A model generated the notes under the pieces. That model was not told the DNA's origin. It did not search any database and saw only the letters and a program-made list of their open reading frames with translations. This document shows, in pieces, positions 1 to 64,000 of a stretch of DNA of 64,000 bases. The position numbers and the translations under genes were made by a program. The DNA comes from Paraspadella gotoi (taxonomy: Eukaryota; Animalia; Chaetognatha), in the NCBI GenBank assembly GCA_051294375.1, contig JBJCIZ010000040.1, positions 166,330-230,329 on the forward strand. The letters run 5' to 3'. Position 1 is the stretch's first letter, and the number at the start of each line of letters is the position of its first letter.

Positions 1-2360
1 AAAATTGAAAAATGAAGCTTTGGGAGATAGTTTTCTTTCGGGAGTGGAAGAAAACTTTAAAACACGGTTTCCTTTTGTACGTAAAAAAATTAAAAACTTT
101 TTTTTTGATGACGAAAACAAAAAAAAACGAAATGTTGTTGAAGGCGATTTTTGTATTAAAAAAATTTAAATTTAAAATTTGAATTTAAAATTCAAATTGA
201 AAATAAAAACTTTTTTTCTTGATGACGAAACAATCCTCCGTACCAAACCTCTTCAAGTAATCCTTTGTCAGCGTCCTCCAGTGAGAGAACCGCATTTTCC
301 GCATTTTCTGCATTTTTTTATTTTTTCCTTCACTCCTCCCACACCGGACCATCAACACCGNNNNNNNNNNNNNNNNNNNNNNNNNCCGAGTTTCGAATTT
401 CGGGTTTTTAAACTCGAATCGGGGTTCAAATTCAAAAGGGGGGACGGAAAGGAGAAACGGTGTTGATGGTCCGGTGTGGGAGGAGTGAAGGAAAAAAAAT
501 GCCGAAAATGCGGAAAATACGGTTCTCTCACTGGAGGGCGCTGACAAAGGATTACTTGAAGAGGTTTGGTACGGAGGAAAAATTGAAAAATGAAGCTTTG
601 GGAGATAGTTTTCTTTCGGGAGTGGAAGAAAACTTTAAAACACGGTTTCCTTTTGTACGTAAAAAAATTAAAAACTTTTTTTTTGATGACGAAAACAAAA
701 AAAAACGAAATGTTGTTGAAGGCGATTTTTGTATTAAAAAAATTTAAATTTAAAATTTGAATTTAAAATTCAAATTGAAAATAAAAACTTTTTTTCTTGA
801 TGACGAAACAAGGCTCCAAATTTATAAGGCACAAAGGTTTGAAATTTGAAATCCAAAATTAGAATTGGAGCCATTGAAACTAGACATTCAAGTCCCGAAA
901 TTGAAGTCAAGCTTGAAACAGAATAAGACCATTCTAATCTGGTTTAGGCCTTGAATTTGAATTATGACTCGAATTTAGTTTTAATTTCTATCCCCATTGG
1001 TATTTCAGTATTTTGAACCTCGATACCGGATTAGAAAAAAATGAAATCAGGATTTAAGCTTTAAAAATCTAAAGTCAATCTCGATTTCAGCCTCTCTAAT
1101 CTCAACCCAACTCTATGCAACCCAATCCCTCCATTTGTCTCAATTGAACTATTTTGACTCAATTGTTTCCAGTTGGAGTTAATTTTGGGTCCAANNNNNN
1201 NNNNGAGATAAACGAAGCGTGTGTACGTCGTCAGTTTTTCCCTCGCTTCACCGATCCCAGATGCACAAAGGGCCAGTGGCGCGCCCATTCTGAACGCTGC
1301 GCTTACTGCAGGTGCTGCGCTTTCTGCACTGTCTGCTCTCTCGATACTCACCCTACTCGCTTTTACCCAACCCTCACGGAGGAGGAGGAGCAAAACAGAA
1401 CCGCGACCGAGGACCAACCAGAAGATCTGGCCGAGCCGTTTCGATCGCTGCACACCCGCTCGCCTGAAGCCCCGTCTCCCGACTCCTCAATCGAATCTGA
1501 CCTCTCGAGATAGACGAACGTACATCGCGGATCCCAAAAAAAAAATAAAATAAAATATAATAATAATAATAATAATAAGAATAAGAAAATAAATAATAAA
1601 AAAAATAAACAAAATAAATATATAAATAAATAAAAATAGATAATAATAAATCGAAAGAACGCGACGTCTCTCTTTTTTTTTCCTTTCTCTCCCTCTCTCT
1701 CTCTCTCTCAAAAAAAAAAGAGATTTCACCTTTCTCCATCTCCACTTTCAAAAGTAAACCGTCTACCTTTTTTTCTCTCTCTCTCTCTTTCAAATAAAAA
1801 AAGAAAAAGACTTTGTCTTTTCTCCTTTTCCACTCTCAAAAGTAAACCTTTTTTTTCCTTCCCTTTCCTCGTCCATCAAAAGGGGATTGTCCTTTAAATT
1901 TCTTTTCTCCTTTTCAATTTAAACTTTTTTTAATACAAAAATCGCCTTCAACAACACTTTGTTTTTTTTGTTTCGTCATCAAAAAGAAAAAAAAGGTTTT
2001 TATTTTCAATTTGAATTTCTAAATTCAAATTTTAAATTTAAATTTTTTTTAATACAAAAATCGCCTTCAACAACATTTCGTTTTTTTTTGTTTCGTCATC
2101 AAGAAAAAAAAAGTTTTTATTTTCAATTTGAATTTTTAAATTCAAATTTTAAATTTAAATTTTTTTAATACAAAAATCGCCTTCAACAACATTTCGTTTT
2201 TTTTTGTTTTCGTCATCAAAAAAAAAAGTTTTTAATTTTTTTACGTACAAAAGGAAACCGTGTTTTAAAGTTTTCTTCCACTCCCGAAAGAAAACTATCT
2301 CCCAAAGCTTCATTTTTCAATTTTTCCTCCGTACCAAACCTCTTCAAGTAATCCTTTGTC
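1..2360. repeat. Jumbled direct/inverted copies of an AT-rich leader block next to N-gaps
   Basis: 1-232 is repeated at 580-810. 235-358 is the reverse complement of 458-580. 1925-2360 is the reverse complement of the 1-230/545-810 block and includes three ~120-bp tandem units (AATACAAAAATCGCCTTCAACAAC...). Confidence 0.8.
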
Positions 2361-2384
2361 AGCATTCGCTGTACGCATCTTTAC

Positions 2385-2640
2385 TCTTCCGCCATCTTTA
2401 TTCTCCGCCATCTTTATTCTCCGCCATTTTCATTCTCCGCCATCTCTTTATTCTCCCGCCATCTTTAATTCTCCGCCATTCTTACTCTCCGCCATCTTTA
2501 ATCTCCGCCCATCTTTACTCTCGCGCCCCCATTTTTCTTTTTTCTCCGCCATTTTCATTCTCCTGCCATCTTTATTTCTCCGCCATCTTTATTCTCCGCC
2601 ATTTTTACTCTCCGCATTTTCATTCTCCGCCATCTTCATN
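2385..2640 (+). repeat. ~16-bp minisatellite (ATTCTCCGCCATCTTT)n in the leader of Gypsy element 1
   Basis: Repeated CTCCGCCAT(C/T)TTT units. The same array recurs at ~3595-4010 and 5515-5545, directly upstream of gag. Confidence 0.9.
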
Positions 2641-2664
2641 NNNNNNNNNNNNNNNNNNNNNNNN

Positions 2665-5500
2665 TCTTTGTTCAGCTGCCCTCCATTAGTGAGAGACGAC
2701 CGCATTTTCTCCGCATTTTTCGGCATCTTTTTTTTTCCCTTCACTCCTCCCACATCCTCGACCATATCAACCACCGTTCTCCTTTCCGTCCCCCCTTTTT
2801 GAATTTGAACCTCCGATTCCGAGTTTAAAAACCGGCGAAATTCGAGAACTCGGGCTGCCAAAATTTATTATAGGCACTGAAGGGCTTTGAAATTGAATCC
2901 AAAGTTTATATTGGAGCCATTGAAACTAGAGCATTCATAGTCCCGAATATGAAGTTCAAGCTATGAATACAGAATAAGACCATTTCTAATCTGTGGTTAG
3001 CCTTGATTTTGAATTATGACTCGAATTTTAGTTTTTAATTTCTATCCCCATGGTATAGTTTTCTCAGTATTTTGAACGCTCGATAACCGGTATTATTCGA
3101 AAAAGATGAAATCAGGATTGTGAAGCTTTATAAATCTAAAGTCAATTCATCGATTCACCTCTCTAATCTCAACCCAACGTCTATTGAACCCAATCCCTCC
3201 ATTTTGTTCTCAATTGACACTATTTGACTCAATTGTTTCCAGTTGGAGTTAATTTTTGGGCCAACCACTTTGTATCCGAACCTCACGTTTTTACTTTGGC
3301 AGTCCCGAACCCAGTATTCAAAAGATTCATCCTCCCTTGGATCATCAAAACTGTTCAACAAATTCAATTTTAAATTTTCGTCTTCGCCAATTCACCACCT
3401 TTTTTTTTTCTTTCTTCTCATTCTGCTACCTCCGTCCCACCTTTTACTCTCGACTTACCGCCCACGCCACACGACCATTTGCGCCAACTTAACTCCTTCC
3501 GTCTCTGCCCCTCCTTCACCGGCCCCACCCTTTCCCCTCGACCCTGATTTACCGCCGCCTGATTAATTCGCCCCCGTTCCTTCGCCTCTCTCCTGCCGGC
3601 CATTTTTATTTCTCCCGCCTATTTTTTCATTCTTCCGCCATCTTTTATTCTCCGGCCCATCTTTTAATTCCTCCGCCATCTTTACTCTCGCGCCCCATTA
3701 CTTTTACTTCTGCCTGCCCCATCTATTATTCGTTTAGCCATCTTTATTCTCCGCATTTTCCCCATTGTTCATTCTTCCGCCATTCATTTATTCTCCCCGC
3801 CATCTTTAATTCTCCGCCATCTTTACTCTCCGCCATCTTTAATCTCCATTTTACTTCCGCCCATTTTCTTTTTTCTCCGCCATTTTCATTTCTCCTGACC
3901 ATCTTTATTTCTCCGGCCATCTTTATTTCTCCGGCCATTTTTTACTCATCCAGCATTTTTCATTCTCCGCCTCATCTCATTTCTCCGCAACATCTTTATT
4001 CTCGCCATTTTTTTTCCTGGTCACCCAACCTCTTCCACCAACTTTTCCGTTCCAGTTGTCCTCTTTCTTGAATCTCATTTCCTTTTCTGAACTTCGCTCT
4101 TCAACCCTTCTTTAGCCAACCTTACTCCCTTTTCACCTTGCTTTATCCCCCAATCCCGTTCCTATCTATACCTGTATTTTACACCAACCCTTGGATAAAC
4201 TCATAACCCACAATGTCTCCAATCACAGTCAGGACCTGCCCTATGAAGCCTGAATTTCCTAAGACTCAAGCAAACGGGGAAGTCTGAGCAAGTGAAGCCG
4301 AGACATACAACCCCAGCCAAGTAGACATAGGTCCATGATCATGCTTCTCTGTAGATGTATTGTCGCTCAGCAAGGACAACTAAAATTTCCCAAATCTATA
4401 AATAACTAAAAGACAGATAGAGGCAGACGTATTTAACGGCGAGTAGAAAGAAGACCGGTCACTATGGGAGGGACCCTATATAGTATACCTATTAAACAAC
4501 AAACTCAGAGGGCTAACCTGGCACATACCCACCCATACGCTCTCACACAGGGAAAAACAGTAAATATTCAAGGAAGATGTATTATGTGACACTTGTGCAG
4601 GTTTGCAACTTGAATCCTTGGTGGATTTTTTACCCGCATAAAATTTCAAACCGATACAATTTTTTTGTCCCACTATTCTTAGTCGCTAATGCAGAGAATG
4701 TACTTTTGATACTGCACGCAAATTGTTCTTTAACTCCCGAACTGAAGAAGTGCGACGAATTCCAGCTACTGCGCGCGCAGCAGAGAACAAGACTGTTGCT
4801 CGAAAGCATCTTTGAGTAAGAGTATGAAAACAAATATGCTATCGCAAATCGGTAAGTGTCATCGCGCGAGACGACGTAGATCCGTGGGAGTATTCAAGTG
4901 ACTCATCAAGAAAATGACACAGATCCTTTGTCTCAAAGTACTAAGAGTGGATGGCATAACTGCCGCGCGCGAAAGATGGCCCCTTTGAAATTACTCGCGC
5001 AAAAACATGTGCGCGAAGAAACTAGACTAGCTCATACGCGCTGGTTCGATTCGAATTTTCATTTTTCTCTGTAGAGTGCAGTATGATTTGTGCCTTCAAT
5101 CTCGTCGCAGCAATTAGTGTTGCCTCGCGCTCTCCAAAGGATGAGCTGACAAGAATTTGCTAGCAGAATTTCACGCAGGTTTCCCGTTCTTCATATGGAA
5201 GTCGACGACGCCTTTTCACATCTCGGCAGTACGGTTCCTATCAAAGATACTTACCCTGACGAGAACACTAGGACATTTTTTACCTTAAGATCAATCATAC
5301 AAGGACTATGGCACTACGATGCTCTCAGATCATCATCTATACTAGGCGAACTTGTTACACTATTATCCCTGGACCTGCCTCCCAGCACACCGCCACGCAG
5401 AAGTCTCTCGCGCTCTGGATAGAATTGGCTCTACGGTGGTGGCACCTTTCCCAAAATCAGCAAACAGAATCGTGTTAATTCTATCTCATGACTCTCCCAA
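2665..5500 (+). other. Error-rich (raw long-read-like) duplicate of the element-1 leader and gag 5' end
   Basis: 2665-3260 is an indel-rich copy of sequence at 262-1194. 4010-4350 copies 5540-5860. 4740-4830 copies 6011-6095. The differences are mostly scattered insertions, and the segment starts at an N-gap. Confidence 0.8.
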
Positions 5501-5727
5501 TCTCTCTGCTTTTTTCTCCGCCATCTTTATTCTCCGCCATTTTTTTTCCTGGTCACCACCCTTCCACCAACTTTCCGTTCCATTTCCTCTTCTTGAACTC
5601 ATTTCCTTTTCTGAACTTCGCCTCACCCCTTCTTAGCCAACCTTACCCCTTTTCACCTTGCTTTATCCCCCATCCCGTCCTATCTTACCTTATCTTACCA
5701 CCAACCCTTGGATAAACCATACCCACA

Positions 5728-7855
5728 ATGTCTCAATCACAGTCAGGACCCTGCCCTATGAAGCCTGAGTTCCACGACCAAGCAAACGGGGAATCTGAGC
5801 CAAGTGAAGCCAGACAACACCCCAGGCAAAGACATAGGTCCAGATCATCTTCCTTAGATGCCAGCAAGGCAACTTTAAACAGGGCACGTTCACGCGAAAG
5901 AAGACCAGGCACATGGGAGGGACCCCAGTTCCAACAACACAGAGGAACCACACCAAACCCTGATTCAGAAGAATCAGATAATGAAGATAGCCTGACAGAA
6001 ATTGATGACCAACTGAAGAAAGTGGACGAATTCCAAGAGCTTGCGAGAGAAAAAGACGTGCTCAAAGCATCTTTGGAAGAGTATGAAAACAAATTGAATG
6101 ATGCTGAGAGCGAAATCCTGGGATTCAAAGACAAGAATGAAGACCTTGTCAGACAAAATGTAGATCTGCGCAAAGCCCTTGAAAACTAGAAAAACATGGA
6201 GTCTGCAAGGTCAACTGAAAGAGTGATTGCGGAGCTGCCAGCGTTTATTGAAGACGATGACGCCTTCACATCGGTCTCAAACTCCACAACTAGACACACC
6301 AAGACAAAAGACTTGACGCCCAGACCTTCAGCAACTATTATCCCTGGAACCCTCCCAGCCACCCCCACCCTGAACAGATTCTTTGGCAGGGGCGAACCCC
6401 CAAAATCAGCAAAACGAAGACCCTCCACTCCCCACGAGGACCACCCTAACAGGACGATGGATACCTTCAGCGACCATGTCCCCGACAAGGAAAAGGACGA
6501 TCGAAGATGTGGACAATGACCTGCGTGAAATCCGCAGAGAACTCAGAAAGGAACGGGAAGAAAGAGAAAGAGAAAGATTGGCTAAGGAAGAAGAAAGAAC
6601 GGCAAAAGAAGCCGAAAAAAGAAAAAAAAGGGAATACAAATACAGGCTGCAACAATTAACTGACAGACTCAATGGAATCAGCATTTCAACCAGCAGATCA
6701 GGCTCAGAGAGCAAGTCACCCACAACCTGCTCCAACACGTCACCAAAGCGAGGCAGCCACAGAGCCCTTCTGTGCAAAGAAGAGGACGCCAACATAGGGG
6801 ATGGAGACACCATACCCAGAGGGATAGGCAAGGTAAAAGGAAAACACTTCCCCCAAAGAGACAAATATCCCGCCTTTAGCGAATATTTCGCCGCCCTGAA
6901 AGAGAGCATACGAAACTGCACAGGGCAAGGATACACACTGTCCGAAATTGCCTGGGAGCTCTACCTGCATGCCCAAGAGAGCTCTTACGGAGGCGAATTT
7001 CTACACCAGCTAAACCGCCTCGGACTGAGCGACAAAAAGAAAACGGTCGAAGGCATCTTGAAAGCGATCAAGATGTCGGACTTTGATCACCGGTTTCTCA
7101 GCGCATGGGAGCGTTTCGCACAGCTCCGTAAAGCTGAATCCGAGGACGTAGCTAATTGGATGAGAAGACTGGAAACGGCCTATGATGCATGCAAGCATGT
7201 CTTCGAAGATGCAGAGGAGTTCCTCTCCAGGAGAACTTATGAGATAAAAAAGCAATTCTTCAAAGGAGGAGACTTCCCAGAGTGGATGGCAGCCCAGCTC
7301 AGACCATTCCACGACCTAACAGAGCTAGTCCTAAGCTGCAGGGCACTGGTTACCAAGGAAAAAGAAAAAAGGCAGAAACAAGCCAACGGGCAGACCCAAC
7401 AAGCCCCACAACAAAGACCATTCAAACCACGTCAACAAATCCAGTTCCAAACACAGCAGACCAACCAAGGGTATCGTCCACTGCAGCAATCCCCCGCATA
7501 GCATCAGCAACACCAGCCACCCCCACCTCCACAAGCCCACCAACCAGTGCAGCCCCTGATGCCACAGCAGCAGCATCAAGCCTTTGTGGCCACAACAACA
7601 CCACTCATAAAGCCTCCATCCTTCAGACCAAGATGGTCAGACAGGGCGCCAGCCCCAACAAGTGAGAGGCGACTACCAATAGGTGCAGAAAGGAACTTCA
7701 GAGGCACCCTCTGCACTAACTGCAGGCTCATAAACAACCACTTATCAGGACACTGCCCATACCAGGACTACTGCGGACACTGTCAGACAGAAAATGACCA
7801 CCCCTCCTACCGGTGCCCCATGCAGCAGCAACATCAACAGGCTAACCTGCATTGA
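5728..7855 (+). pseudogene. gag: gag of element 1 (2 in-frame TAG, one +1 frameshift near 6495)
   Basis: 5728-6189 and 6196-6519 are in frame across TAG 6187. A shift near DKEK/TIEDVDND joins 6383-7501, which continues in frame across TAG 7499 to two knuckles, CTNCRLINNHLSGHC and CGHCQTENDHPSYRC. Confidence 0.85.
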
Positions 7856-10800
7856 CAGAAAGCCGCGCTCCCGGGCGAGGACATTCTTGACGTCCTCTGT
7901 GAGACCCTTATGGCATCCCTCCCACAAAGATTTAGAAACATAGAAAATGCAAAAAAAGAAATTATAACTACATGCCTCACATCAGACCTAGCTAAAAGCC
8001 CCCACTACTTTCAAGACGCCTTGTTAGACCTGCCCGGAGGTGCCCTCGTCAAAGCCTTGGAGTCCATACTCGACGCCAATGTCACAGTACTCCAAGAGAA
8101 CCACCCTGTACATAAATCCGCTGGCAACTGGACAAATGACTTAGTCCTAATTTACAGCGACGACCCACCAATGTTCTACTCACAGTTCAAGATTTCCCCC
8201 AACACCCACTCAAAAACCCCTGCCGCCCAAACACTGCAACCTCATTCCCAACCCATGCCAGTCCCGCCACCAACCCAGCGCTCATCCCAGCCAAAACCCT
8301 CGCCTCGACCCACCTCATCAACAACCCCTGAGAAGCCATCACCCCTGGCTACGCCCCGCCACCATCAGCCCAGCGCTCATCCCAGCCCGAACCCTCGCCT
8401 CAACCCACCTCATCAACAACCCCTGAGAAGCCATCACTCGCTACACCCCGCCGCCATCAGCCCAGCGCTCATCCCAGCCCAAACCCTCACCCCGACCCAC
8501 CTCAACAACAACCCCTGAGAAGCCATCAAATTCCCACCTACGACCTCAACCAAACCCTTCACCCACGCCTCGTCCCACCCCTGAGAGGCCAGCGAAACGC
8601 CCACCACCACTACCGAGGAAACTCCCAACCCCAAAGGACCCAACCCGCGAGAAATCGTCAGAACGCCCACCACTGCTACCAAACAAGCCCTCGTCCCAAT
8701 CTAACCTAACCCAAGAACATATACCAAAACAACCATCCCCGCCAACGGAACCCCCATCTAAACCTGAACTGACCCGGGAAAAGTTACCGAAGTGCTTTCG
8801 ACAACTCAACAACCTGCGCCCTGCCACAAGAGAACTCCTAATCAACGCCATGGGACCTGGACCAGCAACTGCCAGAGTCAAGGCGACATTGGATAATATC
8901 AGACTAGGAAGAAACATAACCAACAGCATGGAACTGGACACCATTTTGGAAGCAAGCCACGAGACCGAGATAACAACCCTTCCTGAAATTTTCAACCCCA
9001 ATGAGACCGACATAACCTACCCCAAATCCCTGGACTCCCATGACACTGTGGATGAAGCTTTCATCACAGACCAAACAGCCCTGGCAGCGTGCATCAACCA
9101 TGAAAGAAGAAACCATTACATTGACCCCAGCAGCTGGACCATCGCAGACCTTGTTGCATACTGGTCCCCCTCACCCTTCAACAAATCTAACACAGTCACC
9201 CTCCAACACACCATCAGCGCTAACCAGCAAGTTGCAGGATGCATCATGTATCTCGTGGGGATCTTCCCAAACAAGAAAATCAAGGCAATGACAATAGACA
9301 CCGGAGCAACCATCTCCATGATGAGCTTGTCAATGGCCAAAGAACTTAACCTCCCCCTCTCCAGACGAAATGCATGCAATGTGCGCACAGCAAATGGACC
9401 AATAACTGCAGATAGGCTAGCAATTACACTCGTAGACCTCATAGTTGTGAAAACCCAGATCGAGTTCCTTATCATTGACAATCCCAGCTTCCCACACTCC
9501 TTCATCCTCCTTGGATCGTCTTTCCTGAGGTCATACAACTTCAGCCTGGATCGGAATTTCCTCACCCTAACAAACTCCATCAAAATCCCACTTATGGCGG
9601 GACTACAAAACGCTGAAAAGCATATCAACATGATCCATAAAGATTACATATCAGTGGCCGGAGAAGGACTGAGGATGGCAGGCAACAAATCAATCCCACC
9701 CAAAGGAACCATCACGATTAAAACTTTCCTAGACGAAACAAACAGTAACAAATACACAGGTACTTGGGTTCATTATGAAAATGGCATAAAAGGAATGAAA
9801 GGAGTCTACACCCTTGACATGCTCATTAATAATGACCATGACTACCTACATGACCCAATTAACCTGATTGTAAGAAATGATACAGACAAAGAAATAACAA
9901 TCACACAAGGCACCTACCTTGGTACGTTACGAACAGTGGTTGATGAAAAACTTAAAATAGAACTACAAAGCTGCACCCTAGCTGAAGTCTCAGCAATTGT
10001 CCCAAAACCAAAGCATGGAAGAATCACCCAGGCATGGCTTAACCTTGCCCGAACCTCTGTGGACAACAACATAACTCACATGACTGAAAACCCCGAGAAG
10101 GGAACAACTAGGAACCCTACCATAGGATCCCACATGGAGGGCCTCGAAGAAGGTGAGATTGCCGATGACGACGATGGAGTTGAAGCACCCCCGTGGCTGC
10201 TCAACACACTGGAGGAGATTAACAAAACCGAAAAAGAAAACGAACCACAAACCCCCAAAGAAACAAAGATAATTGAACGTGATGACATGCCTAAACACAA
10301 GATTGATGCAGCAATCAAAAAAGTGCAACGAGACATGGAGAACTACTGGGATGAAAAAGGCAGAGAAAGCCTCTTGAAGAAGGTCATCATTGGGGAAAGA
10401 CTCACCGAGGACCAAAGGCGCCGCTGCGAGGACCTCACTTGGGAATACCGCTGCCTCTTCGCGACCAATTTTCAACATTCAGAGGCAGGGATCCGCGACT
10501 ATGCAGTCGACATAGCCTATGACCCAGACAAGGTCATTGCTGCAAACCCCCGACCGACAGGGGTCTTCCAGAAGCAACTCTTGTCTAGATATATAAATAT
10601 CCTCCTAAGAGCAAATGTCCTAGAGCCATCCAGACACTCATCAGTGGCAAACGCCTTTGTCATTGAAAAGAAGAATTGCAAAATAAGATCTGTCGAACAA
10701 CTGGCAAATGCAACCGATGAGGACATCTCAGCCAACTTTCGCCTCGTTGCCGACCAGGCACATTTGGGAAAGGCCATGAAACCCTTCTCCAACTACCTGG

Positions 10801-13470
10801 TAACAATGAGGGAAATGATGACGTTTATGGAATCGGGCGCCTTCTACACGACAGCCGACTTCTCCAACTATTTTTACAGCCTCCCACTGTCACTTGGATG
10901 CCGTGGAATCACCGCAATCTATGGGGGTGATGGAAAATCTTACAATTTCCAGTGAGTAACCATGGGAGCATCGCCAGCCTTCCCCACTGCATCCCGCATT
11001 GTAGAGCTAACCTTCAGAGACTGCTTCCCAGTAGGCAACTTCCTCTCCTATGCTGACAACTTCAGCCTCAAGAGCAAAACAATCGAAGAAAGCCTGGATC
11101 AGTACAGAACATTTTTAGCCCGCTGCAAACACCAAAACCTCCTGCTGAAACCTGGGGAGGTCTGTGTAGCAATGAATGTTGAGGACAAAAATGGGGCCTT
11201 CCAATTCTTAGGCTTTGAGTTCAGGGAAGGGAAAGTTTTCCGTGGCAAAAAGAAGCTGGCAGACTACTCATCGCGCCCACTCCCAACAAGCAGAGTAAAA
11301 GTCATGCAGCTCGCCCAGTCCTTAAACTTCTTCCGAACCTTTAGCCCACGCTTTGCCAACGAACAAAAACAACTGTATGATGAAGTGGAAAGGCAAAGAC
11401 AATCAGCAAGCAAGTTCAAACTAACACCAAAGATGGTACAACATCTCCGAGAACTTCTCCATCTGGTTACTGATAGCAACGGACTGCACCTGCTCGTAGA
11501 AGAAGATGTTGACAAGAGTGTCTTCCTTCTCTTTAGCGACGCTTCAGACATCAGCTATGGAGCAGCACTCTTCACACTAAGAAATGATAAAATGCTGTGC
11601 ATATACGCAATATCCAGGATGTTCAACCAACAGCAGTTAAAATACCACATTAACCGAAAAGAACTCATTGGACTCCACCATGCAATGCACCAAATGGCAT
11701 TATTCCTCAAGTTCCGCAAGTTCCTTGTTGTGACGGACTCCGCATCAGTCCACAGCTGGGCACGAACACAAATTTCATCGCTACCCACATCCGTGCGGAC
11801 CCTACTGCTCCAAATGAGAGAAACTTTCTGCTTCCGCACCATACTGTGCAAATCAGGAGACCAACTTGCGGACCTGCTCACAAGATATGTGAAACCAGAG
11901 ACATGCTACGAACAGGTGGAAGACACCCTCTTCAAGCTCCACCAGGGCCCAAAACCGGACCACCATCTAGATGATGTAACCTTGGAAGAAACATGCGCCG
12001 CAGAGATTCTGGCTCACAACCAGGCATTCATGGAAAACACCACAAGCGACCATGTAGAGGACGTCATAACAGACTCAGCAAGATCATGTGATCAAGCCTG
12101 TTACACCGCACAAAATGACTGGGAATATGAAGCCCAGGGAACACCAGCGAACCCTAGTATGTGGGAAGTAGAAGATGAACCGAGCTGGCCCGCTGAACTC
12201 CTAGCAGACACACCAGAGAGCAATGACTCGGACGAAAGCAATACTGCCTTCATGGCACCAGTCACCCGAGCACAGACCAAATTACTAGGACAGAAACGCC
12301 CACCCAGTGACTCAGAATCACCTACTGGAAATCAGATCAAACCTCCAAGTGGTCAATGGGACACTGTTTTTCCTAAATCTCCTTGAGGATGGCTCCACCC
12401 TGAACACTGTCGTCGTCCCACCCGTTAAGGCAAACGAACTAGTAGAGAAAATCCACCTAGACCTAGCACATATCAACCCATCCAGGCTTAGATGCTCCAT
12501 CTCAAGAAAATATTACATCCATGACCTACGCAAAGTGTGCAACAAGTGCTTCCAGTCGTGCGAGAACTGCCGACAAGCACAAAAGGCAAAACTGACAAAA
12601 GGTAGAAAAGTCCAGATATTTGACTCCAAAGTAGGCAACACGCTCCATGCAGACTTACTACAGCTCGAAGATAGCCACTCGTATAAGTTTCTGCTAATAA
12701 TGATAGACCTGTGCTCAAGATATGTATTCGCAGAAGCCCTTAAAACCAAAACAGCAGAAGCAGTTGCAGGTGCGATCACAAACATCTGCCTCACATTCCA
12801 AATATGCCCCACAACACTAGAGACAGACCTGGGGAAAGAATTCCAAAACACTTTGATGGACTCGCTCAAGAGCCAACTAGGCTTTACCTGCATAGGCCTA
12901 AGACCTTCCCAGAAAAACTCCAATTTAGCAGAGAAGGTAAATGCTACAATCATAGACCTTTTCCGCCGACTACACCCATCAGGAGAACCTTGGACAGCGA
13001 CTTGGAAAACAGTGATAAGGGCTATCAACCTTGCCCCCATAAAATATTCGGAAGGGCTTGCTGTCTCCCCATACAAGCTGTTTTTTGGTCGAGAACCCAC
13101 CCTCCCGGGCTTGTCGTCAGAACAAGTAACACCACCCACGGATTCTGAAGAATCCTACCAGCTTGACAAAGAAGACAGAACCAATGACCTCCTCCAGAAG
13201 ATCTGCAAGGCCCGCAACCTGGAGACACCCCCAAGCCTGATCCTCCGTGGCACGGACACATTTGAGGCTGGGGAGAAAATCCTCGTATGGAGAGACTTTG
13301 TTGAAAAAGAAAAGTCATCAAAAGTCAAACAGCTCCAGTATAAACTCATACCCAAATATGAACCAGCTATGGTCCTGAAGAGAAATGGTGACCAATATCT
13401 AATAAAGCCAGTGGATGGCTCAAAGCAACGGATTGTCCACAGAAGAACAATGAAGAAAACTAAGCAATAA
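7856..13470 (+). pseudogene. pol: pol of element 1: Pro-rich spacer, aspartic protease, RT, RNase H, integrase
   Basis: PR: IDTGATIS. RT: FRLVAD, ADFSNYFYSL, FQ*VTMG (TGA 10953 where Arg is expected), YADN, FLGF. RH: FSDAS, NRKEL, VTDS, ADLLTR. IN: HLDLAH..CENC, HADL, ETDLGKEF, NLAE. Frameshifts in the 8274-8560 repeats and near 12295. Confidence 0.93.
8274..8590 (+). repeat. ~93-96-bp coding tandem repeat (QRSSQPKPSPRPTSSTTPEKPS-like)
   Basis: CCCAGCGCTCATCCCAGCC starts at 8274, 8369 and 8461 (spacings 95 and 92). Each spacing is one base short of a codon multiple, which explains the frameshifts. Confidence 0.85.
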
Positions 13471-15155
13471 CCATAGAATAACCCCCCATACAGAAAAGAG
13501 AGAATAGCAGATGGACTGCGAACCAACCCTACCCCCCCTACACTTTCTGCCCAGCCCGCCGTGCCTACGATGCCTACCCCTCCCTAAGCCTCCCCAACAC
13601 CCCCTGCCTACCGTGGAACAGATGACCCACAGGATCTCCAGCCCGCTCAAAACCGAAATCCCGCCATCTGGAAACGCCGGACAGAAGATTAGCGGTATGG
13701 ACCTGCTTCACACCCAACCCCATCCTCAAACCCCGTGCAGCGACTTTCCAGGCCACAGACCCTGACATGGTACCAGTCAGGACCGTTGGCGTTGCTGTGC
13801 CCAAGCGGCCGCTCCCCACGCTACACCTAAACCTCTTTTGTATTCCAATCCCAACACCCCCTCCCCCCCTCGCCTTGAACCAATACAATCAAGGTTGCTA
13901 ATCATCAGGACGACGGTCCAACGAGAACAAAATCTCATCAAATCCCCCCCCACCCAAAGTCCATGAAATGGGACAATACCTTCTTCCTCTTGGTTTTTTT
14001 TTCTTTTCTTTCATCCTTCACTTCCTTCCAACTACCTCACCCGAACCAGACCTCAACAGCAATACCATCTGCCTTAGCTCTCAGACCCTAGTTTCCCCAC
14101 CTCTAAGCCGCCCCTTCATACCCCTTATACTACCCCGCTTCCTTTCTACCAAACCACTAGATTTGTTTCTTCAAGAATAGGAGGATGCGAAAAAAAAAAA
14201 AAAAAAAATTACTTCAGAACACCCATGGTGTCTCACCTTTGGCCACCTTCTTTAGTCTAAAATCTCAACCTTTTCAACTCCCACCTTCATTTCACCCCAA
14301 TAAACTGTGGCATGAAATCATTGCTCTCCCTTGCTTTCCGTTCTTTATTTCCTATCCACCTCAAATAAAACCTCCGCGTTCTTTACTTATTATTCACCCT
14401 AAATAAAATCGCTGCGTCAAACCGTTCTCTTACCGTATTCCAAAACCGCTTCAAGCCGTTTTCACGTTGTTACCCAACTTTTATAAAAAAAATTTAAAAA
14501 AAAAAATATATATATTGCGAACAACAAAGAAATTCTTTTTTTAATAATGCGCGCACTACTTGCTAACTTGATCAAAAAAAAAAAAATTTGTCTTTCCAAA
14601 ACTTTCTTAATCACTTAAAACCTATCTGACTTCCCTTCCACTTCTGAACTTGTTTAACTAACCTCTCCCTATCCAATCTTCCCTTCTACAACCTACCTTT
14701 ACCTTCTTAATCTTAATATATTTGCCGATGTTTGCCTCGCCATGCATGTCCTTTTTCTTTCTCCCTAAACCCAAGACTGACCAATAGACTTGACTGACAC
14801 CCCCCCTACCAACCCCTCAACCCAGTGACTACAGGTCTCCTCAAAAGCTGAAACCCAACCACAACCCCGGTCTCATCAAAAGAAAAAGCAAGCCAAGCCC
14901 CAACCAGCCACTCCATCAGGAGCAAGCCCAACCTCACCTTCAACCCTTGCCACTGACTCGAGCAGCCCACTCAGCGCCTCTGGTCACCAACGCCCACTCT
15001 CCCATCTGGAAACTACCTCCCCACACCGCCAGCCTTGACTACCTCGAACTAGTCCCAGCACCAACCTTCACGCCTTCCAGCACCAACCAAGTCGCCCCAG
15101 GCCAGCCCCATCAGCAGCAGACGCCTGTCGCTCTCTCTCACGCTCATCCCGTAAA

Positions 15156-16211
15156 ATGCCAACCATCATCGCGGCAGTTCTCTTCCTGACCCTGACCATC
15201 TCAACGGACACTAGGCTGCTTGGCTTCGACTGTTACGACCCACGGAGCGAAATCGTCCTTACGCGGACCATCAAGGAATGGAAGCAAGATTACCCCACCA
15301 AATTCACTGCAACGGCCTTCAACGAAAGATTCCGGGCAGGGTGGAATGCCGACTGGATCTACTTCCACCTGCAACACGAAGGGTATCTTGTCCTCTCCGA
15401 GGTGGACCCAGGCGCACCACGCGGCCTGGTGGCCACAATGGTCAAAGGAAAAGGGGTCCTCCTCAAGTACCATGAAACCACAGTGGAACCAGTGATAGAT
15501 AGCAACACTTGCTATGAGGAAATGCTCGTCGAACTCTCCTCTGGCGCAAGACGATTTTTGACCAACACCTCGGCAATCCTAATCACCCATGGAAGGGCCA
15601 GAGACTGCAAAGAGAAGGAGGAACACAAGGAAACAACCATCGCCTTGGCCGCCGAGAGCCTGGACAACGCCATGCTGTCAAGGATGGCACTATCCACACT
15701 GACCGAGGGACTCTTCAAGGGAAAGTTTGATGAGGACATCACAAAACTCTTCAACCCCAAAACCGTCCTCAAGCTCATCGAACTCGAGGAGTACGAGTCG
15801 GACAGAGTGTTCAGTGGCCTTGCCACTCAAGTGAGGCTATTATGGCCCAAAATCACAGTTGCATACCTCACCATCTACGCCACCCTCGCCGCCATAATAG
15901 TCACGCTCGCCTTCTCTAGAGGCATAACTCCCGTAAAATGCCTAGCCCTCGTATTCTCAGTGTTCAAGATTTTCGTAGACTACCAAAAATTCCTCAAAGA
16001 AACCCAGCTGCAAAGAAAGGCGGCCCTCTATGAAGAAATCCCTATAGCCAAAGACTCACGACCTCAGCAACTCCCGGAAGAGATTATGGGGAACATCCTG
16101 GATTGCCTCAACAGCATCCTCACCAGGATCGAAGACATAGAAGAACGACTGGCTGACCTGGATGACCGACCACCACCAGGGCGTCGCCGCGTCAGAACGA
16201 CGCTCCTCTAA
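15156..16211 (+). CDS. env: env-like type I membrane protein, 351 aa, chuvirus-glycoprotein-like motifs
   Basis: Signal peptide MPTIIAAVLFLTLTIS, then LLGFDC and CYEEMLVELSSGARRFLTNTSAILITHGRARDC. TM segment ITVAYLTIYATLAAIIVTLAF and a coiled-coil tail. Lies downstream of IN on the same strand and is uninterrupted. Confidence 0.8.
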   Translation: MPTIIAAVLFLTLTISTDTRLLGFDCYDPRSEIVLTRTIKEWKQDYPTKFTATAFNERFRAGWNADWIYFHLQHEGYLVLSEVDPGAPRGLVATMVKGKGVLLKYHETTVEPVIDSNTCYEEMLVELSSGARRFLTNTSAILITHGRARDCKEKEEHKETTIALAAESLDNAMLSRMALSTLTEGLFKGKFDEDITKLFNPKTVLKLIELEEYESDRVFSGLATQVRLLWPKITVAYLTIYATLAAIIVTLAFSRGITPVKCLALVFSVFKIFVDYQKFLKETQLQRKAALYEEIPIAKDSRPQQLPEEIMGNILDCLNSILTRIEDIEERLADLDDRPPPGRRRVRTTLL

Positions 16212-16435
16212 GGCCCCAACAACCAACTTCCACACCTCTACACCGCAACATCAGCAACCCCACAGTGACTCAAACCTCTCGGAAGCACCTCTCCTCACCT
16301 CCTCCTTTCCTCCTCAGTGGCTTTCTCCCATCCCAGCTTTCGACAGCGATCCTAACTACCCCTCAGCAATGAATCCAGCAAACGAAGCCAACATCCTCAG
16401 CAGCAACACCACGGCCTCTCATCCACCATCAATCT

Positions 16436-16675
16436 CAGTGCTCCTCATTGTCTCATACCCCCAAACCCCCCAGTGCTTCTCATTGTTCCCATCACCCCAA
16501 ACCCCCCAGGCTTCTCATGGTTCCCATCACCCCCAAACCCCCCCAATGCTTCTCATTGTTCCCATCACCCCCCAAACCCCTCCAGTGCTTCTCATTGTTC
16601 CCATCACCCCCAAACCCCCCAGCGCTTCTCACTATTCCCCACCCCCCCAGTGCTTCCCACTGTTTCCCTCACCCC
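16436..16675 (+). repeat. ~37-bp tandem repeat in the 3' region of element 1
   Basis: About six units of CCCCAAACCCCCCAGTGCTTCTCATTGTTCCCATCA. Confidence 0.9.
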
Positions 16676-17075
16676 CTTTTTTTTTTCTTTTCTTTTTTTG
16701 CCCCGTACATGTCACTACCCTCTCAAACACCACAATTTCATTTAAATTTTCGATCCCCCATGTTCGTATAAAACATCAATGCGATGCCCTATCCTGATTA
16801 CTTTGAAAAGAAAACTAACCCAAAGCGTAGAGTGTCCTTTTTCCAGGGATGAAATAATTCTTTTATTTTTACGTCCAATGAGCTGATATTTTAACAAAAA
16901 ATAGTCTGAACGTAGGTCTATTGCCCATTGGGTTAAAATTTAAATCGGACAATTCTAAACCACCAAAAAAAATTTTAAAAGTTGCATAACTTGGTTATTT
17001 TATTCACTTTGTTAGTTCATCGGTCCTACAAAATATCGTTGGAAAATTCTTTTTATCATATCAAAACATTGAATT

Positions 17076-17309
17076 ATGAGAAAATATGCAAAGTTTGATT
17101 TTATTTTGCAACGAATTTTATTTTAAAAGAGCAGACATGTTTCGGCTCACAATACGAGCCTTCATCAGCGCACATGATGAAGGCTCGTATTGTGAGCCGA
17201 AACATGTCTGCTCTTTTAAAATAAAATTCGTTGCAAAATAAAATCAAACTTTGTTAATCTCGCAAACAACGAAAAAGAAAGGATAATTACCATGAGAAAA
17301 TATGCAAAA
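17076..17309 (+). mobile_element. Tiny Penelope-like remnant: pLTR 3' end with inverted copy (79-bp-arm palindrome), 17-bp TSD
   Basis: Arms are 17089-17167 and 17175-17253 around the loop GCGCACA. It contains a hammerhead core. The tail AAAAAGAAAGGATAATTA matches the other PLE ends. ATGAGAAAATATGCAAA occurs at 17076 and 17293. Confidence 0.8.
17134..17168 (-). ncRNA. Minimal hammerhead ribozyme (PLE type)
   Basis: Minus strand reads CTGATGA-AGGCTC..GAGCC-GAAAC-AT-GTC. Confidence 0.8.
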
Positions 17310-17502
17310 AAAAGATGTCCATCCGTCCGTCTATCCTTCCATCCGTTCGTCCATCCATCTGTCTGTCCCCAACTTAGTATTATACTCCAATTACTCGTGA
17401 TTGGATAAATGGATTGAAATTGGGTTAGAGAAGGCAACTAAGTGATTGAGCTGGATATAAATTTTCAATGGAATTGTACAAGAGGAAATGAGTTTAAATG
17501 GA

Positions 17503-18165
17503 AACAAGTTTGAGCAAACAATGTCGGATCTGCCCACAATCATTATCGGTAATTAATTAATTAATAATTAATCAATTCAAGTTAATTAAATGATTAATAA
17601 TTAATTAATTATTTATTTCAAGTTAATTAATTAGGCAATTAATTAATTAATTAGGCAATTGAATAATTAAATTGATCCGAAATGTTTGTTTTGATTGATT
17701 AATTGACTGATCAATTAATTATTGATTAATTAATTGACTAATTGATTAATTACCTAATTGATTATTTGTTTAATTAATACATCTTGCATTTAAATTTAAT
17801 ATAAAAAGAAAAAGAAGCATAATCAAGTAGTGAAACAGGCTTTTTGTTTTTTTCCATTTAAACTGATTTTCACTCAAACGATTCCATTGAAATTTGATTT
17901 CCAGCTTAATCACACACTTTCCTACCCACATACAAAACTTCATTCCAATCCATTCATCCAATCACGAGTAATTGGTGTTTTTTGCTAAGGACGGACGGAC
18001 AGACAGACGGAGATACAGTCAGACGGACAGACGGACGTCATTTTTTATTGCATAATTTATCATAATTCGATATTCTGACATGATATATGCGAATGCCCGA
18101 CAAGATTGAGGGGGCGGACCGACGGACCGACAAAGTGAATTATAGAGTCGTGTTCTGCTGATAAG
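17503..18165 (-). mobile_element. DINE-1-like Helentron-associated non-autonomous element
   Basis: Reverse complement of the 61203-62010 family, with terminus AACAAGTTTGAGCAAACAATGTCGGATCTGC and a (GACG/GACA)n microsatellite. Confidence 0.7.
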
Positions 18166-18169
18166 CAAA

Positions 18170-19560
18170 TGCCCGGACTGCAAGCCTCAAGACAGAATTT
18201 CTCTTCAGTAAAAATAAGTGTATTTGCTTCGCGGAACCAGTGTTTGTTTTTGAGATTTATCACAAGTTGGAAACAGAAAACTTAATCTGAAATGTTTAGT
18301 ATTTTGACGGTATCGGAAGAAAATCGTGAAGTTGTGAATTTGGTAATCAATATCTAGAATGATAAACTTCTGATTATGTACAACTCTATCAAAATTTTAC
18401 TAAAAAACCCAAAAAACAGATTTCGATGCGTTGAAGATCAAATTCAAGGAAACGCTAAAAGTAATGGAGATGGAACGACTCCCTGAATTGACTCCTGGAT
18501 GGGGGAATCGTTTCTCTGCCTATTCGCTGCTTCGTCTTCTAAAAATCGTCTTTCTCCTCGATGGAGAAAAGGAGTGGAGTCAATGCCGAAGTCGACGCTG
18601 CCTCTTAAAGATCAGCCATCTTTAACGAAGATGGCGACATGTTAGTTCTGCAGAAAAAGCCATCTCGTTAGTCAGTGCTATGGATTTCGACATTAAGAAA
18701 GTCTTTGTCTACAAAAAGTAGTGTTTTTGTTGCCTGAAGCCAGGACACACCGCTCAACACTGCCGCTGAGAGCGGCGATGCGCAGTCTGCGATGGAGCCC
18801 ACCACTCAGTGCTACACGATTGGCCTAAAAATACGACAACGCCGACCAGAAACATGCCCTGGACGTCGGCGATTAGAAATTTCGATTGGAAGAAAATGCC
18901 GAAGATGACGTCAGTGACATAAACGACTGTGCAAAAGGCACCAAATAACTAAAATGTTACCAATTGTTAAATTAAATTGTGTATAAGTATGGTATAATTT
19001 TTTTAAAATTTAAACACTATTTTTGGAGGAACCTTTGGCCACTCATTATTCGTACTATGTTTTATGACTTGAATTAAATTCAAATCTTGCTTATTTACAA
19101 ACAACGGATCATGAATACATCATGAATACATCATGAATACATCATAATTATGAGTCTTTTAGAAAACTATGTCGAGTTGACTTTCTTTTTCTGTCTCGCT
19201 TTTAAACAGTGATGTTTAACTTGTCGATTATTGAAACCTTCAGCGCGATTTTCATTTACTTTTAAATGCACTCGGCGGATTTAAGGTCATTTAGTTTAAA
19301 AATTGCCTTTTTTTACGGATGAGGGTGAAGAGAAACTCGCTTTGTGTCCCTCATTGGTCACTTTTTCTTTCTCTCAATCTTGGTCCATTTTTGATACTGG
19401 TTATTTTGTAAGTTTACCTTTAGTTATTTTATGACAGTATTTTCAGTCATATAAGAACCATTTTTTTTATTTATTTTGCTTGTCCAAAAACAGTTTTTAC
19501 GGTTTTTTGCTACTGGTTTTTGTCACAAATTGTCACACATTGCTACGTCTATGTTACCAA
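18170..19560 (+). mobile_element. Degenerate gag-only Bel/Pao-like element, relative of 40099-42776
   Basis: Knuckles CFCCLKPGHTAQHC and CAVCDGAHHSVLH at ~18720-18820. CA|GTAAAAA at ~18205. Purine tract GGATGAGGG then TG at ~19317-19331. Confidence 0.6.
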
Positions 19561-21499
19561 TAATAAACGTCTGGACTAGGTTTCTTAACCAATTAATGGT
19601 TATTAACCGTTAGCCATTAATCGGTTAACGGACCGTCGGTTAATCACCGATTAAAAATAATTTTAACTGATCAAATAATTTAGTAAAATTAACCGGTTAA
19701 TTTTAAAATTTACTAATTTGAACTTTTGTTTGCTTTAAGTACTATGGTTTTCCTTTGCAAGGCTGTTAACTATTTCTCAGAACTTTTCTCCCCTATTTTA
19801 AATTATATGTAAGTAATAAAAGTTAAAAATAATTTTTAATTTCAAACTTTGAATTTATTTTAATTAAAAAAAAAACACATGTTTCAACAAGGTTCTTAGC
19901 CTTCTTCAGAGCAAATTAAATAATAAAATTACAAATTAAATAATATATTGTGAAATTTCACAATATATGATAATGAGAGAGAGAGAGAGAGCTTTTTCTT
20001 CTTCTTATAATTTTACCATATTAAAAAAAATAAACTATCAACTATCAACTAACAACTATTCATTTATTTCAACGTTTATTATTTACCAATGTAGTTATTT
20101 ATTACTTTGTAGTTTTAAATTTTAATCACGTTACTGCTTACTTATTTACATTGCCTAAATGTATTTTACTGTACTAACTGAATTTCAATTTCATTGTAAT
20201 TTCCCCCTTTCAATCTAACTGACCTTAACATTCTCTCTTTTTTTTTCTCTCTCTCTCTTATTTTTTCTCTCTCTTTTTCTACCATTGTCTCGTTGAAAAA
20301 GGCTAACATTTTGCATAAAAAGAGCAAGGAAATGTCCCTCTTTAAACTAATTCACTTTACCACCTCCAACATTAGTTGATTTTTTTATATCTTGTTTTGT
20401 TTTTTGTTATTACAATTTTTTCTTTGATGAATTCCTATTCAATTCATTTTTCATTGAAAATGAAAAATATTTTTAGTTACTTATTATTATCATTATAATG
20501 ATAGTTTACAAATTAACCGATTTTAATGGTTAACTGGTTAAATTTTATAATTTGAACAATGTAGAAGACGAAGAATGTAATAATAAATATGAAGAGAGAG
20601 TGAAGAATTGTGACGATGTAAGAGAAGTAGAAAAGAAGTGAGACGAGCTCTCTCCTGATCCACTTTTATCATCGCCCGGACCAACTTGACCTTACGGTCT
20701 CCTCGGCCCTATTACTGTGTCCGGTCAATCTAAGGTCATTGCCAAAGCTAGGGCAAAGTGACCGTGTGGAATAGACCGGCTCGAAGAAAGAGGAGAGAGG
20801 AAGGGTTTAGAGAGAGACCGGTGGTAAGTCGCCTCAGAACTAATAATTGATGAAATCGCATAAAAATATTAAAACCTTTGGTGGATGTACTTAAACCAAA
20901 TTTTATTGCTATTTTGTTTTTAAAAATGCTCCTTTGTACAGCCATCTGGTTTATTAAGACTAAAACATGTAAAAATTTGATATTTCTTGTAAAGCAATGC
21001 AAGTGAATATCTACTGGGTGCAGACCGAAGAGAAAATTTGTATAGAAAGTAAAGGGAAAATGCCCATAGTAGAGAAAGTAAGATACAAATCCTAGTAGAA
21101 GAGAAAAAAAGTTGAGTAACCGGAAAAAAAAAGAAAAAAAAAAAGAAAAAAATTGTACAATTTCGGGGGGTTACTAAAGTGATTTACAACAAAGATTTTT
21201 TTCCAGTAACACTTACAGATATGCTTCTGCACCGTAGAGGCATCACCCAACTGGTTAAACTACCTGTCAGAAACTCAATGGGTAGATGGTATCTGCTGAG
21301 CCTAAATTTTTAATTTTAGACAGGGAATCCCTTCACTGTATGAACAAATTTAATTTGTCCTTCGGCCCAGGGTTATCTTAATTTCGCATGATGGAGCAAA
21401 AAAATACAGGGGAGGGAAAATTCCGAGGTTCAAGTAGAAATGCAACCACCGCCATCAACTGCCTCTCAGTCCTCACTTCTCCCCTTCTTAACTCTAGGA

Positions 21500-23523
21500 T
21501 TTGATGGCCCAGAGTTGCTGATTGCATGCTATAACTGCCATTTTGTGAGTTGAGAAGCATCAGCCGTAAACAACTTCTTATTGCATCTTTAACAGATGCT
21601 CTAAAATACCTCAATCATGACAAGATGGTATTTGTCATAACTTTAGTCAGCCAGATACTTGACCATAAAGGCAAATGCAGATGGGGAGAGCTTCAAACCC
21701 AACACCCTCTTCAGAGCTTACAGGACCCAAGGTTCAAAGACCTCAAAATCTTGCCAAAAGCCTCTGGGTTGAGAGGAGAAACCCTTATAAGGTGAAAGAA
21801 ATTTTTCAAGATGGACTTTTCCCTAAAATGAAGCAAGATGCCGACTAATTTGCTAGTGAAGTCGAGACCTAATATCTGGTATCTCAGAGGCAACTCTTCT
21901 ATCCAATATTCAAGGCTTTAAGATATTGGCACAACTTTGCATGGGCTTTCTTGGCTCGCTTAATGGCCATGGCACAATAGTTAACCTTGAAAAGTGCCCA
22001 TCAATCAACTCAATCGATAGCCTGAAGACTGCTTTAGATATATTGGAGGAATTTCTGAGAAGGGGTGAGGTGAAAGCCTCAGATCATGATGATTTGAATG
22101 AGCTTGGTTGGGAGCTTCAAAGGATGGCTAAGATTGCAGAGATCAATGGTGATTTCCTAAGAAGAATCATAGAGCGCCGCGTACCCTTTATCAGAGATTC
22201 CTGGAGATTCTCCAGTGGAGAAGATACCATCATAAGATGATAGTAAGGCTTTCAGGACTGCCAGTTTTGCCGCCTTTATCTCTTTTATACAGTATCGTGT
22301 TCAGGAGATGGAGTCACCCTTCTATCCAGAAAGGAGCAAAGGCTGGGGGTGACAAAGACAAGACTGCCTCTACTGTCAACATCGTCTAAAGCCAAGGGAT
22401 CTGAGGAGCTAGCAGACGAAAAGCCAAAGCAGCAAAAGTCAGAGAAGCAGAAGATGGGACATCCAACTCCACTGCTGAGAAGAAAGTGCCAAGCTGTCAG
22501 GCATGTGAGAAATTAGATTATTCTGTTGTAGATTGCTCCTTGTTTAAATTTAAACCTTGGTCTGAACGAGTTTCTCAGATGCAGAGCAGAAGTTGCTACA
22601 GATGTTTAAGACGTGAGCATTAGAGCGTAGTGAAAGTTACATACAAAAATTTTAAAAGTCAATTATGAACAACATAATATCAGAGAACAATAATTTGTAA
22701 AATAAAATTATTTTGTTTTTTTTAATTTTCACAGTAGTCTATAATTTTACTGAATAAATTAATAAATAAATAAATTAAAAATAAATAAAATAAATAAATA
22801 AGCTTTTCATTCTTTTGATTGCAAATTTAAATTTCTCGTCAAAAGTTGATAAAAGAAAGTGTAAATAATTTTTAAAAATTCTTTCATTAAGTGGGTTAAA
22901 AATTTAAAAAAACTATATTTAACATATAAAATTTTAATTTTCAACTTAAAATATAGGTTTTTCTGATATTTGACTAACTTAATGAAAGAATTTTTAAAAG
23001 AGAGTGATATTTCTTTATATCAATGTTTCATGATAAATCCAAATCTGCAAAGAAATTTTACAAAAAATTGGTTTGAAATTTTAACATTTATTAGATTAGT
23101 ACTATGTATAAATATGGCCTACTGCATAAATTGTAAAATTTATAATAAAAATTTTTTATACATATATGCTCATTAGTATAATGTTGTTAATTCCTCACTT
23201 TTAGAATTTTAATTAAAGTTACAATTATATTTTTTTTTTACTACGCTTTAGTGGGCATATGCAAATAGATTGTCGGGCCAAAGATGTGTATACTGTATAG
23301 TTCCTGCAACTCGGAGCAACACCGTACTTTACTCCATTGTGATGATGCCCTGCCATCACAAGTTTTCAGTGCAACAGCGCAGGTGACATCATCTCCAGCC
23401 TATCGTCCCATTGTTGCGTTATGGGTCAATAGTCCTGACAAGGTGATTGAAGTCTATGCTTTATTGGATTCGGGCAGTAATCGTACTTTGTGTAGAATTG
23501 ATTTTTTCATTGAACTGTGTTGA
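21500..23523 (+). pseudogene. Bel/Pao gag-protease fragments
   Basis: Degenerate knuckle CYRCLRREH at ~22595. Protease PIVALWV..VYALLDSGSNRT at 23400-23500. Confidence 0.6.
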
Positions 23524-23539
23524 ATTTACTTACTTCCAT

Positions 23540-25317
23540 CAGTATATAAGGTGATAGACAGACGCGGGTCTATTACCCCCTACTTCTCATTCACCTCCTC
23601 TTCATCCTCCTCCCAGGGATTCGGGGCAGCGTTCACGAGATTCAGTTCACTTTTCTCTCTTCTCCTACTCGTCTCTCTCCCTTTTTTTACCCTCATTTTT
23701 GTCTCCATATAGATTTTCCTTCTGTCAATATATTAGTTTCCCGCATTCTCGTCACTTTACTTCCGGTTAGGATACCTTTTCAGTGTGATGCCCAATTGTG
23801 TTGCTCGAACATCTAACCACAAAAAAAAAACCCCAGGATGTGCTCCACCGACTGATTTAGAAAACCGTAGAAACAAAAAATAAAAAGACCAAAAATGAAG
23901 AAAAAAAAGAAAAAAATCTGAAAACTTTTTTACAATTTTTTTAAAAATTAAAAGTAAAAAAAAAAACAAACAAAAAAACAAAAACGACTTTAAATTTGGA
24001 TTAAATTTTAATTTTTTCATACTAGTTTCCCCAACCCCAACTTTTTTGATAATAATAGAAATTTGTAAAAAGAAAGAAAAAGCAGATTAATAAAGTCCTA
24101 CTCCCACTCCCCACCCCCCCATCCCCCCAATCCCCCATCCTGAATCCCCAACACCAAACTTTATCAATTATGGCAGCAGTGTGAAACAACATGTTGTGAT
24201 TAATTGTGTGAAAAGTAAAAATATACTTAAAGAGAAAGTAAAGGCATCAAAGATGTCAAGATGGAGTTCTAGGAGCTTATGTAGCTTCTTCTACTATGGC
24301 AAAAAGACAACCTGAATGATTGGCAAGTTGATTGACAAGTTGACTATTGGCAAACTGACAGATTCTTATCTTAAAAGGCACTGTAGTGACAAAAGCATAA
24401 ACCTACTGTTTCAAATGCCTTCTTCCTCCAGCAATGAACGCTCATTTAAGGAAGAGTCAATATATAATTAGAACTAGAACAAGAAAATGAGAAAATGAAG
24501 TCTCGCCAAACAAATTGAAAAACGCGAAAAAAAACTCACTCTCCTCCTCCTAACTAATCAATTCTTCACCTCCTTGATGCTGGGAAAATCGCCATTGTAA
24601 TAATTCATGCCTCCTCAATAGTAGAAGTGACTTTTAGTAATCAAAACATGAAGTTGAACCTTAGACACTGTGAAATTGTAAATTACAATAATCATCAATA
24701 TCATCTAACAAATGAATTGAAACTAATCATAAATGTTAATCACCATGATATATCACCACTCCGACCCCATCGTCTGGTTTTCTAAGTTCTCCCCCTCAAC
24801 TATATCGCCAAATTATCACCACAATCAAATACAAACTTTAATCACCTTGCTTCAAATATCATCATCAACCCCACCTGTTTCTATTAAGACTGTGACCCCC
24901 CTTCAATTTTATTTGTTTTATATGATGACCTGTACCCCACACCCAAACCCATTCTTTTCTTTATCCCCTCCTCACATTCACAATTTCAGCACGGTTGGGC
25001 ACTCTCACTACGCACCACGTCACGTCTCACGCCATTCAAGGCCTGATACGCCATCTTGACCCAAGAGAGGGGCCCAGTATATAAGGTGATAGACAGACGC
25101 GGGTCTATTACCCCCTCCTTCTCATTCACCTCCTCTTCATCCTCCTCCCAGTGATTCGGGGCCGCGTTCACGAGATTCAGTTCACCTTTCTCTGTTCTCC
25201 TACTCGTCTCTCTCTCTTTTTTTACCCTCATTTTTGTCTCCGTATAGATTTTCCTTCCGTCAATATATTAGTTTCCCGCATTCTCGTCACTTTACTTCCG
25301 GTTAGGATACCTTTTCA
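23540..25317 (+). repeat. Pair of ~243-bp direct repeats (23540-23782, 25075-25317), LTR-like
   Basis: Near-identical copies start CAGTATATAAGG (TATA) and end CCTTTTCA. No recognisable coding domain lies between them. Confidence 0.65.
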
Positions 25318-26769
25318 GAGTCCATTATTAACAATTGAATTTAAGTTCAGGGTGTAAGTTTAAGTTGAATTTTGTTAACCCCTTTTTCCCAGATTATATT
25401 TAAGATTAACTTTAAGTCTAATTCTAAGAACATTAAAACTAAGACTAGGCTTATTGTTGAATTTGAATGAAATGATAATCTTTGTCTCCTTTTCTTAATT
25501 TGAAATTGATTAACCCTTTCAAGTTAAGGATTGAAATTTTGAGATTAATTTTCGTTCTCAGGCTGGTCGTGGCGTAGGTCAGTGGATCCTTGGAGCTTCC
25601 CTTCGGCGCCCTGATTCGAACAGGCTCGAATGGAGGAGGTGTATCGATGGTGGCGAGCGTCGTCGTAGTGGGAAACGGCTCAACGTCCTACGGCTGAGAA
25701 TGTTAATATCTGGGTCTGAAGTTTCTCTGTTTCGCGATCGAGAGTCGCGTCGACGAATAATTTGAAGAAAAAGAAAAGGGGTTGGCGTCGAGGCTATCTG
25801 AGTTCATTTGCTTAACGTTGGAATTTGTAGAATCTTTAGTTGCCTCGTGGGAAGGATACGACATTGTTTGTTTTTACATCAGTTATTTTAAATTGTTTAT
25901 AATTTGTTATAAACTGGTCATTTTTAATTCCTTGTCGTCAGCATTTAATGTAAATAAACATTTAAAAAACACGTTGAATTCTCAATTGTTTACAAAAGTC
26001 AGCCAAATAAACAAAATGTCAAGGCAGCTGAAATACAATTAATCAAGCAATTAATTATTTAATAAAACAATTTATCTATTAATTAATCATTAAATCAATC
26101 AATAAATCTATCAATCAATCAAATAAGTCAATAAATTAAACGTTATTGGCAGTATTGTCGTCATCCCCATCATCGTCGTTGCTTTTGTTATGTTTAGTGA
26201 CTAAAAGACCTTAAGACTAACATGTCGGATAAAACTAATTAATTAATTGACGAATAAATTAATTTGAAATAATTATTTAATTAATTACCGATAATGATCG
26301 TGGGCAGATCCAGCATTGTTTGCTCAAACTTGTTTTTGCCTAATTCATCCTAATTCGATGTTCTGACCTGATTAAAGTGAATGTCCAACAAGATTGAGGG
26401 GGTGGACCAATGGACCAACAAAGTGAATTTAAAAAAAATATAGTATGTAATTAAATGTAGCAATCATTTATAACAAATTTGATCCTTTCTGTCCATTTTC
26501 TTATTTCTCTAACATTCATTTGGCTTATTCTTTTTGTTTGGATTTGTGGAGGCATCCTAAATTTTTTTAAAATCATTTTTACAGTGTGAATGTTTTTAGC
26601 TAATACTGTTTTTTAAAAAAATACCTTTTTGTTGTTCATCTTTAGGACGTTTTTCTTGTCCTTTTTTTGATGACATCCACGTTTTTCTAAAACACAATGA
26701 AAGCTTTTTATAGAAATTGATTCATTAAAAATTTAATCACTTTCATTGAATTTTTATTTAATCATAGTA

Positions 26770-27780
26770 TAGAAACTGACTGTCTTGTGCTGTCCCATGA
26801 TCCAAACTGGTTCTCAAGAGGTATTAGAGAGGCGATTTACATCAAAGCCCTCGAGTCCTCTTTGAACCGTGATGGAGGATGATTCGACCTCCCTCCAAGC
26901 TATGATTCGCTCATTAAAAGTGTGGTGGAGCGCCCCTCTCCACCACAACCGCACGATGACTCCCCTGTCCCCACTCAACGGGTCAGGTGGAGACCTCCCG
27001 ATACGCAAGGGATGTCCGATGCCTCATCCTCTCCTACAACAACCCAGTCCGACTCTCCTCGGATCGGGCGCCCACCAAAAAGACGGTTGCAGGAGGAGGA
27101 GAGGGAGTCTGTAAATCCCGTTGCAAAACAGGCGAGAACAGACCACTGCCCGCTTCGCCAACAGGCGAGACGAGGGCCGTTGGCAGGTTTATCAGGCCTG
27201 AGAGATATTCGAGTTGCACTTGGGTCTCTACCGGACCCATCTATTTCGCACTCCACCACGCCAATGACAAACCAATGACCCAACCACATCGCCAGCATCC
27301 CCCATTGTTGACCCGGGGGGGGGCCAGCTCATTTTGAGCTTTTTCTTTTTCTTATTTTTCACTTACTCTTTCACTTACCTATCCCTCAACATCCTTATTT
27401 CCATTTCATCTAAATTTCATTTCTTTATTCACTTTATTTTAATCTGAATTAATTTAAATCATTTAGTTTGTTTAAGTCTGTTTACTTATTTATTAAATTT
27501 ACTATTGTTGTACATTATCTAATGTATTTTCATACCAAATGTTAACCTCTGCTTCTCTGTCTCTCTCTCTCTCACTCACAAATATTTAATTTTTTTCCCC
27601 TCACATTCTCTCTCTCTCTATCTCTCTTAAACCTGTCCTCACATTTCACCACTCTTCTGTCTCACATCTTTGTTGGCCATTTCTTCTCTCTCTCTCTCTC
27701 TCTCTCCCAAAGTCAATTCAAAAAATATCAAATTGTCAAAGCACTGATGAAGGCTTGAATGAAAAGCCGAAACTTGTATT
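26770..27780 (+). mobile_element. 5'-truncated Penelope-like element (GIY-YIG C-terminus, extension, pLTR)
   Basis: HDPNWFSRGIREAIYIKALESSLNRDGG*FDLPPSYD is a typical PLE endonuclease end. Also a GCTCATTTTGAGC palindrome and a hammerhead at the 3' end. Confidence 0.88.
27744..27778 (+). ncRNA. Minimal hammerhead ribozyme
   Basis: CTGATGA-AGGCTT..AAGCC-GAAAC-TT-GTA. Confidence 0.75.
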
Positions 27781-28490
27781 AGGACTAAGCTCTGACGAAC
27801 AAAGCCCGAGGTTTTTTTAATATATTCTTATACCGGCCAAGGTAGAATGATGGCAATATTGTTAATATTAAGTTTCAAAAAAATCCAACCATAAATATAG
27901 AAAATATTAACCAAAATCTTTGGAAAATCCACCCCTTCTTTGGAAGATTTTCGCCATAGAAGATTTTTCCCGAATCTGACTCCCGGTTGAAAACTCTTAG
28001 AATTCCGATCTTAGCTCCTCTTTTACTTTTACTTTAAATAAAAATTTCACCAAAATGGACTAATTCATTTTACCATGATCGTATCATATCAAAATAACCA
28101 AATAAAATGTAAAGAAAAATTTTGAGAGCCCTTCAGACACTTTGCCAAAGGATTCCAAAATTAGACCTCATTTGTTAAACAGGAACATACCTCAGTCACG
28201 TTTATATCGTTTTCAAGGAAAAAAATCCTTTTCATTTCTATATAAAATCAGAGATGGAAAATTTTTCCATCGAGAAGCAGTCTATTTGTTCTGGCTTGTT
28301 TGATATCAAGATGATGATGATTTGACAGAGAAAAAAAATGCGAGCCCTTCAGATGCAACAGGATCGGAATCAAGTGTTTTTACATCGATATTTTACCAGA
28401 ATTTTTACCAGGAGCGTTTATATTGTTTGGTAGTCAGATTTGAACGAAAATCTCCATTGAAAAAATCTTCCTCGATCTCTAAGAACGACG
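27780..28490 (+). repeat. Unclassified ~700-bp interspersed repeat, copy 1
   Basis: Colinear with 62047-62750 (TAGGACTAAGCTCTGAC ... AAATCTCCATTGAAAAAATCTTCC). Confidence 0.8.
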
Positions 28491-29045
28491 TAGACTCCTA
28501 CTTGTATGCATCTTTAAAAATAAAAATCGTTGATGTAAAAGATTTCGTCTTTAATTTCAAATAAGTATAGAATAAAAAGTAATTAAAATCTTATTTTTAT
28601 AGCAGGTTTGAATTTCTCGCTGAAAATTAATTTCGATTTCAGATTTAAGGTTTTAGAAATAAAATGGTTGTGAGATTCTTTCTAACGCTAGCGATATCGA
28701 GTTCGAGTTTCGTCCATGTGGGTTTGAACTCGGAACTCTCTGGCCACAAACCAAGGTCCGACCAGAGTCAGTACGATAAGTATTCCCCGATCTAATACTT
28801 AAGGGAGTGGTCTTTTCATACAATTGAAACATTCTTTAAAATATTATACCACTTCATTGATAGGGAAGCCAGGTACTCTGGGAGTGAATAAACGAGACTG
28901 TGAGAGAGTCTTGATTGAAAGCTTGCAGGGACCTGCTATGTCATTATCTTGTAAGAGTGATGGAGGCCTTAAACCACCAAAGCCTGTCCAAAGCCAGGGA
29001 CAAGACAGCTTATTTATTAAATGAATGGATAATTTTTATATTGGT

Positions 29046-30430
29046 TGTACCAATTTCATTTTAATACGAAGCTAAATAAACATTACGATTACGCCACGAG
29101 CGCCAACCGACGTCACTTCCGGTTCCATCTGAACTCCGCTTCGTGCCACCCACACTGGTGATCCCAACGCCGAATTAAATTCCAACCTTCACTTGACCGA
29201 CGCCAAAGAACTAAATGAGTGACCTTCAAGAGATGCGTCAAGCTTCTCGGTTAAGTCAACAATCCTCGCCCACCCTAAAGGCGCCGGCAGAGGCCGCCTG
29301 TACCGAGACAATTCTCGGCGCCAACGGCGAAATGGCGGCCGCTTCTGGCACGGACGAGACCGAGGCACTTCGATTGGCCCTAGCAGCGGCCCTGAAAGCC
29401 TTGGACAAGAAAAAGAAGCCGGAATTGCCAGCCTTCGACACGAGGAACATTGACATTTGGATTTGATGAGTCGAAATAGCATTTATCAGAGCGAATATTA
29501 AGGAGGCGAGTGAAAAATTAGCGTCGACGCCAATCCATGGTGAGCCGTCCAAGGCGAATTGGACGGCGTTCATCTCATACCTCTGTAAAGAATATGGAGC
29601 GACGCCACGTCAGCAAGCGGCGCTGTTACTCGACGGCGTCAATCGCAATGGCATGCGGCCGTCTCAGCACCTCACACACGTCGAGGAAAAGATTAAGTAG
29701 GTGACGATTGATGACATCAAGAAGGAAACCAGTATCCGTGGCCTCCCTCTCGAGATCAGACGCTCATTGGAGGACAAGGTCAACGACTGGACGGTGTCGC
29801 AATTGGCCGACGCCGCCGATAAATTCTTTGACGCTGAAGGTCGACTGGCTCTCGCGGCTCTAACCTCAGCGATAAACGCCGCCACAGCCAAGTATCAGCT
29901 CGATGACTTGGACAGCGACGCCGGCAGCAAAAGCGAGGGCTGCCAACAATCCAACTGGCGCCAAAAAGAAGCAAGCTTGTCGAGCGGCTCCTCGACAAAC
30001 ACCCGACCGCCGAATTTTCGATTGAAACAAGTTTGTCGATGGCACATGAAGTTTGGCGACGCCGCCTTACGCTGCAAACCAGGCTGCGCTCAAAAGGGTG
30101 AGCGCCGAAGCCGCAAGGAGTCGCAATCGGGAAACGGCGTCGCGAGCCAGCGCAGGTGAACGCTGTGCCCCGCGCCACACAGGATTCACCCAATAAATTT
30201 CTCCTTTATGTCAAGGACGCCACGGACGGCCGCAAGTGGCTCGTCGACGGCGGCGCCCTCCTCTCTTTAATTCCGCCCACGATGGCCCAACGAGCGGCAG
30301 GACCCTCCGGTCATCAGTTACAAGCCGCCAATGGAACTCCCATCAAAGCTTATGGCACCGCACATCGGCGGATAGTCCTAGGATCCAGAGTATTCGCTTT
30401 GGACTTCACCATAGCCGATGTGACTCAGTG
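29046..30430 (+). mobile_element. 3'-truncated Mag-type Ty3/Gypsy element (LTR end, tRNA-Trp-like PBS, gag, protease)
   Basis: CA at 29153-54, then TGGTGATCCCAACG. Gag has PELPAFDTRNIDIWI**VE and VCRWHMKFGDAALRCKPGC. Protease WLVDGGALLSLIPP..AANGTPIKAYG is in the -1 frame. Confidence 0.85.
30129..30135 (+). promoter_or_regulatory. -1 ribosomal frameshift slippery site G GGA AAC
   Basis: X XXY YYZ heptamer in the gag frame, 8 codons before the gag stop. The protease ORF is in the -1 frame and a GC-rich segment follows. Confidence 0.75.
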
Positions 30431-32689
30431 CTTAATGTTTTGGATGCTTTAACGTGAGATTACGACAAGTAAAGAAAACGACAAGAAATGAGTTTTAATT
30501 CTTTATTCTTTATTATATTGAACTCGTGAAAAAAGAGTTTCCAAGTGGACAAATGAGTTACATGATTATTTTTATGAAACTAAAAATGATTTTGAAATCT
30601 CTCTCTACTTTGAAAAAAAACCAGCTGAAAATTTACCGAATGGTCAAAACCAGAGATTTAAGGTCATCTGGTCAAATGCAAGGCAACATCTTTCACAATG
30701 GTTTTTACAGAATATTTATACTTTCCTAATCAACCGATTATAAAAAATCATTCCAAAAGTTTCATTAAAAATTAATCTTCAAATTTTTATAATTTATATC
30801 TCTATTCTTATTTTAATACTATCAATTAAGAAAAAAGGTAATTCAGCAAAAAAATGAGTAAACATTAATATAAAAGCACTTGTATTTGAATGCAACATGG
30901 TTGATTCAGTATACACATTATCCAAAACATACAAGCATGTTTTAATTTGGAGTCCAAAAATAAAAAAAGAAAAATCATCAAAGTAACCAAAAATATTTTT
31001 AACAAAATTTTTAAATATTTTTCAAGTTGCACAACGTCGTGAAAAAAGAAATCTATAAAAAAATATATAAATGAAATGCATAGCATGCAGTGATATAGAA
31101 TAAAATAGCTAGCGCTCTGCTGCAGATAGCTACAGTCATTCATGACAAAATTTTAAAAAATTATCAAGTTTTCTTATTTCTTATGCACTTACTGAATTTG
31201 AAATGGAGATGAATTGCATTTTGGCAGAAACAATGCAAAAATAAACAAAATATAAAACCAATTCATTTTGAAAGGACAACAGTAGCAGGACAAACTAAAT
31301 AAAAATTTTATTGCAGTATTCTTTTTTAAAAATTTTGTTATGTTAAAATTTATAAAATTCTATATAGTGTTGAAATATGGTTATAACATTTTAGAGACTG
31401 AAGGTATAGAACATGGGATACATTTGACAATTTACATCTTTTGAATAGGTAATCTCTATCTCAATTAAGTTGGTCAGTCGGTTCACCCCCTTAATCTTAT
31501 CCATAAATCACTTAAATTATCGTAAAACATCAAATTATGAAAAATTATTTAAAATAAATGTTGGTCTATCTGTCCATCCATCCGTCTATTTGTTTGTCGG
31601 TATGTTAAACCAAAAAAAGATGGAATTATGCATGTTAAATTAGTTGAGGGGATGTGGAATAATTCTTACTTCATCTCAAAAACGTTATACCTTTCACACC
31701 CATGAGAAAGTGGAGTCTTCATTCCTTTTCCCTCTCTTCTCCCCTTTTCCCTCTTGCCCTTTGGATCATCATTCCAATGCAATTATTGAAAACTTGATTG
31801 TCAATTGTGAGACTCACGATGCTGACTTAGTTGATGACTTAGAGCTTTGGCATTTTACTGATAAAAAGGATATCAGAAAATGTGTTCCTATTGGTCAGTC
31901 AGTGCGCGAAGGAAATTTGCTGATGTTTGTAGATACAGGTACACTAGGGCGGATCATATGCACATATAATTTTTCAAAATATGTTGCCAGTTGGTGATAC
32001 CTTTACCTAATGTAGTTTCATTTGATTTCACCTCAATAATTTCCAAAAAAATATTCAGGATCCACTGCAGATTTTACAATTTTTCAAAAATCTTCAATTG
32101 CGATCTGTGATTGGTGCAAATTGGTCACGTAACCATCGAATTTTAGTTTTGGTTTTATTTTTACTCAGTTACTCAGTTTCTCAGTTAAGCAATGGAAATT
32201 TTACGTAATTAAAGCAATACATTAAGATTTATGAATAATATCAAAGAGAGAATAAGCGAGAGAAAGAAAGAAATAAAGCCCCTGACTGCAACAAAGATTC
32301 AGACATACAATCAACTTATCTCTCACTCTTTCTTTCTCCCTCTCTCTCTCTCTGAAGAAGAATTCTATCTTTTCGCACGCGGAAACTAACGTTCAAGCCC
32401 TTTCAGCGGAATAACATCTGTTGACATTCTCGTCTTTGCTTTAGATGTTTTGGAACTGGTCATTCTGCTGTTAATTGTAAGGATCCCCCAACATGCACCA
32501 CATGTAAGAGACAGCACCACACACTTCTCCACAGTGAGCCTAAGCAAACTGACCAAACTCAAACACTAGCATCCGCATCAACCCCCACACCTTCAACATC
32601 TACCACATCTGCATCACCTCAACAATTCCAGACTGCTAAAAAGGTTGCTTCTCATTCCATTAGAGCCAGAAAAAGAGACGGATAAAGGC

Positions 32690-33590
32690 CCATAGTCGCC
32701 ATTTTGGTTCGCCGCGACAATAGGGAGAAGTACATCTTTGCTCTCTTAGATACTGGAAGTGATGTGAACTTTTGTTCTCAGTGTCTTGCTGATGAGATGA
32801 GATCGCCTATCACTCGTGCGATGATTGACCTTAAGGTCATTGGTAGTAGATCTCGTAAACCACGAGATGTGACCCAGCTAGAGATGGTCAGCTTATGGAG
32901 TGAGGAGGGTAGAGAACCCTTCAAGGTTTTGCAATCCAATATCATTATTGATCCCGAGCTTACCAATGGTGACACTTATCCACCAACTTAAGAAGAGGTT
33001 GATGGTTATGACTATCTTAAGGAAGTCAAGGTGGTGGAGATTGAAGGTGTTGAGAGTTTTGATCTCATTATTGGCAAGGAACTTGCTGATACTTTGCTGC
33101 ATGAAGAGATCGTGCGTGGTTCTTTTGCCTTTAGAACTATCTGGGGCTGGGCCTTGATGAGTCCTGGAGAAGATGGCTGGGATAAAAACATTTACACTTC
33201 CTACATTGCTGTCGACAATGAGCAATAGTTTGCTAAGATTGATGATGCCCTTTTTTGCTATGATTTCCTGAATGATGACCCCTTTGAGAAAGATGGTTTT
33301 TCTTGTGAAGATCTGGAAGCCTTAAAAGTCATGAAAAAGTCCAGGAAGCTGGTCAATGGTCATTATAAAATCGATTTGTTGTGGAAAGATGGAAGAGAGG
33401 CTGCTGCTAATCGCCTCAACTGCATCAATAGTGCTGCAACAGCCAAGAAACGTTGGCTTAATGTCGAAAGGAAGTTGACTCCTGAAAGAAAAGCTGATAT
33501 TCAGAGTCAGATGAAGGTTCTGATGGAGAAAGGAGTTGTAGAGAAGGTGGAGAGGCGCATGTTTTTTGAGGTAGCGAACTTGGACTAGAG
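32690..33590 (+). pseudogene. Bel/Pao protease-to-RT linker fragment
   Basis: IFALLDTGSDVNF, FDLIIGKE, AFRTIWGWAL, NGHYKIDLLWK and LMEKGVVEKV, with in-frame stops. Confidence 0.8.
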
Positions 33591-34304
33591 TCAAAAATTG
33601 GGGAGAAGGGAGGATAGAGAGCGTTAGAGATATTGATGTCGCGGTGATTAGAAGAGGAAAATTGCATCTTCGAGGAGAACTTATGGAGTAATGATAATCG
33701 TTAGGAGGGATATCATTGTGTGGATGGTATGCGCGAGACGAAGAAATGGCTTTTGAAATAGTATATGATAAGCTGCTATTATTATGGAGTTTGTGGTACT
33801 GTAGCGACGGTGACCATTATCCAGATAATAGGAGTTGGAAACTCAGGAGTTATCCCACAGACCACCGAACAGACGCCCAGATCGAATGTAATTTCTAATT
33901 ATATTTTCCTTTGACTTTGCCATGATGGACACACTTATTCTTCTCTCAACTCGAGCAGATCATTTGCGAGGATTTCCTGACATGGACTTGCTTATTGATT
34001 GGTTGTTGGGTCCATTAACCGAAGCTACAACTATGATCAGCCGAGATATCAACTATAGAATGTCTAAAATAATGTCTGACATCTTGTAAGTATCTGGAGC
34101 TGCTCTTGTGCCAATCACTTTATGTGATCTTAAGAAACACTGAGTATCACTCTCATCCGTTACGTCTTACCTCACAACTGTTAACTCTCAAGTTTGAAAC
34201 AACCAACGCTTTTTTTCCGTATTCTAATAAAATTCTATCGAGTTTCTTCTGTCTCGAGTATTCGTTTGTCATATAAAGTATGACACTTAGGACGTCTATT
34301 CATA

Positions 34305-36904
34305 TCACCGTTCTAGTTGCTTTCTTGTGGCTTTCTTTCGCCGAAAACCTCGTCACTTGTTATTCGATCATCAGAATCATTTTTAAAGAAAAGATCGGCC
34401 GCTGGAACCGTAGTTTTTACGGATCCAAGGATTTATACAAACATTTTTTCGACTTTTCATTGATTTGCCATGGATTTATCTCTACAAAAATACAAATAAT
34501 TTACAATTTATTCTACATTTTTCGACGTTTTTCTTTACGCTTCGAGATTTAGTAAGATACTAGAAATCCTTGCTCCTTGTCAAAATCTGTTCATCCGACG
34601 GCCGACGCCTCGAACGCGCGACCCCGCAGGCATAGAAAATACAAAAGATTTTCTACAGTAAAAACTACGAAACCGCCTCCTGGAATCGGCGTTCAAATCG
34701 AATCAACCAAGCAAAACATCAACAATGGACTCATCTACGAATGTCCAGAGGAAAATCAGCAATTGGCCAACACGATTAATCTCTCATTTAACCAAAATTT
34801 TGAAATTTTTAGCCAATTTATGGTGGAAAGTCTACTCCGCATGGAGCAGAAATCCACAGCCATTAAATGATTTGAAAGTGTCTTTTTCTCAGGCCAACGA
34901 TCGACCCAAAGGACGGAGGAGAGTCTTCAAGATGATCTTCACACATTGAAAGTTGAGATCATTACAATAAAGAGCAGCAGGAGAAAGACGAACTTGCCAG
35001 AAGACGCCTCCTTCACCCCTTTTCTCCCTTTTCAACACTTGAAAACGACGGGGAGTCGTTCGCTCAGCTACAAGCAATGGCGCCGCTCATTGATGCTGCG
35101 TGGCTCTGGCTGTCTCTCCACTTCATGATCGAATTCTAAAATTGGAGGAAAATCTCCATCAATTAGGAAGCCTCCAATCCTTGCCTCTTTATTCTCCGTA
35201 TCGTAATGACGAAGTTTTACCTCCTTTCACGTCTTCTCTAACAAAGAATAAGAAAATCTCCGAGAAGAAGAAAGGTTGTCTTCGCGACGCGCGCTGGTTA
35301 CGTCAATGTCTCCGTCCCCATCACCGATTTCAACTTCGACTCCTAGGCCATTTCCTTTGCCGCAACCTTCATCTTTAGCTCCACGACCAATTCCGTTACA
35401 AAGCCAATGCTATTTCAAAATGAAAACTTAAATCGACATCAAAGAACGTCGTAGCATTATCTGTGAAGAAAACCACCCGCACACCTTCCTGCGCCCACTA
35501 TCGTAAATTAAGTAGTGAAGAAAGAAAATGGGCCGCGATCAAAAAAATCTTTGCTTACGATGCTCGTCCAGGACACGAATCAAAGGACTGCCGCTCTGAG
35601 CGCAGTTGTAGCGCTTGCGACGGTCTCCACCACTCATCTCTTCATGATGTCTTCATGGACGAACAACGCTTTTGGGATAGCCCAGAATATGCAAAGTGAA
35701 TGACGACAACAATGTTGCTCGAATCAAAACAGTTCGTCCATAGTTGCAACGCCGTCATTGATACCATCAAATCAAAACAATTAACAGTGGCAAGACATAT
35801 TACTTTTTTTACCTTGATTTTTGAAACGGTTCAATTAAATAAAAAAAAAAAAATCATCATTTTATGAATTGAAGAGTTTCCGAAGTAAACATTTAAATAA
35901 ATAAAAGCGGAGGTTGTTTGAAATCCCATCTTAACAAAATTATCTTAGATCTTGGGCCTTGATTCATCTCTGGAGCTGGACTTCCCAGTGACTCAGTCCT
36001 GAGCCGAAGTCCTTGCCCAGGCGATCAAGTCAGCCCTTACGGGCGACGATCATAATACGTATGCTCTCCTCATGATGGTCAGGGACGATCCCAATACGTC
36101 CGCCTTCCCTCAAGGCAGTGACCACCATGCACAAGCCTCTAATTATTAGTAGCAGGGAGCTTATGCCCCATCGCTACTCAAGGCAGTGACCACCATGCAC
36201 AAGCCTTTAATTTTTAATAGCAGTGTGGTCTAGTGCCATTGCTACTTAAGGCAGTGACCCCTATGCACATGCCTTTATGGCATATCTTAATTATTCTACA
36301 GCTTTGTTTAATTTTTCTTTCCATGTGCCTTTTCTCTAACTTCACGTCGTCTTTCAATGACGGGGGCGACGACGGTTCCAACGGCAACAATTCTCTACCA
36401 TTTTCAATGACGGGGGCCAAGTTTCTCAAACATCACACGACTTTTACTTTGAAGCAAAATTCTAATCAATTTTGGACGGGGTGTAAGATATTTTGTTACC
36501 TCGCGTCGGGTCATTCTTTTAGTCATTTAAGTTGACCTTAGCTGACCTTATCTTTTCACCGTTCTAGTTGCTTTCTTGTGGCTTTCTTTCGGCCGAAAAC
36601 CTGTCACTTGTTATTCGATCAGAATCATTTTTAAAGAAAGATCGGCCGTCTGGAACCGTAGTTTTTACGGATCCAAGGATTTATTACAAACATTTTTTCG
36701 ACTTTTCATTGATTTGCCATGGATTTATCTCTACAAAAATACAAATAATTTACAATTTATTCTACATTTTTCGACGTTTTTCTTTACGCTTCGAGATTTA
36801 GTAAGATACTAGAAATCCTTGCTCCTTGTCAAAATCTGTTCATCCGACGGCCGACGCCTCGAACGCCGACCCGCAGGCATAGAAAATACAAAAGATTTTC
36901 TACA
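34305..36904 (+). mobile_element. Second, indel-rich copy of the gag-only Bel/Pao-like element (5' LTR truncated)
   Basis: Colinear with 40173-42776. 3' LTR is 36482-36904. It is followed by the same minisatellite flank as the other copy. Confidence 0.85.
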
Positions 36905-37170
36905 ATGCCAGTTGACCAAATTATGCCAGTTGATCAAATTCTGCAAGTTGATCAAGTTCTGCAAGTTGACCAAATTATGCTGTTGACCAAATTATGCCAG
37001 TTGACCAAATTAGGCCAGTTGATAAAATTATGCCAATTGACCAAATTATGCCGGTTGACCAAATTATCTTAATTGATCAAATTATGTCAGTTGACCAAAT
37101 TATGTCAGTTGACCAAATTATGTCAGTTGACCAAATTATGCAAGTTGATAAATTATGCAAGTTGACCAAG
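36905..37170 (+). repeat. 18-bp minisatellite (ATGCCAGTTGACCAAATT)n
   Basis: Direct inspection. The same array occurs at 40035-40098 and 42777-43040. Confidence 0.9.
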
Positions 37171-38402
37171 TTAGCTTATTACCACTTAATTATCGATTGA
37201 CCTGGAATTTAGTATGTGAGAAGAAAAGTGTGTGATTGAACAGGAAACAAAGTTTTGATGGAATCTTTTGAGTGGAAATGAGTTTAAATGGAAAAAAACA
37301 AAAAACCTGTTTCACTAATTGATTATGATTTTTTTTCTTTTTATATTAAATGTATATTCAGGATGTACTAATAAATCAAATAATTAATCAGTTAATTAAT
37401 CAATTAGTCAATTAATTAATCACTAATTAATTAATCAGTCGATCAATCCGTCCATCCGTCCCACCTTAGAAAAAAGCTCAATAACTCGTGATTGGCTGGT
37501 TGGATTGGAATTAAATTTTGTGTGTGGGTAGGAAAGTGTGTGATAAAGCCGGATATAAAGTTTCGACGGAATCGTGTGAGTGAAATGAGTTTAAGTGGAA
37601 AAAAACATAAGTCCGCATTTACTAAAATATTTTACTTATTTTAACCAATAAGTACTCTAATTAATCATAATTGGATGGATAGATTGAGTTCAAATTTTTT
37701 GTGTGGGTAGAAAAATGTGTAACGCTGCTTGATATAAAGTTTCGGTGGAAACGTACGAGTGGAAATGAGTTTAAATGAAAAAAGTATGAGTCACATTTAC
37801 TTGAATCTTTTTACTTATTTTAACCCATAATAGATTGAGATAAAATTTTGTGAGCGGTAGGAAAAGTGTGTGAAGAAGCTAGATATAAAGTTTTGACGGA
37901 ATTGTGCCAGTGGAAATAGTTTAAATGGAAAAAACATAAGTCACATTTACTTGAATCTTTATTATTTATGATTACTAATAAATGTTTTAATTATTTAATT
38001 AAACACTTTTTATAACTTCTAGTTCTCTTTAAAAATGTTTTTTCCTTTTCTACTAAATCGATTTTCATGTAACTTTTTGAATTAGTTCATTGGGTTGTTG
38101 CACTGAAGCTTTTAAAATATTTATAATATATAATAATTATATAAAGTTTTGACGGAATTGTGCCAGTGGAAATAGTTTAGATGGAAAAAAACATAAGTCA
38201 CATTTACTTGAATCTTTATTATTAATGATTACTAATAAAAGTTTAATTAATAAATTAATTAATTAATTAATGTGAAAAAATGATGCAATTTAAAAAAAAT
38301 TATGCAAGTTGAAAAAATCCTAAAAGCATAAGGATCGTTGCAATTGCAAAGAGAGAGAGAAGAGAGAGAGAGAAAAATGAGCATAAGGATCGTCGCAATT
38401 GC

Positions 38403-38442
<40 letters not shown>

Positions 38443-39993
38443 AGAGAGAAGAGAAAGAGAAAGAAAGAAAGAGAGTCCGAGAATAAAAGTTAGCGAATAA
38501 AAAAGTTGTTATTTACTCACTGAATAAAAATAATATAATACTTACAAAATACATAAAATTGATAAAGATTATTATTCCGATAACATTGTTTAATCACATG
38601 CAATATATCTAGTAAGGCGGGCCAAAATTGAACATTTTTATAACTTCTATTTCTTCAAAAATTTTTTTTCCTTCTAACTACTAAATCGATTTTCAATGTA
38701 ACTTTTGAATTAGTTCATTGGGTTGTTGCACTGAAGCTTTTAAATATTTATTAATATATAAAATTATATAAAGTTTTGACGGAATTGTGCCAGTGGAAAT
38801 GAGTTTAGATTGAAAAAAACATAAGTCACATTTACTTGAATCTTTAATATTAATAGATTGCTAATAAATGTTTTAATTAATTAATTAATTAATTAATTAA
38901 ATGAGCAAGTTAAAAAAAATCTTAAAAGCATAAAGATCGTTGAATTGCATAAAAAAAAAGAGAGAGAGAGAGAGAAGAGAAAGAGAGAAGAGAGAGAGAA
39001 AGACATAAAATAAAATAGAGGATATTTGTTTGTTTGATAAAATGTAACAAAACATATTTAATAACTGTCCTAACCCAATTTTAAGGACATCGATGATGAT
39101 AAGTTGAATATAAATTTAAAATTGATTATTACATATTAAAATTAATTAATTAATTAATTAATTAATTAATATCGATTAATTCATTAANNNNNNNNNNNNN
39201 NNNNNNNNNNNNCGAATGCGGAGGCGCAAAAAACGTTGCGCGTTCGCCTCTTGTGCTTTTGTTTTTATAGGCGAAAATCAAAAGGTTTTTAGTCGGATCT
39301 GCTTATCAGCAGATCCCGACTCTATAACTCACTTTGTCGGTCCGTCGGTCCGCCCCTCAATATTGTCGGGCACACACTTATATCATGTCAGAACAACGAA
39401 TTATGATTAATTATGCAAAAAAACGATGTCCGTCCGTCTGTCCGTCCGTCCGTCCCACCTTAGCAAAAAACTCCAATTACTCGTGATTGGATGGATGGAT
39501 TGGTATGAAATTTTGTGTGTGGGTAGGAAACTGTGTGATTGAGATGGATATGAAGTTTCGAGGGAATCGTGCGAGTGGAAATTGGTTTAAATGGAAAAAA
39601 AACAAAAATATATGGTTCACTATTTGAACGCCAATTGCTCATGAGTGGATAGGGCAATTGACTTGAAATTTTGTATGATGGTAGGAAAGTGTGTGATTGA
39701 GCTGGATATAAAGTTTCGATGGAATCGTGCGAGTGGAAATGAGTTAAAATGGAAAAAAACAAAAGTCATATTTACTTAAAGTATTTTTACTTAAATTTAC
39801 TCATAATTATTATGTTTATTAAAAATTGGATAGATAAATCGAAATTGAATTTTGTGTGTGGGTAGGAAAGTATGTGATAAAGCTGGATATAAATTTTTTG
39901 ATGGAATCGTAGGAGTGGAAAAGAGTTCAAATTAGAAAACCAAAAGACACATTTATTTGAATTTTTTAAAGTTTCTCTCTCTCTATCTCTCTC

Positions 39994-40028
<35 letters not shown>

Positions 40029-40098
40029 CTGACGAAATTATGCCAATTGACAAAAATATGCCAGTTGACCAAATTCTTAAAGTTGACCAAATTATGCC

Positions 40099-42776
40099 TG
40101 TAAGATATTTTGTTACCTCGCGTCGGGTCATTCTTTTAGTCATTTAAGTTGACCTTAGCTGACCTTATCTTTTCACCGTTCTAGTTGCTTTCTTGTGGCT
40201 TTCTTTCGGCCGAAAACCTCGTCACTTGTTATTCGATCAGAATCATTTTTAAAGAAAAGATCGGCCGTCTGGAACCGTAGTTTTTACGGATCCAAGGATT
40301 TATTACAAACATTTTTTCGACTTTTCATTGATTTGCCATGGATTTATCTCTACAAAAATACAAATAATTTACAATTTATTCTACATTTTTCGACGTTTTC
40401 TTTACGCTTCGAGATTTAGTAAGATACTACGAAATCCTTGCTCCTTGTCAAAATCTGTTCATCCGACGGCCGACGCCTCGAACGCGCGACCCCGCAGGCA
40501 TAGAAAATACAAAAGATTTTCTACAGTAAAAACTACGAAACCGCCTCCTGGAATCGGCGTTCAAATCGAATCAACCAAGCAAAAACATCAACAATGGACT
40601 CATCTACGATGTCCCAGGAAAATCAGCAATTGGCCAACACGATTAATCTCTCATTTAACCAAAATTTTGAAATTTTTAGCAAATTTATGGTGGAAAGTCT
40701 ACTCCGCATGGAGCAGAAATTCCAACAGCCATTAAATGATTTGAAAGTGTCTTTTTCTCAGGCCAACGATCGGATCCAAAGGACGGAGGAGAGTCTTCAA
40801 GATGATCTTCACACATTGAAAGTTGAGATCATTACAATAAAAGAGCAGCAGGAGAAAGAACGAACTTGCCAGAAGACGCCTTCATCTTCACCCCTTTTTT
40901 CAACACTTGAAAACGACGGGGAGTCGTTTCGCTCAGGCAAATGGCGCCGCTCATTGATGCTGCCGTGGCTCTTGCTGTCTCTCCACTTCATGATCGAATT
41001 CTAAAATTGGAGGAAAATCTCCATCAATTAGGAAGCCTCCAATCCTTGCCTCTTTATTCTCCGTATCGTAATGACGAAGTTTTACCTCCTTTCACGTCTT
41101 CTCTAACAAAGAATAGAAAATCTCCGAGAAGAAGAAAGGTTGTCTTCGCGACGCCGCTGGTTACGTCAATGTCTCCGTCCCCATCACCGATTTCAACGTC
41201 GACTCCTAGGCCATTTCCTTTGCCGCAACCTTCATCTTTAGCTCCACGACCAATTCCGTTGACAAAGCCAATGCTATTTCAAAATGAAAACTTAAATCGA
41301 CCATCAAAGAACGTCGTATGCATTATCTGTGAAGAAAACCACCCGACACCTTCCTGCGCCCACTATCGTAAATTAAGTAGTGAAGAAAGAAAATGGGCCG
41401 CCGATCAAAAAAATCTTTGCTTACGATGCCTTCGTCCAGGACACGAATCAAAGGACTGCCGCTCTGAGCGCAGTTGTAGCGCTTGCGACGGTCTCCACCA
41501 CTCATCTCTTCATGATGTCTTCATGGACGAACAACGCTTTTGGGATAGCCCAGAATATGCAAAGTGGATGACGACAACAATGTTGCTCGAATCAAACAGT
41601 TCGTCCATAGATGCAACGCCGTCATTGATACCATCAAATCAAAACAATTAACAGGTGCAAGACATATTACTTTTTTTTACCTTGATTTTTGAAACGGTTC
41701 AATTAAATAAAAAAAAAAAAATCATCATTTTATGAATTGAAGAGTTTCCGAAGTAAACATTTAAATAAATAAAACGGGAGGTTGTTTGAAATCCCATCTT
41801 ACAAAATTATCTTAGATCTTGGGCCTTGATTCATCTCTGGAGCTGGACTTCCCAGTGACTCAGTCCTGAGCCGAAGTCCTTGCCCAGGCGATCAAGTCAG
41901 CCCTTACGGGCGACGATCATAATACGTATGCTCTCCTCATGATGGTCAGGGGACGATCCCAATACGTCCGCCTTCCCTCAAGGCAGTGACCACCATGCAC
42001 AAGCCTCTAATTATTAGTAGCAGGGAGCTTATGCCCCATCGCTACTCAAGGCAGTGACCACCATGCACAAGCCTTTAATTTTTAATAGCAGTGTGGTCTA
42101 GTGCCATTGCTACTTAAGGCAGTGACCCCTATGCACATGCCTTTATGGCATATCTTAATTATTCTACAGCTTTGTTTAATTTTTCTTTCCATGTGCCTTT
42201 TCTCTAACTTCACGTCGTCTTTCAATGACGGGGGCGACGACGGTTCCAACGGCAACAATTCTCTACCATTTTCAATGACGGGGGCCAAGTTTCTCAAACA
42301 TCACACGACTTTTACTTTGAAGCAAAATTCTAATCAATTTTGGACGGGGGTGTAAGATATTTTGTTACCTCGCGTCGGGTCATTCTTTTAGTCATTTAAG
42401 TTGACCTTAGCTGACCTTATCTTTTCACCGTTCTAGTTGCTTTCTTGTGGCTTTCTTTCGGCCGAAAACCTCGTCACTTGTTATTCGATCAGAATCATTT
42501 TTAAGAAAAGATCGGCCGTCTGGAACCGTAGTTTTTACGGATCCAAGGATTTATTACAAACATTTTTTCGACTTTTCATTGATTTGCCATGGATTTATCT
42601 CTACAAAAATACAAATAATTTACAATTTATTCTACATTTTTCGACGTTTTTCTTTACGCTTCGAGATTTAGTAAGATACTACGAAATCCTTGCTCCTTGT
42701 CAAAATCTGTTCATCCGACGGCCGACGCCTCGAACGCGCGACCCGCAGGCATAGAAAATACAAAAGATTTTCTACA
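40099..42776 (+). mobile_element. Complete non-autonomous gag-only Bel/Pao-type LTR element
   Basis: LTRs 40099-40525 and 42351-42776 (TG...CA, near identical). TSD ATGCC at 40094-98 and 42777-81. PPT GGACGGGGG. No pol. Confidence 0.93.
40594..41651 (+). CDS. gag: Short Gag-like protein: coiled coil, Pro/Ser linker, three Bel/Pao zinc knuckles (frameshift near 40935, likely a sequence error)
   Basis: CIICEENHPTPSC, CLRCLRPGHESKDC, CSACDGLHHSSLH. The two copies differ by indels exactly at the shift. Confidence 0.8.
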
Positions 42777-43376
42777 ATGCCAGTTGACCAAATTATGCCA
42801 GTTGATCAAATTCTGCAAGTTGATCAAGTTCTGCAAGTTGACCAAATTATGCCTGTTGACCAAATTATGCCAGTTGACCAAATTAGGCCAGTTGATAAAA
42901 TTATGCCAATTGACCAAATTATGCCGGTTGACCAAATTATCTTAATTGATCAAATTATGTCAGTTGACCAAATTATGTCAGTTGACCAAATTATGTCAGT
43001 TGACCAAATTATGCAATTGATTAAATTATGCAAGTTGACATTATCGTAGGCAGATTCGACATTGTTTGCTCAAACTTGTTGTTAAATTAAAACCTTTTTA
43101 TTGTTCCAAAAATTGTTCTTTTTTTTCAAATTTAGGTATTGCTAAATTCTGAAGCGTTTATCAGCTGACATTAGTTTTTTATTAACATATTTTTTATTCA
43201 AAAGGAAAATATTTCTAGTTCTGTTTATATTTATTTTATCTAATAAGTTGTACATAAGCATATATTTTTATATCTTTTTCTTTATTGTGGTATTCCTTTC
43301 GTTTTGTTGTTTTGGTGTTTTTAGCGAAAACAAAGTTTAGAATTTGTATTACAACGATTTTTATTTAAAATAATCA

Positions 43377-43410
43377 GACATGTTTCGACTCTTGTTCGAG
43401 CCTTCATCAG
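43377..43410 (-). ncRNA. Minimal hammerhead ribozyme
   Basis: Minus strand reads CTGATGA-AGGCTC..GAGTC-GAAAC-AT-GTC. Confidence 0.75.
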
Positions 43411-45350
43411 TGTTTGACAGACTATCAAAAACTTTTGCAGAAGTAAATGTGTGTGAGAGAGAGAGAGAGAGACAGAGTTAAAGTTTCCAACCAAGTGGTG
43501 AGACAGAATAGTGGTCAGAGGTGAGGACAGGTGAAGGCAAGGACAGATTGAGTGAGTTTTTGAAAAAGAAAGTGAAATGGTCAAACAGAGAGAGAGTGAG
43601 AGAGAGAGAGGTAATATGTTACATTTGTGTAATGTACAACAAAGATATAAGTTTTTAAAAATGGAAATAACAATTAGCTAAATAATAAATATAGAATTTA
43701 AAATGCCTTGGCGCTCAATGGTTACCCTCTGTGGGTTTACGAAAAGGCAAGGTTCCGGCTGAACCAGGCTGAGGGCAGTGGCCACCCTGGGGCTGCCCAA
43801 GTAACCGCTGACGGAAGTTCAACCTCTGCCCCCCAGGAGGAAGAGCGAGGCCTTGCTGCTGAAGGACCGACCGCACCCACCACAGCGCAAGTGGGAGATA
43901 AGCAGAAGCGCCTCAAGAACGTGGGCCATGTCTCCCTCCCCTACCACCAGGGGATCACTGAGCCATTGGTGCGGGTGCTAGCAAAGCAGGGAATCTCCAC
44001 CTCAGTGACAGCCCGCGGCTCTTTACGTGAGCAATTGGTGAAACTGAAAGATAAAATTCCCAGACCGAACACTCTCAGCGGAAGCCGTTCTATTGGGCGG
44101 CCTGTGCAGGCGAAGGGTAACCAACCCTGCACAGCCAGCATACGTGGCGAGACAGGAAAGTCTCGTGTCAGATCGCGTTCAAACAGCACACAAAGCCATA
44201 TCGGGACACCACGTCGGTTCATTTCTTATCGGCCTATTGCTGAGCACACAGCACCACTCCGCGCCATCTGTTTCAGAGAAACTCGTGCTTGTCCATGACC
44301 AAAACTGGTTCAACTGAGGTATTAGAGAGGCGATTTACATCAAAGCCCTCGAGGCCCTCTCCTGAATCGTGGATGGAGGACGATTCGACCTCCCTCAAGC
44401 TATGATTCGCCTAATTAAAATGGAGTGTGGAACGCCCAGCACCACCGCCAACCGCCACGCGTGACTTTCCCTGTCCCCACTCAAACGGCCGTCAGAACGG
44501 AGGCCTCCCACAGGCATGGACGCACGATAGCCTCTCCCAAACTGCTGCTAGCACTTGGTGTGACTCCTCTCTCACACTGAGCGTCGCCCAAAACGACGGC
44601 TGCAGGAGGAGGGAGAGAGTCTGTATCACCTGCAGCAAAGCAGGCCAGAACAGGCATTTGCCCGCCTTGCCGTCAGCGAGAGGAGGGACTATCGGCAGGC
44701 TTATGCAGGCCGAGAGATATCAGAGTGGCATTGGGCATTTCTTCAGGCGGCTGTGTTACCAGATCCTGGTCAATCTCGATCACATGACGATACCCTCTCA
44801 CGCCATCAAAGTCAATGACCCGATCATATCATCAACGTCCTGCTTTTGCCAGGGCGGGGGGCCAGCTCATTTTTGAGCTCTTTTCTTTATCTTATTTTCT
44901 CTAATTCCTACAACTTAGCTATCCCTAACTACACATTCTTCTTTTCTCTTTCTACTTTATTTCCAATCTTAATTAACAAACTAGTTAAATATTCCTCAGT
45001 TAAATCTATTAGTTTAAGCATTAAGTATATTTTATTTATTGTATTGAATTATTTATTCCCTTTATCTTTGGTACATTACAAAAATGTAAATATTTTCTCT
45101 CTCTCTGTCTCTTCAAATTTTCACTATTCCACATTTCAACCACTTTCCTCTTCTTCTCTCTCCCTTGACCTTCACCCTCAGTCCTCAATCTGACCACTGT
45201 CCTTATCTCAACCTTTGTTAAAAGCTTTATCTCTCTCTCTCTTTTCTCTCTCTCTCTGTCTCTCTCTCTCTCTCTCAATCTCTCTCTCTCTCAATCTCTC
45301 TCTCTCTCTGACTCAATGTTAAGAGAAAAATTTGTCTGATTAATCAAACG

Positions 45351-45385
45351 CTGATGAAGGCTTATACTTAAAGCCGAAACATGTC
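45351..45385 (+). ncRNA. Minimal hammerhead ribozyme
   Basis: CTGATGA-AGGCTT..AAGCC-GAAAC-AT-GTC. Confidence 0.8.
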
Positions 45386-45479
45386 CTATGTAAAAATAAA
45401 TCGTTGTACATAAACAAATAAACTTTGTCTTTCTCTAATTTGCAAAAACAATGAAAAGAAAGGAAATTAACATAACAAC

Positions 45480-45950
45480 TTGAATCATATTTTTAATTAG
45501 CATTATTTTTTTCACCTATATCATTTTTTGAATTGCATTATTTTTTTTAATTTGTATTATTTTTTCAACTTGCATCATTTTTTCACTTCGAATCATGTTT
45601 TTATCATGGATCATTTTTTTAACTTGCATCATTTTTTAAACTAGCTTCATTTTTAAACTTGTATATTTTTTTTGATTTGCATTATTTTTTTAACTGGCAT
45701 TATTTTTAAATTCATTTCATTTTTTTTAATTTGCATTATTTTTGAAACTTGCATCATTTTTTAACTTCTATTATTTTTTTGATTTATAATATTTTTTTGA
45801 TTTGCATTATTTTTTAACCTACATCATTTTTGAATCTTATATCATTTTTTATCTTAAATCATTTTTTATCTCGCATCATTTTTTGAATGCATAATTTTTT
45901 TAACATATATCATTTTTCAACTTGCATCATTTTTTCAAATTGCATCATAA
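45480..45950 (-). repeat. Degenerate 18-19-bp minisatellite (TTTTTTAACTTGCATCA)n
   Basis: Reverse complement of the array at 61745-61920. Confidence 0.8.
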
Positions 45951-46879
45951 AATTGGGACAAACAATATAACAATTATCCAATTGTTGTTAGTTTGTGAAA
46001 ATAATTAATTTATTATTTAATTAATACATAAGAAACTAATTAATTATTGTTTTAACTAATTAATTAATTAATTATCGCTAATGATCGTCATCAGATCTGG
46101 CATTGTTTGCTTTTTTTATTCTAAGTAAAACTAAAAACTTTTAGCTTGAATTGAGAAACATGAAAATTTTTTTTTCTAATGCCAAATAGTAAAAATATAT
46201 AAAATTATGGTAATATTATAATTTTTTTAATAAATTACACAATTCGATTTTTACTGATTTGGAATACTACTAACTTTTTTGGATTTTTAATTAATATTTT
46301 TAATATTTTTAAACAATTAGTAAAATAATATCTTTCCTTTTTTTAGTTTAATTAATCATATTAAATTAACAAAATGTTTGATTGGAAAGTAAAAAAATGA
46401 AATAGAAAAAAATAAAGTGAAATAAAAAAAATAAAGGAATACAGAGAGAGTAAGAGAGAGAGAAAAAGGAAAATGAGTGAGTGAAAAAGAGAAAGAGAGA
46501 GAGAGGGCTTCCCGACTGGGATTTATTCTAGGAATTCGCAGCGGGATCGGGCTTCAATCTGCGATCCCCTTCAAAAATCGAGGCGGGGATTCCCCGCAGT
46601 TGTTTAAATATGAACAGTTGTAGGGAACAGTGGCAGAGTGCTGTGAAAACTGTCCCCTTATTGCCAGTTTGAACTGAGCGTTTATGAGCCGCGTCATACT
46701 TGAATAAGTCTTTCATATACTAATTACCAAATTGTTACTATTTTTACAATAAATTGAGTTATTTTTATTAATAACTTGAGAACAAATAATCGTAGGCTTA
46801 TGAGAATGAGTTCAAATTAAAGCTTTCTTTTAGTAAATAATGATTGATATAGAGAAAGTTAAAGTTGACAAAGAATGAC

Positions 46880-47190
46880 AAAGTCGTTAATTAATTTCTC
46901 ATTATTTTGTATCAAAAAATTAGAGAGAGCAAAGAATTTTTTTTTTGAATTTCAACAAGATTTTTTATTAGTAGTTGGACATGTTTGCTTGCTTATTTCA
47001 CACAGCCTTCATCAGCATATGACAATTCAATTAATTTTTGTGCAAAAGAAGAGTGTGAGAGAAGAGAGAGAGAGAGAGGGGTAAAAGTTTTTCCAAGAAA
47101 GTGGTGAGACAGATAGTGGTCAGATGTGAGGACAGGTGAAAGGTGAGGACAGATTGAGTGAGTTTGTGAAAAGAAAGTGAAACTTGTTAA

Positions 47191-47221
<31 letters not shown>

Positions 47222-49120
47222 GAGAGAGAGAAACAAAAAGCAAGATAAATACAAGAATAAGATACATTTTTGCAATGTAACAAAAGATAAAGGAGTTTGA
47301 AAAAACTAACATTGGAGAAATTTTAACATTTAACTAGTGAATAAATAAGTAATTAGCTAAGGGATAGTTAGTGAAAATGAATTATGAAAGAAAGTAGTTT
47401 TAGTTTTAGTTGATAATTATAGGAGATTAAGAAAGTGAAATCAAGGAAGAAAGAGGCTCAAAGTGAGCTGGCCCCTCTGTTTTTGCAAATGAAGGACAAG
47501 GACGATGATGACGGGTCATTGGTGGTGTCTGGCTGAGAGGAAGAGTATGAAAACTGATAATCCGGATTGGGAAGCGATCCTTGCGGAAAGATCCCAGGGC
47601 TACTCTTATGTCTCTTTGGCCTGATCGCCTGCCGGGCTGCCCTCTCTCGCCTGCTGACGAGGGGGCGTTGTCCGTTCTTGCACTTTTGTGACAGGAGTGA
47701 CGGATCCTCGCTCTCTCCTCTGAAGCCGTCGCTTTGGGCGACGCTTCAGGTCCGCAGAGGAGGGGCTGAGTTGCTGCATTAGAGGGAGAGGGCATCGTTT
47801 GCCCATTGCCTGCGCAGGGTCTCCGCCTGTCTCGTTGAGTGGAGATAGGGGAGTCATTGTGCGGGCGTGGTGGCGGCGGGGCTCCACCACCTTTTTGAAA
47901 AGCGATCATAGCTTGGAGGGAGATCGAATCGTCCTCCATCACGGTTCAAGAGAGGCTCGAGGGCTTTGATGTAAATTGCCTCTCTAATACCTCTTGAGAA
48001 CCAGTTCGGGGTCATGGGACAGCACGAGACGTCTGATTCCCTGAAAGATGGCTGTGTCTTGCCGAATGTTCAGCAATTGCGGACAAATAGTGACTCGGGG
48101 CGTCACGGTAAGGTTTTTTGTGTTGTTGGAATCGATCTGTTAGAGACTTTCCTGTCTCTCCCACGTATGCTGCTGCACAGGATTGGTTGCCCACCCTGCA
48201 CAGGCCGCCCGTAGACGGCTCCTGATGTTTTCGGTCTGGGGATTTTATCTTTCGGTTTCACAATTGCTCACGTAGGAGAGCCGCGGGCGTCACTGAAGTG
48301 GAGATCCCCTGCTTTGCCAGCACCCGCACCAAAGCTTCAGTGATCCCTGGTGGTAGGGGAGGGAAGTGACCACGTTCTTGGGCGCTTCTGCTTATCTTCC
48401 ACTTGCGCTGTGGTGGGCGCGGTCGGCTCTTCAGAGCAGCTCCCGTTCTGCCTCCTGGGGGGGTGGATAGTGCGTCAGCGGTTACTTGGCACAGCCCTGG
48501 TTGGCCACTGTCCTCAGCCAGGCGCGGGCCGATACCTAGCCTTCTCGAAGGCCCACAATGGTAGCTCACTTTGAGCTCTTTCTTTCCTTGAATTTCACTT
48601 TCTTAATCTCCTAATTTATACTAAAACTAAAAACTACTTTCTTTCATATTTCATTTTCACTTAACTATCCCTTAGCTAATTACTTATTTATTCACTAGTT
48701 AAATGTTAAATTTATCCAATGTTAGTTTTCAAACTCCTTTATCTTTGGTTGTACATTGCAAAAATGTATCTTATTCTTTATTTATCTCTGTTGTTTTTGT
48801 TTCTCTCTCTCTCTCTCTCTCTCTAACAAGTTTTCACTTTTTTCACAACTCACTCAATCTGTCCTCACCTTCAACCTGTCCTCACATCTGACCACTATTC
48901 GTCTCACCACTTTGTTGGAAAAACTTTTACCTCTCTCTCTCTCTCCTCTCTCACACTCTTCATTTGCACAAAATTTATTATTGAATGTCATATGCTGATG
49001 AAGGCTTGAAATAAGCAAGCCGAACATGTCCAACTAATAATAAAAAATCGTTGTTAAATTCAAATTTTTGCTCTCTCTAATACCTATGAACAAGAAAAAG
49101 AAAGGATTAACGCATCATAT
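46880..49120 (-). mobile_element. Penelope-like element (-) with a ~550-bp inverted pLTR copy
   Basis: Minus strand encodes AAYVGETGKSLTDRFQQH and GITEALVRVLAKQGI. 46880-47470 is the reverse complement of 48562-49115. Hammerhead cores at 46978-47015 (-) and 48995-49030 (+), both with single-base defects. Confidence 0.88.
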
Positions 49121-49289
49121 CAAAAATTATTAAAATATTTAAAATTCAATAAAAAAAAACTTGCGAACTTGCGAACCAAAAACCGGAGGCAAGGGGGGTC
49201 TGGGGAGGCGGGGAGTGGAAGCGGGCGAAATTCCCCGCCTCCAGAATCCCTGGTTTCAACATTGGAAAATGGGTATCTAATGATCCTAG

Positions 49290-51780
49290 TGAGACAGCAG
49301 CTTACCGGAGCACCTGTGAGTACCGAGCCATCTGAGTTTAAAGAAGTCACTATGGACATGGAAACAGCTTTGGGCTTGGGCTATGACCCAAATACCTATG
49401 AGTATTTCTTCAAGGTGAGTGACCGAAAGGCGGGGGAGATGGACTTCTCTCGAAGGAAATTGTTGTCAGTCACAGCTTCAGTCTATTCACCTTTGGGCGT
49501 AGCATCTTCATGTATACTTCAGGCAAGGTTATTACTCCAAAAGCTTGTAAAGCCGATTTTGGTTGGGATGATCCTCTCCCTGAGGAGATAAACCAAGCTT
49601 TTAAGGAATGTCTAGGACTTCTGCCTAGTTTGTCTCTGGTCCGAGTCCCATGGTGGAAAAAGACCTCGCCCTACACAAAAAATTCAACACTTTATATTTT
49701 TGTTGATGCTTTTAGCGTGGCTTATGGTGCTGCAGCTTATCAACAAATTGTTGATGAATATGATGTTGTGCATGTGAATATTTTGGTTGCAAAGGCACGT
49801 ATTACTCCTTTGAATCGGTCTGCCACAAAAAGTCGCGAAACAATTCCCTGTTCTGAGATGCAAGGAGCTATCTCTGGAATTGATTTGTACAAGTTTCTCA
49901 AACATGAAGCAGATGAAGACCTGGGTGATGTGTTCTTCTGGATAGATGCTACCTGCATCCTGAAGATGATCAGAAATAGGACTACACAGTACAAGGCATA
50001 TTTTTTCAATCGTTTGAATACCATTCATGAGGTGACAGATGTTGGCCAGTGGCGTTATGTTCCCACCAATAAGAATCCATCGGATCTGTGTTCCCGTGGT
50101 ATTGATGCAGATGATTCTGTATCCTGGAAGTTTTTGCATTGTGGTCACGAGTTTCTACTCGATTCACCTTCCCTGTGGCCTACTGAAGAAGAAAAGGGTT
50201 GTTTTCATGCAACTAGTGATTTTCAAGTGCATACTATTGAGGCAGCTGCTTCGTCAGCTGCCTCAGATGTCTTTGAGGAATTGGCTTCAAATGTCTCCAC
50301 ATGGAGAAGGTTGATCAGGCGTTTTGCTATCTGCTCTTTTTTTTGCAGAACGCTTCAGAGGAAGCGCAAGCCTGGCCCTTTGACACTTGAAGATGAGATG
50401 GACAGTGAGAAGCTTGTGCTTCAACTGCTCTAAGAGCAACATTTTGGTAAAGAGATTGCTATCCTTCAGCCAGCATCCCCTTCAGTTTCTCAGCGCTCTG
50501 AAGTCAAAAGTCTTTTCCTTCACCGCCTAAACCCATTCATTGGAAGTGATGGTCTCCTGAGAGTTGGTGAACATCTTCAGCGCCTTGTTGGAGAAGAGTA
50601 TGATTCAAAGCATCCAATCATTTTGCCTGCCTCTTCTTGTATCACCAAGATGATCATCAATTGGCGCCACTGCAGAGATGCACATACCGGGCCTGACCAG
50701 ATTCTGGCAAAGTTGTGGTGCAAGTTTTGGATCATCAGAGGTCGTGCTACTGTTCAGCAATGTATTCGACGCTGCACCGCTTGTAAGTGGGGTCATAGGA
50801 AAACTTTGCAGCAAAAGATGGCTCCATTACCTAGTCTGCGTGTTGGCATTGGTTATCCTTTTGAGATGACTGGAGTGGATTTGTTTGGTCCTTTCTATGT
50901 GAAGTCAGGATGTCATACTCCAAAGCATTGGGGGCCCTTTTTACTTGTCTCAAGATGCGCGCTATCCATTTAGAACCTCTGAGGGATATATCAACTCCTG
51001 AGTTTTTGAGTGCTTTTTAACGTTTTCGTGCGCGATGCCCCGGTGTCAAGGTTCTTTGAAGCGACAATGGCACCAACTTCCATGGTGCAACCAAGGAGTT
51101 GGATGATGCTCTACACAAGTGGAACCAAGAGGCCGAAGAACAGTTCAAACATCATCATATCAAGTGGCTCTTCAATCCTGCTGAGGCGCCCCATTGGGGA
51201 GGCGCCTGGGAATCTCTCGTCAAGATTACGAAGAAAGCGTTATTATCCCTTATTCAGAAAAAAGACATCTCTGACGTCGTGTTTGGTACCTTACTTTGCT
51301 CAGTGGAGAACATTGTGAATGATTGTCCTATCATGAGGAATCCTGAGAGCGCAAAGGATCCGCCTGCGTTGTTGTATCCCGGTCTTCCTGGCCTTGGTGC
51401 GCACCTGACTGGTCCTCCACTGTCTGATGGACAGTGCGCCCCCACTGCATGGCAGCAGCTACGTGCCCTTGCTGATGAGTTTTGGAAGCGGTGGCGTTAT
51501 GAGTATATTGCCGAGCTGCAACAGCGCCAAAAGTGGACAAAGCCACACCACAATCTCAAGAAGGGCAACATCGTCATCATCGCGAATGACAAGCTACTTC
51601 GGTCCCATTGAAGTTGCTATTATAGAGGAGCCGCTCGGGGATGGCACTCATGTGCGCCGTGTCCGAGTCCGTATGGCAAAAGGAACTGTCCTTGACCAAG
51701 ATTGCTCCAAGCTTGTCCTCCTCAAATGCCATGAAGAAGACGGAAAAGAACTTGATATTTCTGATTTTATAAACGTTTAG
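49290..51780 (+). pseudogene. pol: Bel/Pao pol 3' half (RT end, RNase H, integrase)
   Basis: SRRKLLSVTASVYSPLG, FVDAFSVAYGAAAY, VAKARITP, WRYVPTNKNPSDLCSRG, KMAPLP..GVDLFGP, APHWGGAWESLV, FWKRWRYEYIAELQQRQKW. PPT-like GCGGGGG at ~51988. Confidence 0.95.
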
Positions 51781-53394
51781 ATTTTTATCTGTGTACAGTG
51801 TACATTTTTATTGTAGATATATTTACCATTTTTATCATAGATGTTTTTACCATTTTTTATCGTGGATGCTTTTATCATTTTTTATTGTAGATGGTTTTAT
51901 CATTTCATATGTTTTGTAGTTCCCTATTTTTATAGCTAACGCCATCTTTTTACTATTCGCTTTTATTTATCAGGGAAACCCTGATAGCGGGGGTATTGAG
52001 AAAGCGATGCCCTTTTATTCTCGCATAATTATTTAGTTTCGTTTAGATTGATAGAATCATTTGTTTTCCATTAAATATCTTGCCGTGCTCCTCCCCGCGA
52101 TCAGCTGTTATGTAAGCTAACGAACGAGCGTGTTTCAGTTTAATCTTTCCAAGTCTTTTACTCTCAATTCAAACACGTGTAAAAATGAAAAGGAAAATAC
52201 TTTAAATAATGTTTTGTGACTTTACTGCCAATGTTTTATTCTCTATTCTGGAACCCAAATTAAAGTTTTAAACTGAAGCACTTCTTCTCCTTCTCCTACC
52301 ATCCATTCACCATTGCCTTGGTTCCTTGCTTATCTGTCTACTTACCATGAATATTTGTACCTGAGATTGGAAATTATGTTATCTCAAAATGTGGTTACTA
52401 TTTCTGCTTTATTACATGGTTCTAAGAATATAAGGTTATATTTAAGGAGTTTTACATGTTAGAACAGTTTGGTTTCCAAAGATATTTATTTGAGAGCAGT
52501 TGAACACGGATTTGAATTCAATAATTAATTAGGGCACAAATTAAGGCACTCTAGAAGAACAGAGATGAAACTTAGATTTGTTTTAATTGGGATAATCTCG
52601 GATTATCTAGGTCGCGCGTTAAGAAGTGCTTCAACTACCTTGGGCCAGACTCAGATAGAAGTTTTAAACTGAGTAAGGAGGATGGATTGATCCTCTAAGC
52701 TGGCAACAAAACTTTGAAAAAGTTGCTGAAAGCCAAGTTCTGGGAGTGTAGTGTTTGGGTGATTTTTTACATATATCTACTAATGATTCTTCTTTCTCCA
52801 ATGGAAACCAGATTGTGAATGTCGTTCATGGGATGGATTAAATCAAGATAAATTGCCTAAAGATTTAATAGTCTTCTTGTATGGCATTGTTACTGAGGAT
52901 AGGATAGAAACTAAAATATATATGCCAAAAATTTTTTTTTCGGGGTTTGTGTCCAACTCCTATTTAATTTCATTATCAAAATAAAATTGGGTAATAATAA
53001 CTAATTTCTTTTATTAATTTTTGACATTAGCTCATTAATTTTTTTATAGTTCTTTACCATTTCATTTAAGTAAACAGACAGGGATTTCAATATGAAACCA
53101 AAGTGGAATTTTATTCTCAGAAAATAGACATGAAGACGGTGTCAATTTTCAGACAGAGTGAATCAAAGCAGAAACAGAGGCTATTTATAAAGGGTAAGTA
53201 GACGAAGCCAGATTCCTCTTCCGGAATCCTCTTCCTCTTCTGGAACCTTCTTTTCCTCTTCCGGAAACTATTGTTCCTTTTCTGGATTTGGCTTCCAAAA
53301 TCCCATTGAAATCATTCCAGAATCTTCTTCCTCTTCCGGAATCCTCTTCCTTAATCCTTTCCTCTGTTTCCGGGTTTCATTCCTCTGTGATGCG

Positions 53395-53407
53395 TCCCCC
53401 CCTCTTC
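53395..53407 (-). promoter_or_regulatory. Polypurine tract of element 2
   Basis: GAAGAGGGGGGGA, 2 nt before the 3' LTR. Confidence 0.85.
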
Positions 53408-53740
53408 AGGCGACGGCGTACGTGGTCAGTCGGGAGCTGGAGCGAATCCTTGAGACCGTGATGAGGGGATGAGATTGGCCGCGCCTGTTGGCCTGGTCCA
53501 CTTTGGTACAATGTATATTCCCGAAGGGGAAAGAAGAATTGTGTGACGTCGTTTTCCTTTCTTCTCTCCTTGTAGTTGTTATTATTCTCGGGTGAGGGAG
53601 TTTTATTTTTATGAGTTATGAATTTTGAGTTTGAATTAAATCTTGAATTTTTAGTTTATTTTGTTTACGTCTAGTAATTGACTTTTACGGCTACAAAAGG
53701 TATGTCTGGTATTGTATGGTTTGGTTTGGAGACAAGCGTT

Positions 53741-56700
53741 TCACCTCGTTGGCCTCTCCTCGTGCTTCTTAAGCCGGCGTCTGTGGTATCTGAGGTTTTG
53801 GCCAGCAATCGAGAGGACATAGTGGTTTCCTTCTTTGCTTACTACTTTGTGGGGTCCTGAATAAATCCTCTTTACTTTGTTCTCGGTTGTGGCCGTTCCA
53901 GTCATGATTAAGTCGCGTCTTGCCAGGACTAGATCTCCGACCTTAATTTCTTCTGGCTGTCTGTACGGGTTTCTCCTTGCCGATTGCCTGTACAGTTTGG
54001 TTCTTTGGTCAGCCAGTCTTGCTTGGGCTTTTTCTTGCTTGTCTGCTCTGTGTCTTATAAAGTCGATGAGATTTCTTTTTGTGAAATCATCCGCACTTTC
54101 AACTATTCTTGGTCTATGGCCAAATTGTATTTCGTGGGGAGACATGTCTGTCTTCCATCCAATGATGGGAGTGGCGTTCAGGAGGAGCATTAGGTGGGGA
54201 AGCTGTTCCAGCCACTTTCTTGGTTGGTCCTCCACTGCTTTGCGAAGGGCCTGGCGGATTCTGCCGATATCTCTTTCAGCCCTGTTGCTATCCTTCCTAC
54301 CCACGAGGACGCGCCTGCCCACCGTGTCAAGCAGGTTCAGAATGGACTTCATGGCTGTGCCATTCAGTTGCATTGCGCCATCAAAATTAACTTCCATATA
54401 TGATCCATGTTGGAGGAAGATCTTCTCGTCGAGGGCTTTGACTATTGTTGTGGCGTCCGCCTTGCGCATGGGTATGGCCCAAGTATATGCAGATGCATTG
54501 TCTGAAGCAACAAGGACGTAGTTATATCCAGCGACTTGAGGAAGATGCATCACATCAATGCTGAGCGATTCCCACGGCGTGATGGCTAGGTTGGGTGCTG
54601 AGGGTGTCTCATTGTTTCTTTGCGCATCCGTTGATTTTGCACAGTTTTCACAATCTCGGACACACTTGGCCGCGGCTGTCGTTAACCCTGGAGCAGAGAT
54701 GTATTGAGCCGTGATGAAGGCCGTGCGGTCCCTGCCTGGGTGTCCAAAGCGAGTGTGGAGCTGCTTTGTGATTTCCTCTGCTCTGCTGGGTGGCACAACA
54801 AATTTTGTTGTCGGATTGTCAGCCTTGTATCCTCTGATGATGAGGATCCCGTTGTTGGTGATGTCAAGATCGTCCAGGCAGTTTGAGAGGTACTTTTGGT
54901 GACTGTTTTCCGCTTTTGCATTTTCTCATTCAGTTTCATTCTCGCCTCCTCACGGTCGCCCCTTTGAAGTGCATCTACCACAAGTCTGAAGGAGTCCTCC
55001 TCTTCCTGCCATCTTTTAACATCCATGGTGATGGGGATGAGGCCCTCTTCCCTGGTGTGTGGCGCCATAGTCTCCTCAGCGACCTCTGATTCGGTAGCAT
55101 CGATGTCAGCCTCTAGTGAGCTGTCAACCATGATTTCTCTTTCAGCCCCTGGCCATCTGGTCCCGATAGCTTCTAATGCTGGAGAGGCTCCAGAAGCAGC
55201 TGATGCGTTTTGGGTGGTGGTTGTCTCCCCGACCTGTATGTTGACAAGGTCATCTGGGAGGGTGTCAACATGATGCATGTTGACATCAAGGCATCTGGGC
55301 CTGCCTCGACGTTCTGGTTGCCTGAGAGCTCCCACTTGGATGGTCTGGATGGGTCCATGATTCATCGGACGCAGGGGTGGCTGGGGCTCTTCATTGCTGA
55401 CCAGGCTGACCTGACCGGTGATTGTCCTGAAGATCTTGAGTCGCCTACCACCAACTTGTGGCCCATATGTCCTTTCGTATTTGCAGCCAGTTTCCCTGGC
55501 AGAATCTTCGTCCATCATTATCAGGGTCACCCCGGTCATCTCACTAAGCATTTCCAGTTCTGGGTGGCCAAGGCTCCAATCCTTTGCGGATATCGTCCTA
55601 ATAAAAGTGTCCACATCCTTTGTCTTAGGTTTGCCATATAACCTTTCCATGTTTGTTTTTCTTCTGCACAAATTTTTGGCGCACAAATTCAAAAAACTTT
55701 GCCCTGAAGGTTTTTGTGTCTTCTCCAAGTACTTGCGCTACTAGCGCTAGAGTCGGGGCATGGCCTGTGATTAGATCCAGGTGCTCGGCACACATGGTCT
55801 TCTATGGGGTTTTCAGCAAAGCCGGGCTCATACTCGCCGCTGACGTCAAACCCGGCAGGGAAGAAAGGAGTATCTAATGGTGTGACCTGTCCCTGGTCAG
55901 TGAATCTTGTTAAGAAATCGGCGGGATTGTCCTCGCTTTGACAAGGATGACCTCCTTTGGTTGGCACTCTTGTCGAATTTCAGTTATCCATCTCAAGACG
56001 TTTGTTGGAGCAGCTGCTGTCTGTCATGCTGTAGGTCCATTACTCTTTTAAAATATTGCGAGTCAGTGACAAGGGTGACGCTCCTCCCACATGTGTAGCC
56101 TTTGAATTTTCTGACCATCATGTTGAAGGCGAGAGTCTCCAGGATGTTGATGTGTTTGATCCTGTATTCTTCAGGGAATGATTTAGAGTGGAAGGACAGT
56201 GGATATTCAATTCCATCAGCAGTGGCTGTGATCAACCCACCCATGGCGCTTGTACTGGCATCTGCATAGATCCTGTAAGCTCCATGTTTGATCCTGGCAT
56301 CGGTGAGAAAGTTCAGACCTGGGGAGGACCTTATCTCTTCTACAAGCAGTTTCAGCATCCCGATGTGTTTGTCTGTGAGCTTGAAGTCCTTTTATTCCAG
56401 TAAGGTTAGGGCGTGAAGGGGTTGGGCGATATATGAGAATCGGTGTGTGAAGCATCTGTAATAATTTAAGATGCAAGCATCGCCCTGAGCTCCTTTTGGG
56501 TTTTAGTGACTTCAGTTTGACCTCGACTGCTTCGATTTCTCCTTCTGTGCATGAGCTTGCTCTTGGAGATGCTGAAGCCAAGGATTTTTATGTCCTCCTT
56601 CCTCAGCAGCACACTTTTAGTCCATTTGAGGACGACATTCTCATCCCGGCATTTTTGGAGGAGGTCGCGCAGCCTTTCAGCCATATCCTCCGGCGACTTG

Positions 56701-58400
56701 GCCGTGCAGGATGAGGTCATCAACATATACTTAGAAGCTCTTCACATCTTTTCCCAGGTCCTTGAATATCTCGTCCAAGATCGCCTGAAGAACATTAACA
56801 CTGTTGACTCCTCCCATTGGCAGCTTATTCATCCACCAGTTGTGACCAGCACCAGCAAAGGTTGTGACAGGCTTGCAGCGGTCTGTCAAGTTCACCTGGT
56901 GGAAGCATGCCAGGATATCTACCGAGCATTGAAAGTTCGTGCGGTTTGTATTGTTCCAGTATTGAAGCAATGGTCTGGGGGCCTCTGTTGCATATGTGGA
57001 AATGTTATTATTGACGGCAGATAGGTCACAGATGAGGCGCCATTGTTTTGCAAATGTTTCGTCGCTCATCTCATCCTGTCCTTCGGCAATGTGTCCTGGC
57101 TTTTTTATTAAGAAGGCATTTGAGTAGGCCTCATTTCTTGTCCGGGACACGATGCCAGCCTTTTCATACACTTCCAGGTATCTCTTTAGTGCCGCCTTCT
57201 TCACTGGTCCTTGATTTGTGAATCTTGGTTTTGGGAGATCCTCCTGTGTGTAGCCGAGATCAACTTTATAGTTGAGGAAACCTTCTTTGCAATCATTGAT
57301 AGTTTCCCCAAAGACGTCCCTGTATTCCCAAACAATCTCCCAGACGAGGTGGGCTTTCTCCCGCAGGCTAGGGTCCACATCCTTGAATGGTTTGAGGAAG
57401 GCCTCTTTGCCACGCTTGTCACTGTTTTTGCCGCCTCCTCTCTCGGGCATCCTCAACAGCTTTGATTTCCTCCTTGCTTGGTTGATGGTGACAATCGTTG
57501 TGGCTGGATATGATCTTTTCGAATCCTGAGTTGAGGTTTGCTTCCTGACAAATCTGCCTGTACAGGTTCTGCTGTGTTGTTGGTTTCCAGTTGCAGGTCG
57601 GCCTTTGCTTCATTGGTGATAAGCGGGCGGGCGATTCCCCAGGGTCCTGGGTTTGCATCAATTTCCACACCTTCCTTCAACTGGTCGCCATCAGCAATGT
57701 ACATTTTATCGCCGTCCTGGGATTGAACGATCCATCTTACCCCTGAGAGCGTCTTCCAGTAGGCTCTTCCTGCTGTCAGCTGGGTGTTGCCAGTGCAGTC
57801 TCGCTCGACATGCACTGGTAGGGTTGTTTGCTCATCAACATTTCCCCGTGCGAGCCACCTGGCTGCCTTTAGCGCTTCATACTTGTCCCTGAACAAATAT
57901 ACTTGTCCACTTGAACAACATGCCGCTGTGACTTTAGGACTTATTGTCCATGGAGCGACATGTTAGTGTCTCCTTCTGATTGGCGCGCAGCAGATTGAAC
58001 CTTACACACTAGTAAATTCGGTCAGCGCGGACCAGGTCGTAGTGCACGGCCTGTCCCGGACATTATTATGTCGCGGATCGTTCTCATCCTGGCCGAGAAC
58101 ATAAACAATACTGCTTGAAGACGGACCCAATTGATTTTGAAAACATAATCGCAAGGTTGATCCTCCTCGGTCAGCGTAGCGGGATCGTTCGTAGTGCCAA
58201 GCTGGCTGCTTGAGAGGCGTAAAAGGCTCAGTTCCATGGTTAGAATCTTAGCTTCGACGAGGCCCCCCACTTTTCAAGAAACCTTTTCTGTAAAACCGGG
58301 GACCGTGTTTACAGATGCACCTGCCTGTCATACAGGCAACTAGCACGGTGCTCGCCCCGAGCACTGCCTGCCTAGGTACTGGTACTTCTCTTTGCCTCTG
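53741..58400 (-). pseudogene. pol: pol of element 2 (many frameshifts): PR, RT, RH, OTU-like insert, IN
   Basis: YD-GASVNT at ~58330; WRLICDL; VYVDDLIL at ~56712-56731; YADAS, NILETLA, VTDS, NPADFLTR; IN HTRFGH..CENC, SIDV, NFDG, NRAERD, YSGPHKV. Confidence 0.92.
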
Positions 58401-58699
58401 TTATGACAGGCCAAGTTCCAGCGTATGTCGTCTCTGTCGGTTCCCACGCGTCCTTGGTCCCCTTGCTATCTAGCACTGGTCCAGTCCTTTCTATGCCAGC
58501 GCAGCATCATCCCACCTCATCCTTACGGTTGTTTTCAGTTTTGAGGAAGGAAAGCAACGCGAATGTTTGCTGGTTTCGCCGCTAGGCCATTTCCCATCAT
58601 CACAACACGCCTGATGGCTTGCCTGCGGTATGGATGCCGACTTCTCCATCTGACATCGCGCCCACGCCTACTATGCAGGTTAAGTTGCGGTTATTCATT

Positions 58700-60765
58700 A
58701 CTGCCAGTCGGTTGAAGCTTTCTGAGTCCCAGTCTTTCTCCCGTTTTATCGGGTTTGGTCGGTTTTCTGGGTTTTCTCAGGATTAGGACGACATTAGTGG
58801 CATTCGGCGGCAGTGATGGAGCGTGGTGATAGCATAGGCTGCGTGGTGAGGATACTGCAGCAGGAAGAGGTCGGCGGGTGCCCGTGGTGCAGATCAGGAA
58901 CGGCCTTGTCACTCAATATCTTGAGCCTCTCTTTGTGCCCTCCTTGCCCAATTTTGGCACAAGCTTCTCGACCTTGTGCATGATGGCCCGGTCTCTCAGC
59001 AATTGTCGCCTTGTTTCCAGCCCTTTCCATCCCAGTTTATGGAGATGCTTGTTGGCTGAGGGCAAGCTCCTTTTGCTTTCAGCGGGCTGCTTAAACAGTT
59101 TGTACATACGCGACGAGAAGCGCTGACTTTCCTTTAAGCCTGTTTGCCGCTTTCAGCAAGGTCTTAATCCTGGCTATTGAATCATGGCTTACACTTTGTC
59201 GGTCCTTATCTCCCATGACTCTTTTGCAACTGTTTTTGTAAACTTCTTCAGCTGTTTTGGTGATTGTTTGAAAACACAGTTGTCTTTATTTTTAGTTGGA
59301 TATGGGGATTGGTGAGCGTCCTTGTTCAACTCTAGGTAGTTTGGTCCACAATATCACGCTCTGTATCCAACAGGTGGTGGCGCCGGGGCCTTTCTTTTCT
59401 CCAGATTGCCCTTTCCTGGCTTTCCACATCCACGATTTTGTTCGTGTTTCTCTTTTATTACTAATTGAGATCCAGCTGTCGGTAGTCTTGGAGGTTGCTG
59501 AGGTTGCCAGAGCGGTTTGATTTTTCAAGCCCCTCTTTCAGTTCTTTCATTGCTTTTATGCTTCATTGGTTTGAGCTGCCTGGAGCATGGTGCTTTGTTG
59601 TATGGTCCAAAGTGCTTGCTTCTTGAATCCTGGTCCCGCTTAATAGTATGATTGCGTAGCTTCTTTGTTGATCCTCTAATGTTGACTTAATGATTTTTCG
59701 CGTTGGATGTTCTAGGGTTCTTTTTGACCAGTATAGCCCCGCAACTTATATTCAATTACCCTTGCCAAGACAGGTCGCCGCGGTTTCTCCTCTCTCAAGC
59801 ATCTGCGGTCCATTCCAGAGTTTTTCGACAGTGCATGCCTGGACATATGGGCTCAGAGCCTCCAACAAGCTATTTGGGCCGACAAAGTCTGGATGGAGGC
59901 TCTGTCCTTCTCCCTTACAGTTTCGAAGTTCTCCTTTGCTTCGTTGACAAGGGCAAGTGCCCATATTTGGCATGTACTTTGTGGATTAACTTCAATTTTG
60001 GCATTTCAGCAAGATGCTTCTGTGGATGCTCACTGATGATTTCTGTTGCAGAGTGCCACAAAGTCCTAGCCACATATGATTTGGTCGATAGGTTCTATGA
60101 ACTGGCTGGCAATCTTGTTCTCGCGCCAGTTAGGGCTTCGTAATTGCTGGTTCGATTTGTCTTGGGCTGAGGCAGATCCTTAAAAGCCTCATAGAAGCTG
60201 CGCTAGAAATGTCTTGTGTTGTTGATATCCGTCTAGCCCATCCTCTCAAGCACTGAATGGGAATGATTCGACTAGAGTAGTTAGGATGGGTGTGGTCCAT
60301 CTCCATCTTGCCAAGAGGTTGTCCCACAAAGGCATCATGGGGTTGATCTTGCAGTCCAGTAGCACGGAGTTGTCCAGCCTCTATGGTGTTGGGGTCTTGG
60401 TTGTTGCGCCAAGATATCATGGTCTTCATCATGTCTTTGAGTTTATCCAGTTTTGAGCCAAGGCCTGCTTCACTGTCTTTGACTCTTTGGCTCAAGTTAT
60501 CAAGATTTTGTTGTGTCTGCTGGTTGACGTCATTGACGATCTTTAAGATTTGGCGGGTGATTTCCGCCTGGTCATTGTCCAATTGGCAGTGATCCCTTAG
60601 AGCTCCATCCAGCTTGAATGTTTTGAACTCCACTTTGTCCCGGGCACTGCTACCGTCTTCTGTGCTTGCGGCGTCAGTTGATTGTGCCGCAGCCCCTTTT
60701 TTCCACTGGAAAAGGTTCCATCCTGACTTGGCTGGAGGAATGGCGGGGGCAGAGGTGTTGTCCAT
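58700..60765 (-). pseudogene. gag: gag region of element 2 (heavily frameshifted)
   Basis: ATG 64 nt after the PBS, with an N-terminal coiled coil. Assigned by position between PBS and protease; the 3' limit is uncertain. Confidence 0.55.
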
Positions 60766-60829
60766 TTTCTTTAGGGGTTGTGTGGTCGAGGTAAAGCTTG
60801 ATTCTTCTTGGAGACGTGGTGAGTCGAGT

Positions 60830-60844
60830 CCACTCCTGTCACCA
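60830..60844 (-). promoter_or_regulatory. Primer binding site, tRNA-Leu-like
   Basis: TGGTGACAGGAGTGG immediately after the 5' LTR. Confidence 0.8.
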
Positions 60845-61202
60845 CATTTAAGTAAACAGACAGGGATTTATATGAAACCAAAGTGGAATTTTATTCTCAG
60901 AAAATAGACATGAAGACGGTGTCAATTTTCAGACAGAGTGAATCAAAGCAGAAACAGAGGCTATTTATAAAGGGTAAGTAGACAAGCCAGATTCCTCTTC
61001 CGGAATCCTCCTCTTCCTCTTCTGGAACCTTCTTTTCCTCTTCCGAAACTATTGTTCCTTTTCTGGATTTGGCTTCCAAAATCCCATTAGAAATCATTCC
61101 AGAATCTTCTTCCTCTTCCGGAATCCTCTTCCTTAATCCTTTCCTTGTTTCCGGGTTTCATTCCTCTGTGATGATTTTATTTAGACTTTTAAAAATTTAC
61201 CT

Positions 61203-62010
61203 TTTTAGTTGGATCTGCTTTCAGCAGATCCCGACTCTATAATTCACTTTGTCGTCCATCGGTCCGCCCCCTCAATCTTGTCGGGCATTCACTTACATCA
61301 TGTCAGAACATCGAATTATGATAATTTATGCAAAAAAATTATGTCCGTCTGTCTGTCCGTCCATCCGTCCGTCCGTCCATCCGTCCATCCCACCTTAGCA
61401 AAAAGCTCCAATAACTCGTGATTGGGTGGTTGGATCGGAATTAAATTTTGTGTATGGGTAGGAAAGTGTGTGACGAAGCTGGATATAAAGTTTCGATGGA
61501 ATCGTGCGAGTGGAAATGAGTTTAAATGGAAAAAACATAAGTCGCATTTACGAAAATCTTTTTACTTATTTGAACCAATAATTACCAATAATTACCAATA
61601 ATTGGATTAATAGATTGAGATAAAATTTTGTGTGCAGGTAGGAAAGTGTGTGAAGAAGCTAGATATAAAGTTTTGACGGAATTGTGCCAGTGGAAATGAC
61701 TTTAAATGAAAAAACATAAGTCACATTTACTTGAATCTTTATTATTTATGCAAGTTGAAAAAATGATGCAAATTTAAAAAAATGATGCAAGTTAAAAAAA
61801 GATGAAAGTAAAAAAATTATGCAGTTGAAAAATGATGCGAATTGTAAAAATGATGCAAATTGAAAAAATGATGTGAGTTGAAAAAATGATGCGAGTTAAA
61901 AAATGATGTGAGTTGAAAATTTTTTTAAAAAATATTGTGATTTATCATCTGATTAGCTGACTACCGCTTAATTATCATAGGTAGATCCGACATTGTTTGC
62001 TCAAACTTGT
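61203..62010 (+). mobile_element. DINE-1-like Helentron-associated element, apparently complete
   Basis: T-rich start, palindrome GGATCTGCT..AGCAGATCC, (CCGT/CCAT)n, and 3' subterminal GTAGATCCGAC..AAACTTGTT in a T-run. Further pieces at ~17315-17500, 26300-26430, 37200-38900 and 46090. Confidence 0.72.
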
Positions 62011-62046
62011 TTTTCTTCAATCAACTACACATTTTTTTCAAAAAAT

Positions 62047-62750
62047 TAGGACTAAGCTCTGACTAAAAAAGCCAGATGTTTTTTTAATATATTCTTATAC
62101 CGACCAATGTAGAATGATGGCAATATTGCAATTGTTAAGTTTCAAAAAAATCCGACAATAAATATAAAAAATATTAACCAAAATCTTTAGAAAATCCACC
62201 CCTTATTTGGAAGATTTTTGCCATAGAAGATTTTTCCTGAATCTGACTCTTGGTTAAAAACTCTTAGAATTCCGATCATTAGCTCCTCTTTTACTTTAAA
62301 TAAAAATTTCACCAAAATGGACTAATCCACTTTAGCATGATTGTATCATATTAAAATAGCCAAATAAAATGTAGAGAAAAATTTTGAGAGCCCTTAAGAC
62401 ATATGGCTATCGGATTCTTAAATTTGAAGCTTATTGTAAAATCACAACTTACCTTAAATGCATTTATATTGTATTGAAGTTAAGAAATCCTTTTATTTTA
62501 TATATAAAAATTGCATCAAAAATGTTTTCTTAAGCGGACCAGTCCATTTGAATCTGATGGTTTGATGTCAAAATGATGGTTTTTTGACAAGGGGAAAAAA
62601 ATGCGAGCCCTTCAGATGCAACAGGATCAGAATCAATTGTTTTTACATATATTTTTTACCTGAATTTTTCCCAGGGGCGTTTACATTGTTTGGTAGTCAG
62701 ATTTGAACAAAAATCTCCATTGAAAAAATCTTCCTTGATTTTTAAGAACT
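62047..62750 (+). repeat. Unclassified ~700-bp interspersed repeat, copy 2
   Basis: Colinear with 27780-28490. Confidence 0.8.
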
Positions 62751-62997
62751 ACCTATCAAAATATTATTATTTCCAAAGTTTTTTTGGGAAATTTTTAACA
62801 CGGAGCACACGACCAAGAAAAAGATATATCAATAAAACATCACCTTTTTTTTGCTAATTTTGCTGTTTATTCCAAATATTTAAAATGAGAGGGAGCAACA
62901 GTGAGGCAATAACAGAAAATAAACAGCATTTAATTTTTTTAAAAAACCTTTGTAAATGTTGCATCTAGTTTTATTTTGTACTGCTTATATTACAAAA

Positions 62998-64000
62998 ATG
63001 AAGTCAGTTGACTTAATTTGTATTTTGATCTTGTCTTTGCAAATTTGCAATTCATTGCCAATACAAAACCTCAAGTATGTAAGCTTTAAATTTTATCAAT
63101 TTTTCTTCATTATTTTGTCATATATAAAAGTTCTTTTAACAAGACAGTTCCCTTTTTAAAAGATGTTAATGGAATTGTATTGAACTAAGTTCAGAAAGTG
63201 GTTTCATTGACTTGCTAACTTTTCCGGGCAAACTCTATGCCAAATAAAGCATTAGTATTTGTGGCAAAATGGCGCAGAGGAGACGATGGCGCCGGTCAAA
63301 GACGCTCAGTAGTTGAGGACGACAAAGTCTTGGCCAAAAGGCAAAGCCCAGGACTTGTAAGTGTAAGTTGTAAGTCTGAAGTAAGGTTAGAAGTCCTGGG
63401 CAAAAGATAACAAAACATTTAATACAAACACAGCAAATATATATATAAAATTTAAAGAGATTTTCTTACTTGTTTCTGAAGCCATTATTGTACAAAAAGG
63501 TTGCTTCTCTCACAGAAAAGTCCAGCATCGGGAGAAAAAGAGAAGTTTGGATTTCATCGAAATATAGAAGATCGTTATCAGGAATTAAAAGTAAAATGTT
63601 ATTTGAGATTAAAGACGAAGTCTTTTTACTTCAACGATTTTTATTTTTAATGGTACAATGTTTAACAATTGAAGAAAGTTTAAAAAATGTTTTTTAATCC
63701 ATCCATGCATTTAAAATATAACCTTTGAAAATAATCTATAATTAAAGTCATGTGCATCAAATTTTGAATGAAATTATTATGGTTACAAGTAGTGACAGGG
63801 GTTGTATGTTAATACAATGATAATGTTTCTGATCATTACCCAGTATCATTAGACATATTTGTAAAGCTTAAAAGCAATAAGGTTAGTCATTTAAGCAAAG
63901 CTCCATTTGTTAACTAGAAAAAACTTAAATTAGAAGATTTAGAATTATATGAAACAACATTATCTTTAGAATTAGACAAAATTACAGTTCTTGTTGATTC
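62998..64000 (+). pseudogene. Possible degenerate host gene for a secreted/receptor protein (signal peptide, CUB-like start, LRR-like end)
   Basis: MKSVDLICILILSLQICNS, then a GTATGT donor and an AAAG acceptor at ~63162. IELSSESGFIDLLTFPGKLY and LKSNKVSHLSKAPFVN follow, with stops. Weak. Confidence 0.25.

Follow-up and report, generated by a model that had tools for sequence, protein, structure and literature searches.

The window analysed here is a 64,000-nucleotide stretch of Paraspadella gotoi DNA, and positions 40099-42776 within it are occupied by a BEL/Pao LTR element of 2.7 kb that carries gag only (Table 1). Its two LTRs differ by three homopolymer indels, which leaves them 99.3% identical, and the element is young: the near-identical LTRs, together with the intact target duplication, indicate that it replicated recently with its present primer site. 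The internal region measures 1.8 kb and contains a single gag-derived ORF, with no pol ORF anywhere in that sequence.

Table 1. Positions in the window of the element's features, including predicted RNA structures, and of the duplicate copy.
Feature	Position	Strand	Remark
Duplicate of the element and its 3' flank, 5'-truncated	34305..37166	+	14 substitutions and 41 indel events relative to the 40-kb copy
Left target-site duplication, ATGCC	40094..40098	+	Within an 18-bp tandem repeat; identical 5-mer at 42777-42781
5' LTR, 427 bp, TG..CA	40099..40525	+	99.3% identity to 3' LTR; primer site without intron
TTTAAAG, TATA-like motif of the original prediction	40248..40254	+	Not kept in related X1 contigs
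Competing helix, 5' arm (predicted), TCGGCCGTC	40261..40269	+	Pairs with 40465-40473
Self-primer (predicted), 11-12 nt, 3' end ...UUAC	40276..40287	+	Exact complement of 40526-40537; register as in relatives
R-U5 stem, 5' arm (predicted), CAAGGATTT	40293..40301	+	MFE and centroid folds; pairs with 40432-40440
R-U5 stem, 3' arm (predicted), AAATCCTTG	40432..40440	+	Fold; skipped in X1 contig of depth 58.7
Competing helix, 3' arm (predicted), GACGGCCGA	40465..40473	+	Fold
U5-end hairpin (predicted), 8-bp	40501..40523	+	Adjoins primer site; pairing probability 0.83-1.0 in 18/18 folds
Primer-binding position, GTAAAAACTACG	40526..40537	+	No TGG; reverse complement of LTR site
gag-derived ORF, two overlapping frames	40594..41651	+	Frame break near 40.9-41.0 kb; triple Cys-His box
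Polypurine-rich tract, GGACGGGGG	42342..42350	+	Directly before 3' LTR; seen in sequence
3' LTR, 426 bp	42351..42776	+	Aligned to 5' LTR
Right target-site duplication, ATGCC	42777..42781	+	5-bp; matches left copy

A second copy at 34.3 kb aligns with the 40-kb copy as a single block of 2,939 bp (97%) that includes about 260 bp of 3' flank. It has neither a clear LTR start nor a left target duplication, and these absences, combined with the common 3' flank, mark it as a segmental or assembly duplicate and not a second insertion. The original prediction had pointed to this copy as carrying the same primer match. Both sites are indeed there (primer site 34409-34420, primer-binding position 34658-34669), but as a duplicate it adds no independent support. 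Because the two window copies are separated by 41 indel events against 14 substitutions, the frame break in gag may be an assembly error.

Gag type, Cys-His box and closest protein relatives all agree with the Bel/Pao assignment that had been made at the outset, and by these motifs and matches the gag of the element is BEL/Pao-type. The triple Cys-His box, for which we tested the pattern CX2CX3-4HX4C, CX2CX2-4HX4-5C, CX2-4CX3HX4H, is complete in the 40911-41651 frame and includes an HH doublet; such a box has been described for Pao-like elements (PMC554778). A HMMER search with the knuckle region gave 4,310 matches, the best 150 of which were listed, and we scanned 29 of these 150 against Pfam (11 top-ranked and 18 long). 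DUF1759 was present in 23 of the 29, while 6 had no Pfam match, and most of the long scanned matches carrying DUF1759 also contained Peptidase_A17. For the element's own gag ORF there was no match to this capsid domain, and Pfam gave no diagnostic family. Protein word searches with gag produced 0 and 1 weak match, and four scans of viral contigs produced no match.

The element thus displays the BEL/Pao traits that reside in the LTRs and their surroundings (LTR length within the 0.2-1.2 kb range, polypurine tract and target-site duplication), and is missing BEL/Pao pol (PR-RT-RH-IN) and the capsid domain. Since it has no pol and no DUF1759 match, we regard it as a non-autonomous derivative of BEL/Pao and not as a full member. 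It must borrow RT-RNase H and integrase, i.e. it needs RT in trans. Because it has no RT of its own, its link to the RT clade sampled below consists of a zinc-knuckle match, short and at most about 43% identical, and the shared GTAAAAACT motif. With the Belpaoviridae/Semotivirus elements (BEL, Pao, Tas, Suzu, Sinbad) it has in common the triple Cys-His box, the LTR size range and the polypurine tract. ICTV describes that family as having an 18-nt tRNA-Arg/tRNA-Gly site and host-tRNA priming, whereas this element has no such site, no pol and no detectable capsid domain. Membership in Tf1/sushi was considered and rejected: it requires a Ty3/gypsy chromovirus RT and integrase, whereas the gag here is BEL/Pao-type and the pol of the relatives is Peptidase_A17-type. 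Gag-only non-autonomous LTR elements are represented in plants by TR-GAG. These resemble the present element in their LTRs, polypurine tract and single gag-derived ORF, and differ from it in that the latter is of animal BEL/Pao origin, has a nucleocapsid-type ORF only and is without a tRNA site.

The primer-binding position was the feature that had first drawn attention to this element. Directly after the terminal CA of the 5' LTR, with zero spacer, lies GTAAAAACTACG (40526-40537), which is the exact reverse complement of CGTAGTTTTTAC (40276-40287) inside the LTR. The polarity of the helix is that of a primer, in that the 3' C of the LTR copy pairs with the first base past the LTR. TGG is absent directly after the 5' LTR, and the 18-nt primer site for tRNA-Arg/tRNA-Gly that ICTV lists as a feature was accordingly not found. 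A match of at least 12 nt at offset 0 arose in 6 of 20,000 dinucleotide shuffles of the LTR, for a motif that is A/T-rich and with the match in the window copies known before the test was chosen; with offsets 0-5 allowed, the count was 20 of 20,000. Across the internal region of the element (1,790 positions), no position gave a match of 11 nt or more. As a control within the window, a Gypsy-like element (53063-61173) has TGG and a self-match of 6 nt only. A perfect 12-nt complement flush with the LTR end and without a TGG PBS, as originally reported, is therefore well borne out. An intron at this element's own primer site was also considered and rejected, as no split match was found.

We compared the primer region with same-organism contigs from a public run, X1, taken to be RNA only by guess; the run contains 46% of sampled words, and nothing from two other runs, X2 and X3, could be placed on the window. 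One contig has a change at the 12th base of the site (40537) and retains 11 pairs; another agrees through 40537 and diverges after it. Five contigs join the window at 40254/40255 and have different sequence upstream. Contig depth is 20-60 times greater over LTR pieces than over the internal region, a ratio in which RNA and DNA are not distinguished.

Relatives were gathered by RT alignment and comprised 80 metagenome loci and 14 genome-bin loci, 94 in total, of which 15 had an LTR 3' end defined by divergence of the two LTR copies. We applied one uniform rule to these: a self-complement at offset 0-5, either contiguous or across GT[AG][AC][GT]..YAG. We set the donor pattern and the offset of 0-5 after the first matches had been seen, and the offset range equals the criterion used in PMC6317226. 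A self-complement of 10-15 nt was found at the primer site in 13 of the 15 relatives, and in all 13 the helix lies 0-5 nt from the LTR end and has primer polarity. For 11 of them the match exists only across a GT..YAG intron inside the LTR (0-1 of 300 shuffles each); the remaining two have a contiguous match, as in this element (4 and 6 of 300 shuffles). The two loci that fail the rule are L084, by one mismatch, and L054, which has 12 contiguous nt only with a BLAST-defined LTR end. TGG stands at offset 0 in none of the 15 and at +1 in one (L093). When LTRs were swapped among 17 elements, matches of at least 11 nt appeared in 7 of 272 pairs, 6 of which fall inside one related trio.

A further 21 loci, whose LTR pairs are incomplete, were scanned blind with the GT start imposed; 13 had matches of 10-14 nt, each reached in at most 1 of 60 shuffles. 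Blind matches in three loci (L016, L041, L090) had no LTR confirmation and were dropped from the statistics, and a repeat in L094 is a tandem array that was not counted as an LTR. An unshuffled scan of the remaining loci, most of whose contigs end short of the LTR, showed at least 11 nt in 8 of 43. For subsequent analysis we used a set of 25 families, consisting of this element and 24 loci with RT identities of 44-89%, and left out L059 (site not starting with GT) and L084 (one mismatch). The primer sites of the 25 families include 21 different 10-mers, with 3-4 letters at each of site positions 3-11, and the matches measure 11 nt in 14 families, 12 in 4, 10 in 3 and 13-15 in 4. L054 and L074 differ by a matched change. 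Covariation between site and LTR, which had been put forward as a check of the original prediction, was therefore positive across divergent RT families. The 21 different 10-mers, with a modal length of 11 nt as in Tf1, argue against a common host primer.

Two observations tie the intron-bearing relatives to contiguous sites. First, L053 is without exactly the 168-nt intron that is predicted in L057 and L030 (L053 and L057 are 90% identical); this precise absence supports the predicted joint, whether L053 is RNA- or DNA-derived. Second, L028, L066 and L069 share the site GTAAAAACTCT and a joined primer AGAG^TTTTTAC, with which the contiguous GTAGTTTTTAC of the present element is in register. 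From this agreement, our element looks like an intron-less member of an intron-bearing lineage. A quick RT tree places all tested loci in one clade (support 96), with the contiguous forms scattered among intron-bearing ones, and at the level of such a tree this suggests repeated intron loss in the clade.

We used RNA folding to assess whether the leader could adopt a priming structure. The predicted pairing is of 40276/7-40287 with 40526-40536/7, beside the R-U5 stem and the U5-end hairpin. For RNAs starting at 40264-40277, the predicted probability of the primer helix is 0.95-1.0 when folded to 40560 and 0.64-1.0 when folded to 40620, and it falls to 0-0.57 with the RNA extended to 40700-40800; the R-U5 stem has a probability of 0.95-0.98 for the same starts folded to 40560. 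For starts at 40225-40261, the primer helix has a probability of 0.05 or less, and the fold of 40200-40560 is the exception. In nested folds the primer helix is excluded by a competing helix for RNAs whose start is 40261 or earlier; the two can coexist only as a pseudoknot, which the folding program does not allow. The 9-bp perfect repeat that forms the competing helix was obtained in 35 of 5,000 shuffles, and it is mostly a CGGCCG palindrome with 3 occurrences in the LTR. These models predict that starts at about 40264-40277 are favourable to the priming fold and that an earlier start leads to the competing helix. The 9-bp stem that the original prediction had folding R towards U5 is recovered by the models with the same arms, but its 3' arm is missing in an abundant X1 variant (depth 58.7), which skips 40424-40461.

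The position of the RNA start itself had been deduced from TTTAAAG, taken as a TATA-like motif. Related X1 contigs keep 40254-40291 but not TTTAAAG, which makes the motif poor evidence for a start site, and one of 28 families has TATA[AT]A upstream. A scan for an Inr-like and DPE-like pair at the right spacing was uninformative, with one case in 28 families (this element, A+1 at 40231), and we place no weight on it. A start near 40276 is compatible with the modelled folding but draws no support from the TATA argument.

The relatives suggest a different arrangement of the RNA start. Among the intron-bearing families (22), exon 1 contributes just 3-7 nt to the primer. Pairing between the 10 nt that precede the primer and the 10 nt that follow the site is stronger in the 25-family set than after shuffling (-5.0 versus -3.2 kcal/mol); none of 300 null sets does as well, and 9 of the 25 families show the effect individually, whereas a distal control shows no such excess (293 of 300). 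Since pairing continues upstream of the primer, the RNA of the relatives likely starts upstream of it, unlike that of Tf1, and a start away from 40276 would hence be compatible with self-priming. In the present element an extra helix upstream of the primer was rejected (z +0.8). R-U5 pairing beside the primer also beats shuffled sequence in the 25 families (0 of 100 null sets; z -2.1 for the window).

Taking the match and its covariation together, we consider it probable that this element primes reverse transcription with its own RNA and not with a tRNA. The leader would fold so that the LTR segment 40276/7-40287 pairs with the primer-binding position. By analogy with Tf1, an autonomous partner would supply its RT-RNase H in trans inside a shared particle; this enzyme would cut the RNA after ...UUAC at 40287, i.e. 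between 40287 and 40288, and the new 3'-OH would then be extended into U5, with CA copied as TG. Plus-strand copying of a primer into its primer site keeps such a pair matched, and plus-strand synthesis would in this way copy the primer back so that both stay in step. In most relatives, the primer would exist only after removal of the predicted LTR intron. A broader reading, on which we are evenly divided, is that an animal BEL/Pao clade swapped the tRNA for an 11-nt self-primer that is mostly assembled by the spliceosome across an LTR intron, such that splicing licenses reverse transcription. Repeated copying of fully spliced RNA would then give rise to intron-less families such as this element, where priming may be gated by start-site choice via the competing helix.

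We weighed this against other uses of the same pairing. The helix could be real and selected and yet be structural or regulatory, acting in packaging, translation or an RT switch, with a fragment from within a tRNA, or a different host RNA, as the primer. The ability of the competing 9-bp helix to exclude the primer helix is switch-like, the relatives' pairing extends past the 11-mer, ICTV gives tRNA priming for the BEL/Pao family, and half-tRNA primers that lack TGG have been described in Copia lineages (PMC6317226). We nevertheless think this unlikely, given that in 13 of 13 passing cases the helix has primer polarity and stops 0-5 nt away from the LTR end, that match length peaks sharply at 11 nt, and that the 21 10-mers of the 25 families would need many host RNAs, each matched to its LTR by chance; an Rfam scan of the element returned a single match, at chance level (E 0.92).

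Alternatively, the primer could derive from the element and be made apart from the template, as a short LTR transcript or a host-nuclease small RNA that anneals in trans, without any folded leader being cut by RT-RNase H. LTR RNA could be plentiful, judging by the 20-60 times greater depth of LTR pieces in X1, and pairing in trans would bypass the competing fold. Two results make this quite improbable: the R-U5 pairing beside the primer in the 25 families fits a fold in cis, and in the 9 relatives examined A[AT]TAAA lies at the 3' end of the primer or downstream of it, a placement from which normal 3' processing would not yield an RNA that stops at the primer. The match could also be due to chance, or be an artefact of a single aberrant copy or an indel-rich assembly. 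This would be in keeping with an A/T-rich motif, non-independent copies with 41 indel events and a test chosen after the match was seen, but is very improbable, being largely refuted by the shuffles (6 of 20,000) and by recurrence of the site in independent X1 contigs and in 13 of 15 relatives.

Self-priming by the element's own RNA has its best precedent in Tf1, which primes with its first 11 bases after RNase H cuts between bases 11 and 12 (PMC7175516). It has been demonstrated for Tf1 (PMC7175516) and has been put forward for Tj1, the Tf1/sushi and Tcn1 groups and the plant Copia lineage TAR (PMC4600332, PMC6317226), and Tf2 provides a precedent for start-site control of a self-primer (PMC5341516). 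Like the element described here, Tf1 and Tf2 of Schizosaccharomyces pombe, Tj1 of S. japonicus, Tf1/sushi and Tcn1 have no tRNA site and instead a site complementary to their own LTR. The likeness to Tf1 extends to the 11-nt length (Tf1, PMC7175516; Tj1, PMC4600332) and may include a U5 structure beside the primer, predicted in our case. Two differences stand out: (i) the Tf1 systems are Ty3/gypsy, whereas ours is a non-autonomous element with BEL/Pao gag and other primer letters, known from sequence alone; and (ii) most relatives here have a primer across a predicted splice joint, which is likely not the RNA 5' end. In the TAR lineage of plant Ty1/copia elements (Houba, Osr-1), self-priming was predicted from sequence by the same criterion, namely at least 10 bp complementary to the LTR and starting 0-5 bp past it (PMC6317226). 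TAR elements are plant Copia elements, and the parts of that paper available to us mention no intron-built primer (PMC6317226).

By these criteria, our element likely works like Tf1, as a variant of the Tf1 mechanism in BEL/Pao. Of the original proposal that the Tf1 mechanism operates here, self-priming without a tRNA is thus likely to stand, but the primer of most relatives is intron-split and their RNA start is likely upstream, so Tf1-style use of the RNA 5' end probably does not carry over to them. A search of full-text literature found no report of self-priming or LTR-intron primers in BEL/Pao; Repbase, GyDB, the original Suzu paper and subscription journals were outside its scope. The terms PBS and tRNA do not occur in the main text of a BEL/Pao survey (PMC3118150) or of the Sinbad paper (PMC554778).

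The splicing-built primer that the relatives suggest has no precedent in the literature searched. To our knowledge, BEL/Pao replication has hardly been studied, and the intron-less element, for which one exact RNA end is predicted (40287/40288), is the simplest natural test substrate. Self-primed elements would escape silencing by tRNA 3' fragments. If self-priming is true here, such elements would be missed by annotation tools that depend on a tRNA site, all three LTR superfamilies would contain self-primed lineages, and the finding would bear on whether tRNA priming is ancestral or self-priming arose repeatedly.

We compared L053, one of the related BEL/Pao loci collected through RT alignment, with two other such loci (L053:1-230 against L057:6830-7400 and L030:300-900). 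The predicted 168-nt LTR intron of a 90%-identical sister is exactly missing from L053. Two origins fit L053: it could be a transcript that has been spliced, or the intron was lost precisely.

Two further observations concern the collected relatives. TATA stands in place of the expected terminal LTR CA, just 5' of the primer site, in L003 and L022, where two LTR copies show it, and in L053, L033 and L079, as judged from context only. Fourteen of the BEL/Pao loci (L081-L094) lie inside records filed as bacterial genome bins, and are presumably contaminating host DNA.

The window also contains other LTR-type elements, and the gag-only element has further features of its own.

Features in the window
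Feature	Position	Strand	Match or location
Large LTR-type element	6374-16797	+	Protease, RNase H, integrase
18-bp tandem repeat	40040-40098 and 42777-43040		Around the gag-only BEL/Pao element
ATTAAA, then A-run	41702-41721		Just 3' of gag stop
Decayed BEL/Pao pol remnant	49423-51700	+	Peptidase_A17, E 1e-18
RT and integrase element	53063-61173	-	Domain matches

The minus-strand element has RT and integrase matches and no Pao-type domain was found in it; we therefore infer that it is Gypsy-like. It has LTRs of 329 bp (97% identity) and an ordinary TGG primer site. The element ends in CAT...ATG, not TG...CA, and is flanked by an apparent 4-bp duplication, AAAT. The pol remnant, about 29% identical to the sampled BEL/Pao loci, is missing its 5' part, so there is no primer site to check. 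In the large LTR-type element, a downstream ORF that matches Monjiviricetes_fusion, a viral fusion glycoprotein, below the cut-off (E 0.0012) is possibly env-like.

The tandem repeat that houses the gag-only element has very high depth in contigs of run X1, a public run from the same organism. The LTR of this element lacks AATAAA and ATTAAA, and contains only AATACA, at 40357 and 40506. Judging from the ATTAAA and A-run that follow the gag stop, the gag mRNA may have a separate 3' end there.
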